Assembly (NCBI GenBank): GCA_048884965.1
Contig: JBHLQH010000004.1
Coordinates: 115,368-179,367 of the forward strand
DNA length: 64,000 nt
Reading direction: 5' to 3'
DNA from: Candidatus Thorarchaeota archaeon
GTDB taxonomy: Archaea; Asgardarchaeota; Thorarchaeia; Thorarchaeales; Thorarchaeaceae
The notes beneath the pieces were generated by a model. It was not told the origin of the DNA. It ran no database searches and was given only the letters and a program-made list of their open reading frames with translations. The translations under genes were made by a program, and so were the position numbers. Shown here one piece after another: positions 1 through 64,000 of the stretch. Numbering within the stretch: position 1 is the first letter of the stretch; every line of letters starts with the position of its first letter.

Positions 1-2163
1 GATGCACTTTTTCAAACGGACACCTCGGGTACAATTACTATGGCAGGAGAGAGGGCAAAGGCGATTTTCGGGTATGAGAAGGATGAGTTGATTGGGCATC
101 GCTTCACTGAGCTGTTGGCACCTTCTGAGATCCCTCGAATAATGGAGGTATTCAGAAAACGGCTATCTTCCTTGGAGGACAATCCAGAGGGTATAGAGGC
201 TGAAGGGATGAAGAAAGATGGTACAACCTTTAGGTTCCATATCACGAATACGATTCTTCTCGATAATGGAAAACCCATTGGCTATCAGTCACTTGTTAGA
301 GATGTGACGGAGATGAAAAGAGCTGAACTCGAGATTATGCAAAAAGAGGAGAAATATCGTGCATTATTCGAACAGAATAATGATGCAGTATTCATACTAG
401 GTCAAGAGGGGGAAATGGTTGAATCGAATCATCGAGCTGAGGAAATTTTTGGATATACTCAATCGGAATTGGAGGGCAGTCCTTTTCGGATGCTCCTTAC
501 CGATCTTGATGAGTCCTTTATTCAATACGTCACAAACACTCTCGTATCCGAAGAAGAGATGCCAGTTGTCGAACTTGACTTTAAAATGAAGGATGGTACT
601 CGCTTCCCTGGTGAAGTTAGGCTTTCACTTGTACGAGATCAAGAGAAACGCCCAATCTACTGCCAAGCAATTGTCAGAAACATTAGCGAACGGAAGAAGA
701 ATGAGAGTGCTATCAAGGAAGAACACGACAGAGCTCAGATGTATCTAGATATAGCTGGAGTTATGCTGGTTGCCTTGAACTCAAAGGGAGAGATTATTCT
801 CCTGAATCAAAAGGGTTGCGAGATCCTTGGGTATACAGAAGAGGAGGTCATACTCAAAGATTGGTTCTCCGTGATGGTCCCTCATGATTATCAAGAAGCT
901 ACAAGAAATGCTTTCGCACTCCTCATGCAAGGCAAGGGAGAGGCAGTCACTAGCTTTGAGAATACCGTTGTTACAAAAACAGGGGATATTCGTCTAATCT
1001 ATTGGCAAAATGAAGTACTAAAGGACAAAGACGGAAACATCATGGGTACACTCAGCTCGGGCGAGGACATTACTGATAGGAAGAAGATTCTCGATGCCTT
1101 GAAGACTGAGAAGAAACGGTATCAGATCCTTTTCGAAACAGCCCCTATTGCGATTGCTGTAACAACTGATGAGGGAGAGTTATTGGATGCGAATTGGTCA
1201 TTTCAAGAGTTGCTAGGATACACATTGGAGGAATTTCAAAAGCTACCAGTTCGTGACCTATATGCGATTTCTTCGGAACGAGATAGACTCTCTTCAGTCC
1301 TTGAAAGTGAGGGCAAAGTCAGAAATTTGGAAACAGTACTCAAAAAGAAGGATGGAGAGAAGATAGATGCACTACTGAACGTGGATTATGTCGATTACGA
1401 TGACAGAATAGTACGACTAACTACAATCCGTGACATCACTGAGCTGAATCACACAAGGAAGAAGTTAGAAGAGGCACGAGCGAGAGCTGAATTCTATGCG
1501 GATCTACTTGCACACGACTTGAACAATGTGCATCAAGGCATTCTGGTAGGTGCTGAGCTTCTTCTTTTAAACGAAAGTCTTGAAGAGGTACCAAGAAACC
1601 ATGGAATAGCGATTAGGGATCAAGTAGCAAGAGGGATAGATCTCATTGAAAACGTGAGGAAACTCTCTAGAATGGAAGCAGATACAGCTCCAGCATTAAT
1701 GGAAGTCGACCTTCACACCATTTTGGCGAATGCATTGATGTTAGCACAACATGCATTCCCAATGAAGAATGCTCATTTTGATATAAGATTCAAGCCAGGA
1801 CAGGTCATTGTATTGGCAGACGAGTTTCTAATTGATTTGTTCTATAACATGATTCACAATGCAATGAAGTTCGATGTCAGCAATGAAATCGAAATAGCTA
1901 TTGAGATTAGTAGAGGAGAGAAGGAAGGTTTTGTCGAAGTTGCCATAATTGATAGCGGGCCAGGTATACCTCCTGATAGAAAAGAGGACCTATTCAGTAG
2001 ATTGGAAAAAGGGAGGACATTGGGTTCAGGAATGGGATTGACACTAGTCAGGCATATCGCAGAGCGGTATGGAGGTAGAACATGGGTAGAGGACAAAGTT
2101 CCTGGAGTGCATAACAAGGGCTCAAAGTTTGTAGTCGAACTTCCAACGTTCAGAGATCCATAA
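1..2163 (+). CDS. Multi-PAS sensor histidine kinase (5'-truncated by window edge)
   Basis: Frame is open from base 1. Four PAS/PAC repeats, H-box LLAHDLNN, N-box NMIHNAMK, DSGPGI and GSGMGL motifs. Confidence 0.93.
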   Translation, partial: DALFQTDTSGTITMAGERAKAIFGYEKDELIGHRFTELLAPSEIPRIMEVFRKRLSSLEDNPEGIEAEGMKKDGTTFRFHITNTILLDNGKPIGYQSLVRDVTEMKRAELEIMQKEEKYRALFEQNNDAVFILGQEGEMVESNHRAEEIFGYTQSELEGSPFRMLLTDLDESFIQYVTNTLVSEEEMPVVELDFKMKDGTRFPGEVRLSLVRDQEKRPIYCQAIVRNISERKKNESAIKEEHDRAQMYLDIAGVMLVALNSKGEIILLNQKGCEILGYTEEEVILKDWFSVMVPHDYQEATRNAFALLMQGKGEAVTSFENTVVTKTGDIRLIYWQNEVLKDKDGNIMGTLSSGEDITDRKKILDALKTEKKRYQILFETAPIAIAVTTDEGELLDANWSFQELLGYTLEEFQKLPVRDLYAISSERDRLSSVLESEGKVRNLETVLKKKDGEKIDALLNVDYVDYDDRIVRLTTIRDITELNHTRKKLEEARARAEFYADLLAHDLNNVHQGILVGAELLLLNESLEEVPRNHGIAIRDQVARGIDLIENVRKLSRMEADTAPALMEVDLHTILANALMLAQHAFPMKNAHFDIRFKPGQVIVLADEFLIDLFYNMIHNAMKFDVSNEIEIAIEISRGEKEGFVEVAIIDSGPGIPPDRKEDLFSRLEKGRTLGSGMGLTLVRHIAERYGGRTWVEDKVPGVHNKGSKFVVELPTFRDP

Positions 2164-2578
2164 GGGTCACAAGGGCTTCTCCTTCAAGAACGATCTTCTT
2201 GTCCTGATTGGTACATATCGTCTTCAATCTGATGTGCTTCTTCTCATCAATCTTCTCAATGACCTCAACAGTAGTGGTGATCGTATCACCAATACGTACA
2301 GGCCGCACGAATCTCATTGATTGCCCAAGATAGATTGTACCTGCTCCAGGAAGATGCATGCCAATTGCAGTGCTAATGGAAGCTGCAGTAAGAATACCGT
2401 GCGCAATTCGACTCTTGAATAGAGTCTTCTTCGCCCATTCTTCATTGAAATGAATTGGATTGTAATCGCCGCTAAGCTTCCCAAAGCTTTGTATATCATC
2501 TTCAGTTATGGTGTGTACTACTTCAGCACTATCACCTATCTTGACATCCTCGTATCTTGTTACACTGATTTCACTCAT
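2150..2578 (-). CDS. MaoC/PhaJ-family (R)-specific enoyl-CoA hydratase
   Basis: SGDYNPIH and IAHG hot-dog hydratase motifs. ATG at 2578 overlaps the upstream stop (ATGA). Confidence 0.9.
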   Translation of the reverse strand: MSEISVTRYEDVKIGDSAEVVHTITEDDIQSFGKLSGDYNPIHFNEEWAKKTLFKSRIAHGILTAASISTAIGMHLPGAGTIYLGQSMRFVRPVRIGDTITTTVEVIEKIDEKKHIRLKTICTNQDKKIVLEGEALVTLMDL

Positions 2579-3603
2579 ACCTTCCATTCACCCCACTTGA
2601 TGGTAATTGCATTCCAAGACCATCCGATTCCTGCAGCTGTAAGAACCACAACATCACCATCCTTTATCTTGCCAGTTTTCAATCCTTCCTCGATAGAAAC
2701 GATTGCATCATTTTGACCCATATGGCCCCACTCGTCGAAATACGTTGATTGATCATAGGGATGAATTCCAATCTCTCGCGCCACGTATTCGAACGCACTT
2801 CTTTTCATCCTGATCAGACCAAGATAATCAATATCGTTTCTGGTATATCCACTTCGTTCAAGGGATTGGTCAATTACCTTAACGAAATTATCCATAGATA
2901 ATCTATCAAGACGGCCCTTCAAGCCTTCTGGGTCTGGGACGTTCAAATAGATCAGTCGTTTCTCTATTGCCTCACAGCTTATTGGCATTACCGTCCCACC
3001 GGCAGGAACATACACATCCTCGGAGAACTGCCCATCAGAGATGACACTGCCCTCTAGGACAACATTATGTGGATAGTCGGCACGAAGAATCATTGCGACT
3101 CCACTCGCAGCCAAATCATGCATGAATCGACTTGAAAGGTTAGAATAATCAATTAGGTCGCAATTGCGATATCCACTCGCGATCAGAACTCGTTTGTAAT
3201 TGAGAGTGTCCATGAGTGATTTTGCCAATAGCATAGCGACAACGAAAGTACCACATCGCTGGTTCACATCAAAAGCCCACGCTTTCACTGCACCTATCTC
3301 ACCTTGGAGCTTGATGCCATATGTCTGCATTGGATGTTCCGCATACACTTCTCCAGCCCATATCACTAAGTCTATGTCTTCTGAAGGATTGATTCCTGCA
3401 CGGTCGATTGCCACCTTCGCGGCCTTCACGCCCATTGCCACAGTATGGTCATCAGGGCCCGGAACAGCCTTGCTCTTCATCCCCATCTTTGAGATGATAA
3501 CATCCACTGGAGTCCCAGATTGCGAAGAGATGAATTCTGCACTATGTCTTTCCTTTGGTATATAGACTCCAACAGATTCGATTCCAATGAGCCTTGAATT
3601 CAT
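2575..3603 (-). CDS. 3-oxoacyl-ACP synthase III (FabH-like) family condensing enzyme
   Basis: AFDVNQRCG catalytic Cys, WGHMGQND motif, C-terminal AAGIGWSW. Confidence 0.88.
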   Translation of the reverse strand: MNSRLIGIESVGVYIPKERHSAEFISSQSGTPVDVIISKMGMKSKAVPGPDDHTVAMGVKAAKVAIDRAGINPSEDIDLVIWAGEVYAEHPMQTYGIKLQGEIGAVKAWAFDVNQRCGTFVVAMLLAKSLMDTLNYKRVLIASGYRNCDLIDYSNLSSRFMHDLAASGVAMILRADYPHNVVLEGSVISDGQFSEDVYVPAGGTVMPISCEAIEKRLIYLNVPDPEGLKGRLDRLSMDNFVKVIDQSLERSGYTRNDIDYLGLIRMKRSAFEYVAREIGIHPYDQSTYFDEWGHMGQNDAIVSIEEGLKTGKIKDGDVVVLTAAGIGWSWNAITIKWGEWKV

Positions 3604-5126
3604 GCTCTCTCCTCCTTCTCTAGCTCACGCTTCAGTATCTTTCCAGCTGCGCTTTTTGGAAGGGTTTTGCGAATCTCATAATACTTCGGAATTTTATAGC
3701 GAGCCAGCTTACCTTCCAGATATTCTCGGATTTCATCAAGCTCCATAGAGGAGTTCTCTTTAAGGGATACGAAGGCTTTTCCAACCTCCCCCCATTTCTC
3801 ATCGGGGATACCAATCACAGCAGCTTCCAGAATAGCAGGATGCATGTAAAGAACCTCCTCAATCTCCGTAGGAAAGACATTCTCGCCTCCACTGATGTAC
3901 ATGTCCTTCTTCCTTCCTACTATATAGTAGAAGCCCTCTTCATCAATTATGACCAAATCACCTGTATGTACCCATCCATCTGGTTCAATGGTCTTCGCAG
4001 TTTCCTCAGGTTCGTCCCAATAGCCATTGAAAATGTGGGGACCTCGTAGAAGCAACTCACCAGCTGAACCAAAAGGAACAGGATTGTTATCATCGTCAAC
4101 AACCTTGGTATCACAGTGGAAAACCGGAAACCCAACAGAGCTCGGCTTCCGTTTGATGTCAGATTCAGGGAGGTAGAAATTATTGGGTCCTACCTCTGTT
4201 AGACCGTAACCCATCTTGAAGTGTCTACCTTTCTTCCAATAGTTCTCCATTATTGCTACGGGACAAGGGGCACCTCCACTAATGAAGATGCGAACAGTAT
4301 CGAATGAGGATGTAGCGAATTCTTTTGCTTGAGCCATCATCTGAAACATAGTCGGCACTCCAATGACTATACTACACATTTCTCTATCGATAACTTGAAG
4401 GGTTTCGCTGGGATTGAAATCTCCCATTAGGATGGTACGAGCTCCTAAATGATAGAAGGGCACTAAGAGGACATTCCACCCCCCGGTATGGAATAGCGGA
4501 AATAGAAGAGGCTGAGTGTCATCAGAGCGAAGCTCCCAAGATGTGATTGTGTTCACTGAGTTCCAGAATATTAGCCGGTGTGATAAGATAGCACCCTTAG
4601 GGAGACCTGTCGTTCCCCCAGTGAACACGATGAGATGAGGATCATTGAAATCAAGCTTTTCTCGTTCAATTGGGTCAGCGCTGGTTTCTTTCATCGAGTC
4701 ACCAAGATCTTGATTCATCAGTATAATCCTACATTCAGAAAGTGTGTTTTCTGATGGACGAAATCCCTCTACCAAGTCAGGATCCAGAAAGAGTATTTTG
4801 GGGGAGGTCCTTTTGAGAAGATATTCTGTTTCCGGGGCTGCTAAGCGGACATTGAAGGGGACCATAATAGCTCCTATCTTCCCTGTTGCCAGAAAGAGAT
4901 CAATCATCTCGATACGGTTCTTGGAATATGCGGCAATACGGTCACCCTTCCGTACACCGAAATCGTGCAGCATTCGAGAGAGTCTGTTGGCACGATCATC
5001 CATGTCGTCATATGTGTACCTTTTCCCCATAGCATGATCAAAAATCGCTTCTTTATTGGGGGTCAGTTCCGCTCTTCTCTTGGACCATTGACCAATCCAT
5101 GCCCAATCTTCGCTTTGGTATGTCAT
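3600..5126 (-). CDS. Acyl-CoA synthetase (AMP-forming, long-chain/MenE-like family)
   Basis: FTGGTTGLPKG, GYGLTE, HTGD, SGGENV and KSAAGK motifs. Confidence 0.92.
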   Translation of the reverse strand: MTYQSEDWAWIGQWSKRRAELTPNKEAIFDHAMGKRYTYDDMDDRANRLSRMLHDFGVRKGDRIAAYSKNRIEMIDLFLATGKIGAIMVPFNVRLAAPETEYLLKRTSPKILFLDPDLVEGFRPSENTLSECRIILMNQDLGDSMKETSADPIEREKLDFNDPHLIVFTGGTTGLPKGAILSHRLIFWNSVNTITSWELRSDDTQPLLFPLFHTGGWNVLLVPFYHLGARTILMGDFNPSETLQVIDREMCSIVIGVPTMFQMMAQAKEFATSSFDTVRIFISGGAPCPVAIMENYWKKGRHFKMGYGLTEVGPNNFYLPESDIKRKPSSVGFPVFHCDTKVVDDDNNPVPFGSAGELLLRGPHIFNGYWDEPEETAKTIEPDGWVHTGDLVIIDEEGFYYIVGRKKDMYISGGENVFPTEIEEVLYMHPAILEAAVIGIPDEKWGEVGKAFVSLKENSSMELDEIREYLEGKLARYKIPKYYEIRKTLPKSAAGKILKRELEKEERA

Positions 5127-5286
5127 AGCAAGCTCACTTTTCGATAATAAGCAATTACTAACAATGTTGATTGAAAATCTTGTGGTCTATCAAAGATATA
5201 CCCATATACAGTTATGTAGTCATTTGACTACTTAGATTGTATTCAATGTCCGATTTCTATACCAAAATTCAATTGGATGGCTAGAG

Positions 5287-8268
5287 ATGAACCCCGAAGT
5301 GAATCAAAAGGATGCAGACGACCTTCTTAGGTATTACGCCCTAGTTGATTCTATGAATGATGCGTTTGGAGTGGTAGATAATAATAGAATTTTCATCTAT
5401 GTAAACAAGAGATTTGGCGAGTTACTAAACTATGCACCGACAGAGATTGTTGGCAGGCATATTACGGATTTTTTGGATGAGAAGAATAGAGGAATCCTTG
5501 CAAACAATATTCGAAAGAGGGAACAAGGTCTTTCATCCCAGTATGAAATTGAATGGACTACTAGCGATGGAAAGCAGATACCGACTATAGTTTCTGGTGC
5601 CCCTTTGGTCGATGAGGAAGGAATTCATAGAGGTTCATATGCAGTAGTCACGGACATCTCAGCTATTAGGTATGCCAGTGAGGCCCTTAAAACCAGCGAA
5701 AAGCTATACAGATCAGTCGTAGAAACCATGAACGAGGGTCTTCTCCTTGTAGATCCAAATTATATCATCACATACGCAAATCCAAGCTTCTTCAGGATAA
5801 TGGGTTATAGCGAAGCGGAAGTAATAGGTAGATCAATTGTCGATTTCATCCATGAGAACATGAAGGATGAGGTTTCCACTTGGGTCGATCAAAGAAAGAC
5901 CGAGTTCTCTCAGAATTATGAGATTGCTTGGCAGTCTAAGGAGGGTAAGATAGTTTATACCTTCACAACACCAAGAGGCATCTTTGATGCCGAGGGAAGT
6001 CTATCAGGAATCCTTGGTGTTATTGTGAATATTACTGCAAGAAAGGAAGCCGAGGAAGCACTAAAACACTCCGAACAGAGATACAGAGCACTCTTCCAAG
6101 AAACTCCAATTGGAATTATTACAACTACTGTTAAGGGTGATATAAGCGGAATTAACCGCACTGCATTAGAAATCATAGGTTCAGAGTCGGAAGAGCAAAC
6201 AAGAAAGATCAACATATTCTCTTTTCAACCGCTCATCGATGTAGGCATTCCTGAAGCGTTCAAACAGGTTATCGAAGAAAAGAGAATCATTGAAGGTGAA
6301 CTTCGATATCGTTCTAGTTGGGGAAAAGAGGTTTACTTGCACTACAAGCTCTCACCTATGATTTCTCAGAGTGATACTGTTGATAGTATACTTGTTGTAT
6401 TTGATGATGTGAGTGAAATACGAAAAGCTGAAGATGCCATAAAGCAATCAGAGGATAACTACAGAACACTGGCCGAGAAATCATTGCAAGGCCTCTCAGT
6501 TATCCAGAATGGAGTCTATGCATACGTGAATCCAGCCTTTGCGCAGATAGTTGGGTACTCCCCAGGTGAGATCCTGGCAATGGAGTCAGATGAAGCATGG
6601 ACCACGTTGATTTATCCAGACGATAGGGCATATCTATTGGAACTGGCAAAACTAAGGAATGATGGAAAACCCACTCCCAATCCATATGAATACAGATTGG
6701 TACGAAGAGATGGTACAGTTCGTTGGGTAGAGGCATTTGCTAACAATACCGTTTTTGGCGGAGAGAAAGCAACTCAGATTCATGTGATCGACATTACTGA
6801 TAGAAAAGTTGCCGAAATGCAATTGAAAGCTTCGCAAAACATGCTCCAACTTGTTATGAATAACATTCCTCAATTCATCTTCTGGAAAGATACCTCTTCC
6901 ATCTATATGGGCTGCAATGAGATTTTTGCAAAAGCTGCAGGTGTAAAGACTCCTGAGAATATTGTTGGAAAGACGGATTTTGACCTTGCATGGAGAAGAG
7001 AAGAAGCCGAAACATTTCGTGAAAGCGATCGAGAAGTGATGGAAACGGGGGAACCCATATACGATATCATTGAACTTCAGCTTCGTGCGGACGGCAGAGA
7101 AGCATGGCTAAGGACATCCAAGGTCCCATTATTGGATGAGCATGGAAATGTTATTGGTGTACTTGGAACTCAAGAAGATGTCACTGAGAAATTGGAAACA
7201 GAAGAGGCCATTAGGAAATCCGAAACCAAATATCGAACTCTTGCTGAGCAGAGCATTCAAGGACTTACAATCGTTACTACTGATGGATTTGCCTACGTGA
7301 ATAGGGCGTTCGCAGATATGGTAGGGAGACCTGTGAAGGCACTCCTTGAGATGGTCGGTGATGAGATTTGGGAGGTCCTACATCCTGAGGATAGACCAAT
7401 CCTGAAAGAAAGAATGGAAGCTCGAATAGAGAAACGAGCGTTGGCTCCTCGCCATGAATATCGAGTCCTACGACCTGACGGTTCCTTGAGATGGCTTGAA
7501 GCGTACGCACAAACCATCGACTACCAAGGATTGGTGGCAATTCAAACAGTATGGGTTGACGTGACTGAGAGACGAAAGGCTGAGAAAGAGGTTCGCACTG
7601 AGAAGGACCGGGCAACACTATATCTAGACCTGATGGGTCACGATATTCGTCAGCAACTTCAAGTTATCATGAACAGTGCTACGCTTCTCAGGACAGCTAC
7701 TGAAGAAGATGTGCGGACCTCCTTCTTTGGCATCATTGAGGAGGCTGTTCAACGATGCTCCAGACTGATTGAAGAGGTAAGAGCGACAGAGTATTTGATG
7801 ACACTGCCGATGGCAAGTAAGAATCTTCTTATTGCAATTCAAGGCTGCATACAAGCTCTCGCACCACACTCAACCTACACACAATTTCACCTGAGCGCGC
7901 AAGTGTCGGATGCCATAATCTTGGCAGATGATTTCCTTGAGTTATTGATAACGAACATATTGATGAATGCAATCGAACATAATCCCAAGAAAGAGAAGAA
8001 TGTCTGGATTGATATAACGGAAGATCATAACAACTACTATGTGATGGTAGCAGATGATGGACCGGGAATAGGCGACAAACGAAAGACCGAGCTCTTTGAT
8101 ATGGCTCGACGGTTTGGTGGAGTAGGATTACATCAATCAAACCAGATCATTGAGAAATACGGTGGCAGTATCACTGTGATGGATCGTGTGGAAGGTATGC
8201 CGGGGAATGGAGCAAAGTTCCAAATGTCATTCCCAAAGAATGGGATAACGGATACTAAGAGCCAATAA
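5287..8268 (+). CDS. Multi-PAS (about 6 PAS) sensor histidine kinase
   Basis: Repeated PAS/PAC units, LMGHDIRQ H-box, NILMNAIEH, DDGPGI. Confidence 0.93.
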   Translation: MNPEVNQKDADDLLRYYALVDSMNDAFGVVDNNRIFIYVNKRFGELLNYAPTEIVGRHITDFLDEKNRGILANNIRKREQGLSSQYEIEWTTSDGKQIPTIVSGAPLVDEEGIHRGSYAVVTDISAIRYASEALKTSEKLYRSVVETMNEGLLLVDPNYIITYANPSFFRIMGYSEAEVIGRSIVDFIHENMKDEVSTWVDQRKTEFSQNYEIAWQSKEGKIVYTFTTPRGIFDAEGSLSGILGVIVNITARKEAEEALKHSEQRYRALFQETPIGIITTTVKGDISGINRTALEIIGSESEEQTRKINIFSFQPLIDVGIPEAFKQVIEEKRIIEGELRYRSSWGKEVYLHYKLSPMISQSDTVDSILVVFDDVSEIRKAEDAIKQSEDNYRTLAEKSLQGLSVIQNGVYAYVNPAFAQIVGYSPGEILAMESDEAWTTLIYPDDRAYLLELAKLRNDGKPTPNPYEYRLVRRDGTVRWVEAFANNTVFGGEKATQIHVIDITDRKVAEMQLKASQNMLQLVMNNIPQFIFWKDTSSIYMGCNEIFAKAAGVKTPENIVGKTDFDLAWRREEAETFRESDREVMETGEPIYDIIELQLRADGREAWLRTSKVPLLDEHGNVIGVLGTQEDVTEKLETEEAIRKSETKYRTLAEQSIQGLTIVTTDGFAYVNRAFADMVGRPVKALLEMVGDEIWEVLHPEDRPILKERMEARIEKRALAPRHEYRVLRPDGSLRWLEAYAQTIDYQGLVAIQTVWVDVTERRKAEKEVRTEKDRATLYLDLMGHDIRQQLQVIMNSATLLRTATEEDVRTSFFGIIEEAVQRCSRLIEEVRATEYLMTLPMASKNLLIAIQGCIQALAPHSTYTQFHLSAQVSDAIILADDFLELLITNILMNAIEHNPKKEKNVWIDITEDHNNYYVMVADDGPGIGDKRKTELFDMARRFGGVGLHQSNQIIEKYGGSITVMDRVEGMPGNGAKFQMSFPKNGITDTKSQ

Positions 8269-9121
8269 TAACCTCGATCTCTTCATCAGATTTAGATCCA
8301 ATACCCAGATCGACAGCATGCTTGATTTGTGGAATCTCCCATACATCCATGTTAAGCCGATTCTCCGCATCATAGCTCTGCAGCATCTTTACACCTTCAA
8401 CATCAATCGCGACCATATCTCCACTAGCAAGGATTACTTCTGAACATTCAACCTGTCCATACATAGGACCTTGGGTCACAAAACACTCTCGAGCATCCAT
8501 GACGATCAATGATGGACTGAAGTATGATGCCAAGTCTACGACCTTCTGTTCAAGCTTTCGAGCGTGCATCATTATTCGATCAGTCTTCTTTAGCCAGCCT
8601 ACGAACAGCTTCATTGCTCCAGTGAAACGGGCTAGACGATGGGTCTTTAGACAAGGAGCGAGAACTAATGTGCCTGGATTCACAACTGGACTACCAAGAG
8701 AACCGGACCTCATATACTTCCCTTTTGGAAACTTGACCTTGATCCACTTATGCTCCTCAAGAAAAACAAACTCAGCATCCAGAGAGTCTAATACATCAAA
8801 GAATCCGATCTTCTCAGCTGTTTCACGTGCAGATACTCGGAGTGTGGAGCTATCGATAACCCTCAACTTTCCGGCGCCATTCTCAAGGAGTAATTCTCCC
8901 AAAGCCTTGAGGAAATCAGGAGCGGTAGATGCCGGGTAGGGATCTGCAGTATTGAGATTGGGTTTGATGGTCACCAAGTCCCCTTCCTTTATTACCTTCT
9001 TGAATCCCCCGATTAGTTCTACAGCTCTATCGATTGATTCCTTCAGATCTCCTGACACGATTACCTTTCCTACAAGAGATTTCCCATTCTCGGAGTACGG
9101 TGTTCCCAACATCATTACCAC
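8255..9121 (-). CDS. DUF362 domain protein
   Basis: IKPNLN, LKTH...FTGAMK and DMVAID motifs typical of DUF362. Confidence 0.8.
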   Translation of the reverse strand: MVMMLGTPYSENGKSLVGKVIVSGDLKESIDRAVELIGGFKKVIKEGDLVTIKPNLNTADPYPASTAPDFLKALGELLLENGAGKLRVIDSSTLRVSARETAEKIGFFDVLDSLDAEFVFLEEHKWIKVKFPKGKYMRSGSLGSPVVNPGTLVLAPCLKTHRLARFTGAMKLFVGWLKKTDRIMMHARKLEQKVVDLASYFSPSLIVMDARECFVTQGPMYGQVECSEVILASGDMVAIDVEGVKMLQSYDAENRLNMDVWEIPQIKHAVDLGIGSKSDEEIEVIIGS

Positions 9122-9185
9122 TCAGTGTTAGTGAGTTTATACCAAAATAGTTTGTGAAATAGATGCATTCAATTAAAAGAAAAAA

Positions 9186-9205
9186 CGAGGGGGCTTGCCC
9201 CTCGT
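9186..9205 (-). terminator. Hairpin plus U-tract terminator after the surface-protein gene
   Basis: CGAGGGG-GCTTG-CCCCTCG inverted repeat, preceded on the + strand by an A-run. Confidence 0.6.
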
Positions 9206-9219
9206 CTATCCTAGTTGGA

Positions 9220-12200
9220 TTACTTCTTTTTCCGTTGTGCTGGCTTGCCAGCTGCTCTACGATTCATGATGAATTTAGCTAGCAAAAATCCTAGAATTAC
9301 TGTCCCAGCTCCAATAAAGAAACCATAGGATGACATGATAGTACTGAAGCTCTCTGCTATTGCACCAATTAGATCGGGATTAGCTACTTCATACATTATT
9401 TCTATACGGAGCACATTACCTGCATAGTCTTCTGCTTCGAAGGCAATGGTGTGCTCACCATTCTCTACTTGGGTCGTATCCCATGAAACAGTATCGTTGA
9501 CACCATCTTCTGTTGTAACAAAACTGCCGTCTACATAGAAACGAACCTGTTCAATTCCACTTCCTGCATCATAACCTGAAATTGAGAATGTAACAAGTCC
9601 TTTTACAATTGCTCCTTCAGTAGGCCCATTGAGGCTTAGTGAAGGATTGTCAGTATCACCAACATTGTACTCCAGTGGCTCAGCATCTGAACCTATGTAA
9701 GTTGCTTGGTCATAGATATCGTATGCAACCACATAGTACAGTACTGTATTCCAATAGTCTTGTGCTGGAATAACTCCTGTATATACTGGACCATTATTAC
9801 CCATCTCAAGAGAGATCCAAGCTTGACTCAAGATCAATGATGGCGGCGCCGTGTATGGTTCGACGGCATAAAATAGTGTCACGTTCTTAATGTTAGATAC
9901 ATCTAGCACTGTGACAGAAACAGTGGTATCTTCTCCGTAGTCGGGTTGACTGGGATTTAGCATGAGCGAATAGACAAGAGGTGAATGAACATCATTTTGA
10001 ACATTCACTAATACAGAATCCTCACTCATGAGTCCTTCATTATCAAACGCCACTACTGAAATGGTATGTGTACCGTTAGAAACAGATCGTGAGTCCCACA
10101 TGAATGAATATGGTGAGGTTGTGTCATTATATACAGAGGTCGAATCGATCAGGTACTCAACTCTTTCAATGCCACTGCCAATGTCACTTGCTGAAGCATT
10201 GATAAATGTTGAATCTACAATCATGCTTGCGTCAGAAGGAGTATCTAATGTCACCGATGGATTGATGTCATCACCCACGATGAAATTGTAGTCATTTCCT
10301 CCATTATCGCTAACTGTAAGGTGCCCCGCATAGTCTGCTATTGTAGCAAAATAGTCTACTGATGTACCCCATGGAAGCGTAGGAATTGTTGCCGTCCAGT
10401 GTGAGAACTGATAAGAAGCTGGTACTGAAAGCCAACCAGACCCTGAGTTGTAGTATACCAAAACCTCTTCAACACCGGCTCTATTGTCGTCCGCGTTTAT
10501 GTTCACTGTGGTTGGTGAGTGATAGACGGGAGTGACTACTACTGGTATTCCTGTTGGTGATACAGAATCGGTAATGGTCACATCATCGAAAAGGATAGAG
10601 GTCTTCCCCGTTCCATCTGAATACACCCAAAGTTGAATCGATGTTACATTCCAAGAGTTGGCACCAAAACCAGCTTCGGCATCACTTGCGAGATATCTTA
10701 CTGTGTGAATCCATGTTGATGTGGTATTCACTTCTGGTACGATGTAATATACCTCATTCGATTGATTTGTAAGTGACAGCCCAGAGTCGAGTGCAAGATA
10801 GTAATATGCATAGTAATACCCTTCGAAAGTAACTTCCACGTATGCAAACCCATTGATTGAAGATGTGAATTCATCCAAGCGCCACCAAAAGTCAATACAT
10901 CCCCCTGAATCCAATTGGTATCTGAGATCTCGAGTTAGTCTGGCTGATTCACCAGCAGCTGGTGTTATGTTCGCTGCCCAATTACCACTATGTGAATCAT
11001 GAGTGTGATTGAAATTCGACTGAGTGCCAAAATTGTTCCACCCTGGAATTTCATATGTTGTGGATCTTCCATCTGCTTCCATTTCAAAGCCAGGATCACC
11101 AGTTGGATAGCAAATTACGCGTAAAGAATCAATCAAGATTTCAGCTGTGGCATTTGAATATCCTTGAGTATATGTATACAACTCATAACTATAGACTCCA
11201 ATATCCGTAAAACCAATTTCGTTCACAAAATCATAGAGATCTATGTGGAAGTGATTCCATTCTCCTCTGGAACCAAACCCTGGTGCTTCTAGGTAGTAAT
11301 ATGAATAGGTCGGTTGAGAATAATTCCCTCCTATACTGGCGTTCATATTGTTGCCAAAATAATAGCTCACCGATGACCAATATGTATCATTGCTGAAATA
11401 GATGCTCAAATAACTTGATTGACTAAGTCCATTGAAAGTGTCCTGATACTTCCAATCAAAATCAAAAAGCAAGATATCAGGAGCGTATGGAGTTATTCCA
11501 AGTGGATTGCCTAGATCTTGATGAATCCAAGCACTGCTATAGGATCCATCTACCGTACTAGAAGCAGTAAGGTTGAGTGCTTTCGCACCGTGGATACTGT
11601 CACTTGATAAAGAAACATAGCTCTCATCGGTTTGACCACTCGACCCCCAATATCCTCCATCCCCAGTTTCAAAGTTGCCATTTCTCGATTGTAGATAATC
11701 ATACGCGGTGGCATTAGTTACAGAGACATCATCGATAATAGCTTCTGAAATTCCACCTGAATTCGTTTGAGAATAAACTTGGAACTGTAATTGAGTGATA
11801 TAGAGATTGCCTGATGCTGACCATCCAGGTCTAGCATTGAAATCATCAAACAGATTCTGATTGAAGTGATTCCACTGTAGCATGGATTCATTTAGTAGAT
11901 ATCTAGTGGTAATGGACGAATTTGAGCCAAAGCTATTACCAGCGGCTAGATAATAGACGATATAGTAGTATGATCCATTATAAAACTCGACCGAGAAGAA
12001 ACAAGAACTACCTACTGAAATATCAGGAATAGCAACGGTATACCACCAGAATTCGAGCTCAAGGCTTTCATCTATATTTGCTGATAGCCCACCAGGGTAT
12101 TGAAGTAGGTTTGCGTAGCTGTCAGAAAACTCGGACCCTTGTGCTTGAATCCTACCCGAATAAGAACCGTTTGCTACAAAATCTTGGTATGTATCATTTG

Positions 12201-12465
12201 ATCTAGACCAAGTAGTGTGGTAATAATCCCAGCCTTGAGGTCCGCCAAAATCGTCGGATTCCTCAAAATCCCAATTCCGTTTGAGTACATTGAGACTGTC
12301 GTCAGCAACATTCGCAGCGGAAGTTACTATTCCTGACCCTTCATGCTCAATTGGATTATAAATCACATTCTGATCTGCAACCATCACTATTTCTGGTGAA
12401 ATTAAAAGAGGACCAAGAAATAGAAAGACGATTAGTACAGTTACGTACGTCTTTGACATATGCAT
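9220..12465 (-). CDS. Large secreted, membrane-anchored surface protein with three carbohydrate-binding-like modules and Ig-like (Big) domains
   Basis: N-terminal signal, three NxDFE/NGNFE/DPGFE-started modules, VEYLID/WDSRSV and VRFYVDG/WDTT Ig-like repeats, C-terminal TM with basic tail. Confidence 0.8.
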   Translation of the reverse strand: MHMSKTYVTVLIVFLFLGPLLISPEIVMVADQNVIYNPIEHEGSGIVTSAANVADDSLNVLKRNWDFEESDDFGGPQGWDYYHTTWSRSNDTYQDFVANGSYSGRIQAQGSEFSDSYANLLQYPGGLSANIDESLELEFWWYTVAIPDISVGSSCFFSVEFYNGSYYYIVYYLAAGNSFGSNSSITTRYLLNESMLQWNHFNQNLFDDFNARPGWSASGNLYITQLQFQVYSQTNSGGISEAIIDDVSVTNATAYDYLQSRNGNFETGDGGYWGSSGQTDESYVSLSSDSIHGAKALNLTASSTVDGSYSSAWIHQDLGNPLGITPYAPDILLFDFDWKYQDTFNGLSQSSYLSIYFSNDTYWSSVSYYFGNNMNASIGGNYSQPTYSYYYLEAPGFGSRGEWNHFHIDLYDFVNEIGFTDIGVYSYELYTYTQGYSNATAEILIDSLRVICYPTGDPGFEMEADGRSTTYEIPGWNNFGTQSNFNHTHDSHSGNWAANITPAAGESARLTRDLRYQLDSGGCIDFWWRLDEFTSSINGFAYVEVTFEGYYYAYYYLALDSGLSLTNQSNEVYYIVPEVNTTSTWIHTVRYLASDAEAGFGANSWNVTSIQLWVYSDGTGKTSILFDDVTITDSVSPTGIPVVVTPVYHSPTTVNINADDNRAGVEEVLVYYNSGSGWLSVPASYQFSHWTATIPTLPWGTSVDYFATIADYAGHLTVSDNGGNDYNFIVGDDINPSVTLDTPSDASMIVDSTFINASASDIGSGIERVEYLIDSTSVYNDTTSPYSFMWDSRSVSNGTHTISVVAFDNEGLMSEDSVLVNVQNDVHSPLVYSLMLNPSQPDYGEDTTVSVTVLDVSNIKNVTLFYAVEPYTAPPSLILSQAWISLEMGNNGPVYTGVIPAQDYWNTVLYYVVAYDIYDQATYIGSDAEPLEYNVGDTDNPSLSLNGPTEGAIVKGLVTFSISGYDAGSGIEQVRFYVDGSFVTTEDGVNDTVSWDTTQVENGEHTIAFEAEDYAGNVLRIEIMYEVANPDLIGAIAESFSTIMSSYGFFIGAGTVILGFLLAKFIMNRRAAGKPAQRKKK

Positions 12466-12625
12466 TCTCTCCTAAATCTCAAAGCGAATTTTGAAACTAT
12501 AAAATGGTGCTTAGGTTTGGAATAAACCAGTATAACTGTTTTGCATATCTTAGATTATGTAACCTTATCATTATATTCATAAGTTTTCAAAATAAACGAT
12601 TGTTAAAATAGGGAGAGCCAATCAG

Positions 12626-13552
12626 ATGATTCAGGAATTGGAAAATCAGATAGTTGATGTAGTAAAGGAAGTCGTCCCTAGTGTCGTTAGTGTCACGACA
12701 ACGAAGTTGCAGAGAGTCCAATTTTCTCAAGTGGTACCAGTTAAAGGTCAAGGGTCTGGAGTCATTGTCAGTAAAGACGGTTTCATTATTACAAACGCTC
12801 ATGTCATTGAAGGCGTTCAGGATGTTGATGTTGCGCTACATGATGGTCGTACTTACAAAGCAGTGGTAGTCGGCGAGTCAAGAGTTAGGGATATGGCAGT
12901 GCTCAAGATTGATGCCGATAATCTGAATCCATTAGAGATAGGAAAGTCAAGTGATCTGAGTGTAGGGCAATTCGCCATAGCTGTCGGGAATCCCCTAGGT
13001 CTTGGATCGACAGTTACATTTGGCATGGTCAGCGCACTTGAACGAAATATTGGGGGAAGAGGAGTGCATTTAGAGGGGCTGATTCAGACATCAGCACAAA
13101 TCAACCCTGGAAATTCAGGAGGCGCATTAGTGGACCTGCGAGGGCGATTGATCGGAATTCCGACGGCAATGGTTCCATGGTCCCAAGGAATTGGTTTCGC
13201 AATAGCAATTGACCAAGTAATGGAGATCTACGAAGAACTAATCCAGACAGGAACTGTGAAGACACCTTGGATGGGAATTATGGGAGTCACACTGAATAGA
13301 GCAATTGCAGCAAATTACGGGATTTCAATTGAGAGAGGAGCACTTCTGGTTGAGATACCTCGAGGACCAGCTTCTAAGGCGGGATTGAAACCTGGCGATG
13401 TCATTGTTGCCGTAGATGACCAAGAAATTGATGGAATGGAACAGATAAGAAGCGTCATTCTCTCAAAGAAGGTCGGAGACAAGATTCGTGTAACATTCAA
13501 ACGTAGAATGGATACATTCGAAGTCTATACAGAGCTGATAGCTGCACCATGA
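12626..13552 (+). CDS. htrA: HtrA/DegP-family serine protease with PDZ domain (no signal peptide)
   Basis: GSGV, TNAHV, INPGNSGG motifs and a C-terminal PDZ domain. Confidence 0.92.
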   Translation: MIQELENQIVDVVKEVVPSVVSVTTTKLQRVQFSQVVPVKGQGSGVIVSKDGFIITNAHVIEGVQDVDVALHDGRTYKAVVVGESRVRDMAVLKIDADNLNPLEIGKSSDLSVGQFAIAVGNPLGLGSTVTFGMVSALERNIGGRGVHLEGLIQTSAQINPGNSGGALVDLRGRLIGIPTAMVPWSQGIGFAIAIDQVMEIYEELIQTGTVKTPWMGIMGVTLNRAIAANYGISIERGALLVEIPRGPASKAGLKPGDVIVAVDDQEIDGMEQIRSVILSKKVGDKIRVTFKRRMDTFEVYTELIAAP

Positions 13553-14467
13553 TCAAATACCTATCACGACGAGAATTGCACCAATGATGGTAGCCAACAC
13601 TCCAAATGCCGCCAGTCTGGTGAGTCTTTCCTTAAGATAGAATACTGAAATAGGAACTGCCCATAATGGAGCAGTTGATGCGAGAACAGAAGCAATCGCG
13701 GCACCTGCATACTTTACCCCTGTAACGTAGAAGATTGAACCAATGGCCATGCCAAAGAGACCTGCAATTGCTACAAGCTTAGTTGCTTTCCGAGTTGGTA
13801 TAGGCATGCCTTTGACTCTGGCGACTAAGACCATAGGAACAAAGGCTATTGATCCAACCACCATCCGGATGAAGTTTGCTGAAAGAGCGTCTACTCCTTC
13901 AACCCCAATCTGGAGAATGGTAGTTCCTGTAGCATAGAGGACTGCAGTTAGAATGGCAAGAGATATTCCGATCCAATCGATTCTTCGAATCTCTGCTGAT
14001 TCCCATTTGTCATTTGCATCACTTTCTTGTTCCAGTGCAAGAATGATTATTCCTGCCACTGCGATGAATACACCTATCAATCTGCTAAGAAGAAGAGGCT
14101 CTCCAAGAAAAATCACAGTCAAGAAATAGGTCAATATTGGAAATGACATGGCAATAGGGAATGCATATGATACTCCGATTCGCTCTTGGCTTATCAAATA
14201 GAATGTATCTCCAATCACTGCTCCTAAGATAACCGATCCAGAGAGATACAGGACTTGATCAAACCCGACAGCAAGGGGATTGATGCCCAGCGGGATCAGC
14301 GCCAGTAGAAGCATGAAACCGAGAGCAACCCACATTTTGATGGAGGCAATAGCCAAGGGACGAATCTCTTTGCTCTGTGACCTGTAGGCAACAACAGAGA
14401 ATGCGTACAGTGCTGCTCCAAAAAGGATTGAAACACTTCCGAATATGATGTCAGGTGTGAGCTGCAT
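13553..14467 (-). CDS. EamA/DMT-family transporter
   Basis: Two 5-TM repeats with FLGEPL and YLKERL motifs. Start moved to MQLTPD. Confidence 0.85.
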   Translation of the reverse strand: MQLTPDIIFGSVSILFGAALYAFSVVAYRSQSKEIRPLAIASIKMWVALGFMLLLALIPLGINPLAVGFDQVLYLSGSVILGAVIGDTFYLISQERIGVSYAFPIAMSFPILTYFLTVIFLGEPLLLSRLIGVFIAVAGIIILALEQESDANDKWESAEIRRIDWIGISLAILTAVLYATGTTILQIGVEGVDALSANFIRMVVGSIAFVPMVLVARVKGMPIPTRKATKLVAIAGLFGMAIGSIFYVTGVKYAGAAIASVLASTAPLWAVPISVFYLKERLTRLAAFGVLATIIGAILVVIGI

Positions 14468-14732
14468 AAACGAGGTTGTTTGTAGCCTCATTAAGACCTT
14501 ATCGTAAGAGGCTATTATCATGTATAACGATGTCAATTGCCTGAAAAACAATTGGCATAGTAACAAATTCTTATATTCAAGAGATAGAACCCAGCTGATG
14601 ATTGAGTTCGTTCCTGGAAGTGTACCTCTCAACTCAATAATTCCGAGCGAGTGAAACTTATCGAAGTTCAATTCCAGACTAGTCCTCAATATTATATAGT
14701 AAACCAACTACAACCATAGGAGGTAAGACCAG

Positions 14733-15725
14733 ATGTCAAGAAATGCTGTCGAGGTTGAAGACCTATCAAAGACCTTCGTTAGTGTACATAGGAGAGCTAT
14801 CGTTATTCCTGTGAACAAAGAGAAAGTAGAGGCTCTCAAGAATGTGACTCTTGACATTCCTAAAGGACAGGTCTATGGACTTCTTGGACCAAATGGAGCT
14901 GGCAAGACAACGCTAATCAAATGCCTTGCAACTCTTGTCCTTCCAAGCTCTGGAACAGCTCGTGTGAATGGATATGATGTACTAAAGGAGTCAACCTACG
15001 CACGCGCCTCAATGGGCGTATGTCAGGGTAATGAACGGTCAATCTACTGGAAGCTCTCAGCGCGAGAGAATATGATATTCTTCGCAAAGCTCTATAGAAT
15101 GACCCATAACGAAGCGAAGGAGCGAGCAGATGAGCTACTTGGAAGAATGGGACTTCTTGAAAAAGCAGATGAGAAGACAGAAAATCTGAGCCATGGCATG
15201 AGGATGAAAATAGTCTTTGCACGAGCTCTTATTCATGAACCTCCTGTGCTGTTGCTCGATGAGCCTACGCAAGGTCTAGACCCAACATTCGCGACTGATC
15301 TGCGAACGTTCATGCGAAATGAGCTCAAGGACAAGACCATCCTTTTGACAACGCACTATATGTACGAGGCTGACATGCTGTCTGACAAGATCGCCCTCAT
15401 CAATGAAGGTGAGATTAAGATGTTCGGAACACCTCACGAACTCAAGGAGGGTGTTCGAGACTATGATAGCATTCACATTAGAGTGCTGGGAAATGTTGAG
15501 CTTGAGCCCATTCGTGCACTAGATAATGTGCTATCAGCAGCCATGACAGAGCACAATGGACACTCAGAGTTGGTTGTTACAGCGAGTGATGGCTATGATA
15601 TGGCACATCATCTCCTGAATAGACTTCATCAAACTGCAGGAGTGAAGGTTGAGCATTTTGAGGTAAAGGAACCGACTCTTGATGATGTCTTCCTCAAACT
15701 AACTGGACGGAGGATCGAGGACTAG
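14733..15725 (+). CDS. ABC-2 type exporter ATP-binding subunit (DrrA-like)
   Basis: GPNGAGKT, LSHGM, LLLDEPT, TTHYM and C-terminal EPTLDDVF. Confidence 0.93.
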   Translation: MSRNAVEVEDLSKTFVSVHRRAIVIPVNKEKVEALKNVTLDIPKGQVYGLLGPNGAGKTTLIKCLATLVLPSSGTARVNGYDVLKESTYARASMGVCQGNERSIYWKLSARENMIFFAKLYRMTHNEAKERADELLGRMGLLEKADEKTENLSHGMRMKIVFARALIHEPPVLLLDEPTQGLDPTFATDLRTFMRNELKDKTILLTTHYMYEADMLSDKIALINEGEIKMFGTPHELKEGVRDYDSIHIRVLGNVELEPIRALDNVLSAAMTEHNGHSELVVTASDGYDMAHHLLNRLHQTAGVKVEHFEVKEPTLDDVFLKLTGRRIED

Positions 15726-16624
15726 TGCAGACCAGTGAAGGAACCACGACTGATGAGAGAGTAGTAGAGTCAGAGTATCTGAGGACCTTCAGCCCAAGAA
15801 TCATGGACTGGCAAGCCGCATTTGTATTCGCGAAGAAGAACCTTCGAATTGCACTCAGATATCCTGCAAATGTCCTAATTTGGGGATTCCTACCTATTCT
15901 ATGGTTCACACCTTTTATCCTAATGTTCAATGCACTAGCTGGAGCAGGTTCAAGCACGAGCTTTACCGAGTTAGCTGGCTTCAGTGACTTCATTCAATTC
16001 AGTATAATCGGATGGTTCGTGTACATGTGGTTGGATGCTAGTATCTGGTCGATAGGTAACAACTTCAGATGGGAGCAGTTCAGTGGGACACTGGAACCAC
16101 TTTTCCTAACACCTGTATCGCGTATCAGCATTCTCATAGGAGCAGCGCTTTCTGATACTGTGTTCATCTCGTTGCAAACTATCATCTTGCTCACACTTGC
16201 GACATTGATCTTCGGAGTCTCATATAGTATTGTAGCAATCATTCCAACGATTCTGATTCTTCTGATGATGGTCATCGCACTCTATGGATTCAGCTTCATG
16301 ATTGCTGGACTAATTATGGTATTCAAGGACCCCAGTGTACTTACGCAACTTATCTCGCAATCGACTTATACTATCTCTCCAGTGAACTATCCGCTCCAGG
16401 CACTACCATCACAAGTTAGATTCGTTGCATACATCATCCCGACGACCATTGGCATCGTCACGGTAAGGCAGATCGCAATCACAGGTCTGTTCGATATATT
16501 CAGCTTCTTGATCTCAATTGGCTCTCTTGGAATCTTGGCAGTAGTTCTTTGGACCTTCGGCATCCTATCATTCCGATATGCAGAACGATGGACAAAGGAA
16601 AGAGGAAGTATGGGAGGCTTCTAG
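15725..16624 (+). CDS. ABC-2 type permease
   Basis: 6 TM, EQFSGTLEPLFLTP motif, coupled to the ATPase gene. Confidence 0.88.
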   Translation: MQTSEGTTTDERVVESEYLRTFSPRIMDWQAAFVFAKKNLRIALRYPANVLIWGFLPILWFTPFILMFNALAGAGSSTSFTELAGFSDFIQFSIIGWFVYMWLDASIWSIGNNFRWEQFSGTLEPLFLTPVSRISILIGAALSDTVFISLQTIILLTLATLIFGVSYSIVAIIPTILILLMMVIALYGFSFMIAGLIMVFKDPSVLTQLISQSTYTISPVNYPLQALPSQVRFVAYIIPTTIGIVTVRQIAITGLFDIFSFLISIGSLGILAVVLWTFGILSFRYAERWTKERGSMGGF

Positions 16625-16625
16625 G

Positions 16626-17498
16626 ATGACTGAAACAGAATCATTCTTCGATAAGACATGGATGCGAAAAGGTCTCAGATCAGAGCTAAGAGCTGCAAAT
16701 GCTCTTGCTGTTAAACAATGGAAGGAAGAGCTAAGCTATCCATTGAGCGTGTTATGGTTCATCGTGATGCCTTTCCTTTGGTTCATCCCCTATTTGATAG
16801 CTGGCACGGCAATAAGCGGCGGACCTGAGTCAGCAGCTCTTGCCGAACTAGTAGGTACAGGAGACTGGTTGACCTTCATCGCCTTAGGCAGTGCATATAC
16901 TGGCCTTGCTATCAGCTTGATGTGGGGTTCTGGCTTTGCATTGCGTAGGGAGCAGAATGCTGGAACTCTCGAGACCCTAATGACAACGCCAATGCGCCGC
17001 GAAACTCTAGTCTGGGGAGCAATGCTCCATAATCTACAGCATGGAGGGCTTGGAGTTGTATTGCAACTTGGAGCTTCAATCCTTCTCTTCGGTGTTTCGT
17101 TGAATATTTGGGGAGTGCTTCCTGCACTGGCAGTGATTGGACTATCTATCATTGCAATGCAAGGATTAGTCTTCACAGTGGTGTGTATCGTTCTTGTTGC
17201 AAAGCAAGGTTGGATGATCATCGAGTTGATGTCAAGTACATTATTACTTGTTGCACCGATGACCTATCCAATTGCAGTCCTACCACCACTGCTCCAATAT
17301 GTATCGCTAGCATCACCATTGACCTGGACAGTGGAGGGATTTCGAGGATTTCTAATGCAGGGTCTGGGGTATAGCGGAGTAGTGACTGCCATCACTGCTC
17401 TAATCATTCTCGATGTTGTGTTCCTCGTGCTGGGGATGTTGCTTTTCCGTGTTACTGAGAAGCAGGTCAGGTCTCGTGGAGCTCTGTCACAATTCTAA
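16626..17498 (+). CDS. ABC-2 type permease (second)
   Basis: EQNAGTLETLMTTP motif, 6 TM. Confidence 0.88.
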   Translation: MTETESFFDKTWMRKGLRSELRAANALAVKQWKEELSYPLSVLWFIVMPFLWFIPYLIAGTAISGGPESAALAELVGTGDWLTFIALGSAYTGLAISLMWGSGFALRREQNAGTLETLMTTPMRRETLVWGAMLHNLQHGGLGVVLQLGASILLFGVSLNIWGVLPALAVIGLSIIAMQGLVFTVVCIVLVAKQGWMIIELMSSTLLLVAPMTYPIAVLPPLLQYVSLASPLTWTVEGFRGFLMQGLGYSGVVTAITALIILDVVFLVLGMLLFRVTEKQVRSRGALSQF

Positions 17499-17499
17499 A

Positions 17500-17525
17500 G
17501 AGGAGGGGAAAAGGTCCCCCTCCTA
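17500..17525. terminator. Hairpin between convergent genes
   Basis: GGAGGGGA-AAAGG-TCCCCTCC inverted repeat. Confidence 0.55.
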
Positions 17526-17530
17526 CTGCC

Positions 17531-19420
17531 TCATTCCGTTTTTCGTTTCACATGCCTAAAGAGATAGATGAATACACCGACTCCGCCCACTGCAACTATA
17601 GGAACAGCCAGAACAACTCCAAGGAGCATGTCTGCGGCTGGTGCAGCATCAGTATACACTGGTGGATATGGTGTAGCAGTGGCGTAGGTTGCGGGAGCAT
17701 CAAAGTATGTGGCAAGTTCGCCAGTTTGCTCTTCAGCCTCTGATAGAACTTCGGTGACTAAGATCATACCAGTATAACCCTCAACCACAAGCCCATATTG
17801 TACTCCCAAAGCTGATATTTGCTCTCGCAACTCATTCGTATTGCCCTCAAGTCGGACCTGTAGTAGCAACCATGATATGCGCTGCTGCGCCCAAATCCTC
17901 TCAACATGACTATTCTCGCTTCCAGCCAGTCCAGCAGAGTTGGAGTAGGTTTCACTTCCTGAAAGGTAATCCACCGTTGTTGAGATTGAGATGCTAGATA
18001 GGTATCGACCAGAAATTACAACCTCACTCCCATTGAAGAAAGGTGCACCCCCAGTAGGTTGCATACTTGAGTAATCCAGTGCACCATCGACATAGATGGT
18101 ATAGCCACTGGCAACAGGCTTGGACCATATCTTGTAAAAATCAAGTAATTTTGTCACAGCATCATCATCAGGATGAATTAGCTCAAAGAAACCACTATTC
18201 TGTGATGCCACATTTGCCATAAGTGTTTCATCAGCATCAGTACCAAAGGAAATGGTAGAGATTGAAACTCCCTTAGAATTTGTCTCCTGAATTGCTGAAA
18301 GAATCGCATCACTACTTGTGGATTCTCCGCATGTTGGCAATCCATCAGAAAGGATGAGCATCGCTTTCGTGTATGAACCATCAGTAAAGGTTTCCAGACC
18401 AGTTACACCAGCGCCATAGAAATTCGTTGAGCCATCTGCGGATAGACCGTTCACCCAGTTCTTTGCGAACCACTTATTCAGATCCGATGCTGCATATGGT
18501 TCAAGCCAGAGAGTTGAGACCTCAGTGGAGAATGCTACCACATTGAAGATATCATTCTCATTCATATCGTCAATCATTGAGCAAAATGCTTCCTTTGCTT
18601 GGGAAATCTTTGTTCCTGACATAGAGCCAGACCTATCAAGCACAAAGACATATTCTCGAGGACATACTTCGCTCGAAGTAGAAATTTGAGGTGCAAGCAG
18701 ATAAGCAAAGAAATTCTGTGTTCCATTATAGTAGGTCAATAACTGACTTCCACCTTCCTGACGAGATAGCGCATATGTAAGAGAAAGAGATAGTGGTATT
18801 GAAACACTGGTGCCTGAATATTGGATACGAATACCTGCTGAGATGTCAGTGATAATGACTGACTCCAATCCAGCAACTGCATAGCCAGAGATACCCCCAT
18901 ACTGCGACGTTACTGTAACGTCTACATCGAAATCAGCAAGCATTCCTTCGGATGGTGCGAGAGGGATGTCAATGTGATAGAGACCTGTTCTTCTAGTCAA
19001 CAGACCCTCAATAAAAACTTGCAAGGAGGCGAATGTTCCATTTGCCACATTGAATCTCAATGAGTAGCCTCCATAGCTACGTGTAACAAGGACAGCGGTA
19101 TGCCCAGCTTCAACCTCCTCCTCGTAGGTTTCAATTGCTTCCTGCTCGACAATTACACGTCCCCAATATATCGAACCATTGAGGAGTATGGAGATATTGC
19201 TTAGACGTAGTCCTTCTTGAAGGCCAAAGAACCAGTTGACCTCCTTACTTTCACTCGATCCAGTATTGTCAAAAGTAAATTCATAGGTCATGTTGGCATA
19301 GTTATCAGCAATTGAACCCCGAACTGCTATACTTGAAGGCCCAAGGAAAGTTGTTTGCCCAGCAACTGGCAGTGATATGAAATTGCTGCACATCAATACA
19401 AATACAATCGCGAATCCCAT
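17531..19420 (-). CDS. VIT plus von Willebrand factor A domain protein, membrane anchored
   Basis: MIDAS motif FVLDRSGSM...LSDG, N-terminal VIT-like region, IWAQQRI motif, C-terminal TM. Confidence 0.88.
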   Translation of the reverse strand: MGFAIVFVLMCSNFISLPVAGQTTFLGPSSIAVRGSIADNYANMTYEFTFDNTGSSESKEVNWFFGLQEGLRLSNISILLNGSIYWGRVIVEQEAIETYEEEVEAGHTAVLVTRSYGGYSLRFNVANGTFASLQVFIEGLLTRRTGLYHIDIPLAPSEGMLADFDVDVTVTSQYGGISGYAVAGLESVIITDISAGIRIQYSGTSVSIPLSLSLTYALSRQEGGSQLLTYYNGTQNFFAYLLAPQISTSSEVCPREYVFVLDRSGSMSGTKISQAKEAFCSMIDDMNENDIFNVVAFSTEVSTLWLEPYAASDLNKWFAKNWVNGLSADGSTNFYGAGVTGLETFTDGSYTKAMLILSDGLPTCGESTSSDAILSAIQETNSKGVSISTISFGTDADETLMANVASQNSGFFELIHPDDDAVTKLLDFYKIWSKPVASGYTIYVDGALDYSSMQPTGGAPFFNGSEVVISGRYLSSISISTTVDYLSGSETYSNSAGLAGSENSHVERIWAQQRISWLLLQVRLEGNTNELREQISALGVQYGLVVEGYTGMILVTEVLSEAEEQTGELATYFDAPATYATATPYPPVYTDAAPAADMLLGVVLAVPIVAVGGVGVFIYLFRHVKRKTE

Positions 19421-19585
19421 TACACGATAGAACGACTTCAGCTAAATCAACCCCCAAATATAGATAGCACACTGAATCATATTTCATCTGGTGCATTTTG
19501 CAACACATTGACTGCGTTGAAAATTCACGCATGATCCTGTGACTGTCGTATTTTCTATTGATTAATTTGATATTGATTCTAATCA

Positions 19586-19633
19586 TGGAACATTTGGTTC
19601 AAGTTTTGGAACCACTTGTTCAAGAGTTGGAAC
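19586..19633. promoter_or_regulatory. Tandem 21-bp operator-like repeats (GAAC-N5-GTTC)
   Basis: TGGAAC at 19586, 19607 and 19628, and GTTCAAG at 19597 and 19618, between divergent genes. Confidence 0.55.
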
Positions 19634-19671
19634 ATGCAAATCCAGTTACGTCAGTGTGAATACTTATCAAG

Positions 19672-22656
19672 TTGTTACGATGCCAATGTCTATTCGAGGG
19701 TATCATAGTGAAATCCAATGGTCATCGATTCAAAGGAAGCAATCGGTGGCCGCTTCAATATGCATTCTCCTCAATGAGAAGAAACTCATTGCGCACAGCA
19801 GGTATAGCCCTCATGCTAGCGGTTGGAGTGACCTTACCTTCAACTGTTTTCACATGGAGTTCAACTGGAATCTGGTTGACCACAAGAGACTACTTTGCGA
19901 ACAATATCTATCAGATGCGCATCGGACATTCTGCAATTCCTCAGGATACAATGACACCGACGCAAATAGCATATCTCAACACTTACAGAGATGAACAAGT
20001 CGCAGCGATGCGATTGGCTCGTTCCTACTCGATCATTGAAAGAGTAGATTTCGTTCCCACAACTCTTGGATTGGTGAACTCAATTGATGGTGAACGTTAT
20101 CTTCCTATGCTTTCCTACTATACAATGTACGGTCAGAACTATCGCGATGGAATCAAGGATTGCAGAGTCATCGTAGTTAATTCCAGCTTGCTAGATTTGT
20201 GGGGACCTGAGTTTCTCTGCGACGGCACGTTCAATGTGGCAAAGGATGAGATAGTTGTATCAGAGGGCCTGATAGAGTACACAAAGGATGTCTATGGTGC
20301 TGATATCACTATAGGTAGCAGAATTTCTCTTGATGTGTTTAGGCATCCGAACTATCAACACTATGGGAGCGGCTATCCTTGGGGATGGTCGCATCAGAAC
20401 GAAAACAACCTGACAGTGGTAGGCATCTACAACGCGAAATCATTACGTTCTCTAATCAGTGAAGTGTTTCCAGCGATTATGCGAAAGAACTGGGACCCAC
20501 TAGGACTTGCAGAGCCAGTTCTAGGTCTTGATGACTGCATTCTACTTTCAGAGGAGCATTTTGCGGATGAGGATATAGTTGAGATGGAAACCTACGGCTT
20601 CTATTGGCCTGGAGCACTAGTTCGGGGATCCTTCGATAATCTCATAGAGCTTGGAGCTGAGAATATCCAAGATACCCTGCTTGACATGAAGCTCCAAATT
20701 GAGGAACAAGTTCAGAATACTCCTTTTGATGGAATACAACGATTGGATGAGCTTCAATCATTTGTGGATAATTTCATCCAAAGTCGAAATCTGGTCGTTC
20801 TCACCTTCCCAGTGCTAATAATGAGTATGATGCTCTCAATCACTATCTCTGACCTCTCGATCCAGAGAAGAAAGAATGACGTAAGAACTGTCAGAGCCAA
20901 GGGAGCATCTTACAACCAGATCCTATCATCACTGATGTGGGAAGCGATGATACTCACATTCCTTGGAATTATAACAGGACTAGTTCTTTCAGTATTCCTT
21001 AGCCCTTTAATGGGGTCTTCCATCGATCTATTTGTGATGGATACCGATGCATTTACAGAGTATCTAGTGAACACAAAGATATCGCTGGCGGGTATCTTTG
21101 TCGGGGTTCTAATCGCATTCTATCTTCCGTGTGCCTACCTTCTTCAAATAGCTCGGAAAATCGATGTGAGTGAGATCGGCCAACAGAGGTCACTTGAAAA
21201 TGATGACATCGTTGAATCAACATCATTTCGCACACCAAGTCTTGCGCTTCTTCTAGTTATGGTCGGACTATTTCTGATGTCAGTTCTGGTCGAACCTAGT
21301 GGTGCCTTTGTCTATGTAGAAATCCTCATCGTGACAGTGTTGTTATTTGCTGGAGCATATTTTGGCTCATCGGTCATGCGACGAATCACAACAATGGCAT
21401 CCAGTCTTTTGCTACTCATCATAGGTGAAAAACAGCTATATGTCCGGCAGAGCTTCAGAAAGAGAAAAGGACAATTCGTGCCACTCTTCTTGATTCTCAC
21501 TCTGACGATGACTGTATCCGCCATGTCGCTAATACAGCTCTCCTCATTTAACGCCACGCTTGATAATGAGCTAAGATTCTCGATTGGAGCTGACCTGAGA
21601 ATCGAATGCTGGCCAAAAGAACTAGAATTCAATGAAACACTTTACAAATATCCAGGAGTCGTCTGCGTTGCACCTGTTGTTGAAACAATAGGAAGTGTAG
21701 CTTCTTCTACGTTCTTTATTGAAGGTGTGAGACCTCACGAGTATCTCCAAGTTGGTATATTTAGAGAAGATTGCTTTGTTGGAGCGACTCCAGAGGAGGT
21801 ATTGGATACTCTGAACCAGAACTCTCAAGGTATTGTAATCAGTGAATACTATGCTAAGATGTGGAACAAAACCATTGGCAGTAATGTATTCGTAAGCATG
21901 CAAGGCAGTGTTGGCGACACAAGTGCAAACTTTGTCGTCGTTGGAATCTGCAAGAGCGCACCAGGCTTTGGACTTGCATCAACCGAAGAAAATCCAAGGG
22001 ATTCTTTCGCATCCCAATTTGGGTTCCAAGCTGAACAGGGAGGTTTTGCTCTGGTGAATCTTGATTTCTTAGTTGAAAGAACGAAGATCAATACCACAGA
22101 GCTATTCCTAGTTGATACTGCATGTTGGGCTCAAGAGGATGAGATTATTCAAAATGTGGAAGCAGATATCAATACCAAAGTCTACGACCCTGATGACTTT
22201 GAATACAGACAGGTACACAACATCAATCTCTTCCTTTCGGCATTCACAGGAGTGAGTTCTGTCATCATTCTTGTTTCAACAACCATGGGACTTGCAAGTA
22301 TCGGATTCTTTCTCAGTTCTGATATAGCTGAACGAGAGGATGAGTATGCGGTGCTTCGTGCAGTAGGAGCGTCAAAGGGGCAGGTGTTCTCAATTGTATT
22401 TGGAGAATTTGCAGCAACAGTTTTGGCCGCTGCCGGAATCAGTCTTGTACTAGGGATTGCCTTTGGATACACCATGAGTCTGTTGACAGTTGGTGTGGCT
22501 CCATTCGCTAGTGCATTCCCTGCTCAACTCACATTCCCATCTCTACTCATTGGGATATCTTTTGGACTTGATATATCTGTTATGATCATCTCATGCTATT
22601 TGCCTGCAAAAAGAGCAGGTACCGTGGATCCTGCAGTCGTACTGAGGAATCTGTAG
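19672..22656 (+). CDS. FtsX/MacB-like (ABC3) permease with two FtsX domains; start uncertain
   Basis: RRKNDVRTVRAKGAS and EREDEYAVLRAVGAS motifs, C-terminal DPAVVLR. Confidence 0.85.
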   Translation: MLRCQCLFEGIIVKSNGHRFKGSNRWPLQYAFSSMRRNSLRTAGIALMLAVGVTLPSTVFTWSSTGIWLTTRDYFANNIYQMRIGHSAIPQDTMTPTQIAYLNTYRDEQVAAMRLARSYSIIERVDFVPTTLGLVNSIDGERYLPMLSYYTMYGQNYRDGIKDCRVIVVNSSLLDLWGPEFLCDGTFNVAKDEIVVSEGLIEYTKDVYGADITIGSRISLDVFRHPNYQHYGSGYPWGWSHQNENNLTVVGIYNAKSLRSLISEVFPAIMRKNWDPLGLAEPVLGLDDCILLSEEHFADEDIVEMETYGFYWPGALVRGSFDNLIELGAENIQDTLLDMKLQIEEQVQNTPFDGIQRLDELQSFVDNFIQSRNLVVLTFPVLIMSMMLSITISDLSIQRRKNDVRTVRAKGASYNQILSSLMWEAMILTFLGIITGLVLSVFLSPLMGSSIDLFVMDTDAFTEYLVNTKISLAGIFVGVLIAFYLPCAYLLQIARKIDVSEIGQQRSLENDDIVESTSFRTPSLALLLVMVGLFLMSVLVEPSGAFVYVEILIVTVLLFAGAYFGSSVMRRITTMASSLLLLIIGEKQLYVRQSFRKRKGQFVPLFLILTLTMTVSAMSLIQLSSFNATLDNELRFSIGADLRIECWPKELEFNETLYKYPGVVCVAPVVETIGSVASSTFFIEGVRPHEYLQVGIFREDCFVGATPEEVLDTLNQNSQGIVISEYYAKMWNKTIGSNVFVSMQGSVGDTSANFVVVGICKSAPGFGLASTEENPRDSFASQFGFQAEQGGFALVNLDFLVERTKINTTELFLVDTACWAQEDEIIQNVEADINTKVYDPDDFEYRQVHNINLFLSAFTGVSSVIILVSTTMGLASIGFFLSSDIAEREDEYAVLRAVGASKGQVFSIVFGEFAATVLAAAGISLVLGIAFGYTMSLLTVGVAPFASAFPAQLTFPSLLIGISFGLDISVMIISCYLPAKRAGTVDPAVVLRNL

Positions 22657-22688
22657 ATTACGCTGGTATCAAACCTTATCAAATAGAG

Positions 22689-25679
22689 ATGGGACATGGT
22701 TCAGTATCCAACCGGGGGCACTATGGACTCTTGCAACCAAGCACCACTCTGCATAAAGGAAGTAACCTTTGGCCAATTTCTTACGCAGTGCAGTCGCTAA
22801 GGAGAAGCTCATTGAGAACTACAGGGATCGCTCTCATGCTGGCAATTAGTGTCGCTCTTCCAGCGACAGTCTTCACTTGGAGTAATACGGGAATCTGGAT
22901 CACTGTTCAGGAGTACTTCGAGGACAATACGTATCAAGTCCGTATTGGCCATTCATTTATGGCAACTCCTGATACGAATTTACTCTACATAAGCTACCTC
23001 AATGAGTTCAGGGAAGATCAAGCTGAAGCTTTGGAATATGCTAAAACGTTCCCATTCGTTGAACGAGTGGATTTCGTGCCTACAACTATTGGATTATTGT
23101 CTGCCATAGAAAACCAATCAACGGTTCCTTCGAATCCCAATTACTGGATGTGGAACACTGTCTACGCCATGGGTTTCAAGGACTGTCGCGTGATCGTAGT
23201 GAATAACGAACTGCTAGGTAGATGGAGCAACGAATTTGAGTTCCAAGGTGATTTCTCCCTTCGTCCAGGTGAAGTTCTGGTTTCTGAAGACTTTGTCAAG
23301 TATACCAAACAGGTCCATGGTCTTGATATTATCGTAGGTAGTTCAATTTCAGTGAATATCTGCCGAAACCCAGACTACCACTATTATGGAACATTGACAC
23401 CTGAATATTGGAATCAACATACAGAGAGGAATGTCACCGTTGCTGGGATATATCGAATCAAATCACTGCGATCTCTGATTAGCGAAGTGTTTCCCTCCCT
23501 CACAAGGATAAACTGGGACCCATTTGCGGGAGGCGAATCAGTACTTGGTATCGCTGATTCTGTAATGTTTCACGAGGATTCATTCACGGACATAGAGATG
23601 GAGGAACTCTACGAATATGGTATCTTCTACCCTGCAGGGCTCATAAGAGGCGATACTGACAAACTTATGGAGCTCGGACCTGAAAAGATAGCTGACAATT
23701 TTCAGGGGTTTATGGAACAGGTGATATCAAGTGTTCCAGATACGCAAATCTATGGGACTCAGAACATCAACGATCTTCAGCAATATATTGATAATTTCAT
23801 TACAAGTAGAGGGTTGATTATCCTTTCATTTCCTGTTCTTTTCATGAGTGTAATGCTTACGGTCTATATCTCGGACCTTTCAATTCAGAAAAGACGAGAA
23901 AATGTTCGTATAGTTAGGTCAAAGGGAGCTTCCTACAATCAAGTCCTCTCATCAATGATGTGGGAAGCAATGATACTTACAGGAACCGGAATCATAGCAG
24001 GCATTTTACTCTCATTGATACTCAGTCCCATGATGGGATCTGCTATAGGACTGCTTGTATTCAATACAGAACTCTTCATACAATATATTGAACATCTAAG
24101 GCCATCGTTGGTTGGAATCATTATCGGTGGCTTCATCGCCATGTACCTTCCCGGTGGTTATCTCCTTCAAATCGCACGAAAGCTGGATGTTTCAGAGATT
24201 GGAATCCAGAAAAATTTGGAATCAGATGATATCGCTGAATCCCCATCGATTAGGAAACCAGGATTGCTTCTATTCATCATCATTGCAGGTATGCTTATCC
24301 TACCATTCACATTCGAACCCAGCGGCATTTTCGTATACTTGGAAATCATCATTGTTACTCTTCTCCTCTTTGCAGCAACATACTTTGGATCCTTTGTGAT
24401 GCGAAAGGTCACATCATCAATTTCAGGCATATCTGTCCTTGTGATGGGTGAAAAGCAGGCGTACGTTCGTCAGAGTCTGAAGAGAAGAAAGGGACAGTTC
24501 CTCCCACTGTTTATCATACTTACACTAACACTCACGATGTCTATCATGACACTGATTCAGGTGGCTTCTTTTGAATCGACTGTAGAAAGTGAGCTAGAAT
24601 TCTCCATAGGCGCAGATATTCGAATAGAGACCAAAAATATACCTCTTTCCTATAATCAAACACTGTATCGCTACTCTGGCGTTCGAGTTGTCACATCTGT
24701 TGTAGAAACGACAGGTCAAATTGCTACATCAACATTCTTTGTGGAAGGAATCAATCCACTTGATTACTTAAAGGTGGGAATTTTCCGGAACGATTGCTTT
24801 GTGAATGGAACGCCTGAGAGTGTCATGCAAACCCTAGCAAATACAGAACAAGGAATAGTCATCAGTGAGTACTATTCAGAACAGTGGAATAAAACTGTAG
24901 GCGATTCAGTTTATCTCCAGATGGATGGAGCGAATTCAACTGTGTATGGAAATCTGCGGATAGTCGGAATAGCCAGAAGCGCGCCAGGATTTGGATTAGC
25001 CTCTACAGAAGATATGCCTGCAGAATCCTTTGCTGCTCAATTCGGTTTTCAAGCAGCCCAAGGTGGATTCGTTTTAGTCAACCAGGATTTTCTAATTGAA
25101 CGAACAGGGATTCAAACTCCAGATATGTTCCTCATTGATATGGCATGGTGGGCACAAGACGAACATATCATAGCTAGCCTTGATGCTCTACCAAATTTTG
25201 AAGTATATACTTCAAGTACCTTTGATTATTCAGAAGCCCACAATGTCTTTCTATTCCTTACTGCCTTCAACGGCGTAAGTAGTGTGATCATTTTAATCTC
25301 AATCTCCTTAGGTCTTGCAAGTATCGGATTCTTCCTATCTTCAGATATTTCAGACAGAAACAGAGAATATGCGATCCTTAGAGCGTTAGGTGCATCTAAA
25401 GATCAGGTAGTATCTCTTGCGTTTGGAGAGTTCTCTGGCATAGTCCTATCATCTGCAGGGATTGGTTTGGTTCTAGGGGCTCTTTTTGGTTATACCTTCA
25501 GCTTAGTTGCAATCGGAGTAGCACCTTTTGCGACCGTTTTCCCAGTACAACTGAGTTTTCCAATTATCTCTATAGAAGTAGTGTTTCTTGTGGAGTTACT
25601 CGTTATGATTCTGAGTTGCTATGCACCAGCGAGAAAGGTGGGATCTGTTGAACCAGCGGCAGTCTTACGGAACCTCTAA
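22689..25679 (+). CDS. FtsX/MacB-like (ABC3) permease, tandem paralog
   Basis: Colinear with the upstream gene. RSKGASYNQ, LRALGAS and EPAAVLRNL motifs. Confidence 0.85.
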   Translation: MGHGSVSNRGHYGLLQPSTTLHKGSNLWPISYAVQSLRRSSLRTTGIALMLAISVALPATVFTWSNTGIWITVQEYFEDNTYQVRIGHSFMATPDTNLLYISYLNEFREDQAEALEYAKTFPFVERVDFVPTTIGLLSAIENQSTVPSNPNYWMWNTVYAMGFKDCRVIVVNNELLGRWSNEFEFQGDFSLRPGEVLVSEDFVKYTKQVHGLDIIVGSSISVNICRNPDYHYYGTLTPEYWNQHTERNVTVAGIYRIKSLRSLISEVFPSLTRINWDPFAGGESVLGIADSVMFHEDSFTDIEMEELYEYGIFYPAGLIRGDTDKLMELGPEKIADNFQGFMEQVISSVPDTQIYGTQNINDLQQYIDNFITSRGLIILSFPVLFMSVMLTVYISDLSIQKRRENVRIVRSKGASYNQVLSSMMWEAMILTGTGIIAGILLSLILSPMMGSAIGLLVFNTELFIQYIEHLRPSLVGIIIGGFIAMYLPGGYLLQIARKLDVSEIGIQKNLESDDIAESPSIRKPGLLLFIIIAGMLILPFTFEPSGIFVYLEIIIVTLLLFAATYFGSFVMRKVTSSISGISVLVMGEKQAYVRQSLKRRKGQFLPLFIILTLTLTMSIMTLIQVASFESTVESELEFSIGADIRIETKNIPLSYNQTLYRYSGVRVVTSVVETTGQIATSTFFVEGINPLDYLKVGIFRNDCFVNGTPESVMQTLANTEQGIVISEYYSEQWNKTVGDSVYLQMDGANSTVYGNLRIVGIARSAPGFGLASTEDMPAESFAAQFGFQAAQGGFVLVNQDFLIERTGIQTPDMFLIDMAWWAQDEHIIASLDALPNFEVYTSSTFDYSEAHNVFLFLTAFNGVSSVIILISISLGLASIGFFLSSDISDRNREYAILRALGASKDQVVSLAFGEFSGIVLSSAGIGLVLGALFGYTFSLVAIGVAPFATVFPVQLSFPIISIEVVFLVELLVMILSCYAPARKVGSVEPAAVLRNL

Positions 25680-26426
25680 TTAAGTGAGCATCTTGACATG
25701 ACCCTGATTATATAGCCAGAAATTCGAGTCCTTTAATCGACCCAAAAGAGTGACATGCGCGTTCATTGCAAGGTGAATTCCCATGTCGGTCGCGATAGCC
25801 AATGACCCCATTACAGGTATCCGTGTTCGGACTGCCTTTGAAACCATTTCAGATGTCAATCTACCCGTTACTAGTAGTAGCGATCGACCTAAGTCAAATC
25901 CCTTCTGCATTGCTAGACCTACTGCTTTGTCAACAGCATTGAACCTACCGACATCCTCAACAATGAAATGCCTATCAGTATCAATGTCATAAATCAGGGC
26001 GCCATGTGCTCCTCCAGTCCTATCATGCAATCCTTGGTTGGATAATAGTTCTTTCACTAATTGTCTAAGATCACTGACTTGAATACTAAGATCCTCAATC
26101 GATTCGAGGTGATAGGGAAAAGCAGAATCTCCTGTCTGCAATTGAAGGAATCTCCGGACCAAATCAGCTTTCTTCTTTGAGGTGAAAATAAGCTGATTTG
26201 ACTCACAAGACACTATTTCAATTTCCTCCATCCTTGAAATCAAGCCAGATGTCATCAAATGACCAATGCCTAATTGCTCCTCATGACCAGGGCTACAGGT
26301 GAATTTTGTGAGTTGCATATCATCCAACCAGAGTTCGAGAAATGATTCAGACACAATGACTTCAGGAGATTCAATGAATTCTCCTTCAATATACCGCATA
26401 AAACGTGTGTTTCTAGATGATTCCAA
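25680..26426 (-). CDS. fdhD: FdhD-family formate dehydrogenase accessory protein
   Basis: TGGAHGA, EDVGRFNAVDKAVG, TGRLTSEMVSK motifs. The CGxCG loop is absent. Confidence 0.82.
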   Translation of the reverse strand: MESSRNTRFMRYIEGEFIESPEVIVSESFLELWLDDMQLTKFTCSPGHEEQLGIGHLMTSGLISRMEEIEIVSCESNQLIFTSKKKADLVRRFLQLQTGDSAFPYHLESIEDLSIQVSDLRQLVKELLSNQGLHDRTGGAHGALIYDIDTDRHFIVEDVGRFNAVDKAVGLAMQKGFDLGRSLLLVTGRLTSEMVSKAVRTRIPVMGSLAIATDMGIHLAMNAHVTLLGRLKDSNFWLYNQGHVKMLT

Positions 26427-26552
26427 GGAAAGACCTCAAATTATGATGTTGAATCCACATTAAAATCTAGCATATAGGAAAACACGACCAAGCCATAAGC
26501 TTAAGATAGAGTTGCAGGTTGCAGATTTTAATTCAGATTGAGATGTTACGCT

Positions 26553-28013
26553 ATGCAACGACAACAAGAAACCTCGCCAGGATGGGGCTCGATCATCTTA
26601 GGTACAAGCTTTGGGATATTCCTAAGCGCCCTTGATTCCTCAATCGTCAACGTATCACTGGTAACTATAGCAGGGTCTCTCTCAGTGGACATGGCATCCA
26701 TTCAATGGGTTATCTTGGCCTACCTTCTAATCATCACGTCCCTAATGCCATTGATGGGAAAGTTTGGGGATCGATATGGAAAGACCTTTGTTTTTCAGAC
26801 TGGAATGATCGTCTTTATTGTTGGATCCTTATTTTGTGCGTTCTCACCAACGCTTAGTTTTCTTGTCGCATCGCGCGTGTTCCAGGCTATTGGCGCTGCA
26901 ATGATGTCAGCAAATGGTCTCGCAATTGTTACATACTTTACAACACCGGAGAATAGAGGTCGAGCAATAGGTACGAATTCTGTCGTGTTGGCGGTAGCTC
27001 TTGCAGTTGGTCCGGTTCTCGGAGGAATCCTTAGTGAATTCTTTGGCTGGGCAAGCATCTTCCTGGTCAACCTGCCCATTGGCATCATAGGTTTCATTGC
27101 CGTGTCAAAGCTCATTCCACAAACTGAACGAATACAAGAAACCAAATTTGATACAATTGGTGCTGTACTATTCTTTCTCTTGCTATTCCTATTTGTCTAT
27201 ACAGTATCAGCATTGACATCTCTAGAATCCTGGATGATACTTCTTCTGGTTGGAGCTACTATTGCATCATTCGTCGGCTTAATCTATCGGGAAAGAACCT
27301 TCGTCAGCCCGATCATTCCAACAAGAGTTCTTGCAGATAGAAGAATAAGTGCCAGCGTCTTCTCCGCAATTCTCGCGTATTTCGGCATGATCCCAGTCAC
27401 TTTCTTGTTCCCATTCTTTTTGCAAGAAGCAATGGGCTTTTCCCAATCAGTAACGGGAATCTTGATGATCACGCATCCACTAACGATCTTTGCCACGGGT
27501 CCCATTGCAGGATATGTTTCAGAGAGAGTGAATGGCAATGTCCAGACCACCTTAGGACTACTTATTGAAACAATCGGACTTGTGTTCATCGCCACATCGA
27601 TTCCAAATGTCCCATTCATGCTCATAGGCATTATCATCATGGGCAGTGGGCTCTCATTCTTCTCGGTAGCCAATGGTAACTTTGTTATGACCTCTGCGCC
27701 TAAACAGTATATGGGAGTTGTGAGTGCACTGACGAATATTGCACGAACGACAGGTTTCAGTATCTCGACCGCGATTGCTACGACTATCTTCTCATACTTC
27801 TTCTTAGTCCTGAACCCAGGTGGTGAGATTGCTGGAGCTGTGTTCTTTGCTGCTTATGCAGGAGCATATCAAATTGCTATCTACTCCACTTGTGCTCTAG
27901 TTCTTATAGCTGCCTTTATCTCAGCATTTAGAGGGTTGAGTCCCTCAGAGGTCCTTCTGGAAAGGAATGATTCCCAATTGGTGATTTTTGAGCATGAGCA
28001 GGCGAATGACTAG
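26553..28013 (+). CDS. MFS transporter, DHA2 (14-TM) family
   Basis: LDSSIVNVSL, GKFGDRYG, GPVLGG and IFLVNLPIG motifs. Confidence 0.9.
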   Translation: MQRQQETSPGWGSIILGTSFGIFLSALDSSIVNVSLVTIAGSLSVDMASIQWVILAYLLIITSLMPLMGKFGDRYGKTFVFQTGMIVFIVGSLFCAFSPTLSFLVASRVFQAIGAAMMSANGLAIVTYFTTPENRGRAIGTNSVVLAVALAVGPVLGGILSEFFGWASIFLVNLPIGIIGFIAVSKLIPQTERIQETKFDTIGAVLFFLLLFLFVYTVSALTSLESWMILLLVGATIASFVGLIYRERTFVSPIIPTRVLADRRISASVFSAILAYFGMIPVTFLFPFFLQEAMGFSQSVTGILMITHPLTIFATGPIAGYVSERVNGNVQTTLGLLIETIGLVFIATSIPNVPFMLIGIIIMGSGLSFFSVANGNFVMTSAPKQYMGVVSALTNIARTTGFSISTAIATTIFSYFFLVLNPGGEIAGAVFFAAYAGAYQIAIYSTCALVLIAAFISAFRGLSPSEVLLERNDSQLVIFEHEQAND

Positions 28014-28017
28014 ACTG

Positions 28018-29355
28018 CTAGAGATCACAAGTATCTGCCAAGAAGAGAACTCTTCTTCTGAAATCAGGATGATCAAGAAGGAGTAAGTTATTCCCTACCT
28101 CACTATCGAACATCAACTTCTTGGGATTGTTGCGGAGCATCGTGATGAGTTCCATTAATTCATCAGTTGAGAGGCGACTGTCCCCATCGGCATCAGCTAC
28201 TCTCCAATCAACCACTTTGATTGGTTGCTCGCCCTTTTCCTCAGTCACTTTTTCTGCACGTTTCTCTGAGAGGGTATTGGCGGCTGGAGTAATGGCATCA
28301 ATAATCTGTTGATCCGATAGCTCCACACCATAGACCTCTCGAAGATGCTTTAACTTAGTATAGAGATACACCCAGGGAGCCATTGACTCCGCATTCTTTT
28401 CATCAATACCATCAAGCGGGAATGCTAATAGCATTCTACCAAGTTCTGCTTGGGTAATTGGATTGACGCGCTCAGGATTCAACGATTCCAACCATCTGAT
28501 CGTAGCTGTTAGGGCGGTGATTGCTTCTACACGTTGTCCGAGTCTTATTAGCGCATTCATAGTGGGTACGGTCCCAATTGTCTCTGCGGCGTGATGGTCT
28601 GCAAGAAGCTCCGCTGCCCGAGATGATTTCTGAATGAACAACTTGGCGACAGTCATTACAAGTCGAGATATGAAGAAGAAGGCAAGGAGCACGATGACTC
28701 TTATTCCAGCAACAGGAACGTCGAAGTTCACAAGTAATGCTGTAGCGACACCGAGTCCAATTCTCACATAGATGTAAAGATATATGATATCAACAAAGAA
28801 ATTCGGCATTTGGGAGAAGATTGAAACCAACGAATCATGATTTCTAATGTGACCAATCTCGTGAGCAATAATGGATTTGACTTCATCCACATCAAGCAAG
28901 TCTGTGAGATTACTGAAGATCACAAGCACGGACCCAACGAAGGGAAGACTGAATGTAAATGCATTCGGGATAGGAGATTGCATGACATATACTCGACTGA
29001 GCTTCACCTTCGATATTTCGGCAATCTCATGAGACCATTGTACGAGTTCATCCCTTGAGTATTTGCAATGCCATGGTTTCGTGTCATCGAACTTGGGGTG
29101 CAGCTCACGCATCATAGTTCCATTTAGCATACCAAGAGATACGTAGTATAGCATGATCATCTGGAAGATGCCAATTCCAAGAAACAAGCTGAGGGAGATG
29201 ATAGGATTATTCTGAGAGAAATCAAACCCGATAATCCAGTCTGTGCTCTCATTTAGCGTTAGCACAGAAACGACTAGTATCTGTAGAATATCGATAACAA
29301 GGAAGGCGATCAATGTTATCCATTTTCTCATTCGGATTTCCTCAACCATCGACAA
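28018..29355 (-). CDS. M48 (HtpX/Ste24-like) membrane zinc metalloprotease with EF-hand-like insert
   Basis: PNAF, AHEIGH, ELLAD and terminal HP motifs, plus DADGDSRLSTDE. Confidence 0.85.
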   Translation of the reverse strand: MSMVEEIRMRKWITLIAFLVIDILQILVVSVLTLNESTDWIIGFDFSQNNPIISLSLFLGIGIFQMIMLYYVSLGMLNGTMMRELHPKFDDTKPWHCKYSRDELVQWSHEIAEISKVKLSRVYVMQSPIPNAFTFSLPFVGSVLVIFSNLTDLLDVDEVKSIIAHEIGHIRNHDSLVSIFSQMPNFFVDIIYLYIYVRIGLGVATALLVNFDVPVAGIRVIVLLAFFFISRLVMTVAKLFIQKSSRAAELLADHHAAETIGTVPTMNALIRLGQRVEAITALTATIRWLESLNPERVNPITQAELGRMLLAFPLDGIDEKNAESMAPWVYLYTKLKHLREVYGVELSDQQIIDAITPAANTLSEKRAEKVTEEKGEQPIKVVDWRVADADGDSRLSTDELMELITMLRNNPKKLMFDSEVGNNLLLLDHPDFRRRVLFLADTCDL

Positions 29356-29484
29356 CTAAACCATACCTCTCGTTCATTATAGCCATTCTCTTGGAAACGC
29401 TTTCCTCACATAAAGATTGGCACTTGCAGCGCGTTTAGTAGCCTTTATCTAGAATCACCAGTTCCACAACCTTGAGGGTCCCGG

Positions 29485-30915
29485 ATGATAAATGGAAAAG
29501 ACCTAGCAGAGTTCTGTGTTGAGTTCGGACAGAATCTCGGTGGCCACTATGTTGAGGCCAGATTCGTTCAAGAAACTGCACGGGGACTAGCCTACAGAAA
29601 TGGAGCTCCTGTTTCAGGGGGAATGACACCCTCTGTTGGTATAGGAGTTCGTATCCTCGTTGATGGCAATATGGGATTCGCTTCATTTGATAGATTGGAG
29701 AAATCAGTAGCAAAGGAAGCCATCTCAGCCGCTTACGATATGGCAAAAGCAGCGAAGCGAAAGGACAAGATTGACCTTGGTGATGTTGTTTCGAACAAAG
29801 CGAAATGGAGCGTTGACCTGAAACAACGGATTAAGGATGTTGATATTGATACCTTGATGTCTTTTGCTGATGAGATGAACCAGCAGATGAGCAGCCTAGT
29901 TCAGTATACTATGATGTTGAATCCATATGAAACTGAGAAGTATCTTGTCACTAGTGAGGGCACACAGATTGAAGGATTCAATTCACATATCAGTATCTTC
30001 TTGCTTCTCACTGCAAAAGGAAGGATAGGCAACGAACAACGGATGCTTGACATGACCCAATGTGGTGGTTGGGAAAGAATCAAGGAAGGGCAAGTAATAG
30101 AAAACCTTGCCGATGAAGTTGCACGATTACAGAAGGCGGCTGATCTCGCTGTGAATGTTCCCGAATTAATGGAACAACCTATTGACATGGTTGTAGGTCC
30201 AGAGGTTGCAGGCATCATCGCACATGAGAACGTTGGACATCCTTCAGAGGGAGATCGGATCAAAGGTCGAGAAGGAGCGCAAGCGGGAGAGAGCTTCTGG
30301 AGAGACCTCAAGATGGGTGAATCACGTGTCGGCTCAGATGCAGTGACAGTTTCTGAGGACCCAACAATCAAGAACACAGCAGGTTTCTACATCTATGATG
30401 ACGAAGGAGTCAGAGCAAGAAAAAGAATCCTTATCAAGAATGGAATAATCAACGAACCTCTTCTCAATAGAGAGTTCGGAGTTAGATTTGGAATGGGCTC
30501 TAATGGTGCTGCCCGTTCAATTGCATACAATCGGGAACCAATCATTAGAATGGCAAATACATACTTCGAACCTGGTGATCATTCCTTTGAGGAACTAGTT
30601 GAAGATGTAAAATTGGGTGTGTATATGCGGTCCTTCATGGAATGGAATATCGATGACCGTAGATATCAGAGTAAGTACTCAGGCGCAGAATCATATCTAA
30701 TCAAAGATGGCGAGATAACGGATACAATGGTCAAACGTCCTGTCCTAGAAACAACAAGTGTTGGTCTTCTCAGCGCGATAGATGCGGTTTCAAAAGACCT
30801 TCGATTTGACTTCCCAGGAACTTGCGGAAAAAGCGATCCTATGCAAGGAGTACCAGTGTATGCAGGAGGAGGCGACATTCGATTCAGAAATATCAAGCTA
30901 GGAGGTGTTGGCTAA
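29485..30915 (+). CDS. tldD: TldD metalloprotease subunit
   Basis: AHENVGHPSE, DDEG, RMANT and CGK motifs. Confidence 0.92.
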   Translation: MINGKDLAEFCVEFGQNLGGHYVEARFVQETARGLAYRNGAPVSGGMTPSVGIGVRILVDGNMGFASFDRLEKSVAKEAISAAYDMAKAAKRKDKIDLGDVVSNKAKWSVDLKQRIKDVDIDTLMSFADEMNQQMSSLVQYTMMLNPYETEKYLVTSEGTQIEGFNSHISIFLLLTAKGRIGNEQRMLDMTQCGGWERIKEGQVIENLADEVARLQKAADLAVNVPELMEQPIDMVVGPEVAGIIAHENVGHPSEGDRIKGREGAQAGESFWRDLKMGESRVGSDAVTVSEDPTIKNTAGFYIYDDEGVRARKRILIKNGIINEPLLNREFGVRFGMGSNGAARSIAYNREPIIRMANTYFEPGDHSFEELVEDVKLGVYMRSFMEWNIDDRRYQSKYSGAESYLIKDGEITDTMVKRPVLETTSVGLLSAIDAVSKDLRFDFPGTCGKSDPMQGVPVYAGGGDIRFRNIKLGGVG

Positions 30916-32294
30916 TGAGTAATTACGAAGATCTCAAGACCTACGTCGATGTTGCTGTTGACCATTGTAAAGGCAAAGTTGAGGGTGTAATTGCCCGAGG
31001 AATCATGTCATCGGGATCACAGATTCGTTTTAGTCAGAATGCGATCGACATTGGAAAGCGATGGGATGAGCTGAAGTTGGAATTGTTTGTTATCATCCAA
31101 GGTGCGCAGGTAGGATACACAGAGAGATCTGTTACTTCCGAAGATGAGGCAAGAAAGGCTGTCGAAGATACAATCACTTTCTCAAAACGCCTACCAGAAT
31201 CGATGTTCTTTGCAGGTCTTGAGAATGAAACTCACAGCTATAGAGACCTCAAAGGGGCTTATGATTCCAAGATAGATGACTTTACTGTCATTGCGCCAGG
31301 TTTTGTCAATTCTGCAATCGATGCAGCTGTATCAGAAGGAGCTAAACGAGTAGCAGGAGCACTAAGATTCTCAAAGGAACATAGCTTCTTCAAATCTAGC
31401 TATGGACCTGAAGGCGCCACAAAGATGACTACATTCGATATGAATGTGAGAGCCTTTCAGGAAGAGCTAGATCATTCGGGGCAGGGTCTGGAATGTGGTA
31501 CGATCCCAACTGGTTCGGAGAAAGGAATCGTTGCTGCGGGAGCCCAAGCAGGCAGGCTATCGAAGGAATCTATTGGCTCTATTCAAGGGGACCCTGGCAC
31601 CTATGATCTTGTGCTTAGTCCAACTGTTGCGGCGAATGTCTTAGGAGGGATACCTGATTCAGCCAATCCTTTCATGGTCTTGATTGGTCTTTCTCCCTTA
31701 GCAGACAAGATTGGGGAGCAAATAGCTCCTGAGTTCTTGAGCGTAACTGATAATCCATGGATTCCCAATGGTCTGGCCTGCAGAGCATCAGACTTTGAGG
31801 GCACTCCAACTCAGCAGACAGAAATTGTGAAGGACGGAGTACTCAGATCATTCATTCACAACACAACCACCGCCAGAATGTATGAAACAGCTTCAACTGG
31901 AAGCTCTCAAATGATCGAGCTTGGACAGGGTCTCAAGATGTTGCTTCCAAATACATCAAATCTAGTCTTTGATAACGGAGACCACAAGTTCGAGGATCTT
32001 ATCGAGAACTCGAAACCTACAATCTATGTAACATGCAACTGGTACACAAGATTCCAAAACTACCAGACAGGGGAGTTTTCTACAATTCCAAGAGATGCAA
32101 TGTTCCTAATCCAGAACGGAGAAATGAAGCCCATCAAGAACCTGAGGATTAGTGATAACACAATGCGAATGTTTGCAAACATTGATGCTCTCGGTAATGA
32201 TCGGAAACAAATTTTCTGGTGGGAAGTAGCTACACCCACCTTTATCCCATCCATGCGTGTTAAAGATTGCAGAATGTCTGCAGCTACACAATAG
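30915..32294 (+). CDS. pmbA: TldE/PmbA subunit
   Basis: Coupled to tldD (TAATG). IRFSQN and DFEG motifs, no HExxH. Confidence 0.88.
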   Translation: MSNYEDLKTYVDVAVDHCKGKVEGVIARGIMSSGSQIRFSQNAIDIGKRWDELKLELFVIIQGAQVGYTERSVTSEDEARKAVEDTITFSKRLPESMFFAGLENETHSYRDLKGAYDSKIDDFTVIAPGFVNSAIDAAVSEGAKRVAGALRFSKEHSFFKSSYGPEGATKMTTFDMNVRAFQEELDHSGQGLECGTIPTGSEKGIVAAGAQAGRLSKESIGSIQGDPGTYDLVLSPTVAANVLGGIPDSANPFMVLIGLSPLADKIGEQIAPEFLSVTDNPWIPNGLACRASDFEGTPTQQTEIVKDGVLRSFIHNTTTARMYETASTGSSQMIELGQGLKMLLPNTSNLVFDNGDHKFEDLIENSKPTIYVTCNWYTRFQNYQTGEFSTIPRDAMFLIQNGEMKPIKNLRISDNTMRMFANIDALGNDRKQIFWWEVATPTFIPSMRVKDCRMSAATQ

Positions 32295-32342
32295 TAGAGT
32301 ATAATCTCAGGTGCCCTTTGTGGCTCCTGAGTTCCTGATTTT

Positions 32343-32897
32343 TTAGATGATTGACATCTTACCAAGTGCCACACGGCTCTTGATGGCCGCATTGATGAAT
32401 AACTCTCCGACATTCTCACCAGTCTTTGCGCTGGTTTTGTAGAAATCTAGACAGAGCACCTGAGCTAGTTGCTTGCCCTCAGAGAATTCCACCTCAAGGA
32501 AATCTGTCATGTCGCACTTGTTCGCTACCAGAGCTCCATTCACAGGATTCTTGTCGTTCTCACAGAAGCTCAAGGCGAGGTTCTCATACCAATCGATAAT
32601 CTGATCGAAGGTCTCGCGTTCGGTACTATCATAAACCAGCATGACATAGTGAGCTCCTTGATAGAACTTCGAACGAAGCATCTTGAAAGATTCCTGTCCA
32701 CCGAGGTCCACGATACTCAGTACTACAGTACCATCAGGAAAGTCCATGTTAGCTGCTTTCATATCAGCTCCTATAGTAGCAGTGTAGGTTTCTAAGAAGA
32801 TGTCTTCAAGGTACCTTCTAACAAGCGAGCTTTTCCCCACATTCCTAGGGCCAATAACAATTGCCTTGTATACCTCAGTTGACAAGCTGCCCACCAA
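32343..32897 (-). CDS. Rab/Ras-like small GTPase (eukaryotic signature protein)
   Basis: G1 GPRNVGKS, G2 ATIG, G3 DLGGQ, G4 NKCD, G5 SAK. Confidence 0.92.
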   Translation of the reverse strand: MVGSLSTEVYKAIVIGPRNVGKSSLVRRYLEDIFLETYTATIGADMKAANMDFPDGTVVLSIVDLGGQESFKMLRSKFYQGAHYVMLVYDSTERETFDQIIDWYENLALSFCENDKNPVNGALVANKCDMTDFLEVEFSEGKQLAQVLCLDFYKTSAKTGENVGELFINAAIKSRVALGKMSII

Positions 32898-33002
32898 TAG
32901 TTTCTCTGACGTTTCATAGGTATAAGAGGATTCTTGCCATGTTATCAGGGAGAAAAGACCAATTCAAAATCTTTAGAAGGAACTAGGATAGCGACTTTTG
33001 GT

Positions 33003-33476
33003 ATGAAGGCCAATCTTGATGACATAAAGGCACGAACAACTGATGTTCTAGGATACTATGAAGCTCTCTCCGGAAAAGATAGAGATATCCTTGAAGAGAT
33101 GTATGAAGAATACGTATTGAAAGAGGATATCCTTGACGAGCTGAAAGAGGCTACCAGCAATCTTTGTGTCGTTGTGTTTAGTGCTGCATGGTGCAAGGAC
33201 TGCAAGAATGCTATGCCCGTCATGCGTCATCTGCAAGAAAGGATTGGTCTCGATGTAAGAATCTTTGGGACTATCAAGACAGCACCATTAGATCCCAACG
33301 TTAAGTGGGCGGTACCACCTTCACCTCCAGAAACTAATGAGTGGGGTGTTACGGCGATACCGTACTTCTTCTTCTTCAATAAGGACGATGGAGAGAAGGT
33401 GACTGTTCTCATTGAAAAGCCAACCATCAAAGAAACCCTTGAGGAAGAAATACTCTACGTGCTCAAGCATAAATAG
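33003..33476 (+). CDS. Thioredoxin-fold protein
   Basis: WCKDC active site and AIP cis-Pro loop. Confidence 0.85.
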   Translation: MKANLDDIKARTTDVLGYYEALSGKDRDILEEMYEEYVLKEDILDELKEATSNLCVVVFSAAWCKDCKNAMPVMRHLQERIGLDVRIFGTIKTAPLDPNVKWAVPPSPPETNEWGVTAIPYFFFFNKDDGEKVTVLIEKPTIKETLEEEILYVLKHK

Positions 33477-33521
33477 TAGAATGTATAGAATGCAGTAGTA
33501 CTACCTTCAGGAGGTAATGAA

Positions 33522-34757
33522 GTGGAGATTCCAGTACTTACAAGATTTATTGAAGGATTGAAATTATTCTTTGAATCAAAGAGATTGAAATGGCTAACCC
33601 TGATTTTCTTTGTAGGAGCAGCTGCGATATATCTCATGGAGCGGCTGATCAGCTGGGTTCCAGGCGCAGCAATGTTCTTTCTTGCTGTTTCTGCGATATT
33701 CCCATTCTTCTGGATGTTGACAACATTTGTGGCACTTCTTGGTTTTCAAAGATTTATCGCCAGTGAGGAAACATACTCAAGATCTGCGATTCTTGCAGTA
33801 ATCTGGATCATTGTCAGTACAGTACTTTTCATTGTATCATTCTTCTTTGTATGGGGATTGCTATTGGCCATTGTATTTCTAGGATTCTTTGTGTGGATTG
33901 GCTTCCAGGGATACTTCTCCACTCGAACAAGTCTTGGGCTTGCTTCTGGAGTCCAGATAGAACACAGGTCCAAAGCTATGACATTCCTATTTGGATTGGC
34001 GAATATCTTCAACTATGCGATTCTGGTGGGAGCGATAATTGGAACAATCATCTTCATCGGATTCTCTTCCTGGGTAGCGGTTGGATTGGCAGCCATCGGT
34101 GCGGGAATTGCGGCATTCTTTAATTTCATCAACGGATTGATCATTACGCGGGAGAGGAACAGACAGACAGCAGATAATCTGACACTGCTAGGGCTCTTCA
34201 TAGCATTATATTCTGGTTATTTCATATACAATGTCATTAAACCCTTGGATTTAAGCGCAAGAGATATTGTCGGACTACTGGTTACAATCTTCTTCCTTCT
34301 CTACACTATGAGTGGTGTGGGCAGAAGTCTTGCAAGTCGTGCAGAGATGGAATCTAGATTCAAGTTGTCGAAGGAGCTGGCAGCTACCTTTACATTCTTC
34401 ATTGCCTCATGTTACGTATTTGTGGATGTGATGTTTACTTTACTACTGACAAATGCAGGCGTTGCTCCAGAGCAAATTGCCCCACTTAGCGATGTGCTAA
34501 AGCTCTGGCTATTCCCACTCATCGCCCTGGTTGTAGAGATTCGATTCGTCTGGAGGTCCCGAAAGGTAACTGAAGCCCCAGAAACTCCTGATGATATCCC
34601 AGTGGTTCCAATTGAAGAAACCGTGTCCGATGAGAAAGGAGAAGTCATCGAAGAAACTACTCACGAAGTGGAAGAGGTTACAGAGGAACCTGAGGAAGAT
34701 ATCCCCGAAGAGGATGACTCCTACGGTGTTGGCGACCCCGAGGATGACGACATCTAG
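33522..34757 (+). CDS. Polytopic membrane protein with acidic C-terminal tail
   Basis: About 10 hydrophobic segments, E/D-rich tail, GGAGGT Shine-Dalgarno. Confidence 0.75.
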   Translation: MEIPVLTRFIEGLKLFFESKRLKWLTLIFFVGAAAIYLMERLISWVPGAAMFFLAVSAIFPFFWMLTTFVALLGFQRFIASEETYSRSAILAVIWIIVSTVLFIVSFFFVWGLLLAIVFLGFFVWIGFQGYFSTRTSLGLASGVQIEHRSKAMTFLFGLANIFNYAILVGAIIGTIIFIGFSSWVAVGLAAIGAGIAAFFNFINGLIITRERNRQTADNLTLLGLFIALYSGYFIYNVIKPLDLSARDIVGLLVTIFFLLYTMSGVGRSLASRAEMESRFKLSKELAATFTFFIASCYVFVDVMFTLLLTNAGVAPEQIAPLSDVLKLWLFPLIALVVEIRFVWRSRKVTEAPETPDDIPVVPIEETVSDEKGEVIEETTHEVEEVTEEPEEDIPEEDDSYGVGDPEDDDI

Positions 34758-34927
34758 TTGATTTCATATGCTCCAATAGCTAATACTGTTGGAGCTCTTC
34801 TCTCTTTTTTAGAAATGCACCAAAGTACGGCGCAACCGAAGGCTTTTATCGCATTTACTCCACAACCTAGAAACGGATGAATCGGAATTTATCCGTAAAT
34901 ATGAAGTACAAAAGTGGAGATAGACAC

Positions 34928-35089
34928 ATGGCTAAATGGGAATGTCTTGTCTGCGGTTGGGTCTACGATGAAGATATTGGCGATCCAGATGGCGGTATCG
35001 CTGCTGGCACCAAGTTTGAGGATATACCTGATGATTGGGTCTGTCCGATGTGCGGTGCTGCAAAGGAAGACTTCGAGAAGATCGAGTAG
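34928..35089 (+). CDS. Rubredoxin
   Basis: CLVCGWVYD...[11 protein letters not shown]. Confidence 0.95.
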
Positions 35090-35172
35090 ACCAATCAGCA
35101 CAGGCCCCTGCAAGACATTCGATAAGGGGCCATCCCTTTTCTTTTCAATTCAATTGGGCGAGGGCGGAGAAG

Positions 35173-35868
35173 ATACCTGAAAAGACGAAAAACAATAAAG
35201 CTGCTTTATGGCTTTCAATTGCCCTAGCTTCCCTATTGGTTCTTTTAACAGCCGAAAATATCTTCTTTGTAGTAGCTCTTGTAATGATTCCATATCCTCT
35301 GTACCTTTTCTTTGGCTATAATGTAATAATGCCTGTCGAACAAGCATATTACTATCACATGCTATCAAGAATCACGCAATCTATGTTACTTATCGCCATT
35401 GCCATCGTGATAATCAATTGGTTACTTTGTTTGTCACTACTCATAGTTGCAGGACTGCAGTTCATCCTGGTATTTGTGAGAATGAGAGGATTTCTGCTGA
35501 ATCTGAAAGGCATAGGAGATTGTTGGTTATATCCCTCAATTCTAATCCCAATCGCGACATTGATCCCGTTGTTCGTATTCAATGAATTTGGAAATCTCCT
35601 GTTAGCATATGCATCAATATCGCTTCCGCTATATGTGATAGTTGGTATGCTAATCGTATTTCAGAAACCTTGGGAACGAACAGACAAGGATATAGGATAC
35701 ATCAAGACGAAATGCCCAAGATGTAAAAGGACTTTGAAGATATTCAGAAAGGATGAGGGTGAAACAAGATGTCCCATCTGTGGCTTCAGCCTCCCCATAA
35801 TTGACCAAGCAATAGATACGTGGGAGAGAGAGGATAGGCGAGCAAGGGATTATGATGCGACCAATTGA
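35173..35868 (+). CDS. Membrane protein with C-terminal zinc ribbon; start uncertain
   Basis: About 6 TM segments, then CPRC...CPICG. Confidence 0.6.
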   Translation: MPEKTKNNKAALWLSIALASLLVLLTAENIFFVVALVMIPYPLYLFFGYNVIMPVEQAYYYHMLSRITQSMLLIAIAIVIINWLLCLSLLIVAGLQFILVFVRMRGFLLNLKGIGDCWLYPSILIPIATLIPLFVFNEFGNLLLAYASISLPLYVIVGMLIVFQKPWERTDKDIGYIKTKCPRCKRTLKIFRKDEGETRCPICGFSLPIIDQAIDTWEREDRRARDYDATN

Positions 35869-35923
35869 TATCGAATTATGAGAAATGCGAAGGGGTTCTA
35901 TTTGTGTTAGCAGGTCCGTAGTC

Positions 35924-36676
35924 TCATTTTAGATGCATAGAAGGAAATAGCTCGAGAAGCTCATCGATATGGTCTATGACAAGGAGATCTTCTGATGCCC
36001 ATCCTGCTTCCTCTTTATCACACCAGACTATCAATATCGGAAGGAATTCTGCTCTTCGTGCGGCACCAACATCATGCTCGACCTTGTCACCAACATAAGC
36101 ACACTTCTGTGGATTGATCCCCAACTTCGAGGCAGCTTGCAATAGCATGAATGGAGATGGCTTCCTATAACCAGGAACACAAGAATACTCTACGACATCG
36201 AAGAGATGCAAGACATTTGCTGCTTCAAGATGTGGGATTGGGTCATTACGGCGGTTTGATGCGATTCCTAATTGGTATCCTCTCTCATGCAGTGATTCTA
36301 GAACCTCCCTACAAGGTTCTAGGAATTTTGGCTTGACCGAATCAAATGCATTGGTCCATGCCTTATGAGCTCTAGATGCCATCTTATCGAGATCTCCTTC
36401 CACTCCAAGTCTTTCTAGAATCACCCTATCATAGACGATCGAATCATCAAATGAAGGCAACCAGTATGGATCCACATTGGAATCAACGAGCCTCTGGTCG
36501 AACATCCTATCAACTTGTTTCGAAACATCCTCAATCTGCTTCTTTGTTAGGTTCGCATACTCCTCAAGTCCAAGCGCATCCAAAATGAAACGGGTCATCA
36601 AGATTATCTCGCGAGGGGTGTCATAAAGTGTACCACCCATATCGAACACTATTGCTTGAATGTCCTTTAGATCCAT
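35924..36676 (-). CDS. HAD-superfamily hydrolase
   Basis: FDMGGTL, SN, KPSP and VGDKVEHD motifs. Confidence 0.9.
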   Translation of the reverse strand: MDLKDIQAIVFDMGGTLYDTPREIILMTRFILDALGLEEYANLTKKQIEDVSKQVDRMFDQRLVDSNVDPYWLPSFDDSIVYDRVILERLGVEGDLDKMASRAHKAWTNAFDSVKPKFLEPCREVLESLHERGYQLGIASNRRNDPIPHLEAANVLHLFDVVEYSCVPGYRKPSPFMLLQAASKLGINPQKCAYVGDKVEHDVGAARRAEFLPILIVWCDKEEAGWASEDLLVIDHIDELLELFPSMHLK

Positions 36677-36870
36677 ATTTCTACAACTCTCTTACACTCT
36701 AATAAGTGAATCAATCTGCTGACTAAAGAAGCATGAAGAGCATGGAGAATAGGAACTGATTCACCAAGATAAACCAGATAAGATCTTGCCTATTTGAAAA
36801 TCATACAAGTATATTCCACATCTATACTCCTGAAACCAGCACCCTGAAATCCACAGAACACTCTTCCACC

Positions 36871-38613
36871 CTATCTTCGTCTAAGAATGATGAAAACAAT
36901 GACAACCGCAATCACTGCAACAGTCACACCACCTAGGACAAGGGGGATGTAAGTAATCCCATAGATGAAGTTGACTGAAAATCGAGAGAATCCAACAAAC
37001 TCGTTGCCAATCTCGATTTGGAAGTTCGTGGTCACCAGGCTGTCATCGAACTCAAGTTCAATATCAGTCGTTACTACTGAGTCTGCATCTATGATAGGAA
37101 TACTCTCAAGCACGGTTTCGTTCAGTAGCCGAATTGAAACGGTATTGATAGTATTGATCCTTGGGCTGAGATCGGTAGCAGTAAGACTAACATTGATAGC
37201 AGTAGCATCGCTTGAAGTGGCGTTCAATTGTACAGATAGTCGTGGCGTCTGTTCAAGGAGATACTCGAATGAGGGAAGGAGTTCTAACCACAGTCTATTG
37301 ATAGCGGATTCATAGGGTGAGAAGAGCTCGAACATTCCAGCATATTCTTTGATGACATGAGTAGCGTTCTCCTCTCGAACGAAGTACAAATCCTCTGAGA
37401 GGGCTGAGGCATTCTGATAGATTTCAAGAGAAATGGGTACTATGCATTCACGAGAGGTGTACATCCATGAGTCCCAACCTCCAGGTGTTGCGGTCATATC
37501 TGCGTCCTTTCCCGAGAGAGGGTTGTAATTAGGATTGGTAAGAAAACTGGGTGGCAGAATTTCTTGATAATCAGACCACAGTAGTGAATAGAGTTCTTCT
37601 TCAGCCCAATTGTTTTCTGCATTCCTTGCAAAGAGCGTTGCATTGATTCCTGTGTGCAAAGAATAGGCCATTGCAAATCTATGATCGAGAGCGAAGTCTC
37701 TGAACGCTCGGGTTTCAGGCTCTGAGAAAGGAGAAGTGCCATGGTACTGCTGACTTCTCGGTTCTGTGAGAGATGGATGATCAAGGTCCCAATCAGCATC
37801 ATAGTTCCTGTTTATGTCAACATAACCAACGACATCCTCGTTCACCAAACCATCGCCATCGCTATCAATACCCTCATAGTAATCGTATAGCCAGTTTAGT
37901 CCTCCTTCCCCATCCTTCTCATATACCTCGTAGAGGGAGATACGGCCATCACCATCGACATCCTCGAAATCGTCCTCATCGAATAGGCCATCACCATCAT
38001 CATCATACGGGTGCATATTCTTCCTAAGGAATGGAGAACCAGTTATGTAGATCCAGTCGAGAGTCTCGGGGTTGAGAGTAGGAATAACATAGATTTCCTG
38101 AGTGTCGACAAATTGAGTTATCGAATCATCTACACCATAGTTATTGACCAACCAGAGTACGAAGCGCAAAGCGACTTCCACAGTTACCTTCTCTCTCCCG
38201 TGATGGTGAGCGACAACTAGTGTCTTCGCCTTCTGTTGAGGAGCATTCTCATTTGTTATACACACGCTATTAATGATGAAGTTATGATAGGATTGACCAA
38301 TCTCCTCGACATTGATGAGACTGGGCACATTAAGTTGGATATTCTCAAGCTCCTCCTCAAGCATTGATACATTATGATATTCATCAGGATAGAGCAACTG
38401 CACATCATTCCATGTCCTGTTGATTGAGGGGGTTTGAACAGGTAGGATAAGCGGTGTTACAGCTCCGGCGAATGTTGGAGTGTATATCAAGGGCAGAAGT
38501 ATCAAAGTTAGAGCGCTGAGCAGAATAGCTCGATTTCCAAGTCTATATGAGTTCAGGATGCATTGCCTCCTTAAATGGAGTTCATCTACGATAGTGCTTG
38601 AGATATTTAACAC
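36871..38613 (-). CDS. M14 zinc carboxypeptidase, secreted and membrane anchored
   Basis: HHGRE, LNP, RKN, DINRNY, FSEPET and SLH motifs, DxDGDG repeats, C-terminal TM. True start is probably downstream. Confidence 0.88.
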   Translation of the reverse strand: MLNISSTIVDELHLRRQCILNSYRLGNRAILLSALTLILLPLIYTPTFAGAVTPLILPVQTPSINRTWNDVQLLYPDEYHNVSMLEEELENIQLNVPSLINVEEIGQSYHNFIINSVCITNENAPQQKAKTLVVAHHHGREKVTVEVALRFVLWLVNNYGVDDSITQFVDTQEIYVIPTLNPETLDWIYITGSPFLRKNMHPYDDDGDGLFDEDDFEDVDGDGRISLYEVYEKDGEGGLNWLYDYYEGIDSDGDGLVNEDVVGYVDINRNYDADWDLDHPSLTEPRSQQYHGTSPFSEPETRAFRDFALDHRFAMAYSLHTGINATLFARNAENNWAEEELYSLLWSDYQEILPPSFLTNPNYNPLSGKDADMTATPGGWDSWMYTSRECIVPISLEIYQNASALSEDLYFVREENATHVIKEYAGMFELFSPYESAINRLWLELLPSFEYLLEQTPRLSVQLNATSSDATAINVSLTATDLSPRINTINTVSIRLLNETVLESIPIIDADSVVTTDIELEFDDSLVTTNFQIEIGNEFVGFSRFSVNFIYGITYIPLVLGGVTVAVIAVVIVFIILRRR

Positions 38614-38652
38614 TTCTGAGATTTCCAGAAACTAGTATGGATTGTATAATGC

Positions 38653-38952
38653 CTAATCACGCACACCTAGAATGACCAAATCCTCTAATGCTTGAATGCC
38701 GCGCATCTTATTCGCTTCCATAGCTATGAATTGATCCTGACCAAGCTCTACTTTTTCATCACCATTTGTGATAATTGCACGTCCTTTCAAAACCAAGAAG
38801 AATGCAGAATGATTCGCTTCATGTGGAGGAATTTGAGCTCCTTTCCCAAGAACGATTCGCATGATTTTGTACTTCGCAGTTTGAGCTAGTGGTTTAGCAT
38901 CTGGACCCTTTGATGAGAATACCAGATTTTCAAATAGATTACCTTGAGTCAT
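38653..38952 (-). CDS. Cupin domain protein
   Basis: IPPHEA...VLKG cupin pattern. Confidence 0.8.
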   Translation of the reverse strand: MTQGNLFENLVFSSKGPDAKPLAQTAKYKIMRIVLGKGAQIPPHEANHSAFFLVLKGRAIITNGDEKVELGQDQFIAMEANKMRGIQALEDLVILGVRD

Positions 38953-39061
38953 GTGATTTCACTAATGAGCACTCAGAGCCATTCAATATAAACAATAGTT
39001 AATATACCAACTCGAATGAAATATTAATCTCGATTCCCGCTAATCTTTTACTGTTGGAGTA

Positions 39062-40225
39062 GTGTCAATGGGAGTTCGTATAGAGTACACAATACGAGAT
39101 GGTAGCGAAAGGCATTTCGATGTGAGTGCATTCACAACGGAGGTGCGCATGGGATACCTTGGTATTGCCGAAACCTCACTAGCACCGCTCTCATCACTAA
39201 GACGTCTAAGAATACTTACACTTCAATACAATCACATTGAATCAATTGACCTTTCACCTCTGGCCTCGTGTAAGGAACTGAGGGAGATCTATCTTCGAGG
39301 AAATCTGTTGAAGAGTATAGATCTGAACCCACTGTGTACATTACGCCATCTCACTTCCCTTTATCTTAATAGTAATCGATTGGTAGAGCTCGATCTTTCA
39401 CCTTTGAGCGCATGTCATCTCCTGGCAAAGCTCGATCTCTCGAAGAATGAAATATACTCCATTGATCTAACACCTCTCTATAATTCACCGTCCGCACATG
39501 TGGAAATCGATAAAGATGTGAAAGCAACAACTCTGGTCAGTAAAGCGTCATATGAGATGGCTACATGTAAATCCCTTCTTGATGCGACGACTCAATTTGA
39601 TGTGCCAACCCGAATATCAGACTACAGCTGGATAGGACAACTTTACTCAACCCTTAGAAAAGGAGAGCCGCTTTGGAAGAAGTACCATATCCTCTGTGAA
39701 GCTCTAAGAAATCTCGATTTGGACTGGATAGGAATCCCAGAGGTTGATATCGATAAGACTCTGAGGTTTATCAAGAGGACCAGCAATAGATCAAAAGCAT
39801 CCCGAAGACTGCGTAAGATGTTGGTTGCGCAAGTTTGCAAACAAATCGACAAGGGAAAATCCTGTCCTCTTCTCAATATCGAAGAAGCCAAGCAAGAACC
39901 AGATTTGGTGATGCGTTTACAAACCATTATCGATGGAAGGACACGAGAAATCGAAAGGGTTGTGATCCCCGAGTCAAAGGGCATCTATGACCTCAGACCA
40001 TTATGGATAACTGCATATGGTAATGAAATACTCGATTCGATGAAGGTTGGAATATCCTGTAATCAAGAAGACTATGAGCGAGTTACAGCCACGTTCCATG
40101 ATCTAGGGTTTGATCTGAAGACATCTACTGCGGAAAAGTTCAGATATTCAAAGACTGTTTCCTTAGGACTTCAAGAGTATATCTGGAATCTTGCCGAGTT
40201 CAGATCCCCATTTTTGGCGTCTTGA
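39062..40225 (+). CDS. Leucine-rich repeat protein
   Basis: Four to five LxxLxLxxNxLxxIDLSPL repeats. Confidence 0.88.
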   Translation: MSMGVRIEYTIRDGSERHFDVSAFTTEVRMGYLGIAETSLAPLSSLRRLRILTLQYNHIESIDLSPLASCKELREIYLRGNLLKSIDLNPLCTLRHLTSLYLNSNRLVELDLSPLSACHLLAKLDLSKNEIYSIDLTPLYNSPSAHVEIDKDVKATTLVSKASYEMATCKSLLDATTQFDVPTRISDYSWIGQLYSTLRKGEPLWKKYHILCEALRNLDLDWIGIPEVDIDKTLRFIKRTSNRSKASRRLRKMLVAQVCKQIDKGKSCPLLNIEEAKQEPDLVMRLQTIIDGRTREIERVVIPESKGIYDLRPLWITAYGNEILDSMKVGISCNQEDYERVTATFHDLGFDLKTSTAEKFRYSKTVSLGLQEYIWNLAEFRSPFLAS

Positions 40226-40264
40226 TGAAATTCCAAAGTCTTGCTCCTGTGAATAGTACCTAGT

Positions 40265-40450
40265 CTAATTCCTCTCAGAAGCAGGTTTTCCACCCATACC
40301 CCAGTGGGATTTTGGCGTTTCATGAATCACAACATGTACAGCTTCTTTAGGTATTTCCATATCCACAAAGACCTTGGTGATTCCTTCCAAGACTTGCTTT
40401 GCCTTCTCTTTTCCAAATCCTTCCCAAACATGAACATGTATAATTGGCAT
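40265..40450 (-). CDS. 4-oxalocrotonate tautomerase family protein
   Basis: N-terminal catalytic Pro (MPII) and WGMGG motif. Confidence 0.9.
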   Translation of the reverse strand: MPIIHVHVWEGFGKEKAKQVLEGITKVFVDMEIPKEAVHVVIHETPKSHWGMGGKPASERN

Positions 40451-40498
40451 TATTATCAAATGAGTACTAGCGAATCATTTCAGATATAGCTAGCGAAG

Positions 40499-41023
40499 TC
40501 ACCAAGTATCATAGTGAACGATTGATTCGTCGTACCTATCTTCAGATGGCTTCTCCTCAGCAGGATGTCCGATGGGAACAACGGCAAGTGGTACGATGCC
40601 TTCAGGCATCCCAAAGAACTCCTGTACCATCCGTACTCTTTCTTCAATGGGATAAATCTCAAGCCAGAGACCTCCAAGTCCTAGTCCATGAATTGCGAGG
40701 AGCATATTGAGTGTCGCATTTGCGCAGTCCATCTGCCAACGAGCTTCCCACTTCTCGCGGCTCTTGTCGTGACAGACAATTACTGCAACAGGAACATCGC
40801 GGAGCATGGTGGCATACGGATATGCTTCGATGAGTTTCTCCATCTGCTCGCGGTCCCTAACAACTACAAACTGCCACTGTCGTTGATTCCCAGAAGTTGG
40901 TGCGCTCATACCTGCTTTGAGTATCTTTTGCACAATTTCTGGTGAAACATCGCCCATTGTATATTTCCGAATACTACGTCTTGTATATAATGCTTCAAGA
41001 ATATCCATAGCATTGGGGCTCAC
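40499..41023 (-). CDS. Nitroreductase family protein
   Basis: RRSIRKY, APTSGNQRQW and GLGGLW motifs. Confidence 0.92.
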   Translation of the reverse strand: MSPNAMDILEALYTRRSIRKYTMGDVSPEIVQKILKAGMSAPTSGNQRQWQFVVVRDREQMEKLIEAYPYATMLRDVPVAVIVCHDKSREKWEARWQMDCANATLNMLLAIHGLGLGGLWLEIYPIEERVRMVQEFFGMPEGIVPLAVVPIGHPAEEKPSEDRYDESIVHYDTW

Positions 41024-41133
41024 TATCCTTTCTTATAAGACACATTTTCTTAGCAAAGCAACAATGTTGCGTTCTTCTTGCAGGTATATATACAGATGAA
41101 ATTCATACTTCTATAGAGTTGAAGGTGAAACCC

Positions 41134-41904
41134 ATGTCAACCACACCGAATATAGACCTAGCTCGAGAACTACTTGCAAATCCTAAGTTTCCTCGTACAA
41201 TGACATACGACCCTGAATGGATTGTAGAACAGGACATGGGTTGCCCAACACTATGGCTGCTTGAGCGACTATGTGAGAGAATGCGACTAGAACCGAATAT
41301 GCGAGTATTGGATCTAGGCTGTGGAAAAGCAGCTGGTTCCATCTTTCTTGCCAAAGAGTACGATGTGGAAGTGTGGGCGGTTGACATTGGTGTAAGTCAG
41401 ACCGAGAATTTGGAAAGAATAAAACAGATGGGGCTAGAGTCATTAGTATTCCCTTTGAGGACTGATGCTCGCGAACTGCCATTTCCAAAGGACTTCTTTG
41501 ATGCGATAATATGTGTGAACTCTCTCTTCTTCTTCGCAACAGACGACATATATCTCCGGCACCATCTACTTCCAAGAGTCAAGATAGGCGGTCAGATAGG
41601 TAGCGTTGTGCCAGGATTCTACCACGAATTCGAAGGAGATGTACCGGATTGTATTCCTGAACATTTGAGGAGATATTGGGAATCATGTATGTTGTATACA
41701 TGGCATTCGGCAGAATGGTGGAGGAAGCACTGGCTTAAAACTAGTTCAGTGGAGATTGAACTCGCAGATAATTTCCCAGATAAGGAAGGCTATCAGACGT
41801 ACTTGGAGTGGGAAAGAATTATTGGATATCCTCAAAAGATCGCAGAGGAAGATGCTGGTAGAAATATCACATTCTCACGCCTAGTGGTTCAAAGAACAAA
41901 GTGA
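41134..41904 (+). CDS. Class I SAM-dependent methyltransferase
   Basis: VLDLGCGK and LPFPKDFFDAI motifs. Confidence 0.88.
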   Translation: MSTTPNIDLARELLANPKFPRTMTYDPEWIVEQDMGCPTLWLLERLCERMRLEPNMRVLDLGCGKAAGSIFLAKEYDVEVWAVDIGVSQTENLERIKQMGLESLVFPLRTDARELPFPKDFFDAIICVNSLFFFATDDIYLRHHLLPRVKIGGQIGSVVPGFYHEFEGDVPDCIPEHLRRYWESCMLYTWHSAEWWRKHWLKTSSVEIELADNFPDKEGYQTYLEWERIIGYPQKIAEEDAGRNITFSRLVVQRTK

Positions 41905-41907
41905 TCT

Positions 41908-42126
41908 CTATGCGGCTTCCATGAAAGCATCAATGACACTCTCGATGAACAGGATATCCTCATTCAGAGACGAGTAGTCGCTTATTCTAATGAGATTCAA
42001 GACGTCCTCTCTAGTCTTCGGGTCAATCCCAAGATCCATACTAAGAGATAGAAGCTTTGCTACTTCTAGTTGAACACAAAGCGCACATGATTCATACCCT
42101 ATGGAACTCACTTCGAACCCCTTCAT
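41908..42126 (-). CDS. Hypothetical protein
   Basis: 72-aa ORF filling an intergenic gap, with a CALC motif. Confidence 0.5.
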   Translation of the reverse strand: MKGFEVSSIGYESCALCVQLEVAKLLSLSMDLGIDPKTREDVLNLIRISDYSSLNEDILFIESVIDAFMEAA

Positions 42127-42206
42127 TTCTATCTCAGTTCGTCACGCCAAATAAAACACCGACATTAAAATATTCCGAAATTTCTGAAATCAAGTTTCAA
42201 TTCATT

Positions 42207-43706
42207 TTACTTGGCCTTTGGCATCTTGATGTAGACAATCGTCCCTTTGGCATGGCCGTTAGGCGTACCTGATATATTCTCGATCCAAATCTCTGCATTG
42301 AATCGTAGGAGAATGGATTTGACAATCGAAAGACCAAGACCTCGTTGACCCTCTGGTTTTACTGAAGCAAGCACAATGGTCTTTATCTCATCAGGAATTC
42401 CAGGACCTCTATCTGCTATTCCAAAGATATAGAAGTTCTCCATTTCTTGCAGGCTTAGATCTATTTCCACATGATCTTCTCTCTCATTTCTATGTTTTAT
42501 TGAGTTCGAGAGGATATTATACAATACATCTACAAGCAACGGATGCATCAGCACATTGATGTTCTCGATTGAATTCCTGTTGTTCACTTTGAGAGCAACT
42601 GTTGCGTAAGTGCGCTGTGTGCGTTCCAAGGCTTTATCGAATTTTGTGGCCAAAGATACCGGTACAGCTTTCATGGATTCTTCCTGAACTTGGTTCAAAC
42701 TTAGCACATTCCGAACTAAATCGGTCGATTCCCATACCACTTGCTTGGCACTCTTAATGATATGGAGCGACTTCTCATCGATATTTGGATTCTGCATTTC
42801 TATTAGTTCAAGATAAGTCTGAAGACTTTGATTATGATTAGTGATATCATGACTAAGCAGACTCAGGAGTAGGTGAATCATTTTTCGGTCCTCCTCGGAT
42901 CTACGAAGTGCATCAACAACCTCTCTCTTTGGCAGACTGAATAGATCTGAAAGCGATAATCGAGGACCATCCATCGTCATCGTGAACTTCGGTTTCAGTA
43001 TGAATATCGCGATCAACATTGTAATGCTGAATAGGAAACCTAGGAAGAGCTTGTTCAAAATTGATGCAATTCCTTGTACTACAGAGATTGACTGAGTTGC
43101 TGGAAATGCTAGCAATGGAAAGAGGATGCCATCTGCCAATAGCGTCAAGATATAGGTGATAATCACTAGGACGGATGGTGGCGTTTTGGGAAATCGAGTA
43201 GATAGTCTTTCGAGTACATACACCATTGCTAGTAGTTCGACCAAAGCAAGTAGATTGCCAATAATGAAGATCCAGAAACTTGTCTGGAATATCTCACTCG
43301 GAATCATGAGGGGATTGATTGATACAGTACTTTCGAGAGTGAAATAGATTAGAGGATAGACAAGGAGGAATACAATCTGAATCGCGATGAGACCATACAC
43401 AACCATCTTTGTCAGTTCAGGATCGCGTTCCATTATGTATAGAAGCATGATAGACCAGATGACCGCTGCATAGACGATATTTCCTCCACCTACTTGAATT
43501 CCAAATCCAAGATCAATGACATAGAAACTGCTCATTATCGATACATACACCTGAAGGATTCCAAGAAACATGTAGAATGGTATGAGTGAAAGATGACCTC
43601 TCATAGCATAAAGGAAGACTCCAATTGAAGAATAGATTATGACATGCAAAATGAGAAATCCAAAACCGAGCATGTGGTTCACTTCAGAGTATAAATTGCT
43701 CCCCAA
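42207..43706 (-). CDS. Membrane histidine kinase with a 7-TM N-terminal sensor
   Basis: 7 TM segments, LLSHDITN, NILSNSIKH, DRGPGI and GLGL motifs. Confidence 0.88.
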   Translation of the reverse strand: MGSNLYSEVNHMLGFGFLILHVIIYSSIGVFLYAMRGHLSLIPFYMFLGILQVYVSIMSSFYVIDLGFGIQVGGGNIVYAAVIWSIMLLYIMERDPELTKMVVYGLIAIQIVFLLVYPLIYFTLESTVSINPLMIPSEIFQTSFWIFIIGNLLALVELLAMVYVLERLSTRFPKTPPSVLVIITYILTLLADGILFPLLAFPATQSISVVQGIASILNKLFLGFLFSITMLIAIFILKPKFTMTMDGPRLSLSDLFSLPKREVVDALRRSEEDRKMIHLLLSLLSHDITNHNQSLQTYLELIEMQNPNIDEKSLHIIKSAKQVVWESTDLVRNVLSLNQVQEESMKAVPVSLATKFDKALERTQRTYATVALKVNNRNSIENINVLMHPLLVDVLYNILSNSIKHRNEREDHVEIDLSLQEMENFYIFGIADRGPGIPDEIKTIVLASVKPEGQRGLGLSIVKSILLRFNAEIWIENISGTPNGHAKGTIVYIKMPKAK

Positions 43707-43830
43707 ATCGTCTAGATTATCCTATTTAGATTATAGATATAACCAACTTCAAGAGTATACCAATTTCTCGACGAAATTTGCATTGAAGGATAGGCTAATG
43801 ATATTCACCTCACAGGGATACTTGATTACA

Positions 43831-44082
43831 ATGTCCGAAGAGAATACCTCAACAGGATACCAACCTAGGACCAAGCCATTCTATACATTCCCGCAGTACG
43901 CGGCAATAACATTCATCCTCTCACCAATTCTGGGATATTTGTTAGCGTACTATGGCTTCATACCATTCGATCCTCTCTATACAGCACTTGCTGCACTGGC
44001 GTTCTGCTTCGTCTATGTGGGTTATCGAGGATACTATTGGAAAATATACAGAAAGGATGAAAGGCAACCATCTGAAGATTGA
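43831..44082 (+). CDS. Small 2-TM membrane protein
   Basis: ATG at 43831 and two hydrophobic helices. Confidence 0.6.
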   Translation: MSEENTSTGYQPRTKPFYTFPQYAAITFILSPILGYLLAYYGFIPFDPLYTALAALAFCFVYVGYRGYYWKIYRKDERQPSED

Positions 44083-44173
44083 TAGCCTTCTAGGAAAGAT
44101 TGTTTCTCGCAGAAACCTGATTGAATTTCAAAAATAATGGAACCTCAGACACTTGGTCCGAGGCTTCTTAGTT

Positions 44174-44416
44174 TCACTTGCCCTTCCATGCTGGCATCTG
44201 AGACATATATTCATCTGTCTTGACTTCTGCTGAGGAACGATCTAGATTCTCACGGGACATCCAGAAATTCACCATGTTCTCACGTACAACATTTCGAGGC
44301 TTGAGGCTGCCATCCTCGGTGCTGCAATACACACAGCTCTTGTTGTCCGTATTCTTTCCACCAAAATCCTCGGGTTTGGTCATTCCCATTCCACACGATA
44401 TGCAATGCTTTGCCAT
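44174..44416 (-). CDS. Zinc-ribbon domain protein (Zn_ribbon_2-like)
   Basis: CISCGM...CVYC...DG...MPAWK pattern and AGGAGGT Shine-Dalgarno. Confidence 0.8.
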   Translation of the reverse strand: MAKHCISCGMGMTKPEDFGGKNTDNKSCVYCSTEDGSLKPRNVVRENMVNFWMSRENLDRSSAEVKTDEYMSQMPAWKGK

Positions 44417-44503
44417 ATGCTTTCACTAAAACCTCCTACAGCGTAATAGGAATATAAAATACTATTCAGTAAGTTCTATAGGCAGTTTTACCAATAGCTC
44501 ATT

Positions 44504-45364
44504 ATGCCTTCTCGTGAAAGAGTAAGAAACCTCATCATGTTGATGCTAGATAGACATCCAATCCATGGATATGAGATTAGACGTCAACTTGTTCCCTTGG
44601 CTGGGGATATAGAAGTCACAACATTGTATCGATGGCTAAGAGAAATGGAAAAGGAAGGGCTTATTGAAAGTAAAGCAAAGAAAGGACCACATGGTCCTGA
44701 AAGAAAAGAATACAGAATGGGATCAAGAGGTGAGCGTCATCTTAGAGAGGTCCTACGTGATTCGATGAGGGTCATTTTACATTTCTATGACGAGTTCAGG
44801 CATTATTCCTTTGCGAAGAGCCTGAGTAACGCTACGAGTTCCGAACACGGTCAAGAATCAATTGAAGGAAGAATCATTGTAGCTATAGTCACGCCCTCTA
44901 TGGCAGACCAAGTCGATACCATGAAGCTCATCACCAATCGAGCTGGTGAGAATAGCATTCATGTTATGGGGGACCCCAAAAACCTAGTAGGTTTGGATAA
45001 GAAATTCATACTCATCGAAGGTAGCCCTTGGGACATTCCTTGCAAGAAGAATCACTACCATGAATACTGGATTCTCGGTATGCCTGCAAGAGAACTCCTC
45101 CCAAGGACTCTAGTCGAGAGCAAGCGCATCTTGGATAATGGCGGAACGGTAAGGATGCATGTTCCATTCGCCTTTTTTGATGAACCTGCTGAGCCAACTC
45201 TAGAATCGTTTCTAAGGCTAACAGCATCACATCTGTTTCCAGAGCTTGGTGTAGTAGAGGGACAAGAGGTCTGCGACCTGTTCGAGAAGATGTTTGAGGA
45301 CTTTGGGATTATCAAGTTTCACCCGGGGCATGTTCAATTCTGGGGCACAAATAGTTCAGAATGA
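44504..45364 (+). CDS. PadR-family regulator with a C-terminal methyltransferase-like domain
   Basis: PIHGYEI...TLYRWLREMEKEGLI...RKEY wHTH. C-terminal ESKRILDNGG resembles a class I MTase. Confidence 0.8.
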   Translation: MPSRERVRNLIMLMLDRHPIHGYEIRRQLVPLAGDIEVTTLYRWLREMEKEGLIESKAKKGPHGPERKEYRMGSRGERHLREVLRDSMRVILHFYDEFRHYSFAKSLSNATSSEHGQESIEGRIIVAIVTPSMADQVDTMKLITNRAGENSIHVMGDPKNLVGLDKKFILIEGSPWDIPCKKNHYHEYWILGMPARELLPRTLVESKRILDNGGTVRMHVPFAFFDEPAEPTLESFLRLTASHLFPELGVVEGQEVCDLFEKMFEDFGIIKFHPGHVQFWGTNSSE

Positions 45365-45395
45365 GCCGAATCAGACAATGGTCAACTAATTTTGT

Positions 45396-45410
45396 ACAAG
45401 AATTTATATA
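45396..45410 (+). promoter_or_regulatory. Archaeal BRE/TATA promoter of tRNA block 1
   Basis: TTTATATA at 45403-45410 after a purine-rich element, about 25 nt before the GGAG leader start. Confidence 0.7.
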
Positions 45411-45427
45411 GTTTCAAATCTCTTGCC

Positions 45428-45508
45428 GGGAGATTACTATGTGTTCAGTACCACAACCCGGTGAACAGATAGCCCAATATTGGGCAGAGCATATGTAGTC
45501 GTTTCTCT
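45428..45508 (+). ncRNA. Structured leader RNA of block 1 (unknown family)
   Basis: GATTAC-T-ATGTGTTC pairs with GAGCATAT-GTAGTC. Internal hairpins TACC/GGTG and GCCCA/TGGGC. GGGAGA/TTTCTC closes the fold. Confidence 0.55.
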
Positions 45509-45515
45509 AATTCTT

Positions 45516-45590
45516 GGGGCTGTGGTGTTAATGGTAACATATCTGCTTGGCTGGTAGACGATTGAGGTTCGATCCCTTACGGCTCCACCA
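45516..45590 (+). tRNA. tRNA-Ala(GGC)
   Basis: GGGGCTG/CGGCTCC with G3:U70, loop TT-GGC-TG, ACCA end. Confidence 0.85.
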
Positions 45591-45602
45591 ATTAGAGTAT
45601 GA

Positions 45603-45681
45603 GGGCATAGTGGCTGGAAGTAGTTAACGCGCTCGACTTGCAATCTTGAGTATGTAGGTGCAAATCCTACCGTGTCCACCA
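45603..45681 (+). tRNA. tRNA-Ala(UGC), degenerate (a Cys GCA reading is possible)
   Basis: G3:U70 and A73, irregular anticodon arm CTCGA-CTTGCAATC-TTGAG, T-loop TGCAAAT. Confidence 0.6.
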
Positions 45682-45689
45682 TCATTTGG

Positions 45690-45764
45690 GGTGAATGTGG
45701 TGAAAAGGTATCATAACAGTCCGTGAAGCTGGAGTTGAGAGTTCGATTCTCTTCATTCACACCA
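45690..45764 (+). tRNA. tRNA-His(GUG)
   Basis: GTGAATG/CATTCAC, encoded G-1, loop CC-GTG-AA, A73-CCA. Confidence 0.82.
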
Positions 45765-45769
45765 CCTAT

Positions 45770-45843
45770 GGGTATGTACGTTAACGGCAGACAATTCGAC
45801 TCCAGATCGTATTGTAGAGGTTCAATTCCTCTCATGCCCACCA
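45770..45843 (+). tRNA. tRNA-Trp(CCA), intronless
   Basis: GGGTATG/CATGCCC, loop CT-CCA-GA, ACCA end. Confidence 0.8.
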
Positions 45844-45844
45844 A

Positions 45845-45922
45845 GGGCCATTAGCATAGTTGCGGAATTGCACTCCTCTCATAAGGGAGGTTGCGTTGGT
45901 TCAACTCCAACATGGCCCACCA
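45845..45922 (+). tRNA. tRNA(CAU), Ile2-like or Met
   Basis: GGGCCAT/ATGGCCC, CTCCT-CTCATAA-GGGAG, ACCA end. Confidence 0.82.
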
Positions 45923-45925
45923 CTT

Positions 45926-46001
45926 GACTAGGTAGCATAATAGCGAGTGCCCTTCCCTTGGACGGAAGTTCATGCAGGTTCAAGTCCTGTCCTAGTCACC
46001 A
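45926..46001 (+). tRNA. tRNA-Pro(UGG)
   Basis: GACTAGG/CCTAGTC, CTTCC-CTTGGAC-GGAAG, ACCA end. Confidence 0.85.
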
Positions 46002-46004
46002 TCT

Positions 46005-46079
46005 GCTCCGTTGGTGTAGTGGAAATCACTCGATCCTTTCGAGGTTGGAACGGGGGTTCAATTCCCCCACGGAGCACCA
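46005..46079 (+). tRNA. tRNA-Glu(UUC)
   Basis: GCTCCGT/ACGGAGC, loop CT-TTC-GA, ACCA end. Confidence 0.9.
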
Positions 46080-46081
46080 CT

Positions 46082-46155
46082 GCGTAGTTGAGGTAAAGGT
46101 AACCCACGGGGCTTCCAACCCTGAGCTGGGAGTTCGAGTCTCCCACTGCGCACCA
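46082..46155 (+). tRNA. tRNA-Gly(UCC)
   Basis: GCGTAGT/ACTGCGC, loop CT-TCC-AA, ACCA end. Confidence 0.9.
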
Positions 46156-46157
46156 AT

Positions 46158-46233
46158 AGCCCTGTAGTGTAGACGGAAAGCACGTTGGACCTTGAATTCG
46201 ACGGTCTCGGTTCGAATCCGGGCGGGGCTACCA
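46158..46233 (+). tRNA. tRNA-Gln(UUG)
   Basis: AGCCCTG/CGGGGCT (A1-U72, archaeal type), loop CC-TTG-AA, ACCA end. Confidence 0.87.
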
Positions 46234-46234
46234 T

Positions 46235-46310
46235 CCCAGAGTGAATCTAAGGGCCAGGACATAGGTCTGTAAAGCCTGTGATGCCAGTTCGAGTCTGGCC
46301 TCTGGGACCA
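46235..46310 (+). tRNA. tRNA-Tyr(GUA)
   Basis: CCCAGAG/CTCTGGG (C1-G72), short variable loop, loop CT-GTA-AA, ACCA end. Confidence 0.85.
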
Positions 46311-46311
46311 T

Positions 46312-46386
46312 AGGAGCTTGGTCAAGCGGTAAGACAACTGTCTAACATACAGTCGATCGGTGGTTCGAATCCACCAGCTCCTACCA
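46312..46386 (+). tRNA. tRNA-Val(AAC)
   Basis: AGGAGCT/AGCTCCT, ACTGT-CTAACAT-ACAGT, perfect T-arm, ACCA end. Confidence 0.87.
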
Positions 46387-46403
46387 AATTATCCAAAATT
46401 CAT

Positions 46404-46418
46404 GTGAAAATTTATATA
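46404..46418 (+). promoter_or_regulatory. Archaeal BRE/TATA promoter of tRNA block 2
   Basis: GTGAAAA-TTTATATA, about 25 nt before the GGAG leader start. Confidence 0.75.
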
Positions 46419-46432
46419 CATTCATGAAAAGC

Positions 46433-46670
46433 ACTGGAGGATTACCAATGTTCAGAGAAAATAGTTTGATAGCGTCGTCAAGGACGACACTCGAACGCTC
46501 CACCCATGATAGTCCGAATAAGGACTAGGGTGAGTACACAATCTCTGGACATCACTGCTTCTTTCAAGTCTGCTGGTCTTCAGGGATAGTGGATTTTCTC
46601 TTTGTTGGAGGGCATGTTGCAAAGGAAGAGGGGGAGACCCTCTCTCGTCCCTTGCACTCATCCGTCCAGT
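46433..46670 (+). ncRNA. About 240-nt multibranch structured RNA (unknown family)
   Basis: Terminal stem ACTGGA-GGAT/ATCC-G-TCCAGT, 11-bp ATGTTCAGAGA/TCTCTGGACAT and several nested hairpins. Confidence 0.7.
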
Positions 46671-46676
46671 AAAGGT

Positions 46677-46753
46677 GGGCCAAGAGCACGGTTCGGTTGT
46701 GCAGGAGGCCTTTAACCTCCTAGACGCGGGTTCGAATCCCGCTTGGCTCTCCA
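46677..46753 (+). tRNA. tRNA-Lys(UUU)
   Basis: GGGCCAA/TTGGCTC, GGAGG-CCTTTAA-CCTCC, G8 and C33, TCCA end. Confidence 0.85.
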
Positions 46754-46771
46754 TGCATAGGTCAAAACAGT

Positions 46772-46908
46772 GGAGTGGTAGCTCAATCTGGCAAGAGCGA
46801 TAGCGTTTCACTGTCATTCATACCGTGATCCCTGAGAAGGGCATCGAGTGACAGTTTGCTTTTGGTTCATACCAAGAGATGCTGGTTCAAATCCAGCCCA
46901 CTCCGCCA
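46772..46908 (+). tRNA. tRNA(CAU, Met-like) with a ~60-nt hairpin insertion after the D-arm
   Basis: GGAGTGG/CCACTCC, canonical D- and T-arms, insert at about 46800-46859, TTTTGG-TTCATA-CCAAGA arm, GCCA end. Confidence 0.7.
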
Positions 46909-46913
46909 ACCTT

Positions 46914-46990
46914 GGCGCTGTAGCCAAACGGATCAAGGCACATCCCTTCGAAGGATGGAGGTCTCGGTTCAATTCCGAGCAGCGCCTCCA
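46914..46990 (+). tRNA. tRNA-Arg(UCG)
   Basis: GGCGCTG/CAGCGCC, CATCC-CTTCGAA-GGATG, TCCA end. Confidence 0.88.
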
Positions 46991-46997
46991 AAACCAT

Positions 46998-47074
46998 GAC
47001 CCTGTAGCTCAGTGGATAGGGCACCACGCTTCTAACGTGGCGGGACGTCGGTTCGAGTCCGACCAGGGTCGCCA
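46998..47074 (+). tRNA. tRNA-Arg(UCU)
   Basis: GACCCTG/CAGGGTC, CCACG-CTTCTAA-CGTGG, GCCA end. Confidence 0.9.
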
Positions 47075-47093
47075 AAAATGAAAGGTGAAAACA

Positions 47094-47330
47094 ATGTCGT
47101 ATGAACATCTCATCGGTACAGAAGCCGAAGCACAGGTAAAGGTGACAATCAGCGGAGCTCATAGTGATACTCCAAATCTCTTCGTTTGGGATAGAACAGA
47201 GCTGATTGCAAAGATTTGGCTCTACCCAGATGGTAGGATCAAATACCGAAGTTTTGTTCCTAAGACGACACAAGAGATTGAGATCCGAGGTCGACATCTG
47301 AAAGTGTATGACCCAAGGGAGAATCTCTAG
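47094..47330 (+). CDS. 78-aa hypothetical protein embedded in the tRNA array
   Basis: AGGTGA Shine-Dalgarno at 47083-47088, ATG at 47094, protein-like beta-rich composition. Confidence 0.7.
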   Translation: MSYEHLIGTEAEAQVKVTISGAHSDTPNLFVWDRTELIAKIWLYPDGRIKYRSFVPKTTQEIEIRGRHLKVYDPRENL

Positions 47331-47331
47331 A

Positions 47332-47456
47332 GCAAGCAGTGATCCTATGAATCATTGCCGAGGATTCACCAAACCTAGTATAGAACTTGCCTAAAGTGCG
47401 CGTGATGAGAAGAAGTCCTATCAGACGAAGCCTTGAACCTCACGCGCCTTTGGCAA
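47332..47456 (+). ncRNA. Structured spacer RNA(s) within block 2
   Basis: GCAGTGAT-CCTATGA-ATCATTGC hairpin, then long stem TTGCC-T-AAAG-T-GCGCGTGA / TCACGCGC-CTTT-GGCAA. Confidence 0.55.
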
Positions 47457-47463
47457 CACAAAT

Positions 47464-47590
47464 ACCGGTGTAGCACAGTTGGTAGTGCGCCTGCCTAGTA
47501 AGCAACGCACCAAAAGAGTGCGCCTGCCTTGTAAGCAGGTGGTCGAGAGTTCGAAGCTCTCCATCGGTTCCATTCCGAACACCGGTACCA
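47464..47590 (+). tRNA. tRNA-Thr with duplicated arms (anticodons AGU and UGU) and two CCA ends
   Basis: ACCGGTG pairs with CATCGGT (TCCA, 47572) or CACCGGT (ACCA, 47590). 21-nt direct repeat at 47484-47504 and 47517-47537. Confidence 0.7.
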
Positions 47591-47595
47591 TTTGA

Positions 47596-47670
47596 GTGGG
47601 GATACGCTAAGGGTAGACGACCAGACTGTTGATCTGGGATGTGTCGGTTCGAATCCGACTCCCTGCTCCA
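47596..47670 (+). tRNA. tRNA-Asn(GUU)
   Basis: GTGGGGA/TCCCTGC, CCAGA-CTGTTGA-TCTGG, TCCA end. Confidence 0.83.
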
Positions 47671-47675
47671 TCTTC

Positions 47676-47763
47676 GGTCGGATGGCTGAGTGGTTTAAGG
47701 CTCTGGTCTTGAAAATCAGCGCAGGTAAAACTGCCAGAGGTTCGAATCCTCTTCCGATCGCCA
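47676..47763 (+). tRNA. tRNA-Ser(UGA)
   Basis: GGTCGGA/TCCGATC, long variable arm GCAG/CTGC, G73-CCA. Confidence 0.92.
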
Positions 47764-47767
47764 TCAT

Positions 47768-47841
47768 GGGACACTAGTGTAATGGTAACATCTAAGCTTG
47801 TCGCGCTTTGGCTGGGGGTTCGATTCCCCCGTGTCTCGCCA
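47768..47841 (+). tRNA. tRNA-Asp(GUC)
   Basis: GGGACAC/GTGTCTC, loop TT-GTC-GC, GCCA end. Confidence 0.87.
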
Positions 47842-47844
47842 TAT

Positions 47845-47932
47845 GTCTGGGTGGCAGAGAGGTATAATGCACTAGTCTGCTAAGCTAGATTCCTTCTCGG
47901 AAACGCAAGTTCAAATCTTGCCCCAGACGCCA
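47845..47932 (+). tRNA. tRNA-Ser(GCU)
   Basis: GTCTGGG/CCCAGAC, loop CT-GCT-AA, variable arm TTCC/GGAA, GCCA end. Confidence 0.9.
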
Positions 47933-47998
47933 TTGACAATGTAATTCTGAATATGGGAAATAGAGATACTAATACACAATGAGAAGAATGGGGGGTGG

Positions 47999-48030
47999 GT
48001 GGGAGCAAAGATCAGCTCGCTTGCTCCCAC
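47999..48030. terminator. Hairpin at the end of the tRNA array
   Basis: GTGGGAGCAA...TTGCTCCCAC 10-bp inverted repeat. Confidence 0.5.
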
Positions 48031-48273
48031 TTAGGAACTAGGGGTTAAGAATTGCAAAAGGAGTCTACCAAGTTTATCTTGGAGTTGAGGTTTTCGGCTT
48101 TTGCTTTTGCTCTTCCTTCTTAGGAGGAGTAATTGGCTTCTTGTCCTTAGACATCTTTTCACCTCTATGGACGCATAAAGGATCCTTTGCCTAGGAGAGT
48201 AAGAAATCATCAACCGGGAGATTTTCTGATTTCCACAGACTGTACAAAAGCAACCTTGGACATAGTGTGGCAT
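48031..48273 (-). CDS. Possible small basic protein
   Basis: 80-aa ORF with CTVC and a K/R-rich tail. Its stop abuts a hairpin. Confidence 0.3.
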   Translation of the reverse strand: MPHYVQGCFCTVCGNQKISRLMISYSPRQRILYASIEVKRCLRTRSQLLLLRRKSKSKSRKPQLQDKLGRLLLQFLTPSS

Positions 48274-48361
48274 AACTTGGATATAACCCTATTCCCTCAT
48301 TTTTAGGCCTTAATAGGGCCATTTTGATGAATTCAAGACCATATAGAGCCAAAAATATGAC

Positions 48362-48392
48362 AAAAAAAGGATGAGGGGAGTGAGTCCCCTCA
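48362..48392 (-). terminator. Hairpin plus U-tract terminator of the solute-binding protein gene
   Basis: TGAGGGGA-GTGAG-TCCCCTCA with A7 on the + strand. Confidence 0.6.
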
Positions 48393-48398
48393 CATGAA

Positions 48399-50222
48399 TT
48401 ATCTTTGCCTGAGCAGAACGTATCCACCAACAAGGATCACGACTGCTGCGCCTACAGCTCCAGCAATTATCGCTAGGGTCAGGTCTGCTGCACCAGAGGG
48501 ATCAGTATTGGAGGTTGATGAGGTTATATGCTCGATACCAAAGAAGTAGTTCGGATTATAGACTAGCTCACAGAACTCTCCTGCAACATACTCAGACACG
48601 TTGAAAGGACCCGATGTGACCATAGTCTCGGTTGGAGGATGTGGATTCCAAGTATTCCAGTTCTCGACACCTATGTTCTCAAACACATGTTTTGGAATAA
48701 TGGGTTTGTAGCCAGCAACATGTACATGCCAATAGGATTCTGTATCGAATTCCACGATACATGAATATGGAGTTGGTGCGAAAGCTGCGGACATGGATGA
48801 CAGGTCAGCTCCAAATTGATTTCCGGGAGAGTCCCGATAGTAGTTCAATGTGAAAGCTACATCCTCTGCTGTTAAGGGAGTTCCATCACTCCAAGTAGCA
48901 TTCTGGATAATCTGGAATGTAATTCGGGTGCTACCATCTGGTATCACAGGATTGTCATCATGCGTCTCGACGGTGTAGGACTCTGCTAACCAGAGCATAT
49001 CGTTGCCTGCTGGATCTAGGACGATGAGTTGATCATAAAGCTGATTCAACACATTAGCAGTGTATGCAGAGGTGCTTGCCATGAAGTTGAAGGTATCCAA
49101 ATCCAAAGGATTGCTCCAACGAAATGTTCCACCAAAGGGACCACCAGCAGAAGTCTTCAGGTGGATCTTATAATTAGTCCACCATCCCGGAACGCCGTTG
49201 CTTACATCATTGATGAACCCATCAAACTTGTCTGTCCTATAGGCTGACAAGAGCACGTTCTCATAGCAGATGATTTCCGGGCACTCATAGACCCATATTT
49301 TCTGCATCTCTTGACATGCCTCGAGTACTTCATCATAGTCTGTGGCATGCTGCAGTTGATATGCCCAACTATCAAAGGTCGCGTTCCGGAACATTGGGTA
49401 ATTCAGGTATGGTTCAGTTGCGTAAGCAGAGCCGTATGTGTATGCCAGGAAATCAGTATCGAATGTGTTGAATGAAGTACCAAGGAAAACAATATCGAAA
49501 TCTCCATGGAAGTACAAACGATTCAGATACTCATAGAAGTCAGTTGAGATGGATGTAGCTTCAATGCTTAAGTCTGTCAATGCCGCAGCTGCGAGCTGTC
49601 CAACCTCGATCGCGATGTTTGATGATTGAGCACACTCAACAAGAACATCAAAATTTGAGCCATCGGGCGCTTCTCTGTATCCATCTTCATCAATATCAAT
49701 GAATCCCGCTGCATCTAACAGCTCATTTCCTTTCACAACATTTGCCTCATAGTATGTGTAGGGCAGTTGTCCTTCTATTGACATGGGATTGACTTGAGGT
49801 ATTACACTATCCTGTGGGACTGAAAGCCCTCCCCAGACATCATCTGAGATTGCCTCCTTATCCAAAGCAAATGCTAGTGCCCTCCTGAAGGAAGTTATGT
49901 TGAAAGGATATTTTGCACAGTTAATTACCATGTATCCATATCCATTCCTCAGCACATTCGCGACATCTATATTCTCGGACTCAACAAGAGTGTCAAGGAA
50001 CGTTGGATCAACCATATCCCCAATCAAATCGATTTCATCATCTTGCAATGCGAGAACCTGTTGGTCATCGCCAGTGATGACATCGAACACCAGTTTCTCA
50101 ACATAGGGTCCACTTTTTGTAGAGCCTGGCAGTGTATCCTGAGCAGATACAAGTATCGGTGATACTGCCATCAAGAGAAAAGCAGTCGTGATGATTGAGG
50201 CCAATATCTTCGTCTTATTCAT
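48399..50222 (-). CDS. ABC transporter substrate-binding protein, family 5 (peptide/nickel), C-terminally anchored
   Basis: FRRALAFALD, WSDGTPLTAEDVAFT and TSGPF motifs, signal peptide, C-terminal TM. Confidence 0.9.
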   Translation of the reverse strand: MNKTKILASIITTAFLLMAVSPILVSAQDTLPGSTKSGPYVEKLVFDVITGDDQQVLALQDDEIDLIGDMVDPTFLDTLVESENIDVANVLRNGYGYMVINCAKYPFNITSFRRALAFALDKEAISDDVWGGLSVPQDSVIPQVNPMSIEGQLPYTYYEANVVKGNELLDAAGFIDIDEDGYREAPDGSNFDVLVECAQSSNIAIEVGQLAAAALTDLSIEATSISTDFYEYLNRLYFHGDFDIVFLGTSFNTFDTDFLAYTYGSAYATEPYLNYPMFRNATFDSWAYQLQHATDYDEVLEACQEMQKIWVYECPEIICYENVLLSAYRTDKFDGFINDVSNGVPGWWTNYKIHLKTSAGGPFGGTFRWSNPLDLDTFNFMASTSAYTANVLNQLYDQLIVLDPAGNDMLWLAESYTVETHDDNPVIPDGSTRITFQIIQNATWSDGTPLTAEDVAFTLNYYRDSPGNQFGADLSSMSAAFAPTPYSCIVEFDTESYWHVHVAGYKPIIPKHVFENIGVENWNTWNPHPPTETMVTSGPFNVSEYVAGEFCELVYNPNYFFGIEHITSSTSNTDPSGAADLTLAIIAGAVGAAVVILVGGYVLLRQR

Positions 50223-50522
50223 TTTTCATTTCTCTCCAAAAACCGGTCGAAGTCAGGAGATAGAGGAGGAGAGAGATGTCGCATGATACATGAGCGGACT
50301 CGGTATGGATTTTTGGAAACAGGGAATCGCTCGACTCTGAGTACATCACAATGCTGTCAGACATTTTGTACGTGCTCGATTGGTATCATGAATTGACATC
50401 TCAACTCATGAGAATAAGAAGCATGATAGAATATTAAGGACAGTCACGGCTGCAGGCAGTTTTGCATTGAAAATACACAAAGAAGTTGATAGGCTTGATT
50501 AGGTTCAGGAGGGTATGAATTA

Positions 50523-50558
50523 AAAAAAGAGAGGAGCTCAACCATTATGGTTGAGCTA
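50523..50558 (-). terminator. Hairpin plus U-tract terminator
   Basis: AGCTCAACCA-TTA-TGGTTGAGCT next to an A-run on the + strand. Confidence 0.55.
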
Positions 50559-50576
50559 TGTGACTATTGGCAGTTG

Positions 50577-50933
50577 TTAGCCTATGACAAGAGATATGAT
50601 ACCTTTGTCTGGGTCGATGTCTAAATCAAGGAGGTCTTTGAGTTCGTCGTCTACCTGGAGAGGATAGGATGATATCAGACCAAGCACGATTTCTTGAAGC
50701 TCTGCTATTCTATCTGGATTAATTGAATATGAAATATTCCTCATATCTGTAAGATCAGGAGTCTTCTTGACGAGATCCTCATCAACTAGGTTGGAGATCG
50801 CGAAGAAAATCGTTCTCGATGGCATACTCGTAAACAGTGCAATCTGTTTAGGTGTGACAGGTCCGTTCTCTTTAATGAAATCAAAAACCTCGACCGCTCT
50901 TTTGGTCAGACTACATATTTTGATTCCAGGCAT
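50577..50933 (-). CDS. MarR-like winged-helix regulator
   Basis: TPKQI...RTIFFAISNLVDEDLV...DLTDMR pattern. Confidence 0.8.
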   Translation of the reverse strand: MPGIKICSLTKRAVEVFDFIKENGPVTPKQIALFTSMPSRTIFFAISNLVDEDLVKKTPDLTDMRNISYSINPDRIAELQEIVLGLISSYPLQVDDELKDLLDLDIDPDKGIISLVIG

Positions 50934-51138
50934 TATATTGTGCTCCTACGATAGTCATAGAATTCTTAACGAATCGATGCTATACTATGATAGTCGTAGC
51001 TAATTCTTTATTAAATATGCACATCAGAGTAATATTGAAATATTGGTTTATTTATCAAACCATATTGAATTTAATCTGTGTATTGCATAGCATTCAGAAG
51101 AGAATATAAAGCGGGACAAGAGTCCAAAGGCGGCGAAC

Positions 51139-51906
51139 ATGATGGAATCCAATCAACCAGATGGTCTGAAGGGTATCAGACTAACAGAAGAAGGGAAAAA
51201 ACCCATGCAGAAGCTCCTAGTTATTGGAGATTCTGAGATGGCAGATGTCCTAAGTGATTCGGTTCGGATAAACATCATGACACTTCTTAGAATCGGAATT
51301 CCAGATAGGATGACAACAAAGACTATCGATGAAGAAACAGGAGATACTATAATTCGTGAGAGAAACATCACACGACATGCATTGTCAGTCGTTGAATTGA
51401 TGAACCTGTCCAATGATTCTTCTCTTGATGTTGACCCTGTATCTATGAGCCAGATATATCATCACCTGCCAAAGCTGGTTGAGAGTGGATATATCATAAA
51501 ATATGGGACTGTGACGAAAGGAGGGCGAACAACAGACTACTATCGAAGAACAGCTGAAGTCATAATCTTCATTCCTAATGCAGAAACAACATATGCTGAT
51601 GGCGAACAGCACGACCAGATCATGAGGCGTCAGTATCGTGTCTACATAGACAAGCTTGTGGAGTTATTCGATATCAAACTTGCAGAGCAGGAATATGAGA
51701 AGGGGATTGATCTGCTCATTGAGAGAAACGATATCGAAAATCAATCAGAAACCATAGATAAGATTCAAAGAATGGCTTTGCGCGATATTGCCTCTCCGTA
51801 TGATCTAGTTCTGTTCATGGAGATGGTATCACTTTATCATATGAGTAATCCAGCATGGCTAGATGTTTCGAGAAGGTTACGAGAGCTATTCTACAAAGGT
51901 ATGTGA
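51139..51906 (+). CDS. ArsR-like winged-helix protein
   Basis: LSDSVRINIM...IYHHLPKLVESGYI...YYRRTA pattern. Confidence 0.75.
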   Translation: MMESNQPDGLKGIRLTEEGKKPMQKLLVIGDSEMADVLSDSVRINIMTLLRIGIPDRMTTKTIDEETGDTIIRERNITRHALSVVELMNLSNDSSLDVDPVSMSQIYHHLPKLVESGYIIKYGTVTKGGRTTDYYRRTAEVIIFIPNAETTYADGEQHDQIMRRQYRVYIDKLVELFDIKLAEQEYEKGIDLLIERNDIENQSETIDKIQRMALRDIASPYDLVLFMEMVSLYHMSNPAWLDVSRRLRELFYKGM

Positions 51907-51910
51907 AGCC

Positions 51911-52120
51911 CTATACGTAATTCAGGAAATACATGTGTGTCAGACGACTTCTAATCTCCCTGGAAGTTGTTTCCTCTGCAAATAACCTCATAAATCGCTC
52001 AGTATCAACTCGCCATCTATCAATACAAGCCTGTAGCTTAGTTTCAGCAGAATCGAAATCCCCTCTCTCAAATAGAATCTTTATCTCCTCGAACGCATTC
52101 TCTAATTCTGAATCGACCAT
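51911..52120 (-). CDS. Hypothetical helical protein
   Basis: 69-aa ORF converging on the upstream gene, with a GGTGA Shine-Dalgarno-like element. Confidence 0.5.
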   Translation of the reverse strand: MVDSELENAFEEIKILFERGDFDSAETKLQACIDRWRVDTERFMRLFAEETTSREIRSRLTHMYFLNYV

Positions 52121-52276
52121 CTATCTATCTATCACTTTCACCAATTTACAATTTTCGAATGTCTTAATCTGACGGATTAATACCGTCACATGAAGCAAAC
52201 ACACAGGAAAGAATGAAAGGGGCTATATGTACCCATGTTTTTTCTCAGATGACTGAAAGGATACTGAGGTTTCAAT

Positions 52277-53713
52277 TTGGTGCGAATAGAATTTCTCTCG
52301 GCGGGTGATATCGAGAAAATACATTCTACATCACTTGAGATTCTAGAGAAGACTGGCGTTCTTGTCCGAAATATTGCTGCTCTGAGTCTACTAGTTGAGG
52401 CAGGATGTGAAACTATCTCCGAGGTTGTAAGAATTCCTTCCAATCTGGTTGAAGAATGTTTGAAGAAGACACCAAGCTCTTTCAAGATATATTCACAGGA
52501 TGGGGAGGAAGAGAGGTTAGTTGGAGAAGGAGATGTAATCTTCAACCCAGGTTCTTCAGTTTCCAATGTGTTAGATCATAAAACAGGTGCTATCCGTAAA
52601 GCCACCTCTCAAGACCTAATCGAATCGATACAGATCACTGAAGTGATGGACCACATATCAGCACAAAGTACCTCAATGATTCCTGCTGATATTCCAAATC
52701 TAACATCAGATTTCTATCGACTCTATACTGTTCTCAAGTATTCCAAGAAGCCTATCATCAGTGGAGCATTTCGAAAAGAGGGCATCGAGGATATGCTCAC
52801 ATTGCTCACCTGTGGTAGTTCGTTAGAAGAATGGAGAAAGAAGCCTACTGCCATCTTTGATTGCTGTCCATTATCCCCATTGACATGGAGTGATACATCA
52901 GCTCAAAACTTGGTCGATTGTGCTTGTTCAGGAATCCCTGCTGAGATTGTACCAGCTCCACTAATGGGAGCGACCAGTCCAATAACCATTGCGGGGACTT
53001 TGGCACAGACAAATGCGGAGATACTCAGCGGAATAGTGATTGCACAGCTTGCGAGTTCCAGAAGTCCGGTGGTCTATGGCGGGGCACCCTCACCCCTAGA
53101 TATGATCCTTGCTACACCACGTTATGGTTCTATTGAATCTATGATGACAGCATGTGCTGCGGCAGAGATTGGAAAGCATTATGGTCTACCGACTCATGCA
53201 TATCTCGGGATTTCAGATTCCAAGACCATAGATGCACAGCTAGGCTTCGAATCAGCATTGGGACTAATGCTTGGCGCGCTAGCACGAATCGACATCATCT
53301 CAGGTCCTGGAGCTTTAGCCTTCATAAATTGTCAATCGTTAGAAAAACTGGTGATTGATAATGAGATATGTGGCACTGCATTCAGACTAACGAGAGGAAT
53401 CGATTTCGAGGATTTCCAAGTCATCGCAGAACTTATCGCCAAGGTTGGACATTCTGGAGATTTCCTGAAACAACGACATACCTCAAAGAAGGTTCGACAA
53501 GAACACTTCATGCCATTAGACATCATTGATAGAATGACCCAAGATTCATGGTTGGCCTCTGGATCAATGACTACACAGGAACGAGCAAGACGGCGAGTCA
53601 ATGCAATTCTATCATTACCGCCCACTACTGATCCTGAATCAGAATATCAGAAGCAGTTGGAAAGAACCATGAAAGCACTTCTATCAAGATATGAGGTTTC
53701 AATCAATCTATAA
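52277..53713 (+). CDS. MttB-superfamily (trimethylamine/quaternary amine) methyltransferase, non-pyrrolysine
   Basis: SPL, MGATSPITIAGTL, SDSKTIDAQ and GDFLKQRHT motifs. No in-frame TAG. Confidence 0.9.
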   Translation: MVRIEFLSAGDIEKIHSTSLEILEKTGVLVRNIAALSLLVEAGCETISEVVRIPSNLVEECLKKTPSSFKIYSQDGEEERLVGEGDVIFNPGSSVSNVLDHKTGAIRKATSQDLIESIQITEVMDHISAQSTSMIPADIPNLTSDFYRLYTVLKYSKKPIISGAFRKEGIEDMLTLLTCGSSLEEWRKKPTAIFDCCPLSPLTWSDTSAQNLVDCACSGIPAEIVPAPLMGATSPITIAGTLAQTNAEILSGIVIAQLASSRSPVVYGGAPSPLDMILATPRYGSIESMMTACAAAEIGKHYGLPTHAYLGISDSKTIDAQLGFESALGLMLGALARIDIISGPGALAFINCQSLEKLVIDNEICGTAFRLTRGIDFEDFQVIAELIAKVGHSGDFLKQRHTSKKVRQEHFMPLDIIDRMTQDSWLASGSMTTQERARRRVNAILSLPPTTDPESEYQKQLERTMKALLSRYEVSINL

Positions 53714-53755
53714 GTCCGTACGACTCATAATACGATGCTAGGGGGTTTCAATTCA

Positions 53756-54103
53756 ATGAATCGATGCCGAAATTGCGGAGAAACGATTGATGAACAACAG
53801 GCAGACAACTTCAATGGTCTATGCCCAGCATGTGTGAGACAAAGCAGATCGCCCCAATCACGAGACAATCTTTCTTGTGAATTGGGTATCTGGGCAATCA
53901 TGATGTGGGGTGGAGTTCTAGTGGTCCTTGGATCACTTGTGGGACCACTATGGCTATCCTTTCTAATGCCGGTCTTGATCCCAGGTTTCATAGCAGCCTT
54001 ATCGCCGTTTATTGTCATTGGAGCAGTAACTGGAATTATTGTAGCTTGGTTCGGGAGAAAGATGTACAGAGAAACAAAGGCAAAGGGGAATGCACAATAC
54101 TAA
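53756..54103 (+). CDS. Small membrane protein with N-terminal zinc finger
   Basis: CRNC...CPAC followed by 2-3 TM segments. Confidence 0.65.
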   Translation: MNRCRNCGETIDEQQADNFNGLCPACVRQSRSPQSRDNLSCELGIWAIMMWGGVLVVLGSLVGPLWLSFLMPVLIPGFIAALSPFIVIGAVTGIIVAWFGRKMYRETKAKGNAQY

Positions 54104-54125
54104 TGGCAATCATGCAACAGATTCC

Positions 54126-54374
54126 TTATTCTAGCCCTGCCATGGTTCGACATTGCTCAATTTTCTCTTGAACTGAAACTCGAAGCTTGGCAGCTTCGAT
54201 ACTTTCTTCTTCGCCAGATTTCTCATACTTTCTCAGCTCATAGAGATCCTTAGTCATAGCAATAAAAGTCGACTCAATCTCTCGTAGCTGTTTTGGTCCA
54301 ACGCTTGCTCGGAATTCGGAATCTCTAAACCGCTCCTCAAGTTTATCAATTTCTTCATCAAAATTCATCATCAA
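54126..54374 (-). CDS. Hypothetical coiled-coil protein
   Basis: 82-aa charged helical ORF. Confidence 0.55.
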   Translation of the reverse strand: MMMNFDEEIDKLEERFRDSEFRASVGPKQLREIESTFIAMTKDLYELRKYEKSGEEESIEAAKLRVSVQEKIEQCRTMAGLE

Positions 54375-54445
54375 TCAGTGGATACTAAATTGAATCTAAA
54401 ATAAAGACTGTCCTATACACCTAATTCTGAAAATGTGGCAGGTAC

Positions 54446-54682
54446 TCAAATATTGGGCATATCAGGTAGTGGGCATGCCAAGGTTTGCTTCCTATGACGC
54501 CAATAGACAGCCCAACTCGTGCTGAATTCATTCTTTATGAGCAGATGTCGATCGACACTGAGGACAGCTGCAAGTTCCAGAGCTTGACGCAGGCTCAGAT
54601 TATCCTCATACAACTTGTATACCTGACCATTCGCTAGTAGCCACTTCTTGCTGCTCATGATAATTTGTATATGTATGGACAT
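54446..54682 (-). CDS. Hypothetical protein
   Basis: ORF with an upstream GAGGT Shine-Dalgarno-like element. Confidence 0.5.
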   Translation of the reverse strand: MSIHIQIIMSSKKWLLANGQVYKLYEDNLSLRQALELAAVLSVDRHLLIKNEFSTSWAVYWRHRKQTLACPLPDMPNI

Positions 54683-54777
54683 ATAACCTCAGATAGAGTT
54701 GAGTAGGAGAGTATGGAGTATGAAGTTACTTAAGGCTAGATGTTTACACAACACCAATCAAAATAGGGGTGATACAC

Positions 54778-56370
54778 TTGACCCAATTACCAACTGAAAT
54801 TGCACGCGTCACTGTGTTCCGCGATGGAGCTCGGGTGACTAGAACAGGCAAGACAAAGCTTGGTCCAGGACCACATAAGATTGTGGTGCCTGAAATCACA
54901 AGCCTTGCACGAGAGGATAGCTTCCGCGTCAAAGGGAAAGGTCCTGCTTCTCTATCAACGATCGATGTACGAAGAGTTGAGAAGGTCTTTGAGCCAGAGG
55001 AGGACATAAAGGGTCTCTACGACGAATGGAAAGCGCTAGAGAAACAGCAAAGGGCAATTCAAGACGAGATTGACATCTACAATAGCAGACTCGGACATAT
55101 GAACAGCATGATGGGCGAATTTGTAGGTATGTTTGGACAAGCCTTTGCAGCAGAAGAAGTAAAGATTCAGCAACTCACTGAGATGGATTCGAAAACTGTC
55201 AAAATCACAGAGGACACACACGAGAAGATACGTCAGCTTCAGGAGAAAGATGAGGAAATTTCTACGAAGATAGATGTGATACGGAAGAATCTTGGTGAGA
55301 TAGCATCAAAGAAACGATCTGTTGTAACCTTTGAAGTTGATATATCACTCGAGGTAAGACAAGAAGCCGAGATCGAGCTTGAGGTTACTTATCAAACACG
55401 AGGTGCGAACTGGGTTCCATCCTATGATGTCGATCTCCTTGTTGGGAAGGCGAAGATCAGGAGAGTCGCAATGGTTAGCAATCAGACGCATGAGAACTGG
55501 AAAGAGGTTGGATTGACGATCTCAACTGCCACAGCAAAACCGGTTGAAGCGATTCAAGGTACTCCTTTCTATGTTTCTGAGTATATTCCACGACCCGTGA
55601 TGCGTGGAGAAGGAAGAAAAATGAAGAAGATGGCGTATGAGAGATCTGCACCAAAACCAGCGATGGCTCCAGCCCCAGGAGGCGCAGGCATGGGAGGTTA
55701 TGCACCACCTCCACCAGAGATCATCGAGGAATTTGCAGAGGCATCAGAATCTTCTTCCGGGATAGCAATCTATGAGCTGCCAAAGCCTGTTACTATTCCA
55801 TTCGACTATGAGAAACATCCTATCACTCTGACTGAGGAGGAATTGGAAACGAGAACCATTCACTATTGGTATACAGATGCCATGGCTGAAGTTGTTGCTC
55901 AGGATGAGGTCACTAACGGGGACAATGTTATCCTCCCCGGAAAGGTCAAGGTGTATGCTCAAGGTGACTACATTGGAGAAACGACAATCAACCAGATATC
56001 ACCTCGAGAGAAATTCAAGCTTGGAACCCGAGTAGCGTATGATGTCAAAGCCAAGAAGCAGCTGGTAGAAAAGGAGATCGAAAAAGCAGGAATAACTCGT
56101 GGAAAACTAAGACGATCCTATAGGTATCGGCTTGAGATCGAGAGCTTCTCCAAACAAGAAGTAGAAATCGAGATCATTGACCGAGTGCCACACAGCAACA
56201 GCACATCTATTGAGGTAAAGATAGACTGGGAAAAGCTTGGTCTCAAGAAACAAGAACTTGGTGTGATGGAATGGACGAAGAAAATTGCACCAAGTCAAAA
56301 GATTGAGATTCTCTATGACTATGAAGTCTATTGGGAGAAGGGTGTAACGATTACCCCACCATTACCATAG
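54778..56370 (+). CDS. DUF4140/DUF4139 (mucoidy inhibitor MuiA-like) protein
   Basis: VTVFRDGARVTR, coiled coil, WVPSYD and ENW...LTISTA motifs. TTG start after GGGGTGA. Confidence 0.87.
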   Translation: MTQLPTEIARVTVFRDGARVTRTGKTKLGPGPHKIVVPEITSLAREDSFRVKGKGPASLSTIDVRRVEKVFEPEEDIKGLYDEWKALEKQQRAIQDEIDIYNSRLGHMNSMMGEFVGMFGQAFAAEEVKIQQLTEMDSKTVKITEDTHEKIRQLQEKDEEISTKIDVIRKNLGEIASKKRSVVTFEVDISLEVRQEAEIELEVTYQTRGANWVPSYDVDLLVGKAKIRRVAMVSNQTHENWKEVGLTISTATAKPVEAIQGTPFYVSEYIPRPVMRGEGRKMKKMAYERSAPKPAMAPAPGGAGMGGYAPPPPEIIEEFAEASESSSGIAIYELPKPVTIPFDYEKHPITLTEEELETRTIHYWYTDAMAEVVAQDEVTNGDNVILPGKVKVYAQGDYIGETTINQISPREKFKLGTRVAYDVKAKKQLVEKEIEKAGITRGKLRRSYRYRLEIESFSKQEVEIEIIDRVPHSNSTSIEVKIDWEKLGLKKQELGVMEWTKKIAPSQKIEILYDYEVYWEKGVTITPPLP

Positions 56371-56381
56371 GAGGTGAAAGA

Positions 56382-57992
56382 ATGACAGAAAAAACAACTA
56401 CTCAAATCAAAACAGTAACAGTATTCCGAGATGGAGCAAGGATTGTCAGAAAAGGCACTGCAAAAGTAAAGGCAGGCGAGCAAACAATCATTGCGGGTGG
56501 GATTACACACTATGCGCAAGAAGATAGCTTTCGAGTCAAGGGAAAAGGCCATGCAGTCCTACGCGGGATAGACGTGAAGAGGACAACTAAGACCTACGAA
56601 CCTGAAGAAGAGTTGAAGAAGTTGCTCAAAGATCTCAAGGCTCTTGAAAAGCAACAGGAAGTCCTAACATCTAAAGCAGAGATACAAGAAGGGCGAATTT
56701 CCCATCTCAATACTATAGCTTCAAACTTCGCTAGTGTGTTCGGGAAATGGTTTGCCGCTGGTGAATCATCACTTGGACAACTAGACGAGATGGATAAGAC
56801 CACGATGAAGCAGATTACGGATGCGAAGAAGAAGCTAAGGACTATTCAGGATGAGGAGGAGGAGCTATCGAATAAAATCTCCGTTCTTCAGGCTAATATC
56901 AACAAGGTACAGGGACAACGGAAGACAGAAACTCACTTCGAAGTCCACATACTCATTGATGCTAAGGAAGCTACCGAGCTCGATCTGGAAGTCACCTATC
57001 AGCTCTCGTACGCTGGATGGTCTCCGACATATGATGTTGATCTTAGGGAGAATGAAGCATCCCTTAAACGAATAGCAATGATATACAACAACTCGTTGGA
57101 AGATTGGCAGGACGTCGCCCTATCGGTTTCAACGGCATCCGCACGACCAGTCAGGGCAGTTGAAGCCTCGCCATTCTATGTCGATATCTATAGACCATTA
57201 CCTGTGACCACAGCGTCAACAGGGATGGGGGTTATGAGAATGGATGACGAAAGGGATCGAGAAAAGGCAGGAGCCATGGATTTGGACGACCTTATGGATT
57301 TCAAGGAGTCAGAAGAAGAGGTGGCAGAACCTATGCCGGAGATTATTGAATCATATGCCCAGGTATCAGAATCACTTAGTGGAGTTGTAATTTACGAAGT
57401 CCCTGGAGAGATCTCAATCAAGTCGGATGATGATCCACACCCTGTGACATTGACAGAAGAGAATTTCTCCTCAAGGAAGCTCCACTTCTGGAATGCCTAT
57501 GCAATGCCAGAGGTCGTTGCACAGGATGAGATAACCAATGGTGACTCAGTGCTTCTCCCCGGACCGATCAAGGTCTATGCCCTTGGAGACTTCATTGGAG
57601 AATCCAACATCGGAAGCATCTCTCCTAGAGAGAAATTCCGACTAGGTACAAGAACATCCTATGATGTCAAGGCTACGAAGAAACTCATATCAAAAGATAC
57701 TGATAAGGCTGGCATCACCAGAGGAAAGACCAAGCGTGAGTATCAATACCAACTTGAGCTTGAGAGCTTTGCTAAGTCCGAAATCGAGGTTATGGTAGTT
57801 GATAGGATTCCGTACAGTACTTCCGAGAAGATCGTCATTGAGCTTCTGAGCCCGGTACCTATTCCTAAGAAGAGCGAACTTGGTGTGCTGGAGTGGGAGG
57901 TTAAAGTAGCACCTCAGAAGAAGACAACACTAACCTATAATTTCGAAGCAGAATGGGAGAAGGACATCAGAATCCAACCCCCCTTGCCATAA
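56382..57992 (+). CDS. DUF4140/DUF4139 protein, tandem paralog
   Basis: VTVFRDGARIVR, WSPTYD and EDW...LSVSTA motifs. GGAGGTGA Shine-Dalgarno. Confidence 0.87.
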   Translation: MTEKTTTQIKTVTVFRDGARIVRKGTAKVKAGEQTIIAGGITHYAQEDSFRVKGKGHAVLRGIDVKRTTKTYEPEEELKKLLKDLKALEKQQEVLTSKAEIQEGRISHLNTIASNFASVFGKWFAAGESSLGQLDEMDKTTMKQITDAKKKLRTIQDEEEELSNKISVLQANINKVQGQRKTETHFEVHILIDAKEATELDLEVTYQLSYAGWSPTYDVDLRENEASLKRIAMIYNNSLEDWQDVALSVSTASARPVRAVEASPFYVDIYRPLPVTTASTGMGVMRMDDERDREKAGAMDLDDLMDFKESEEEVAEPMPEIIESYAQVSESLSGVVIYEVPGEISIKSDDDPHPVTLTEENFSSRKLHFWNAYAMPEVVAQDEITNGDSVLLPGPIKVYALGDFIGESNIGSISPREKFRLGTRTSYDVKATKKLISKDTDKAGITRGKTKREYQYQLELESFAKSEIEVMVVDRIPYSTSEKIVIELLSPVPIPKKSELGVLEWEVKVAPQKKTTLTYNFEAEWEKDIRIQPPLP

Positions 57993-58021
57993 AATGAGTG
58001 ATGCGGCATTCCTGCCGCACC

Positions 58022-58387
58022 TCATTCTTCCTTTTTGAACTCAAGAATCTCGATTACATTTCCTGAAGGATCAAAGATACTGATGAATCGACCTCTTGGA
58101 AATGGGAGCGGCTCTTGATGAACAAACAGAACACCTAGTTCACCTAGGACCTCTCTTGTCTTGTCAAGATTCTCGGTTTCCAGTCCCAACACGATTTGAG
58201 CTGTTTCTTGGTATTTTGACATACTTCTCGAAGCAGTCTTTTCAAGTACTATGAAGACACCCTCGCTTTTCAATGCGATACCATTCTCGAATGTATAGGC
58301 AATGTCATACCCTAACTTCTCACAGTAGAAATCCCGTGCTTGTTCAAGATCATCAACATAGATTGTTATGGCAGCAAGCTTTGGCAT
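58022..58387 (-). CDS. VOC/glyoxalase family protein
   Basis: VDDLEQARDFY...LG and DPSGNVIEI motifs. Confidence 0.9.
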   Translation of the reverse strand: MPKLAAITIYVDDLEQARDFYCEKLGYDIAYTFENGIALKSEGVFIVLEKTASRSMSKYQETAQIVLGLETENLDKTREVLGELGVLFVHQEPLPFPRGRFISIFDPSGNVIEILEFKKEE

Positions 58388-59746
58388 CTACTGCCACCTA
58401 CCCATCTCATCCAGTAGAATTGCTATCCGATGCATGGCGAGTTTGTAGTTCTCAATCACTATGCTTTCGTTAGGTGAATGTGCTCGAGAATTATAATCCC
58501 CGACACCTATAGATACCATTGGCACATGCTCAATGAACAGGTAGAGAGGACCAGAACCTGGACTTGTGGGATGAATCACCAAATCATGACCATAAACCTT
58601 CTTGGTTGCCAATTTTACTAGCTCAACGAATGGATGATTGACTGGTGTCTTTGCTGCTGGATATCCATCATACCATGCAATCTTGATATCTGAGAATCCA
58701 TTAGAATCAAGATGACTTCGAAGCTTGTCCTTGATATCCTCGGGATCCATACTCTCAACAAGCCTGAAGTCAATCTTCGCCATTGCCTTTGCCGGGAGAA
58801 CGGTTTTAGAACCAGAACCTTGCCATCCAGCACCAATTCCAGCTATATTACAGGTTGGCGCATTGTAGTACCATTCCTTCAACTCAGCCCCAGTCATACC
58901 ATTGAGATACTGCTCAATGCCGTAGTGGTCGCGTGTGAGGGCTTCATGCATATCGACCTTTGCGATTGCATTCGTGTCGAGTTCTGTCAAATCCTTTGCA
59001 TCATCATAGAAACCCTCGATCATGATCCTACTATTCATGTCTTTTAGTGAATTCAATGCCCACACCAAACGATATGTCGCCGAAGGTAATATACATGCAT
59101 ACGCAGAGTGAGCATCCATCTTCAGACGCTCAACCTCCAGTTGTACATAGAGAAGACCTTTGAGCCCGAGCCACGCTTCTTGATTTCCATCAATACTAGA
59201 ACTTCCAAATTCCCAAATACCACCATCTGCTTTGAGAAATTCAGCATTTGCCTTGACGAATTCTGGCATCGTCGGACTGCCAACCTCTTCCTCGCCCTCG
59301 ACGATGAATTTAATGTTGACAGGAAGCTCGGTCTTTGTTTCGTGGAAAGCTTTGATGGTCCAGATGCGAGAAACAGTATCACCTTTGTTATCTGATACAC
59401 CACGAGCATAAAGTCTACCATCTCGAATCTCAGGTTCAAATGGTGGGGAGTCCCATAAATCAAAAGGCTCAGCAGGTTGAACATCATAGTGATCATAGAA
59501 CATCAAAGTCTTTTCCGCACCTAGATCAAGAAACCCTGTCACCACTGGTTGTCCGGAAGCTTTGTGGATGGTCACATCCATCTTTATTCCTTCTAGTTCC
59601 TTAGCAATCCATTCAGCGGTTTCCTCCATATGCTCCCCTTTTGCTGCAACAGAAGGTATTCTCAAGACTTCTTTGAGATTCTCAATAGATCTGTCAAGAT
59701 TCTCATCAATATATGTAAGAACGCTTTTCATTTTCAACTCCACCAA
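58388..59746 (-). CDS. M20 family metallopeptidase (ArgE/DapE-like dipeptidase)
   Basis: HYDVQP, RGVSDNKG, EGEEE and AHSPNE motifs. Confidence 0.92.
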   Translation of the reverse strand: MVELKMKSVLTYIDENLDRSIENLKEVLRIPSVAAKGEHMEETAEWIAKELEGIKMDVTIHKASGQPVVTGFLDLGAEKTLMFYDHYDVQPAEPFDLWDSPPFEPEIRDGRLYARGVSDNKGDTVSRIWTIKAFHETKTELPVNIKFIVEGEEEVGSPTMPEFVKANAEFLKADGGIWEFGSSSIDGNQEAWLGLKGLLYVQLEVERLKMDAHSAYACILPSATYRLVWALNSLKDMNSRIMIEGFYDDAKDLTELDTNAIAKVDMHEALTRDHYGIEQYLNGMTGAELKEWYYNAPTCNIAGIGAGWQGSGSKTVLPAKAMAKIDFRLVESMDPEDIKDKLRSHLDSNGFSDIKIAWYDGYPAAKTPVNHPFVELVKLATKKVYGHDLVIHPTSPGSGPLYLFIEHVPMVSIGVGDYNSRAHSPNESIVIENYKLAMHRIAILLDEMGRWQ

Positions 59747-59869
59747 TCAATAATATATCCGATGTTGTTTTCAACCAATTTGATGAGTAATTGCATCACT
59801 GATATTTGTTGGGACACAAGCAGAAGAGAGTATGTGGAATGTTTTTCTTGATACAGGATTCTTCAAGAA

Positions 59870-61093
59870 ATGATAGAGATGGAAAATGAAGCACGCCAAA
59901 GCGATTGGACTGCCCTAAAATCGGTCTATAATTCAGCATTTCTTTGCAGTTTGGGCTTCTTCTTTGTTTCATTTATTATTCCTATTGCAGCATACGATCC
60001 CAATGTCCTAGGAGCGACTGGATTTCAGGTTGCTTTAGTTTTTGCGCTTCTCACATTGGGTTCAGCAATCTTTTCACCAATAGCAGGAAGAATAGTACGA
60101 GGTGGGAAGCGCAGAGAGGCGATATTTTTCGGATCTTCAATTAGAGCACTCGCCTATATTGGAATGTCTGCATCATTCCTAATTGGCAGTATAGACTTTC
60201 TAATTCTGAATAGCCTCGTTTGGGGGATGGGGGCTGGTTTCTATCTAGTAGGAAGTGATGCAGAAATCTCGGAAAGAGTGACAAGACAAAATAGAGCAGA
60301 AGCCTTTGGCAAGAGGAGTGCAACAAATGCCCAAGGACAAATACTTGGTACGTTCATTGGTTTCACAATCTTCTTCATAACTGACATTTACACTGTTTTT
60401 CTTTTCTATGCAGCAATGAACATTCTTGGGGGATTAATCGTCTATCTTGATAAGAGACCGTTCTTACTGAAAGTTGAAGCTCTAAAGGAAACAGCAAATA
60501 GAGTACTAGGCTTGGGAATTGCAGCACTTATTTTTGCAGCGGCGATTGATGCGTTCGTTTTAGCTCTACTTAGTCCGTTCGTCGAACTTTACATTTTTGA
60601 GTCATTCACCACGGAGGTTGATATGGTTGCTTTACTGTATTTGCCTGGAGGAATATTGACAGCGATACTAGGAGGAAAGCTTGGTAGACTTGCAGACCGC
60701 TCGAATCAAGTGGCAATAGTAGCAGGGTCAGCGCTAGTTGTATCACTTACAACTTTCATTCTTGCATTTCTCCCGATACTTGTTGCAGATATTCCCAATG
60801 GCATGTTTCTTGTCGCACCCTTATTCGCACTGGAGAACGTCGCAGCTGTTGCGGCATATACCGTGATGTCCTCTGTCCTTGGTACCGCATATGAAGGTAG
60901 GGCAGCAGAGGGATTTGGTAAATTTGAGGCTGTAATTGGTCTGTCTAGATTTATGGGACCTCTCGTTGGAGGAGTCTTCTGGGATACAATTGGACCTATG
61001 TCACCGTTCATCTTTGTTGGTTTCATTGAATTGCTGCTGATTCCAGCATATTACATTGGGATAAAGCAATATCAGAAAGCTTTGCAGGGTTGA
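59870..61093 (+). CDS. MFS transporter
   Basis: 12 TM segments, GRLADR and GPLVGG motifs. Confidence 0.85.
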   Translation: MIEMENEARQSDWTALKSVYNSAFLCSLGFFFVSFIIPIAAYDPNVLGATGFQVALVFALLTLGSAIFSPIAGRIVRGGKRREAIFFGSSIRALAYIGMSASFLIGSIDFLILNSLVWGMGAGFYLVGSDAEISERVTRQNRAEAFGKRSATNAQGQILGTFIGFTIFFITDIYTVFLFYAAMNILGGLIVYLDKRPFLLKVEALKETANRVLGLGIAALIFAAAIDAFVLALLSPFVELYIFESFTTEVDMVALLYLPGGILTAILGGKLGRLADRSNQVAIVAGSALVVSLTTFILAFLPILVADIPNGMFLVAPLFALENVAAVAAYTVMSSVLGTAYEGRAAEGFGKFEAVIGLSRFMGPLVGGVFWDTIGPMSPFIFVGFIELLLIPAYYIGIKQYQKALQG

Positions 61094-61181
61094 TATTATA
61101 GTTCTCCGTGCATAAAATATATAGCGGAGCGATTTAGGAAACTCACACAGGGTTAACATACTCAATAGGGCGTATCTGGAC

Positions 61182-62183
61182 ATGACAGTTCGTGTTGGTA
61201 TTAACGGCTTTGGTAGAATCGGACGGCTTTACCTCCGTGCGGCTCTCAAGAAAAGTGGTTTTCAAGTAGTAGCAGTGAATGACTTGAGCGATGCAGAGAC
61301 CCTTGGTCATCTCCTCAAGTACGATACTGCGATGGGTCCTTTTGATGGCACTGTAGATGTGATTGATGGTGCCTTCAAAGTGAATGGTAGAGAAATCAAG
61401 GTTCTTTCAGAACGCGATCCAGCAAGTTTACCATGGAAAGAACTCGGTGTCGATATAGTAATCGATTCAACCGGATTATTCAGAAAAGCAGCGGAATTAG
61501 GGAAGCACCTTGAGGCTGGAGCAAAGAAGGTTCTTCTCAGTGCGCCAGGGAAGGATGCAATGCGCACGGTTGTCCTAGGTGTCAATGATCGTGATTACGA
61601 TCCTGCAAAGGACCACATCATCTCAAATGCATCATGCACCACTAATTGCCTCGCTCCGATGGTCAAAGTCATGGACGAGAACTTTGGAATCGAATCTGGG
61701 TTAATGACAACCATTCATTCAGTAACGAATGATCAAAGGATACTAGATATGCAGCACAAGGATATCCGAAGGGCAAGGGCTGCTACATGGAACATCATTC
61801 CTACGACCACAGGTGCAGCAAAGGCAATCGGGCTTGTGTACCCGAAAGCTGACGGCAAGCTCAATGGTATCGCAATCCGCGTCCCGACGATGGATGTTTC
61901 AATCGTCGATCTGGCTGTATCCATGGAGAAGAGTGCTTCTAAAGAAGAGATTAATACAGCTTTCAAGAAAGCGGCAGACGGTGAGCTGAAAGGATACCTT
62001 AAGTATACGGAAGAACCCCTTGTTTCATCGGATTATATCGGAGATACACATTCTTGTATATTCGATGCCTTACTTACAGACACTCAAGGTAAGATGGCGA
62101 AGATCTTTGGTTGGTACGACAACGAGATGGGCTATTCTACACGGCTTGCAGATCTCACTGCAATTGTTGCTAAGAGCCTCTAG
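61182..62183 (+). CDS. gap: Class I (bacterial/eukaryotic type) glyceraldehyde-3-phosphate dehydrogenase
   Basis: GINGFGRIGR, SNASCTTNCL, TGAAKA and WYDNE motifs. Confidence 0.96.
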   Translation: MTVRVGINGFGRIGRLYLRAALKKSGFQVVAVNDLSDAETLGHLLKYDTAMGPFDGTVDVIDGAFKVNGREIKVLSERDPASLPWKELGVDIVIDSTGLFRKAAELGKHLEAGAKKVLLSAPGKDAMRTVVLGVNDRDYDPAKDHIISNASCTTNCLAPMVKVMDENFGIESGLMTTIHSVTNDQRILDMQHKDIRRARAATWNIIPTTTGAAKAIGLVYPKADGKLNGIAIRVPTMDVSIVDLAVSMEKSASKEEINTAFKKAADGELKGYLKYTEEPLVSSDYIGDTHSCIFDALLTDTQGKMAKIFGWYDNEMGYSTRLADLTAIVAKSL

Positions 62184-62196
62184 GCTATGATGATTC

Positions 62197-62231
62197 AGTG
62201 GAAGTGCAGTGCTTCCACTCTCTCTTATTTT
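62197..62231 (+). terminator. Hairpin after gap
   Basis: AGTGGAAG...CTTCCACT followed by a pyrimidine tract. Confidence 0.5.
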
Positions 62232-62664
62232 ATTTGAGTTCCTTTCTCATGAATGATGAGCTCGCTGGACAAAGCTTGGAGAACTCTTGAGTCGCTGCTA
62301 TCGAGGGAGGAACTTTAGAACGATCATGTAGTGAGTATCCATACTTCTTGAAGAACCTCTCAGCAGTGTCTGTAAGTAAGAAAAGTTCATCGACACCTTT
62401 TTGCAATGCATATCTCTCGATATCTTGAAGCAACATCTGCCCATACCCCTTTTTCTGATAAGCTGGATGTACAGCAATAGAACGCAAAAGTGCCATAGAG
62501 CCATAAATCTCTAGACCTATGCAACCTATGAGAGTGTTCTTCTCGACCAGAATTCGAAAGTCATCTATATTCTGTTCCACTCCTTCTATCACCAAATCAA
62601 GTTCTTTCAAGAGTCCTGTAATATCGGATATACTAGCGGATGACGCCTGTAGAATTTCGATCAA
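62230..62664 (-). CDS. GNAT acetyltransferase, ArsN2-like
   Basis: ALLRSIAV, QKKGYG, LLTDTAERFF and EFSKLCPAS motifs. Confidence 0.85.
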   Translation of the reverse strand: MIEILQASSASISDITGLLKELDLVIEGVEQNIDDFRILVEKNTLIGCIGLEIYGSMALLRSIAVHPAYQKKGYGQMLLQDIERYALQKGVDELFLLTDTAERFFKKYGYSLHDRSKVPPSIAATQEFSKLCPASSSFMRKELK

Positions 62665-62725
62665 GATGTTTCCACTCTTCTAAACATCAATCCATAATGA
62701 ATATTCGCAAGAGTGCATAGAACCA

Positions 62726-64000
62726 CTAAGGTAGTGAATAAAGTGGTTCTTGCAACGACTCGAAATCACCATCTCTTATCGATTGGATATCCTTTCTTAA
62801 GAGCACATTAAGGGGGTCCTGCCTTAGACTCAACACAGACCTCATATGCAGAAGTTCTTCAAGTCGTTTCAATCCCACTCCAGTTCCTTCAAGAATAATT
62901 GTTAGCCTAGCAAGATTCCATCTCACAAGCAGGTCGCTTCTATTCAGTGCAAGACTTCTCATCATCAAGTCTTGTGCTGCTTCATAATCCGATTTGGCAA
63001 AGGATTTCAATCCCTGAGAGAAAATCCGTTTTGCTGCTCGTTGGATTGCTTCCTCAGAGAAGAGTGGAATTCCAATAGGAGCAGTAATCCTCCTTCTTGT
63101 TTCATGAAGCTGCGATAGTGTAGAATCCCTTTGATCGGGGTCTAGGACCTTCATCACACTCTTCCGTGCTAGTTCCAATATGCTACCAAGTGATTCATCT
63201 GGAGAGTCAAAGGAATCTGGAAGCTTTTGAAGCATAAAAGAAAGAATCTCCGGAAAGTCCAACTCACGGAGTCTTTCAGTAGCATCAATAATCTCAAGTG
63301 AGATTGGATAGCCAGATTCACGCAGGAATCTCAAGAGTACCACACAGATTGCAGGCGATTCGATGCAGATATCAGCTATGACATGAAGGGGAAATTCTTC
63401 ATTGGGTGAAGACTCAAGCATTACCTGTGTAGTGCGCTGAATCAGACGATCCTGATCAAGTCCAATGATTTGATCGTTTAGCTGGATTACGTTACTCCTT
63501 ACAAGGACATGCCTATACTTCGATATCATATCAAAGAGATCAGTACCCAATGGTTTCTTACTTCGTGCGATCAATTCAGGATAGTTCGAATCTTCATTTC
63601 GCTTCTTGATTTCGATTTCCACAAACCCAGATTCGTATAGGATTTCCTGCAGTAGTTCTTGGGGATATGCGTATCTATGATTCATCCCCGGAACATCAAG
63701 ACCATAGATCCAATTCATCATGTATTTTCGGTCCTCATACTCCTTCCAAATGAAATTATGAAAAGATTGCTCAATATCAGGAGTGGCAATCTTGAGAACC
63801 CCACCTGGTTTTAGCACTCGGTAGAATTCAGATATCGCATATACACCTTGGACTGCACCCATGTGCTCTAACACGTGGCTGCATTCGATATAGTCTACAG
63901 AACCGTCTTCAAAATCCAGATCGTACGCATTCATGATTTTATCTGCAACTGAGCTATCAAATGCATCTACATTTATGAACCCCTTCTTGTAAACGGATCC
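62726..64000 (-). CDS. SAM-dependent methyltransferase (type 11) with C-terminal TPR-like helices, 5'-truncated
   Basis: Frame is open to the window end (GFINVD). SHVLEH and RVLKPGG motifs. Confidence 0.85.
   Translation of the reverse strand, partial: GSVYKKGFINVDAFDSSVADKIMNAYDLDFEDGSVDYIECSHVLEHMGAVQGVYAISEFYRVLKPGGVLKIATPDIEQSFHNFIWKEYEDRKYMMNWIYGLDVPGMNHRYAYPQELLQEILYESGFVEIEIKKRNEDSNYPELIARSKKPLGTDLFDMISKYRHVLVRSNVIQLNDQIIGLDQDRLIQRTTQVMLESSPNEEFPLHVIADICIESPAICVVLLRFLRESGYPISLEIIDATERLRELDFPEILSFMLQKLPDSFDSPDESLGSILELARKSVMKVLDPDQRDSTLSQLHETRRRITAPIGIPLFSEEAIQRAAKRIFSQGLKSFAKSDYEAAQDLMMRSLALNRSDLLVRWNLARLTIILEGTGVGLKRLEELLHMRSVLSLRQDPLNVLLRKDIQSIRDGDFESLQEPLYSLP

Follow-up and report, generated by a model that had tools for sequence, protein, structure and literature searches.

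A chromosomal array of 20 tRNA-like units in a Thorarchaeota genome is a second tRNA set, probably taken from a virus or mobile-element pool

The 64-kb window analysed here, from Candidatus Thorarchaeota archaeon, carries 20 tRNA-like units within 2.4 kb (45516-47932, + strand). This raises the question of whether these genes are the tRNA set of the cell or a second one, and where a second set would come from. A reading of the DNA from sequence alone (the sequence-only reading) had counted 20 same-strand tRNA genes. Rfam returned 19 tRNAs above its gathering score, on the + strand throughout, and one further unit (45604-45678) at 23.1 bits against a cut-off of 29; ARAGORN made 17 intron-free tRNA calls. 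The count of 20 units stood, but one of them (46772-46908) proved to be a tRNA-like RNA whose anticodon arm is non-canonical and which carries an insert of 60 nt. The units comprise 17 canonical tRNAs, one intron-bearing tRNA-Thr, this tRNA-like RNA and one decayed GCA unit, and by appearance 17-18 of the 20 are working decoders. The features are listed below; tRNAs were called by ARAGORN and Rfam unless stated otherwise.

44504..45364, +, PadR-family regulator gene just upstream of the array (Pfam PadR, E 8.5e-14)
45403..45410, +, TATA box 1 (TTTATATA, exact motif), head of transcription unit 1
45425..45515, +, moderately structured 5' leader of unit 1 (fold z -2.73; no Rfam match)
45516..45590, +, tRNA-Ala(GGC), G3:U70 present
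45603..45681, +, degenerate tRNA-like unit with a GCA anticodon-like loop (Rfam, below cut-off)
45691..45764, +, tRNA-His(GTG), encoded G-1, A73, C33
45770..45843, +, tRNA-Trp(CCA)
45845..45922, +, tRNA(CAT), elongator Met or Ile2 type, G1:C72
45926..46001, +, tRNA-Pro(TGG)
46005..46079, +, tRNA-Glu(TTC)
46082..46155, +, tRNA-Gly(TCC)
46158..46233, +, tRNA-Gln(TTG), C33
46235..46310, +, tRNA-Tyr(GTA), C1:G72 and short variable region, archaeal/eukaryal type
46311..46386, +, tRNA-Val(AAC), wobble A; A1:U72 if the start is 46311
46411..46418, +, TATA box 2 (exact TTTATATA motif), head of transcription unit 2
46440..46676, +, long structured 5' leader of unit 2 (fold z -5.42; no Rfam match)
46677..46753, +, tRNA-Lys(TTT), C33
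46772..46908, +, tRNA-like RNA, TTCATAC loop, 60-nt insert between D and anticodon arms (Rfam, 42 bits)
46914..46990, +, tRNA-Arg(TCG)
46998..47074, +, tRNA-Arg(TCT)
47094..47330, +, gene for a 78-aa beta-strand protein inside the tRNA operon (13-member conserved family)
47331..47463, +, two-hairpin spacer (fold z -3.08)
47464..47590, +, tRNA-Thr gene with a 33-nt intron (47501-47533) at position 37/38 (Rfam, folding)
47596..47670, +, tRNA-Asn(GTT)
47676..47763, +, tRNA-Ser(TGA)
47768..47841, +, tRNA-Asp(GTC)
47845..47932, +, tRNA-Ser(GCT), final array gene
47996..48030, +, 13-bp GC-rich hairpin 3' of the array (fold), a possible transcript end

The array is long, co-oriented and non-periodic, and its isotype order is without repeat. 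Spacers within both blocks measure 0-18 nt, many of them 1-3 nt, in line with the sequence-only reading. A count from the sequence also confirmed its figure for U at position -1 (T in 15/20 array units, vs 8/27 dispersed tRNA genes). Encoded CCA ends all 20 units, as had been claimed, but it is a trait of every tRNA gene in this genome and not specific to the array. ARAGORN, Rfam and folding found no Leu or Phe tRNA among the array units, again as reported, and the sole tRNA-Cys candidate, the unit with GCA, has degenerated (fold z -0.57, loop of 9 nt, T loop TGCAAAT) and is a probable pseudo-tRNA. Together with a mini-array on contig C9 (Leu x4 and Phe), the array covers about 18 amino acids, mainly with U34 and G34 anticodons.

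Aberrant forms account for three of the 20 units, namely the GCA unit, the tRNA-like unit with its insert, and the Thr gene, which is rearranged. The Rfam alignment of the tRNA-like RNA (fold z -4.7) has a 68-nt insertion, and its insert bears a module, GATCCCTGAGAAGGGCATC..GTGACAGTTTGC, that recurs in three tRNA-like RNAs on contig C47. The archaeal BHB consists of a helix, a 3-nt bulge, a 4-bp helix, a 3-nt bulge and a helix at the exon-intron junctions; a strict scan found none able to excise the 60-nt insert. In the tRNA-Thr gene, the intron is a near-copy of the adjacent exon, and two T-arm-like hairpins in tandem give a five-arm fold. The strict 4-of-4 scan recovered the housekeeping introns and did not list this one. 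A candidate BHB can be placed by hand at position 37/38: its outer helix is CCUGC/GCAGG, its central helix CUAG/CUUG has 3/4 pairs, both bulges read UAA, and its inner helix extends from GCA/UGC. In another strain, which also has a D-stem mismatch, variant 47497 A>T changes the anticodon from AGT to TGT.

Two TATA promoters had been proposed, and exact TTTATATA copies occur in the 64-kb window at 45403 and 46411 only, each ahead of one tRNA block. The two boxes share a 16-nt repeat, AATTTATATA..TTCA (repeat family D8). The PadR gene upstream is a candidate regulator of the array. Three non-tRNA stretches (45425-45515, 46440-46676 and 47331-47463) fold better than shuffles; no Rfam family matched them, whether the whole window was scanned at the gathering threshold or 45300-48200 at E values as high as 10. 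The 'novel ncRNAs' of the sequence-only reading are structured leaders and spacers whose conservation extends to the nearest relative only. In alignments with the metagenomic sister array L020, the 3' part of the unit 2 leader is kept and the spacer is mostly missing. The exception among the structured elements is the tRNA-like unit, a member of a small intragenomic family.

The one ORF noted earlier is a real gene. It starts at 47094, with GGTGA 9 nt upstream and the Shine-Dalgarno site directly 3' of tRNA-Arg, and has 13 homologues with an invariant core (DTPNL..LIAKIWLYPDG.I.YRSFV). An AF2 model (pLDDT 75) has five strands, and no fold match was found for it. The gene is under strong purifying selection (dN/dS 0.09 at dS 0.65, vs L020). 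Across five tRNAs orthologous between the array and L020, 86 pairs were unchanged, 6 were changed on both sides, 9 were kept by a one-sided change and 4 were broken. These compensatory changes, with the dN/dS of the small gene, show that the array tRNAs are maintained by selection.

The genome fits an Asgard origin, which is supported by a 445-bit actin match elsewhere in the genome and by its intron-rich tRNAs. The array is single-copy, not chimeric and, as the sequence-only reading had proposed, chromosomal. A 19.9-kb contig spans 41000-50756 at a flat depth of 12.5, and two other samples yielded contigs that cross the left junction (45097-46462) and the right one (45634-48308) at flank depth. 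The flanking genes encode PadR, a solute-binding protein, MarR, MttB, a histidine kinase and similar proteins. A domain search covering about 8 kb of each flank found no integrase, capsid or transposase, as had been stated, and no att-like repeat flanks the array. No viral hallmark or integration genes lie alongside, and depth over the array equals that of the flanks.

A genome-wide tRNA search, which the sequence-only reading had suggested, revealed a separate housekeeping set. At least 39 dispersed tRNA genes are present, 22 of them with insertions; this set is GC-rich and intron-rich, and the array is almost intron-free. For 17/20 array units and for 5/5 units of the C9 mini-array, a dispersed gene with the same anticodon is present; the array tRNAs and these twins are 50-77% identical. 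The array is therefore an extra, second tRNA set and not the housekeeping set. It adds only two anticodons to the genome, Val-AAC and Thr-AGT. Array tRNAs have a GC content of 0.54 vs 0.61 for dispersed ones (acceptor stems, 0.68 vs 0.87). U33 is near-universal in tRNAs and is present in every dispersed tRNA checked; array tRNA-His, Gln and Lys(TTT) have C33 instead. Some array genes could be sole copies, because the MAG, which is 95.7% complete, yielded no dispersed gene for tRNA-Trp, Ile(GAT) or Val(TAC/GAC). By features that include C1:G72 and the short variable region of tRNA-Tyr and the TATA promoters, the array tRNAs are archaeal in type.

Among relatives, the array proved patchy. The 41 family genomes have 14-33 tRNAs each, bar G000 (46) and G044 (52); G006, with 33, includes a 10-tRNA array on a 2.6-kb contig. 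Excess tRNAs occur in only 3/41 genomes, a count limited by MAG incompleteness. In the congener G004, a 155-kb contig keeps the flanking histidine kinase/orf147 and MttB with other genes and no tRNA between them. Sister arrays differ in gene content around a conserved core of Lys-Lys-Arg-Arg-ORF-Thr. By these comparisons, the locus is a variable spot of a Thorarchaeota-type Asgard genome.

Several features support a tie between the array and a virus or mobile-element gene pool. Relatives of the 78-aa ORF occur in sister arrays L020, L033 and L037 and on contigs of 33-35% GC. On the low-GC contigs L016 and L021-23, small ORFs are densely packed on one strand, together with LAGLIDADG genes, a phage-type RNA ligase and scattered tRNAs; the peculiar five-arm tRNA-Thr also recurs on low-GC virus-like contigs. 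An RNA-ligase gene lies within sister array L033 and on virus-like contig L016. Contig G044:C26 is tailed-virus-like, with tail-sheath and tail-fibre matches, HNH and PD-(D/E)XK genes and 19-20 tRNAs. 'Virus-like' is a judgement, the low-GC contig pieces analysed containing no capsid genes, and no relatives were found in IMG/VR or among GenBank phages. The array was probably taken from the virus or mobile-element pool of these archaea, although genes may have passed from virus to cell or from cell to virus. We infer its transfer, since no mobile-element gene or att-like repeat flanks it.

Long arrays of bacteria have been named 'tRNA array units' (Tran et al. 2016, PMC4758250) or 'L-arrays' (Santamaria-Gomez et al. 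2021, PMC8421152). L-arrays are defined as silent under standard conditions and induced by translational stress; stress induction has been shown for one of them, the Anabaena trn operon. A tRNA array unit has at least 20 tRNA genes in one region at 2 or more per kb; here we count 20 units, 19 of them above the Rfam gathering score, and 19-20 units in 2417 bp amount to about 8 per kb. Like the bacterial arrays, this one is co-oriented and non-periodic, adds redundancy rather than new anticodons to a dispersed housekeeping set, occurs sporadically in related species, has a foreign look and is preceded by its own promoter beside a regulator gene. Unlike them, it has an Asgard host with BHB-type tRNA introns in its genome, archaeal-type tRNAs, TATA promoters, an intron-rich housekeeping set opposite an almost intron-free array, and an embedded conserved small protein gene and tRNA-like RNA. 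By analogy, the array would work like an L-array, but outside the bacterial lineage in both host and tRNA type.

Archaeal tRNA gene clusters are known from Halobacteria and Methanobacteria through a survey that found none beyond these two euryarchaeal classes (Morgado & Vicente 2019, PMC6333295). They share with this array archaeal-type tRNAs clustered in an archaeal genome and signs of plasmid or provirus links and of horizontal transfer within the domain. The array differs in its Asgard lineage and in flanks free of plasmid or provirus genes, its mobile-element link running via modules on other contigs. Large tailed viruses (T4/T5-like phages, mycobacteriophages, haloarchaeal virus HGTV-1) also bear tRNA clusters, with homing endonucleases and RNA ligase, for codon supply or for countering tRNA-cutting defences (PMC10264068, PMC6409571). 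The array resembles these in having one tRNA for most amino acids, mostly U34/G34, with AT-richer stems, divergent anticodon loops, very short spacers and pseudo-tRNAs, and in that relatives of its ORF and tRNA-Thr adjoin LAGLIDADG and RNA-ligase genes on virus-like contigs. Unlike them, it is chromosomal at single-copy depth, with no viral gene nearby and no IMG/VR or GenBank phage relative. Arrays associated with GOLLD or ROOL likewise intersperse tRNAs with structured non-coding RNA. The Rfam scans described above found neither RNA; in this array the structured stretches, which are leaders and spacers, fall into no family.

Overall, we consider it fairly probable that the array is a chromosomal supernumerary unit, an archaeal counterpart of the horizontally spread bacterial L-arrays, probably virus- or mobile-element-derived, that provides a splicing-independent tRNA supply. 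It is the first array of this kind seen in the Asgard group. The promoters at 45403 and 46411 would drive two polycistronic precursors, one with 11 tRNA-like units and one with 9 units and the 78-aa protein gene. From these, RNase P and 3'-end processing would free 17 intron-free CCA-ended tRNAs, one spliced tRNA-Thr and the mRNA of the 78-aa protein. An array of virus or mobile-element origin may now serve as a second tRNA supply that needs no splicing. The weakest step of this model is that the cell would probably draw on the array conditionally, when translation is stressed or infection occurs, much as in the inducible backup or counter-defence module that the sequence-only reading had inferred. 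None of the RNA runs searched contained the stretch. Charging of array tRNAs by host synthetases could suffer from C33, odd discriminator bases and A34.

It is possible, although rather unlikely, that an array of viral origin counters tRNA-cutting nucleases, its variant tRNAs escaping anticodon nucleases or other tRNA-depleting attacks. Phage tRNAs that counteract tRNA-cutting defences provide a precedent (PMC10264068). The C33 of His, Gln and Lys(TTT) would suit this role, as would a sister-array core containing Lys and Arg tRNAs, classic nuclease targets, and the RNA ligases of L033 and L016, reminiscent of T4 repair of cut tRNA-Lys. However, Lys(TTT) of L033 and L037 lacks C33, no anticodon nuclease was identified near the array, and the genome has one weak PIN-domain match only. 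This reading is a narrower form of the supernumerary-supply explanation, modelled on phage tRNA sets against PrrC, VapC, PARIS and retron effectors.

We regard it as unlikely that the array is a functionless, decaying leftover of a virus or plasmid that had integrated and has since lost its other genes. The three aberrant units, the mismatch and anticodon change of the other strain's Thr gene and the variable region would be expected of such a remnant, but 17 cloverleaves and both promoters are intact, compensatory tRNA substitutions are seen relative to L020 at dS 0.65, and the ORF is under strong purifying selection. A native, vertically inherited housekeeping operon, missed or unassembled in related MAGs, is more doubtful still. 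The dispersed twins of 17/20 units are just 50-77% identical, the syntenic site of G004 holds other genes on a 155-kb contig, and sister arrays vary in content; these outweigh the points in its favour, namely the cellular flanks at equal depth, the host-like CCA and archaeal identity features, the dispersed genes that were not found, and the poor assembly of tRNA arrays in MAGs, as in G006. Finally, a viral or foreign fragment misjoined to an Asgard contig during assembly or binning is highly improbable despite an estimated MAG contamination of 7.2%, because contigs of two other samples bridge both junctions at flank depth and the flanks are syntenic with the congener.

The array consisted of 19 tRNA genes at or above the Rfam gathering score, all on the + strand between 45516 and 47932, and one weaker unit; ARAGORN called 17 intron-free tRNAs in it. 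With a GCA loop, an anticodon loop of 9 nt and a poorly formed D arm, the weaker, 20th unit (23 bits, Rfam) is read here as a putative decayed tRNA-Cys. The units fell into two blocks:

44504-45364, PadR gene upstream of the array
45403, first copy of the TTTATATA motif
From 45516, + strand, block 1 in order: Ala-GGC, GCA-like unit (45604-45678), His (45691-45764), Trp, CAT, Pro-TGG, Glu-TTC, Gly-TCC, Gln-TTG (46158-46233), Tyr, Val-AAC (46311-46386)
46411, second copy of the TTTATATA motif, the second promoter between the blocks
46440-46676, 237-nt leader (leader 2)
From 46677 to 47932, + strand, block 2 in order: Lys-TTT (46677-46753), tRNA-like unit with a 60-nt insert (46772-46908), Arg-TCG, Arg-TCT, 78-aa ORF (47094-47330), 133-nt spacer, Thr with an intron (47464-47590), Asn, Ser-TGA, Asp, Ser-GCT

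All array units ended in an encoded CCA, spacers inside both blocks measured 0-18 nt, and T stood at position -1 in 15/20 units vs 8/27 dispersed housekeeping tRNA genes. The exact TTTATATA motif occurred just twice in the 64-kb window, each time ~25-30 nt upstream of a structured leader (folding z -2.7 for leader 1, z -5.4 for leader 2). The tRNA calls, spacers, -1 bases, motifs and leader folds thus show that the sequence-only reading had described the array accurately, including CCA ends and two TATA motifs. Leader 2 was ruled out as a conserved non-coding RNA because it was kept only in the metagenomic sister array L020 and not in a second sister array, L037. The 133-nt spacer 3' of the ORF was mostly absent from L020. 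No Rfam family other than tRNA, including GOLLD and ROOL, was detected in or beside the array.

The array is unlikely to result from a chimeric join or to lie on an episome. Logan contigs from the likely source sample covered 41000-50756 at a flat depth of 12.5, and in two more samples of the same study independent contigs crossed the left (45097-46462) and right (45634-48308) junctions at flank depth. None of the runs listed as containing the stretch was an RNA run. The flanking genes were cellular (PadR, family-5 solute-binding protein, MarR, MttB, histidine kinase and others), which bears out the earlier remark that no integrase, transposase or capsid gene flanks the array. No att-like direct repeats were found around it.

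The array was sporadic among relatives. Rfam tRNA counts in 41 genomes of the family were 14-33, except in the genome carrying the array (G000; 46), a genome of the sister genus (G044; 52) and a congener (G006; 33). The G006 congener had a different array of 10 tRNAs on a 2.6-kb contig. Another congener, G004, kept the order of histidine kinase, orf147 and MttB, and the intervening 5.3 kb held other genes but no tRNA. The array is therefore accessory and lies in a variable region. The sister-genus genome had a 26-kb contig (G044:C26; loci L040 and L013) with 19-20 tRNAs on one strand, including Ile-TAT, in a near-complete set. These tRNAs were interspersed with orphan ORFs and HNH and PD-(D/E)XK endonucleases. 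Tail-sheath and tail-fibre matches mark this contig, binned with a Thorarchaeota-family MAG, as a tailed-virus-like element.

We observed that the array is not the only tRNA set of its genome (4.09 Mb, 99 contigs, 95.7% complete); the separate housekeeping set that the earlier reading had proposed to look for exists, with at least 39 dispersed tRNA genes. Reading by eye and by script placed at least one insertion in 22/39 of these, some at non-canonical sites (D loop, T loop, position 9/10), and a simple BHB scan recovered sensible introns for several. This agrees with the intron-rich tRNA genes, also at odd positions, reported for other Asgard lineages (PMC11291895). Same-anticodon dispersed genes were present for 17/20 array units and for 5/5 units of a smaller array on contig C9. 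Pattern scans, which multi-intron tRNAs could escape, did not find dispersed Trp, Ile-GAT or Val-TAC/GAC genes. The dispersed genes encode CCA too, so encoded CCA is a genome-wide trait. Array tRNAs were 50-77% identical to their dispersed twins and had a lower mean GC (0.54 vs 0.61) and acceptor-stem GC (0.68 vs 0.87). They were archaeal in type, with a tRNA-Tyr carrying C1:G72 and a short variable arm.

The C9 mini-array (G000:C9:108216-108648 = L015:8217-8649) encoded Leu-CAA, Leu-TAG, Leu-GAG, Leu-TAA and Phe-GAA with 1-5 nt spacers, exactly the isotypes absent from the window array. Its neighbours were cell genes (AhpC, a Na/Ca exchanger and a caspase-like gene), and all five of its tRNAs had dispersed, intron-containing twins. 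Housekeeping introns at non-canonical sites were seen in Phe (T loop), Glu-CTC (position 9/10) and Arg-GCG (D loop), and Thr-TGT and initiator Met had two introns each; the loci are G000:C8 ~90-200, C7:73692-73799, C30:39540-39648, C7:111482-111622 and C49:1383-1523. Standard tools misname several of these genes, and ARAGORN gives Arg-GCG as 'Trp' and Thr-TGT as 'Val'.

Seventeen array cloverleaves were intact. L020 was a syntenic sister array on a 1.8-kb metagenomic contig, in the order Lys-TTT, Lys-CTT, Phe, Arg-TCG, Arg-TCT, ORF, Thr-TGT, Asn, Ser-TGA, Asp, Ser-GCT. Across five orthologous tRNAs of the two arrays, 86 base pairs were unchanged and 6 were double-changed; another 9 still paired after one side had changed, and 4 were broken. 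The ORF gave dS 0.65 and dN/dS 0.09 against L020. Together, the intact cloverleaves, pair conservation and low dN/dS indicate that the array tRNAs and the small protein are under purifying selection.

U33 is near-universal in tRNAs and was present in every dispersed tRNA checked. C33 was confined to array or virus-like tRNAs; in the window array it occurred in His, Gln and Lys-TTT. It was also seen in L020 Lys-TTT and Asp and in L013 Val-TAC and Ala-TGC. A34 anticodons, which are unusual for archaea, occurred in Val-AAC and in Thr-AGT (47497; this strain's exon). Contig C9 encoded a 149-aa CDA-fold deaminase (G000:C9:64731-65021) whose top NCBIfam match was TadA, at 70 bits, below the cut-off of 150.

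The 78-aa protein belonged to a family of 13 members with a strongly conserved core. Members occurred in the sister arrays L020, L037 and L033, alone in cell-like contexts, and on virus-like contigs of 33-35% GC (L016, L021-23). These contigs were crowded with small ORFs on one strand and had scattered tRNAs; they also encoded two LAGLIDADG proteins, a phage-type RNA ligase and an EF-Tu-domain-4-like miniprotein. The RNA-ligase gene lay between sister-array tRNAs at L033:208-738 and on a virus-like contig at L016:11933-12886; the stand-alone miniprotein (L021:1982-2248) lay directly upstream of the small-ORF homologue on virus-like contigs. These adjoining genes place the small ORF in the company of translation and tRNA-repair genes. 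The 78-aa protein was predicted to form a five-strand beta meander (pLDDT 75). Its fold matches were weak and unrelated (Foldseek E >= 0.18; VIA Z <= 5.4), Pfam gave no match even at E 5, and IMG/VR held no relatives. It was unrelated to the neighbouring EF-Tu-domain-4-like protein. One truncated copy in genome contigs and one copy in JGI metagenomes had no nearby tRNAs. In a congener, a truncated, apparently frameshifted copy (L002, G003:C44:11310-11486) had a PadR-family gene as its neighbour, was more than 1.5 kb from any tRNA, and may be the trace of a lost array.

IMG/VR queries with the Thr 3' motif and the L016 RNA ligase gave no match, and GenBank phages gave just generic single-tRNA similarity (~78%). 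No capsid gene was recovered for the L016 RNA-ligase lineage, since the ligase homologues lay only on contigs of up to 14.7 kb. Two peculiarities of the tRNA-Thr gene, a near-copy insert at position 37/38 and a second T-arm-like hairpin, were common to the window and the L016/L021-type contigs. In our view, these shared derived features are the strongest sign of gene exchange between the array and the virus-like elements, which may run in either direction.

The Thr insert, 33-34 nt long, nearly duplicated the D-stem together with the anticodon 5' half. The repeat spanned 21 nt at 95% in the window (duplication region 47484-47537, intron 47501-47533) and 22 nt at 82% in L021 (L021:1858-1913), with one copy carrying TGT and the other AGT. 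Another strain (run X2) had A>T at 47497, which changes the window AGT to TGT. A putative BHB central helix would arise from the near self-complementarity of CUAG/CUUG. From the repeat, the intron looks like one born by tandem duplication of the adjacent exon.

The Thr genes of the window (47464-47590), L016:5063-5157 and L021:1838-1966 also carried two tandem T-arm-like hairpins, with loops TTCGAAG/TTCGAAT/TTCAATT and TTCCATT/TTCCACT. The second was followed by a perfectly matching second acceptor 3' strand and ACCA, giving two alternative acceptor 3' strands and hence a five-arm cloverleaf in all three sequences, whose stems covary. We know of no described tRNA of this shape. An intron was dropped as an account of the 3' duplication, as hand placement gave no BHB.

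The unit at 46772-46908 resembled a tRNA in its acceptor, D and T arms but had a 7-bp/6-nt 'anticodon' hairpin and the 60-nt insert; a strict BHB search found no cut pair that removes the insert to give a canonical tRNA. The insert core, GATCCCTGAGAAGGGCATC..GTGACAGTTTGC, recurred in three tRNA-like RNAs on contig C47, and the unit is likelier to be a non-coding, tRNA-like RNA than to serve in decoding. All four RNAs carried a GATCCCT..GGGCAC..GTGAAACGATTTGC-like module between the D and anticodon arms; those on C47 lay at ~16900-17600 (- strand), upstream of protein genes.

Long arrays of supernumerary tRNA genes have been described in bacteria, in phages and in two classes of euryarchaea. 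In the literature found, archaeal tRNA clusters were described only for Halobacteria and Methanobacteria (PMC6333295), and a search for tRNA arrays in Asgard archaea found no report. The window array shares with bacterial L-arrays its length, common orientation, lack of periodicity, supernumerary nature, sporadic occurrence among relatives and foreign look (PMC8421152; PMC4758250); unlike them, it has archaeal-type tRNAs and archaeal promoters. From these features, we conclude that the locus is an Asgard representative of L-array-type loci. The array was probably captured from a virus or mobile-element pool and is kept as an additional tRNA supply that is almost free of introns. Plausibly, it is used conditionally under stress or counters nucleases that cut tRNAs. 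Either use would fit the C33 variants, the Lys/Arg core and the RNA ligase in sister arrays and virus-like contigs (PMC10264068). The genome gave a single weak PIN match, and no nuclease was identified. Because of that single match, PIN/VapC abundance was dropped as support for a toxin-backup role.

A fuller account, which we regard as rather improbable as a whole, would make the array a virus-derived, splicing-independent second chromosomal tRNA set of Asgard archaea of this family. Kept by selection with its own small protein partner, it would take over translation whenever the intron-rich housekeeping tRNAs, or the machinery that splices and repairs them, came under attack or became limiting. 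Its tRNA-Thr would combine a record of how a BHB intron originated from tandem duplication of the anticodon half, still polymorphic between strains, with a previously undescribed five-arm tRNA that has two T-arm-like hairpins and is common to the donor viruses.

Everyday tRNA genes here are split by many introns, whereas the array is almost intron-free and bears viral hallmarks. It offers a concrete system for studying why cells retain a second tRNA set, whether tRNA introns and virus-cell conflict shape each other, and how tRNA genes pass from archaeal viruses to chromosomes or back. The tRNA-Thr gene gives a rare view of duplication as a possible origin of tRNA introns. Both the five-arm tRNA-Thr and the tRNA-like RNAs with the inserted module are candidate new RNA classes.

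Downstream of the array, a 39-nt stretch at 48135-48173 covered both the Shine-Dalgarno site and the opening codons (MSKDKK...) of a short, Lys-rich ORF of the - strand. It also occurred on another, higher-depth contig in all four runs and represents either a 5' region that is repeated or a small paralogous gene. As a guide to taxonomy the window GAPDH was uninformative, since it fell in bacterial-type clusters of the protein atlas.

Follow-up and report, generated by a model that had tools for sequence, protein, structure and literature searches.

Among archaea, tRNA gene clusters (at least 10 tRNA genes at a density of at least two per kb) have been surveyed in the Halobacteria and Methanobacteria, and none was found outside the Euryarchaeota (PMC6333295). 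Bacterial tRNA array units are defined by at least 20 tRNA genes at the same density (PMC4758250), and in the work on the trn operon of Nostoc PCC 7120 the discriminator base (N73) is never mentioned (PMC4758250, PMC8421152). In phage T6, tRNA gene amplification is bounded by microhomology located at a tRNA 5' end (PMC13096335). How large tRNA arrays come to be built by viruses and mobile elements, and what determines their gene order, is an open question, and our literature search found no paper on the sorting of tRNA genes by discriminator base.

The window, that is, the whole 64,000-nucleotide stretch of Thorarchaeota DNA analysed here, contains an array of 19 tRNAs and one tRNA-like RNA spanning 2.42 kb (Table 1), which places it among the tRNA gene clusters as defined above, and two homologous arrays, L060 (32 tRNAs) and L142 (28 tRNAs), fall within the definition of array units. 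All 20 elements have an encoded CCA and acceptor stems with 6-7 pairs. Two TATA boxes (TTTATATA) mark predicted promoters, and no further TATA box is present inside the array. The set is redundant with the housekeeping tRNAs, as there are 36 dispersed CCA-ending tRNA calls in the source genome (G000).

Table 1. Features of the tRNA array and its flanking signals (positions in the window).
Feature	Position	Strand	Remarks
TATA box 1, predicted archaeal promoter	45403..45410	+	
Leader 1 (start approximate)	45431..45515	+	without Rfam family, without UGGU
tRNA-Ala(GGC), A73	45516..45590	+	
tRNA-Ala(UGC), A73, weak fold	45603..45681	+	
tRNA-His(GUG), encoded G-1, A73, C33	45691..45764	+	missing between Ala and Trp in L060, L142, G006
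tRNA-Trp, A73	45770..45843	+	
tRNA-Met(CAU), A73	45845..45922	+	
tRNA-Pro(UGG), A73	45926..46001	+	
tRNA-Glu(UUC), A73 (archaeal type)	46005..46079	+	
tRNA-Gly(UCC), A73 (archaeal type)	46082..46155	+	
tRNA-Gln(UUG), A1:U72, A73 (archaeal type)	46158..46233	+	
tRNA-Tyr, C1:G72, A73 (archaeal type)	46235..46310	+	
tRNA, anticodon AAC (Val by ARAGORN), A1:U72, A73	46312..46386	+	homologues here: initiator Met then Val
TATA box 2, predicted	46411..46418	+	
Leader 2, conserved structured RNA	46440..46676	+	homologous to leaders before Leu in G000:C9, L060, L142
tRNA-Lys(UUU), U73	46677..46753	+	
tRNA-like RNA, long hairpin inserted, G73; no CAU decoder	46772..46908	+	L056: RNA of similar build, U73, same place
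tRNA-Arg(UCG), U73	46914..46990	+	
tRNA-Arg(UCU), G73	46998..47074	+	
78-aa ORF, no known family	47094..47330	+	same place in L049, L050, L056, L142
Structured non-coding stretch, z -3.5	47330..47462	+	without Rfam family
tRNA-Thr, duplicated anticodon arm (AGU, UGU)	47464..47590	+	3' ends U73-CCA at 47572 and A73-CCA at 47590
tRNA-Asn, U73	47596..47670	+	
tRNA-Ser(UGA), G73	47676..47763	+	
tRNA-Asp, G73	47768..47841	+	
tRNA-Ser(GCU), G73	47845..47932	+	

The array is sorted by discriminator base. As a sequence-only reading had claimed, all 11 tRNAs of the first block (45516-46386) have A73, His included, and the nine elements of the second (46677-47932) are non-A at their first 3' end (in order U, G, U, G, U, U, G, G, G). 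That the partition is not random, also part of that reading, is confirmed by the exact probability of 11 A73 genes followed by 8 non-A73 tRNAs (p = 1.3e-5; 1.2e-4 for 10 and 6 amino-acid families) and by a permutation test in which position 73 sorts best among 53 tRNA positions (corrected p = 0.011). Thr, however, has a second 3' end with A73, which its fold favours, and when Thr is counted by this end the sorting is imperfect (p = 0.0015). The supposed CAU tRNA of the second block proved to be a tRNA-like RNA, as its CAU sits in a second hairpin, at the position of the variable arm and behind a long inserted hairpin. It was also rejected as a Y RNA (YrlA; 18-19 bits to Rfam RF02553 against a cut-off of 69), and a tblastn search of the source genome with the Ro60-like protein of G050 gave no match. 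The expectation that N73 is largely what each family uses does not fully hold, as five of the 19 tRNAs differ from the dispersed tRNAs of the genome (Lys G to U, Arg-UCG G to U, Arg-UCU A to G, Asn G to U, and His C to A). The non-decoding tRNA-like RNAs have the N73 class of the zone in which they lie, and His tracks its own base, with A73 inside the A run of the window and C73 at the last place in G050.

Homologous arrays keep the partition, with one of 99 genes out of place. The two near-complete examples, both on virus-like contigs, have the same order as one run (L142: 20 A, seven U, then G; L060: 21 A, then 11 non-A), and it is shared by G006, G050, L049, L050, and L056. The exact probability of the A/non-A order is 1.6e-5 for 12 versus 8 families. 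The A73 part of the long arrays runs Ala, Trp, Met, Ile, Pro, Glu, Gly, Gln/Tyr, iMet, Val, Leu, Phe, and is followed by Cys, Lys, Arg, and Thr (mostly U73), then Asn, Ser, Asp, and Ser (mostly G73), and finally His (C73). In L049 an A73 Phe lies within the U run, and Lys-CUU separates the U73-CCA of Lys-UUU from the spacer found behind Lys-UUU in four other arrays. Gene order is kept while the tRNA bodies turn over, most best matches between arrays being to tRNAs for other amino acids. These comparisons show that a second tRNA set, archaeal in type, is largely present in the window, and that this set is a chromosomal remnant of the long array of the virus-like contigs.

The array has both the mobile-element link and the patchy distribution of tRNA gene clusters. 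Pieces of it occur in three of 400 genomes searched from the phylum, in G003 no array follows the closest PadR homologue, and the homologous arrays carry HNH, RNA ligase, dUTPase, and methylase genes. The spare tRNA set is probably derived from a virus, for which, by analogy with phage tRNA biology, it probably served as a replacement pool. The label 'virus' is based on gene content, and no structural gene (capsid, terminase, portal) was seen in the stretches read of the array contigs (1-39 kb). No homologous array was found among IMG/VR viral contigs, where the two matches were unrelated viruses, a metagenome search returned only unrelated arrays, and in the genome-contig search L141, one of 20 matches, is without a tRNA.

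The claim that N73 class is tied to the two promoters was not supported. Leader 2 is homologous to the leaders ahead of the all-A73 Leu/Phe genes in contig C9 of the same genome, in L060, and in L142. A spacer of 1 nt separates A73 Phe from U73 Cys in L142, and one of 2 nt separates an A-ended RNA from Cys in L050, and hence one predicted unit holds both classes. Since the second leader of the homologues precedes A73 Leu/Phe, and Phe and Cys nearly abut, the clean split in the window is traced to movement of the Leu/Phe module. The ancestral second unit would have started with Leu/Phe, and this module would have left with a copy of the leader (now C9), leaving promoter 2 ahead of Lys. From sequence comparison we thus strongly infer that the split by promoter is derived and that the order itself is inherited.

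We propose, as an evenly balanced call, that the array grew by insertion of new tRNA cassettes behind genes whose 3'-NCCA end matched theirs, and that the sorted order is the footprint of this building process. Each cassette would comprise a spacer and an NCCA-terminated tRNA gene, in some cases also an ORF. Short-homology recombination would join it to the 3' end of a resident gene whose terminal bases match its own, at breaks perhaps cut by the HNH nucleases of the arrays. Insertion behind a matching end makes no new A/non-A boundary, so the array would become sorted even if its order were not under selection. Inside the arrays there are HNH nucleases, RNA ligases, and RNase H, and a precedent exists in phages, whose tRNA loci undergo amplification driven by nucleases and microhomology (PMC13096335). 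Terminal bases are shared between neighbours to a greater extent than the A/non-A class alone would give (p = 0.016 in the window, 0.054 in L060, and 0.069 in the A block of L142), a weak signal that was sought after seeing the data and that comes from three arrays of common ancestry, which are therefore not independent, and there is no excess sharing between neighbours in the acceptor interior, T stems, or D arm. In simulations with a 7- to 20-fold preference per matched terminal base, 11-23% of runs ended with at most one A/non-A change, compared with 0% without the preference. We also count in favour of cassette insertion the leader homology, the Phe-Cys spacing, the position of His, the classes of the tRNA-like RNAs, and the placement of Lys-CUU in L049. 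Against it, 5' ends are the site of some rearrangement junctions (Phe in L049 and the odd RNA in L056), and duplication better accounts for the T-loop similarity seen in L060 between neighbouring non-A genes (p = 0.007 in one of many tests). No recombinase or insertion intermediate was found at the array loci. When the sequence behind dispersed tRNAs was searched for spare tRNA 3' ends, the one short-range repeat obtained (C47) was not among the listed tRNA genes. The arrays of T5, KVP40, and Aeh1 are unsorted despite encoded CCA, and sorting must therefore need something particular to this lineage. More tentatively, Asgard viruses may build complete tRNA sets by an undescribed, integrase-free capture at NCCA ends through 4-6 matching bases, in which the incoming genes might be DNA cassettes or copies of mature tRNAs and the A,U,G,C order is the signature. 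A near-complete tRNA set ordered by a single nucleotide hints at how gene sets are assembled, and the order makes a testable prediction about the sites at which new genes are joined and offers a sequence signature by which this element family could be recognized.

Selection on processing or defence, in which the classes would be needed at different times or matured differently and a whole-array duplication with class-specific loss would have sorted the array in one step, seems to us unlikely. CCA-adding enzymes show a preference for A73 (PMC4477674), next to the G006 array there is a class II CCA-enzyme-like gene, and both G73-specific tRNases (PMC5737660) and CCA-tail nucleases (PMC12851939) are known, but CCA is already encoded in all of the genes, the reported preference of purine over pyrimidine would not yield A,U,G,C, and an A73 Phe is tolerated in the U run of L049. 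The A/non-A boundary within one predicted unit, and the reported indifference of RNase Z to N73 (PMC7479834), speak against block-specific 3' processing, which had been suggested for the array. Array Lys, Arg, and Asn are often U73 where the host has G73, and the suggested response to toxins may explain these G-to-U shifts but leaves the gene order unexplained. In the same three families N73 has changed between U and G at least four times but never to A, which could reflect ongoing selection. A selected order would imply that these archaea possess an as yet unrecognized activity, in processing or defence, that depends on the discriminator.

Tandem duplication with a later change of anticodon (alloacceptor recruitment), in which the copy remains beside its parent and can switch only to families that accept the same N73, is in our view improbable. 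The adjacent Ile(GAU) and Pro of G006 have much body sequence in common, the cross-family best matches show that bodies turn over, and remolding is documented for mitochondria (PMC4783518). However, body likeness does not differ within and between classes (p = 0.23, 0.91), neighbour identity is not significant (p = 0.08, 0.26), and cross-family best matches ignore class (24 of 42), although an old signal could have decayed. Still less probable is a frozen accident, or the sorting of another property (amino-acid polarity, synthetase class) with N73 as a correlate: all sorted arrays go back to one ancestor, hence to a single event, and the feature was spotted after the fact, but the corrected p is 0.005-0.011, Glu and Gln lie apart from Asp and Asn, Cys is among the non-A genes, both synthetase classes occur on each side, and it is N73 that His and the non-decoding RNAs follow. 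That each promoter or leader serves one class, for example by the once-suggested pairing of leaders with NCCA ends, is hardly credible and largely refuted, for despite a perfect split by predicted promoter in the source genome (the all-A73 C9 module included) and three UGGA in leader 2 against 0.9 expected, the same leader family heads both all-A and non-A blocks, UGGA is also present in the C9 leader, UGGU is absent from that leader and leader 1, no consistent class-matched UGGN occurs in the leaders, and no Rfam T-box match was found at the array.

Tyrosine integrases join elements at tRNA 3' ends, and the tRNA 3' end is likewise the proposed joining site here. The array differs in that tRNA genes themselves make up the cargo and just ~4-6 nt of sequence are shared, and no integrase was found among the ORFs of the array loci scanned. 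The 14 unrelated control arrays are unsorted at the family level (p = 0.22-0.89; Bxz1 0.024), with N73 called automatically and a few of the tRNA calls false; G050:C26, a bacterial-type phage array, was used only as a control. Phage clusters (T4/T6 SegB, PMC2330249, PMC13096335; T5, KVP40, Aeh1) also have CCA-encoding tRNAs among free-standing nucleases and RNA-repair genes, but none of those tested is sorted by N73, T4 and T6 being outside the tested set. Bacterial tRNA array units and L-arrays such as the Nostoc trn operon (PMC4758250, PMC8421152) are also horizontally acquired spare sets in one or a few transcription units, but that operon has bacterial identity elements and is unsorted (p = 0.50). 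The clusters of Halobacteria and Methanobacteria (PMC6333295) and the 36-tRNA region of halovirus HGTV-1 (KC292026) resemble the family of the window in being dense, redundant, archaeal-type, and linked to mobile elements, with four Leu in a row, whereas HGTV-1 lacks encoded CCA and is unsorted (13 changes, family-level p = 0.73). Archaeal tRNA clusters, which in 2019 were described in Euryarchaeota only, are thus extended to an Asgard-type lineage.

The array at positions 45516-47932 comprises 19 tRNA genes and one tRNA-like RNA, with an encoded CCA at every 3' end. The base preceding CCA, the discriminator N73, is A in all 11 genes downstream of the predicted TATA box at 45403, while the nine elements downstream of that at 46411 carry, in order, U, G, U, G, U, U, G, G, and G. 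The exact probability of such sorting is 1.3e-5 when genes are counted and 1.2e-4 when amino-acid families are, and position 73 ranks first for sorting among 53 aligned positions compared under seven ways of splitting the bases (corrected p 0.011). The non-random partition noted in the sequence-only reading is thus confirmed. Its description of the second block as entirely non-A73 is correct at the first 3' ends but not at the outer A73 end of tRNA-Thr, which the predicted fold prefers over the inner U73 end and with which the sorting p becomes 0.0015. Nor is N73 merely the usual base of each family, as 5 of the 19 array genes differ from the genome's own dispersed tRNAs.

Sequence comparison indicates that the N73-sorted order is inherited. 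Seven homologous arrays or pieces, several on virus-like contigs, were reached via the embedded 78-aa ORF and the RNA ligase and eRF1-like ORF of the homologous arrays. One (L060) has 21 A73 genes and then 11 non-A genes, and another (L142) has 20 A, seven U, and one G. The array in genome G006 has ten A73 genes ordered as in the other homologous arrays, that in G050 runs Thr, Thr, Asn, Ser, Asp, Ser and ends with a C73 His, and three more (L049, L050, L056) cover the non-A part. The partition is kept throughout with one of 99 homologous genes misplaced, a Phe (A73) in L049. A single A/non-A boundary for 12 A and 8 non-A families has a probability of 1.6e-5, where all sorted arrays, descending from one ancestor, count as one event and not seven.

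An explanation based on the two promoters is largely not supported. The leader behind the second TATA box can be aligned, with 42 invariant columns and a mean identity of 66% per column, with leaders preceding Leu in L060, L142, and contig C9 of the same genome, which has a five-gene Leu/Phe module with A73 throughout. All are predicted to share a fold with some compensatory pairs. In L142 three Leu genes and Phe come after this leader, with Cys (U73) one base after Phe, so that the ancestral second unit would have held both A73 and non-A73 genes. The clean split by promoter in the window is most simply explained by departure of Leu/Phe with a copy of the leader. As to the pairing of leaders with NCCA ends that the sequence-only reading listed as a check, no T-box was found, and the UGGN content of the leaders does not match the N73 classes. 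Discriminator type reportedly makes no difference to RNase Z, which in archaea cleaves after an encoded CCA (PMC7479834), and the preference of CCA-adding enzymes for purines, A most (PMC4477674), does not predict the order A, U, G, C.

We infer, at what we consider an even chance, that the order is a footprint of assembly by insertion behind genes with a matching 3' end. A new gene placed behind a resident gene with the same end would create no new A/non-A boundary. Terminal bases shared between neighbors exceed what class alone gives, a weak and post hoc signal (p 0.016, 0.054, and 0.069) that is absent from the acceptor interior, T stems, and D arm. The tRNA-like RNAs that do not decode have the N73 class of their zone, His fits its position in each of the two arrays of this order in which it occurs, and in L049 Lys-CUU separates the U73-CCA end of Lys-UUU from the spacer found after Lys-UUU elsewhere. 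In simulations with a preference of 7- to 20-fold for each matched base, sorting to the degree observed arose in 11-23% of runs, and in phage T6 tRNA loci are amplified by a homing nuclease with microhomology (PMC13096335). Against assembly by insertion, some of the junctions are located at 5' ends, and phage arrays that encode CCA show no sorting; no enzyme for the proposed insertion was found. That selection on processing or defense keeps A73 and non-A73 genes apart seems to us improbable; it remains a candidate because Lys, Arg, and Asn of the arrays are often U73 in place of the G73 of the host, and tRNases specific for G73 are known (PMC5737660). Duplication with anticodon change is weakened by the tRNA bodies, whose similarity is not raised within a class or between adjacent genes.

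Several elements are unusual in themselves (see the table). The element read earlier as a CAU tRNA is ruled out as such by its fold, in which CAU lies in a variable-arm-like second hairpin behind a long inserted hairpin; both copies of this tRNA-like RNA have a short motif in the insert, and no Rfam family was found for it. In all four two-ended tRNA-Thr sequences the 3' ends are joined by a nearly invariant hairpin, an arrangement that may serve as a protected or sacrificial tail, and in three the anticodon arm is duplicated, with AGU and UGU in either order. G-1 of tRNA-His is encoded in the window and not in the two virus-like copies. The extra CCAs in L060 and L142 are possibly target-site duplications.

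Coordinates of features in the window and at homologous loci
Feature	Window	Other loci	Character
tRNA-Thr with two 3' ends	47464-47590	L142 10158-10283; L057 1838-1966; L054 5063-5157	Inner U73-CCA, outer A73-CCA
tRNA-like RNA	46772-46908	L056 439-559	D arm, long inserted hairpin, second hairpin, T arm
tRNA-His with A73	45691-45764	L054 6952-7026; L057 2475-2549	Eukaryote-like
Conserved leader RNA, candidate new ncRNA family	46440-46600	L017 4060-4216; L060 5190-5356; L142 7690-7859	~150 nt; compensatory pairs; no Rfam match
A34 anticodons AAC, AGU	46312-46386; 47464-47510		Rare in archaea; initiator-like A1:U72 in the AAC gene (46312-46386)
Structured non-coding stretch	47330-47462		Between ORF and Thr; z -3.5; no counterpart found in homologous arrays
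eRF1/acVLRF1-like ORF		L060 358-957; L142 2288-2881	Within array; lacks N domain; GGM in place of expected GGQ
Class II (bacterial-type) CCA-enzyme-like gene with HD domain; Ro60/TROVE-like gene		L024 3928-5271; L025 6214-7809	Adjoins G006 array; near G050 array
Extra CCA directly 3' of encoded CCA		L060 after 338 and 3981; L142 after 2268, 6367, and 7945	Mostly at start of long insert

The array tRNAs are archaeal in their identity elements (Gln A1:U72, Tyr C1:G72, Glu and Gly A73), and the same genome has a separate dispersed tRNA set. Array pieces occur in 3 of the 400 genomes of the phylum searched, with no array behind the closest homolog, in G003, of the upstream PadR gene. The surroundings of the homologous arrays are virus-like in gene content, with HNH nucleases, RNA ligases, RNase H, dUTPase, a DNA methylase, and class II CCA-enzyme-like and Ro60-like genes; no capsid gene was seen among them. 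A phage tRNA array of bacterial type binned in the archaeal genome G050 (L020, contig C26) is probably contamination.

A 2019 survey of archaeal tRNA gene clusters reported none in this lineage (PMC6333295), and in the accessible literature we found no paper describing ordering by discriminator. The tRNA gene cluster in the window is of the kind already known from mobile elements (PMC6333295, PMC4758250, PMC8421152), with an apparently new feature in its inherited order of A, U, G, and C, for which the mechanism is unproven. Fourteen unrelated arrays, including those of halovirus HGTV-1, T5, KVP40, and Aeh1 and the Nostoc trn operon, are unsorted by N73 at the level of amino-acid families (p 0.22-0.89; Bxz1, 0.024).

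Follow-up and report, generated by a model that had tools for sequence, protein, structure and literature searches.

A tRNA-Val gene with an AAC anticodon in an accessory tRNA array of a probable Thorarchaeote

The Val(AAC) gene and its tRNA array

The window, the whole 64,000-nucleotide stretch of DNA analyzed, carries on its forward strand an accessory tRNA array (45516..47932) made up of 17 genes recognized by ARAGORN and three atypical ones, that is, 20 genes in 2.4 kb. A tRNA array has been defined by at least 20 genes and at least 2 genes per kb (PMC4758250), and both number and density are reached here if the three atypical genes are counted; ARAGORN with relaxed settings returned noise. 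The genes are clustered and intronless, and those for His, Gln, and Lys have C33. An Ala-TGC-like atypical gene with a mismatched anticodon stem lies near 45605-45681, an interrupted CAT-like gene with a 6-nt loop at 46772-46908, and a tRNA-Thr gene with an internal 21-nt duplication at 47464..47590, all on the forward strand. Judging from sequence, a TATA-like box (45403..45410, forward strand) would drive the first block, including the Val gene, and a second one (46411..46418, forward strand) appears to head block 2; archaeal promoters fall outside the coverage of the sigma-70 scan. A 78-aa open reading frame within the array (47094..47330, forward strand) served as a marker for finding orthologous arrays. 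Neither an integrase nor a capsid gene was found among the ten neighbors scanned at the array locus, and no viral match was found.

The tRNA-Val(AAC) gene (46312..46386, forward strand) closes block 1, starting 1 base after the Tyr gene and ending 25 bases before the second TATA-like box. It is intronless, encodes its CCA end, and has A1-U72, U11-A24, and A73. ARAGORN called the interval tRNA-Val(aac), and Rfam RF00005 matched it with 64.2 bits (E 1.3e-11; gathering score 29), a score equal to the best within the window and with zero non-standard pairs. All seven acceptor pairs, A1-U72 included, all five T-stem pairs, and five of five Watson-Crick anticodon-stem pairs are formed, and U8, A14, G18G19, U33, a T-loop, and CCA are in place. 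The anticodon loop has the canonical 7 bases, C32 U33 A34 A35 C36 A37 U38, with the anticodon at 46344..46346 and A34 at 46344. The intact cloverleaf with anticodon AAC and an atypical A1-U72 pair, as read by eye in an earlier note, was therefore borne out by ARAGORN, Rfam, and the pairing. The minimum-energy fold of the unmodified sequence is not a cloverleaf (z -2.7), as is often the case with tRNA genes. The main identity elements for ValRS are A35, C36, and A73, and the gene carries all three. It departs from the Val genes of the family in having A1-U72 and U38, where those have G1-C72 and C38 or G38.

The archaeal setting assumed in the same note also held. Named homologs of the flanking PadR gene come mostly from Ca. 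Thorarchaeota and otherwise from other Asgard groups, the genome encodes TiaS, and many of its tRNA genes contain introns; the host is probably a Thorarchaeote.

The base at A34 was checked in contigs rather than raw reads, from three samples of a single study that are ~99.9% identical. In SRR30758813, which is probably the source run, a Logan contig was 100% identical across 10,358 bases. The metagenome-assembled genome GCA_048883545.1 was 99.9% identical, with 3 differences in 4.2 kb and the Val gene unchanged. Contigs of two further runs, X2 and X3, span the gene with zero differences; the X3 contig has several differences in the adjoining PadR gene and none in the Val gene. Every contig covering the site reads AAC. 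Because the anticodon recurs in the source sample and in two others, a sequencing or assembly error was rejected, and it is very unlikely.

The earlier note had also reported a second A34 loop, in Thr. The letters AGT are present at 47497-47499, within copy 1 (47484-47504) of the 21-nt duplication, and copy 2 (47517-47537) reads TGT. Position 47497 is T both in X2 and in GCA_048883545.1, two sources that have three differences in common and probably derive from one sample, and an ortholog in an array from another assembly (L215) is a single-copy Thr(TGT) gene, 82% identical. Since the gene is internally duplicated, the sister strain has the T allele, and the ortholog reads TGT, the Thr gene is not a second A34 tRNA; AGT is a young, polymorphic allele in an abnormal gene. 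An allele that breaks the D stem also segregates, at 47475. An intron at 37/38 made of the 33 extra bases would leave a U-U mismatch in the central bulge-helix-bulge helix; splicing of this 33-nt intron would give Thr(AGU) and would need a relaxed endonuclease, and the allele is polymorphic in any case. The gene also has a second T-arm-like 3' end with its own CCA (47573-47590), which is kept in the unduplicated ortholog (L215:652-669) and is therefore older than the internal duplication.

A second small array in the same genome (G000), on contig C9 (C9:108216-108648; L075:8217-8649), holds Leu CAA, TAG, GAG, and TAA genes and Phe(GAA), isotypes missing in the window array. Between them, the two arrays have a U34 gene for Ala, Pro, Gly, Arg, Thr, Ser, and Leu, and none for Val. 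A separate housekeeping tRNA set, mostly intron-containing, is dispersed over other contigs. Val(AAC) is thus a member of the accessory array and lies outside the housekeeping set.

Distribution of A34 genes and of related arrays

In GtRNAdb, tRNAs with ANN anticodons make up 3 of 10,517 archaeal entries, all from four-codon boxes (10.64898/2026.05.15.725136). Intronless Val-type matches in 86 family genomes comprised roughly 40 GAC, 15 TAC, and 22 CAC anticodons; AAC occurred in the gene described here and in a 3' fragment in genome G379 that has no 5' half. The housekeeping Val(GAC) gene also recurs as 3' fragments, in L121 / L082 (G379:C31:6715-6759) and in G011:C49, one fragment having G34>A; these repeats suggest an integration hot spot.

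A pattern for ANN genes, limited to those that have no intron, a variable loop of 5 nt, and an encoded CCA end, gave 96 hits in 400 genomes of the phylum. None of the 52 inspected among the 95 others was an ANN tRNA; they were intron ends, variable arms, or chance matches, and the uninspected ones resemble these types or, by eye, have no T stem. A 5'-half Val(AAC) pattern, specific to Val, tolerated introns in the anticodon loop and missed genes with D-loop introns. In 291 genomes it returned 16 further hits; its reversed-pattern control returned at least as many, and no hit proved to be a tRNA. When position 34 was left as N, the pattern recovered Val genes in 4/5 control genomes, and GAC, TAC, and CAC Val genes were found in complete Asgard genomes. 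Leu(AAG), Ser(AGA), and short-loop ANN genes were surveyed in this genome alone. Within these patterns, no other complete Val(AAC) gene was found in 291-400 phylum genomes and GAC, TAC, and CAC are the rule; no lineage-wide ANN set was seen. As far as could be found, this Val(AAC) gene is the first archaeal A34 tRNA gene from an Asgard archaeon.

A GTDB-wide scan for archaeal-type Val(AAC) gave eight hits, three by chance and five in eukaryote-type clusters, and none in an archaeon. The five clusters (L158, L159, L160, L163, L164) are dense groups of eukaryote-type tRNA genes on short contigs in five bacterial GTDB metagenome-assembled genomes; with many ANN genes, no CCA, and often T runs, they are probably contamination. 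A viral array (L142) has Val(AAC) beside Val(TAC).

No near-identical copy of the array was present in 85 family genomes. In one relative (L211) the array is absent next to the same solute-binding gene, and the contig with the closest fetchable PadR homolog has no array either. Orthologous arrays were recovered from other metagenomes (L214 and L215; assemblies ERZ23880139 and ERZ23498365) at 84% identity with some genes swapped, and their genes keep anticodons and structure across species at 81-88% identity; C33 in Lys is shared with L214. A more distant array with the same gene order adjoins a tRNA nucleotidyltransferase gene and an IS605-type element in G006, and another such array, in G028, shares its contig with genes for an RNA-binding protein and a DNA methyltransferase. 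DNA searches of 86 genomes of the family and 331 of the phylum, pattern searches of metagenome and viral contigs, and BLAST against phages and plasmids returned no ortholog of the Val gene itself; the orthologous arrays (L214-L217) stop short of its position.

Where the window has the interrupted CAT-like gene (46772-46908), L214 has Lys(CTT) and Phe(GAA) (L214:209-376), and non-orthologous copies (59-64%) replace Asn and Ser(TGA) as well; the order is therefore fixed while genes in it are swapped. Toward its 3' end, the structured leader before block 2 (46579-46754) matches L214:46-205 at 72% over 178 bases, the Lys gene included. Frames that by eye resemble HNH endonucleases lie between tRNA genes of related arrays (L068:10500-10900, L067:1-400), and a weak RNA ligase match lies among those of another (L216:208-738).

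Genes with a TAT anticodon, described as lost in archaea (UAU; PMC8007984), occur in mobile-type arrays of relatives (L067:1058-1155, G006:C338; L069:13351-13427, G028:C26). A tandem tRNA-Ile(GAT) and tRNA-Ile(TAT) pair (L185-L196, for example L190:1486-1640) was seen in 11 of 85 family genomes, nine of them in genus g6. Both genes are intronless with Val-like U11-A24 D stems, the GAT gene has an odd T loop, and the TAT gene is conserved across species.

The array resembles tRNA arrays and L-arrays (PMC4758250, PMC8421152) and archaeal clusters (PMC6333295) in having ~20 co-oriented, dense, supernumerary, and patchily distributed genes, some of them degenerate, and an occasional extra isoacceptor. 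L-arrays are long, spread horizontally, and are described as staying silent until translational stress induces them (PMC8421152). The supernumerary genes and patchy occurrence of the array are those of an L-array, and its link to mobile elements is a possible one, as the related arrays in G006 and G028 sit among mobile-type genes. It differs in its chromosomal location, where the ten scanned neighbors include neither an integrase nor a capsid gene. The survey of archaeal clusters placed them in Halobacteria and Methanobacteria and names Asgard nowhere (PMC6333295).

Deaminases, housekeeping tRNAs, and codon use

One explanation offered for the anticodon was that this lineage, as a relative of eukaryotes, has an unrecognized A34 deaminase, with a profile search for TadA/ADAT-like enzymes as the check. 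PF00383 and PF14437 each matched the same two genes in the genome. One encodes a ComEB/dCMP-type deaminase and lies beside a pyrimidine gene. The other, on C9 (L002:1354-1803), encodes a 149-aa protein that scored 168 bits against yeast cytosine deaminase, 77 bits against the best TadA structure, and 70 bits against NCBIfam NF008113 (cut-off 150); by best match it is a predicted cytosine deaminase of the yeast Fcy1 type. Across the six-frame open reading frames, all of which were covered, neither a motif scan nor phmmer found a further deaminase with H/C-x-E...PCxxC, and the ADAT1/ADAR domain PF02137 had no match in the genome. The assembly is 95.7% complete, so a deaminase gene could be unassembled. 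None of the 86 family genomes has a TadA above the NF008113 cut-off, which 6 of 14 controls passed. A weak match to the TadA model occurs in 67 of 85 family genomes; since genomes without an ANN gene commonly have it, it does not track A34. A profilin search matched nothing anywhere, controls included, and hence has no bearing on the genome.

In eukaryotes, tRNA-Val(IAC) is made with ADAT2/ADAT3, and the encoded AAC is all that the present gene has in common with it: here there is no ADAT, with neither a catalytic nor a partner subunit gene, no set of ANN genes taking over from GNN in seven or eight boxes but one intact ANN gene, GNN tRNAs are kept, CCA is encoded, and the gene is a single accessory copy. 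The bacterial pair of TadA and tRNA-Arg(ICG) shares with this genome a protein of the cytidine-deaminase fold, here of the yeast type; there is no TadA above the cut-off and no tRNA-Arg(ACG), the Arg genes being CCT, TCT, TCG, CCG, and GCG. With only a dCMP and a cytosine deaminase encoded, no ANN set, GAC kept, and the Thr case gone, the proposal of a hidden A34 deaminase found no support, and the profile search itself yielded nothing beyond the two Zn-deaminases.

Of the housekeeping Val genes, one on C9 is Val(CAC); another, on C8, has its anticodon in a scaffold gap, and its ortholog in G002 is Val(GAC). Val(TAC) was not seen in the assembly, from which several other housekeeping tRNAs are likewise missing. 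GNN genes are present for Ala, Pro, Leu, Ser, and Arg, and for Val (GAC) by orthology. GUU is the commonest Val codon, at 29.8%, and U-ending codons range over 28-34% across all eight boxes, so that GUU lies within the range; codon use gives no sign of co-adaptation to Val(AAC).

Origin and decoding of Val(AAC)

We favor, at a probability of about 0.6, the reading that the gene is a spare tRNA-Val, part of an accessory array of mobile-element type, in which A34 arose by a single substitution and is tolerated, unmodified and redundant, reading mainly GUU. U34>A from a TAC ancestor would be the most likely substitution, with G34>A possible. The TAC ancestor is the simplest because the arrays have U34 in seven other boxes and none for Val, and because T>A segregates at the Thr wobble position. 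Tolerance of A34 would follow from the four codons of the Val box and from the presence of housekeeping Val genes. The array would be transcribed from the TATA box at 45403 and the Val tRNA cut out of the polycistron; by the known identity rules, ValRS should charge it through A35, C36, and A73 despite A1-U72 and U38. With no A34 deaminase encoded in the assembly, A34 would stay unmodified, and the tRNA would read GUU and, weakly, GUC and GUG. An unmodified A34 wobble, the other option of the earlier note, thus appears to fit all the evidence at hand.

Work in Escherichia coli bears on such decoding. An orthogonal AAC tRNA read, besides U-ending codons, C- and G-ending but not A-ending ones (PMC11066159). 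ANN tRNAs of four-codon boxes were expressed unmodified and were mostly neutral, and overexpression of Val(AAC) lowered growth in three media (10.64898/2026.05.15.725136). Sporadic prokaryotic ANN tRNAs (the three archaeal ones in GtRNAdb, Mycoplasma Thr-AGU, and Firmicutes Leu-AAG/Thr-AGT) likewise have A34 in a four-codon box with no lineage-wide set, and Mycoplasma Thr-AGU is unmodified (PMC11066159). The present case differs from them in being Val, from Asgard, in an accessory array, and added to GNN tRNAs rather than replacing them. In contrast to bacterial ANN carriers, 88% of which have TadA, the genome with Val(AAC) is without it.

Damage nearby raises the question of whether the gene works. 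The Val gene might be silent or uncharged in an array that is cryptic or in decay, and A34 would then be a lesion that escapes selection and plays no part in decoding. The duplicated Thr, interrupted CAT-like, and Ala(TGC)-like neighbors, the D-stem-breaking allele segregating at 47475, the A1-U72 and U38 atypical for Val, and the usually poor transcription of long bacterial arrays (PMC8421152) all point that way. We nevertheless hold this to be unlikely, as the Val stems are all paired, the TATA-like boxes and CCA ends are intact, and in orthologous genes both anticodons and structure are conserved between species. That same conservation, with C33 kept in Lys, weakens our preferred reading too, because the oddities of the array are then not all drift. 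It is conceivable, if rather improbable, that A34 is old, selected, and unmodified, letting the tRNA escape an anticodon nuclease or boosting GUU reading in a stress-induced array. Loop deviations are found in several array genes (C33 in His, Gln, and Lys, that of Lys also in L214), loop mutations have been proposed as nuclease evasion by phage tRNAs (PMC10264068), GUU is the commonest Val codon, viral L142 pairs Val(AAC) with Val(TAC), and all three samples seen are fixed for AAC. With about 99.9% identity among those samples, such fixation means little; no ortholog shows conservation of A34, and GUU is not enriched over the U-ending codons of other boxes.

Editing of A34 to inosine by an unrecognized archaeal deaminase, a forerunner or parallel of ADAT2/3, would be the most far-reaching explanation, and we judge it very improbable. 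The 149-aa protein on C9 weakly matches the TadA model (70 bits), as do proteins in 67/85 genomes, and an enzyme of another fold would escape profile searches. The C9 protein is nevertheless nearer to yeast cytosine deaminase (168 vs 77 bits) and far below the cut-off of 150; there is no second subunit, no ADAT1/ADAR domain, and no further deaminase motif, Arg(ACG) and an ANN set are absent, and GAC, TAC, and CAC persist in complete Asgard genomes. That the tRNA is expressed and converted to I34 by a profile-missed enzyme or a moonlighting cytosine-deaminase-like protein has, correspondingly, a very slim chance. Capture of a eukaryotic tRNA-Val(AAC) through a mobile element seems the least probable of all. 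Among 134 parsed tRNAs the best match was indeed a eukaryote-type Val(AAC), from the contaminant contig L160 (69% over 65 fixed positions), but such sequences had been fetched by a pattern built from the Val gene itself, and the value is at background, with Thorarchaeal Ile(TAT) genes reaching 68% and an unrelated phage tRNA-Gln at 77% by BLAST. The Val gene moreover encodes CCA and sits in register with archaeal-type neighbors.

If I34 were present on Val(AAC), it would be the first wobble inosine in archaea, and in the Asgard lineage; unless tRNA-seq shows inosine, the gene has no bearing on the origin of eukaryotic I34. It does show that anticodons excluded elsewhere can survive in accessory arrays. 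Val(AAC) is one verified addition to the very short list of archaeal A34 tRNA genes, and it offers a natural substrate with which to study decoding by an unmodified A34 on the ribosome of an archaeon.

Follow-up and report, generated by a model that had tools for sequence, protein, structure and literature searches.

A putative structured 5' leader at the head of an accessory tRNA array block in a probable Asgard archaeon

The window analyzed here, a stretch of 64,000 nucleotides, is part of contig C4 of an archaeal bin of 4.09 Mb in 99 contigs. It contains an array of about 20 tRNA genes at 45516-47932, which are all located on the + strand and are separated by spacers of 1-8 nt. The array is compact, and introns are absent from all but two of its tRNAs. 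There is a single long gap, between the end of a tRNA-Val gene at 46386 and the start of a tRNA-Lys gene at 46677, and this gap is the site of the element described here. The element lies on the same strand as every tRNA of the array; it is preceded by a promoter cassette of which block 1 has another copy, and it is followed by the first tRNA of the second block. It has no coding capacity, as befits a 5' leader. A gene for a PadR-family regulator is located directly upstream of the array (44504-45364). The coordinates of the features are compiled in Table 1.

The runs that carry the locus are sediment metagenomes. Gelsolin-domain matches number four in this genome versus zero in 14 control prokaryote genomes, and ORFs with this domain above the Pfam cut-off are found at C16:25000-25521, C2:70635-70844, and C49:2746-2922. 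Together with the RNase P and SRP RNAs, the tRNA set, and the sediment origin, these ORFs fit an Asgard archaeon, which is the probable source of the bin.

A whole-genome tRNA scan revealed that contig C9 carries a second, small array (108216-108648), which consists of four tRNA-Leu genes and one tRNA-Phe gene. This region, G000:C9:108030-108648 and thus outside the window, encodes Leu-CAA, Leu-UAG, Leu-GAG, Leu-UAA, and Phe-GAA behind a TTTATAT promoter of its own. Leu and Phe are exactly the isotypes that the window array does not contain, and jointly the two arrays cover every amino acid but Cys and perhaps Ile. The other tRNAs of the genome include one tRNA-Sec and many with introns. An encoded CCA is no hallmark of the array, because it is likewise present in the dispersed tRNA genes of the host (36 of 38, judged from the ARAGORN ends). 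The array is distinguished from the host tRNAs by being nearly intron-free, by its tight packing, and by the consensus box TTTATATA versus YTTAAAW at host genes.

Several members of the window array are unusual. In an odd tRNA-Thr gene at 47464-47590, 21 nt of the anticodon arm are present twice (47484-47504 and 47517-47537, 95% identical), and in the population of run X2 a 47497 A>T change converts the first anticodon from AGU to UGU, in addition to a 47475 A>C change. A tRNA with a CAU anticodon at 46772-46905 carries an insert of about 60 nt (Rfam tRNA, 42.3 bits) and is miscalled by ARAGORN as tRNA-Gln with a 40-nt intron. An ORF of 81 aa (P0001; window 47085-47463) is located inside the array; it has no Pfam match, a partial homolog with 64% identity is encoded in the same-genus genome G003 at a site that is not beside tRNAs, and its matches in IMG/VR are weak and none of them adjoins tRNAs. 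The spacer of about 130 nt between this ORF and the next tRNA is rich in hairpins. When arrays were sought at the matching loci of the genus via synteny of the PadR and SBP neighbors, none was present there, and a search for encoding contigs returned just the contig of one run (SRR30758813) and no other strain.

Table 1. Features of the array heads of the window and of the element
Feature	Position	Strand	Basis or remark
L1, block 1 promoter and short leader (~84 nt)	45401-45515	+	same TATA cassette
Promoter cassette of block 2, AATTTATATACATTCA	46409-46424	+	88% identical to 45401-45416 before block 1
Start motif GATTACCAATGTTCAG, predicted transcript 5' end	46440-46456	+	motif-to-TATA spacing
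5' domain, 105 nt	46448-46552	+	predicted to fold alone at -43.9 kcal/mol
Central hairpin (fold I)	46566-46596	+	MFE of 46441-46676
X'', degenerate repeat of the start motif, GUCUUCAGGGAUA	46576-46588	+	duplex scan; alternative partner of 46542-46552
Long, near-perfect 3' hairpin with a GGAGA-type apical loop	46599-46675	+	ends 1 nt before tRNA-Lys
tRNA-Lys(UUU), first tRNA of block 2	46677-46753	+	ARAGORN; Rfam tRNA, 50.5 bits

The heads of the arrays are named L1 (window 45432-45515), L2 (the element), and L3 (C9:108058-108215). The TATA box of the second block is located at 46411-46418, and TTTATAT..TTCA also precedes the C9 array. A motif GAWTAC..ATGT..CAG is present in L1, L2, and L3, and begins 29, 29, and 26 nt, respectively, past the first base of the TATA element. 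It reads GATTAC at both window promoters and GAATAC on C9, and the copy in L1 (GATTACTATGTGTTCAG) is at 45432-45448. The combination of TATA box and motif is confined to the three array heads in the 4.09 Mb, bar an unrelated match with a CTTAAA box on C5.

Archaeal TATA boxes are centered near -26/-27, and 17 of 23 host tRNA genes start 32-38 nt past the first base of a TATA-like box. Because of this spacing and the textbook position of the box, a start of L2 transcription near 46441, about 30 nt past the first TATA base, is more likely than one at 46433. The initial annotation had let the RNA begin 22-25 nt past the TATA box; position 46433 is indeed 22 nt after its first base, but the later start is the likelier one. 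It had also proposed a closing stem 46433-46442/46660-46670, which does form in silico, but a start near 46441 would turn most of the 5' strand of this outer stem into promoter DNA, barring read-through from block 1. There is no T-run between block 1 and the L2 promoter, and therefore read-through that covers 46387-46440 is possible.

The element folds far better than expected by chance. An almost fully foldable RNA of about 240 nt at the head of the second block had been described in the initial annotation, and this was borne out: for 46433-46670 the predicted energy is -93.3 kcal/mol versus -70.1 ± 5.0 for dinucleotide shuffles (z -4.66), and for 46441-46676 it is -92.8 versus -67.2 ± 5.2 (z -4.90), in both cases better than all 200 shuffles. 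The reverse strand reaches only -78.5 (z -3.28), 14 kcal/mol short of the + strand, and this energy gap favors an RNA on the strand of the tRNAs. The predicted 5' domain is composed of an 11-bp closing helix (46448-46458/46542-46552), hairpin A with the apical stem 46474-46479/46483-46488, and hairpin B (46497-46535). The 11-bp helix with the enclosed pairings GTCGTC/GACGAC and CACCC-TAGTCC/GGACTA-GGGTG had already been noted, as had CACTG/TAGTG and the long TGCAA...TTGCA hairpin, and all of them, like the outer closing stem, were recovered in one or the other of two predicted folds of nearly equal energy. The central hairpin is followed by the U-rich tract AUUUUCUCUUUGUU at 46593-46606. The 3' hairpin is contained in the MFE and the centroid structures of all constructs that were folded, and in an RNA that starts at 46441 the 3' end is predicted to pair with 46599-46610, which yields a terminal hairpin of 77 nt. 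The leaders of the three array heads are all better than shuffles, with z values of -3.25 (L1), -5.49, and -3.04. A search for a credible ORF in L2 had a negative result: the + strand contains just two ORFs of 34 and 37 aa, of which the former was discounted because its start precedes the predicted transcript start, and the latter runs into tRNA-Lys.

The element does not belong to a known RNA family. A search of 46387-46676 against Rfam yielded nothing at the gathering thresholds, and at E<=10 the only two matches were to a miRNA family and to Ocean-VII, far below their cut-offs. This agrees with the initial annotation, in which neither a known family nor an RNase P, SRP, or 5S signature had been recognized. 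The archaeal RNase P RNA (RF00373) had no match in the element at E<=10, and the RNase P RNA of the genome is encoded at C16:41010-41342 (157 bits); archaeal SRP RNA (RF01857) had no match here either, and its best match in the genome is at C50:11887-12197 (84.5 bits). 5S RNA was likewise rejected. A tRNA or a decayed tRNA was also dismissed: RF00005 has no match at E<=10 inside the element, ARAGORN with introns and a lowered threshold finds none, and local alignments to the tRNAs of both arrays gave p>=0.34. GOLLD, ROOL, and other large ornate RNAs had no covariance-model match. The initial annotation had considered a processing ribozyme or a tRNA sensor, and neither suggestion found support. 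None of the self-cleaving ribozymes (hammerhead, twister, pistol, hatchet, HDV-like) has an Rfam match at E<=10, and inspection revealed no hammerhead-like CUGAUGA...GAAA core around the three-way junction. The T-box (RF00230) had no match, and the UGGA at 46546-46549 is UGA in the C9 paralog, so that the paralogs do not share a UGGN element. C/D sRNAs were rejected because the element contains no CUGA and the AUGAUAG of hairpin B is Watson-Crick paired; for C/D and H/ACA RNAs alike, there is no Rfam snoRNA or sRNA match. A K-turn signature was not found in the element with Rfam or by inspection. An RNA excised at a bulge-helix-bulge (BHB) motif was dismissed, the outer stem having one 1-nt bulge and the 11-bp helix none, as was a small protein gene, given that there is no credible ORF.

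The leader of the C9 array, L3, has a length of about 160 nt and is a paralog of L2 in the TATA cassette, the start motif, and the 5' domain. The L3 domain comprises 104 nt (C9:108065-108168) compared to 105 nt in L2, and each of the two is predicted to fold alone into the same topology, a closing helix around two hairpins. In the hand-made alignment, 16 of 22 base pairs are identical, the other six carry changes in both partners, and no pair is broken, at a domain identity of about 62% (69/112); a U.G pair of L2 is deleted on both strands in L3. The collinear 7-mers TAGCGTC and GACACTC are common to L2 and L3 at offsets that differ by at most 5 nt (P=0.0024 in shuffles for two such collinear 7-mers). 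In addition, each leader contains the start motif in reverse complement, at offsets of 102 (L2) and 103 (L3); the probability that this 8-mer occurs anywhere in a shuffled L3 leader is 0.0019. L1 retains only the motif and a short complement, and it is devoid of hairpins A and B. L2 and L3 were aligned by eye, with the structure as a guide, and all tests on them are post hoc. Automated methods did not link the two leaders: genome-wide blastn and nhmmer searches gave no match between them, a single-sequence covariance model of the domain (R2) scored L3 with 10.2 bits (E=3.2), their local alignment had p>=0.26, and MAFFT misaligns them. Only the 5' 105 nt of L2 are common to L3, and the 3' half of L2 is unique. 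The paralogy of L2 and L3, as judged from this one hand-aligned pair, provides the first evidence of a conserved structure.

Both leaders would also be capable of an alternative pairing. The 5' start motif is denoted X, the 3' strand of the closing helix (46542-46552) X', and a downstream repeat of the motif X''. A duplex scan of L2 yielded X as the best partner of X' (-15.3 kcal/mol), followed by a segment at 46657 (-10.2) and X'' (-9.7). The two best partners of X' in L3 are X'' (-12.2 kcal/mol) and X (-10.3). X'' is located 19-24 nt past X' in L2 and L3, and U-rich tracts follow downstream in both, the one named above in L2 and UUUUUU in L3. Two near-isoenergetic global folds are predicted for L2, with a gap of about 1 kcal/mol, and for L3 the gap is about 3. 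The leader is thus possibly bistable, with a switch in pairing between X and X''. The layout of alternative pairing plus U-rich tract is reminiscent of attenuators; we know of no established case of RNA-controlled termination in archaea, and therefore this likeness is treated as a lead only.

Homologs of the leader were sought in several collections. BLAST of 46400-46680 in 60 relatives, a full-length covariance model (R1) in 85 family genomes, and blastn against 50,697 phage records detected no homolog, and BLAST of 45400-46700 in the 85 family genomes returned only tRNA matches and one other array. A pattern of promoter plus motif had 13 matches among GTDB representatives and 28 in JGI metagenomes, all of which were judged to be due to chance; the sole match accompanied by tRNAs (L105) is inside a phage coding gene. 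The hairpin A pattern had three chance matches in IMG/VR, all within coding regions, and an over-degenerate version of the motif pattern gave hundreds of chance matches in 400 genomes of the phylum, with none of 30 fetched loci near tRNAs. The C9 array and its leader were absent from five same-genus genomes in which they were sought. The homologs in Asgard and sediment metagenomes to which the initial annotation had looked were therefore not found in family genomes, GTDB representatives, or JGI metagenomes. Its proposal of a new class of tRNA-array RNAs stands insofar as the element is unrecognized, structured, non-coding, tied to an array, and has a paralog, but no homolog was detected in other genomes or collections.

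The one other array belongs to a genome of the same genus, G006 (C338, 2582 bp), and is a different array of nine tRNAs, namely, Ala (two), Ile (two), Pro, Glu (two), and Gln (two). It contains a Cys/His-rich ORF of about 40 aa. By reading of the sequence, its flanking ORFs are serine-recombinase-like and HNH-like, respectively, which suggests that such arrays may travel on mobile elements. Its leader has a loosely similar start, GATTAT..ATG, but shows no further relation to L2 and no notable structure (z -0.58). On the data searched, the arrays look like variable accessory elements with a leader module that is specific for the species. Within the population, three more sediment runs from the same study yielded contigs with the locus. 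The haplotype of run X3 has three differences in L2: 46463 A>G in an unpaired junction, and 46493 G>A and 46497 G>A, each of which turns a G.U into an A-U pair. The fold energy of the haplotype is unchanged. The three SNPs are thus all neutral for the structure and agree with it; the agreement is not significant, as about two thirds of random transitions would be neutral by our own estimate. With three SNPs in 35 nt of the leader, their density exceeds that of the flanking tRNAs.

Taken together, the element is real, previously unannotated, and beyond chance, and it is an orphan; it would belong to the structured spacers that are transcribed as part of tRNA operons. We favor, with moderate confidence, the reading that it acts in cis, as a structured 5' leader that belongs to accessory tRNA operons and is cut off by RNase P. 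It would constitute the 5' external transcribed spacer of the accessory array's second transcription unit, an RNA of about 236 nt that extends from near 46441 to the RNase P cleavage site expected at the 5' end of tRNA-Lys. In its first ~105 nt, a three-way-junction domain, the start motif would form the closing helix around the two hairpins. This domain may represent an array-head module, a paralog of which heads the Leu/Phe array and a motif-only version of which heads block 1. Its role in cis could be to protect the polycistronic pre-tRNA at its 5' end or to organize this end, or else to gate the expression of the array. The 3' strand of the closing helix could pair with the 5' motif or with its downstream repeat at near-equal energy. 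From the general action of RNase P, a release of the leader as a discrete stable RNA would be expected. A limit of the leader reading is that the conserved motif at the start might serve in the DNA, as an operator or initiator, and not in the RNA.

Three other explanations have to be weighed against the leader. An inert spacer would have arisen when the cassette was duplicated during assembly of the array, and its folding and its helices would be leftovers of common descent and of a hairpin-rich sequence. Such a history would fit the absence of the orphan from six same-genus and 85 same-family genomes in spite of the existence of other arrays, the much shorter leader of block 1, the higher SNP density of the X3 leader compared to the flanking tRNAs, and the similarity of L2 and L3, which is below the reach of standard tools. 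Nevertheless, we regard it as unlikely, because at an identity of about 62% none of the 22 pairs is broken and six have changed on both sides, the X/X'/X'' layout is kept in L2 and L3 at similar spacing, and z values of -3 to -5.5 across three leaders would be unusual for junk. The comparison with the paralog also bears on the idea of a stable trans-acting RNA of a new kind, e.g., a scaffold, ribozyme, tRNA sensor, or sponge, with its own promoter and a 3' end made by RNase P. Functional RNAs derived from tRNA transcripts have precedents (3'ETS-leuZ, MALAT1/mascRNA), and the size, the compact multi-domain fold, the very low z-score, the own promoter, the predicted 3' processing site, and the conservation of the 5' domain in L3 would all suit such an RNA. 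However, conservation across species was found in none of the collections searched, signatures of a ribozyme, K-turn, C/D, H/ACA, or T-box RNA are missing, and a unique 3' half with just 105 nt common to the paralog suits a leader better than an RNA gene, so that a trans-acting RNA appears distinctly improbable.

Alternatively, the motif and its inverted copy about 95 bp downstream might act at the DNA level, as an operator or initiator for a repressor that silences the arrays, e.g., the PadR-type neighbor. The fixed distance of the motif to the TATA box, its restriction to array promoters, the PadR-family gene immediately upstream, and the precedent of a regulated bacterial array (PMC8421152, PMC10272220) speak in favor of this possibility. 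But it leaves hairpins A and B, the compensatory changes, and the energy gap in favor of the + strand unexplained, the U.G pair in the helix of L2 is a mismatch at the DNA level, and a DNA signal would be compatible with a role of the RNA rather than exclude it. As a full explanation it is very improbable in our judgment. A more far-reaching version of the leader reading, an archaeal riboregulator in which the choice of X', made via a protein, a tRNA, or the state of translation, decides about transcription through the array, its processing, or its retention, is a long shot.

Several known systems resemble the proposed leader in part. 3'ETS-leuZ of Escherichia coli is an sRNA sponge that is derived from a transcribed spacer of a tRNA operon. 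Common to both would be a non-tRNA RNA that is co-transcribed with tRNAs and is liberated by tRNA-processing nucleases, which for L2 is a prediction, and that does not require family-wide conservation. In contrast, L2 is a 5' leader, archaeal, far larger at about 236 nt, and multi-domain, and the sponge activity belongs to 3'ETS-leuZ. T-boxes, which to our knowledge occur in bacteria only, are likewise long structured leaders with mutually exclusive helices and a link to tRNA. However, L2 precedes tRNAs and not aaRS genes, and no specifier or UGGN is conserved between the paralogs. In the trn array of Anabaena, the operator repeats of the repressor TrcR overlap the start site of the array (PMC8421152, PMC10272220). 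It is similar to the present case in being an extra compact array beside dispersed housekeeping tRNAs, with conserved elements over the array start, but these are DNA operator repeats, compared to a 105-nt RNA domain and an archaeal host here. A structured leader RNA is not described in these two papers, and the word "leader" occurs zero times in PMC8421152. GOLLD and ROOL, two Rfam families, are ornate RNAs that are often found beside tRNA arrays of phages or prophages (see also bioRxiv 10.1101/2024.12.08.627333). They share with L2 that they are large, ornate, unexplained RNAs in or beside tRNA clusters, but they have lengths of about 500-800 nt versus 240 nt, and L2 is encoded on an archaeal chromosome with no sign of a phage.

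Accessory tRNA arrays of archaea have so far been described only for Halobacteria and Methanobacteria (PMC6333295), and the tRNA genes of Asgard archaea are otherwise known as scattered and intron-rich (bioRxiv 10.64898/2026.10.13.758758). The array described here is compact and nearly intron-free, and it is equipped with consensus promoters and with a structured leader module that recurs in the genome. If the element is inert, it is merely a well-folding orphan spacer. If it is regulatory, it would be among the very few candidate cis-regulatory RNAs in archaea, and the riboregulator, if true, would represent a class of RNAs that regulate the supply of tRNAs in the archaeal lineage to which eukaryotes are most closely related. 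If the module controls or stabilizes the transcripts of the array, it would offer a handle on how an Asgard archaeon turns on a second set of tRNAs.

Follow-up and report, generated by a model that had tools for sequence, protein, structure and literature searches.

A tRNA-Thr gene with two internal duplications and two anticodons in a thorarchaeal tRNA array: a candidate newborn intron

Can one tRNA gene hold two anticodons and two 3' ends, and how may such a gene have arisen? The question is raised by a tRNA-Thr locus in the window, which is the whole analysed stretch of 64,000 nucleotides from the Candidatus Thorarchaeota assembly GCA_048884965.1 (contig JBHLQH010000004.1). A preliminary description had named the locus a "double-decker" tRNA-Thr with two D-like arms, two anticodon arms, two T-arms and two CCA ends. 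All elements listed there are present in the sequence where they had been placed, and the wobble base is indeed the sole difference between the two 21-nt repeats. The CCA ends lie at 47570-47572 and 47588-47590. Rfam model RF00005 matches positions 47464-47569 with 54.5 bits, the predicted fold of the 127 nt has an energy of -49.8 kcal/mol (z -4.1), which none of 200 shuffles equalled, and ARAGORN, with introns allowed, calls a Thr(AGU) with a 33-nt intron at 37/38. The gene is real and unlikely to be an artefact of assembly, since it is matched over all 127 nt by the identical Logan contig SRR30758813_1164, from a run that may share its sample with the window genome, and since the metagenome-assembled genome (MAG) GCA_048883545.1 contains both duplications, with two substitutions in the Thr gene. 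The parts of the gene are listed in Table 1.

Table 1. Parts of the tRNA-Thr gene and the array that holds it (positions in the window)
Feature	Position	Strand	Remarks
Head-to-tail CCA-encoding tRNA array holding the Thr gene	45516..47932	+	No counterpart at this site in a related species
tRNA-Thr precursor gene with two internal duplications (33 + 18 nt)	47464..47590	+	127 nt
Acceptor stem, 5' strand	47464..47470	+	Pairs with the proximal (one G.U) or the distal 3' strand (all Watson-Crick)
D-arm with G18G19	47473..47488	+	Same as D-arm of plain Thr(UGU) relatives
Repeat copy 1	47484..47504	+	Anticodon AGU at 47497-47499; UGU in strain GCA_048883545.1
Candidate intron B, 31 nt, D-loop	47485..47515	+	UUGG/CCAA, bulge UAG, 4-bp inner helix; relaxed HBh'/BHL type
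Candidate intron A, 33 nt, 37/38	47501..47533	+	CUAG/CUUG helix, one U.U, two 3-nt bulges
Non-repeated linker, 12 nt	47505..47516	+	CGCA-CCAA complementary to D-loop and D-stem 3' strand, a 3-nt bulge being skipped
Repeat copy 2	47517..47537	+	Anticodon UGU at 47530-47532
T-arm 1	47545..47561	+	5 bp; G60, found in 2 of 261 T-loops
Proximal acceptor 3' strand, U73, CCA	47562..47572	+	Nearest to phage Thr(UGU) relatives
Hairpin sharing sequence with the proximal 3' end	47563..47579	+	Poor imitation of a T-arm; 4 bp, C57
Distal acceptor 3' strand, A73, CCA	47580..47590	+	Copy 2 of an imperfect 13-nt repeat, period 18

The idea of two stacked tRNAs is not borne out by this arrangement; the gene is a single phage-type tRNA-Thr with two duplications. 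As far as sequence comparison can tell, it is best read as one Thr(UGU)-type tRNA that has gained a 33-nt duplication and an 18-nt duplication at its 3' end. A plain relative (L183), whose anticodon is UGU, has an identical D-arm and anticodon arm, and a phage relative (L259) is 80% identical overall and matches the proximal 3' end. Both anticodon arms exist, but the first has only 3 bp when taken alone, and its 5' strand finds a full set of partners only in the 3' strand of copy 2. The second D-like hairpin is likewise present, but it lacks the GG of D-loops and is better read as an intron hairpin. The second T-like hairpin, with its 4 bp, an A.A mismatch and a C57 that occurs in none of the 261 tRNA T-loops counted in the fetched loci, is better read as a product of the duplicated 3' end. 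The origin of the linker was approached by alignment, and the scores for direct duplication (17.5) and for fold-back copying (19) are too near to separate the two. Neutral decay of a copy does not account for it, since 20 of the 21 repeat bases have been retained whereas the loop has given way to a sequence that can pair with the D-loop. A fusion of two tandem Thr genes was rejected, as it would not yield two 3' ends and the copies are near-identical.

Enumerating the endonuclease motifs in the gene gave two credible splice routes. In route A, a stem is built from both copies, copy 1 giving its 5' strand and copy 2 its 3' strand, and the central helix between the 3-nt bulges consists of the two anticodon loops. 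Three of the four central pairs are made (the exception is U33.U, a mismatch also found in the 37/38 helix of the host tRNA-Asp), the outer helix has 7 bp and the inner one 3 bp; removal of the segment would leave a canonical Thr(AGU) of 76 nt (ARAGORN 122.7). In route B, the linker pairs with the D-loop. This motif has the 4-bp helix, the single 3-nt bulge and the inner helix of HBh'/BHL D-loop introns, with no adjacent outer helix, and its removal would leave a canonical Thr(UGU) of 78 nt. The folds of the two routes are mutually exclusive. ARAGORN scores of the predicted spliced products range from 122.7 to 125.9, compared with 98-124 for the array neighbours, and the insert lengths of 31 and 33 nt fit the 29-34 nt typical of host introns. 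The predicted motif probabilities are 7e-4 for A and 6e-3 for B, within the span of about 1e-5 to 0.7 computed for host introns; the host D-loop introns (0.02-0.7) lie above route B, whose motif is placed about two bases downstream of their position. Neither motif belongs to the predicted minimum-energy fold, which is likewise true of most host 37/38 introns. A third motif, at 27/28, also yields Thr(UGU) and was rejected as weak, with two G.U pairs and an inner helix of 1 bp.

How much of this is owed to chance or to the duplication itself has to be considered, since chance readily produces relaxed motifs. Whenever a Thr arm is duplicated, the 37/38 geometry results, and the wobble bases decide whether 2, 3 or 4 central pairs are made; route A is thus largely an automatic consequence of the duplication. 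That there are two possible outcomes is mainly due to the duplicated Thr anticodon arm, which can form a 37/38 motif on its own. Motif B depends on the linker. When the linker was randomised, the motif turned up in 0.7% of the sequences if only strict pairs counted and in 10-13% if G.U pairs were accepted, a result that points modestly to selection for spliceability. The insert would work in the manner of archaeal BHB/HBh' introns.

For the 18-nt duplicate at the 3' end, no splice motif was seen among the motifs listed or in the registers checked by hand, and a BHB intron was therefore rejected for this part. The 13-nt copies are separated by just 5 non-repeated bases; a scar of tRNA-anchored integration was rejected as well, there being no foreign DNA and no integrase between them. 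In secondary-structure models, the distal acceptor strand is predicted to displace the proximal pairing (P 0.98-0.997). In the resulting long form, T-arm 1 becomes a long variable arm and the weak hairpin takes the place of the T-arm (ARAGORN 125.9); this form is favoured in folding, although its T-arm has the defects named above. Trimming at the first CCA is also plausible, as the proximal end is transcribed earlier than the distal one and T-arm 1 is of better quality than the second. If the models hold, distal pairing could also block maturation altogether.

The enzymes that such splicing would need are encoded by the host. Its genome has two EndA paralogues, and the catalytic subunit, which is nearest to that of A. 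pernix, contains the crenarchaeal-specific loop; aligned to the A. pernix structure 3P1Z, EndA alpha shows the loop lysine and the Y/H/K triad. Endonucleases of the (alpha-beta)2 type with this loop cut relaxed D-loop HBh' introns (PMC5829648). Non-canonical D-loop introns require a ligase and an endonuclease of (alpha-beta)2 or epsilon2 type with a specificity loop; as RtcB is present as well, both are available at the gene level, the host endonuclease being of a kind with broad specificity. The host also has its own Thr(UGU) and Thr(CGU); Thr(GGU) is not in the assembly and is expected just beyond the end of contig C25. The proposal that Thr(AGU) is needed to replace a missing host Thr(GGU) was rejected for this reason, the absence being an assembly gap. 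Host Thr genes should thus already cover all four codons, and the Thr gene of the array is a spare.

The array comprises about 21 genes and is flanked by a PadR gene and an ABC substrate-binding gene. Arrays of tRNA genes in bacteria, phages and some archaea normally consist of intron-free single cloverleaves; like them, the present array is head-to-tail, CCA-encoding and horizontally acquired, and its genes are exchanged between relatives. Together with the PadR and Zn-ribbon genes (window about 44064-47991), it is missing from the same site in the related species GCA_016840845.1, and was thus gained or lost as a block. Phage-like genes of the array favour acquisition over loss; no integrase was seen among the open reading frames (ORFs) listed in this interval. 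In the orthologous array of another species (L362), identity reaches 84-87% in Lys, Arg, Asp, Ser(GCU) and the small ORF and falls to 55-63% in Thr, Asn and Ser(UGA); the slot of the Thr gene is taken there by a plain Thr(UGU). At the same slot, G028 has a plain Thr(GGU) and a plain Thr(UGU). These comparisons indicate that array genes were exchanged and that the double layout is not conserved at the slot. Among the findings that would speak against its reading, the preliminary description had named an ordinary Thr gene in relatives, with the gene itself a one-off decayed duplication. This is borne out in part: a plain Thr(UGU) does stand at the syntenic slot of a related species, although it is of separate descent, and a conspecific strain reads UGU in both copies.

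Several other features of this array were recorded. At 46772-46908, a tRNA scaffold has its anticodon arm replaced by a long, strongly folding insert (z -4.7). This scaffold has a module in common with G000 C47:17299-17435, and it may represent a Y-RNA-like mimic; in L362, its position is occupied by Lys(CUU) and Phe(GAA). For the Thr locus itself a Y-RNA/YrlA-like mimic was rejected, because RF00005 is its only match and the insert module of this neighbour is absent. The tRNA-Val at 46312-46386 has A34 (AAC), which is unusual for archaea, and a Val(AAC) call was also obtained in the array of G221; the genome's two PF00383 deaminases look to us like dCMP and cytosine deaminases and not like TadA. 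A degenerate tRNA-like gene at 45604-45678 (23 bits) is probably Cys(GCA). The spacer upstream of the Thr gene (47330-47463) is structured (z -3.3) and mostly missing in the L362 array. An ORF of 78 aa at 47094-47330 has no Pfam match and 13 relatives, at least one of which (G003) is not part of a tRNA array, and one of which has an RNA-ligase-like gene as its neighbour. A second small array (L018:8217-8649, G000 C9) contains four Leu genes and one Phe gene, types that are missing from the window array.

A search of relatives for the same architecture, as the preliminary description had suggested, led to a single case, the conspecific strain GCA_048883545.1, which has UGU in both copies. The two strains differ by 5 SNPs in 10.1 kb, and 2 of these 5 fall within the Thr gene (P about 0.0015); they are the only substitutions in the array region. 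The first is the one that makes both anticodons UGU, by which route A is reduced to 2 of 4 central pairs and a long duplex of the two loops is favoured. The second breaks one pair of the D-stem and looks like decay. Read in the other direction, the change of U34 to A in copy 1 adds a third pair to the two of the 37/38 helix, increases the predicted probability of motif A about 13-fold and of motif B about 6-fold, and weakens the dead-end duplex. The combination of AGU and UGU is consequently not fixed in the species; the UGU/UGU state may be ancestral or a product of gene conversion.

Beyond the species, no second double-Thr gene was detected in 61 and 400 related or Asgard genomes, nor by viral pattern searches or phage BLAST (12 matches of one viral search being left out). 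Metagenome and genome patterns for the layout gave plain tRNAs only, an internal-repeat scan of 489 tRNA-like candidates had this Thr gene as its sole match, and no un-duplicated allele of the exact gene was found; loose two-anticodon patterns performed at chance level or were too unspecific. Genes with several anticodons, of another layout, do occur. The intron-rich arrays L411, L412, L413 and L414 (G226, G222, G221) have anticodon-loop inserts with conserved extra synonymous anticodons: 30 were seen where 11 were expected, in 19 genes that had been chosen after inspection. The inserts contain five anticodons for Arg, UUG and CUG for Gln, UUC and CUC for Glu, and UCC and GCC for Gly; in the Arg genes, the first loop position is without an Arg anticodon. 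The Thr gene of G226 has AGU first and CGU also inside, and an AGU near the end of the Thr insert of G221 was discarded, having no supporting motif and being possibly due to chance. In the same genus, a 98-nt Ile(UAU) gene (L016:1058-1155, minus strand; G006 C338) carries in its long variable region a further loop that resembles Ile(GAU); it adjoins a normal Ile(GAU). Plain Thr(AGU) genes exist in L403 (minus strand) and L404:6106-6179 (G377, G378) and are conserved, with C33 and compensatory changes in the stem; Pro- and Ala-like genes with inserts lie near them. To judge from sequence, genes with more than one anticodon thus turn up repeatedly in Asgard arrays. As a separate observation, an array tRNA-Asp in L017 (G028 C161), located between Ser(UGA) and Ser(GCU) and followed by an HNH-like ORF, has a strict 29-nt BHB intron in its T-loop, which ARAGORN missed.

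Our preferred reading, to which we give tentatively a probability of roughly 0.45, is that of a young intron born by local duplication, which is spliceable by at least one route and whose second anticodon is a by-product. The sequence, the motifs, the enzyme genes, the difference between the strains and the plain gene at the syntenic slot are observed; we infer the transcription, cutting, ligation and charging of the Thr gene, as well as the order of events, as follows. A spare tRNA-Thr(UGU) in a horizontally acquired array would have undergone a recent 33-nt duplication of its D-stem and anticodon region, and would also have gained the 18-nt duplication of the 3' end. The 33-nt insert would then act as a newborn protein-spliced intron: the (alpha-beta)2 endonuclease of the host would cut the relaxed D-loop motif to give Thr-UGU, an alternative cut at the 37/38 bulge-helix-bulge would give Thr-AGU in the window strain, and RtcB would rejoin the halves. 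The 3' duplicate would be trimmed at the first CCA or kept, with T-arm 1 as a long variable arm. The two-anticodon state would be strain-level variation in a dispensable gene and not yet a fixed device.

The alternative that survives best, though we hold it unlikely, is an unprocessed relic, i.e. a redundant gene that was inactivated by its duplications and is now drifting, so that the motifs are coincidental. The excess of SNPs in the gene and the D-stem mismatch of the second strain would be expected of a relic, as would the unusual G60 and C57 and a dominant predicted fold in which no clean motif is formed and the distal 3' strand is the one engaged; moreover, chance often yields relaxed motifs. 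Against drift speak the exon parts, which are undamaged and whose scores rank with the best of the array, the linker, which has not decayed as a neutral copy would, and the match between insert length and host introns.

Selected alternative cis-splicing, the next candidate, appears improbable. One precursor would here be processed to Thr(UGU) by the D-loop cut and to Thr(AGU) by the cut at 37/38, which would widen ACN decoding by an array with one gene per codon box. Splicing to two isoacceptors had been put forward in the preliminary description, and here the proposal is concretely supported: two exclusive motifs lead to products that are both predicted to be canonical, the host enzymes exist, and extra anticodons do occur in Asgard arrays. 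The change of U34 to A, which strengthens both motifs and weakens the dead-end duplex, is in its favour, as are the A34 anticodons of Asgard arrays (Val(AAC) here, Thr(AGU) in G377 and G378 and in first place in G226), the extra synonymous anticodons in introns of G221, G222 and G226, and the Ile UAU/GAU gene of the same genus. The recurring theme of several anticodons thus raises the odds of this explanation, though the layout of those arrays differs and they are known from sequence only. The strain and synteny comparisons weigh on the other side: a conspecific strain has UGU in both copies, and the slots in L362 and G028 hold plain Thr genes. In addition, no homologue with the layout was detected in 400 Asgard genomes, viral contigs or metagenome matches, motif A follows mostly from the duplication, and the four Thr codons should be covered by host genes. 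A doubtful extension, to be graded no higher, sees the gene as a snapshot in which an exon-copying duplication creates a new intron and a new anticodon together, giving two isoacceptors via exclusive EndA sites. A conserved multi-anticodon tRNA of the G221/G222/G226 type was rejected on account of the UGU/UGU strain and the plain Thr genes at the syntenic slots, and a split or tri-split tRNA because the gene is one contiguous unit.

A DNA switch, in which recombination between the 21-nt repeats produces AGU or UGU subpopulations, or a decoy offering extra anticodon loops to a nuclease or synthetase, is very unlikely. The wobble difference between the strains could reflect gene conversion between the repeats, and the array does contain at least one non-decoding tRNA-like RNA (46772-46908), but no collapsed allele exists in three assemblies, the predicted fold buries the anticodon loops against each other, and there is no conservation. 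For these two roles and for alternative folding without cutting, all of which had been suggested at the outset, no positive evidence emerged. An assembly artefact from strain bubbles is the least credible explanation by far, for although one Logan contig (L021) stops two bases before the Thr gene, the exact Logan match and the same layout in a separate MAG contradict it, and neither the linker nor the 5 extra 3' bases copy the repeats.

With regard to known systems, the candidate intron is closest to archaeal BHB/HBh' introns, including those in Asgard D-arms (PMC5829648; bioRxiv 10.64898/2026.10.13.758758), which it resembles in size, in the 37/38 or D-loop site, in the 4-bp helix and 3-nt bulges, and in the enzyme loop; it differs from them in being a near-exact copy of the adjacent exon, with a second anticodon and two exclusive cuts. 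Split and tri-split tRNAs of Nanoarchaeum equitans and Caldivirga maquilingensis (PMC4033280) likewise combine shared pieces with different anticodon pieces to give synonymous tRNAs via the splicing endonuclease. They do so in trans, from separate transcripts, and at the RNA level this has been shown, whereas the Thr gene would act in cis, from one transcript, as predicted only; swapped anticodons are documented only in trans (PMC4033280). The G221/G222/G226 arrays share with the Thr gene the location in a spare array, the extra synonymous anticodons in an anticodon-loop insert and the AGU for Thr, but there the triplets lie within one insert and recur across genomes, while here a whole arm is duplicated, the D-loop offers a second route and the layout lacks conservation. 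The long form, with a Thr anticodon, a long variable arm and A73, would be reminiscent of nev-tRNAs, which combine a class I anticodon with a long variable arm (PMC4033280), except that its arm is the original T-arm, the replacement T-arm is poor and there is no evidence of mis-charging. On alternative tRNA splicing in archaea, nothing relevant was found in the searchable literature, which excludes most subscription papers, and one tRNA gene that is cis-spliced into two isoacceptors was not found described there.

The layout is so far confined to one species, yet a simple rule follows from it: a duplicated anticodon arm with C32 and G35 gives a 37/38 bulge-helix-bulge, whose helix is complete if both wobble bases are purines. 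RNAs of 109 and 127 nt are small enough for a direct in vitro test of cis-splicing into two isoacceptors. How intron DNA first enters tRNA genes is an open question, both generally (PMC4033280) and in Asgard archaea, where a census of tRNA introns leaves the arrival route open and tests inter-gene copying, mobile elements and reverse transcription (bioRxiv 10.64898/2026.10.13.758758); we found no test of local duplication as a source in that study. Snapshots of intron insertion events have been called for (PMC4033280), and the Thr gene, whose insert is identical to its own exon in 20 of 21 positions and already resembles host introns in its length and cut motifs, would be such a snapshot of the birth of an intron.
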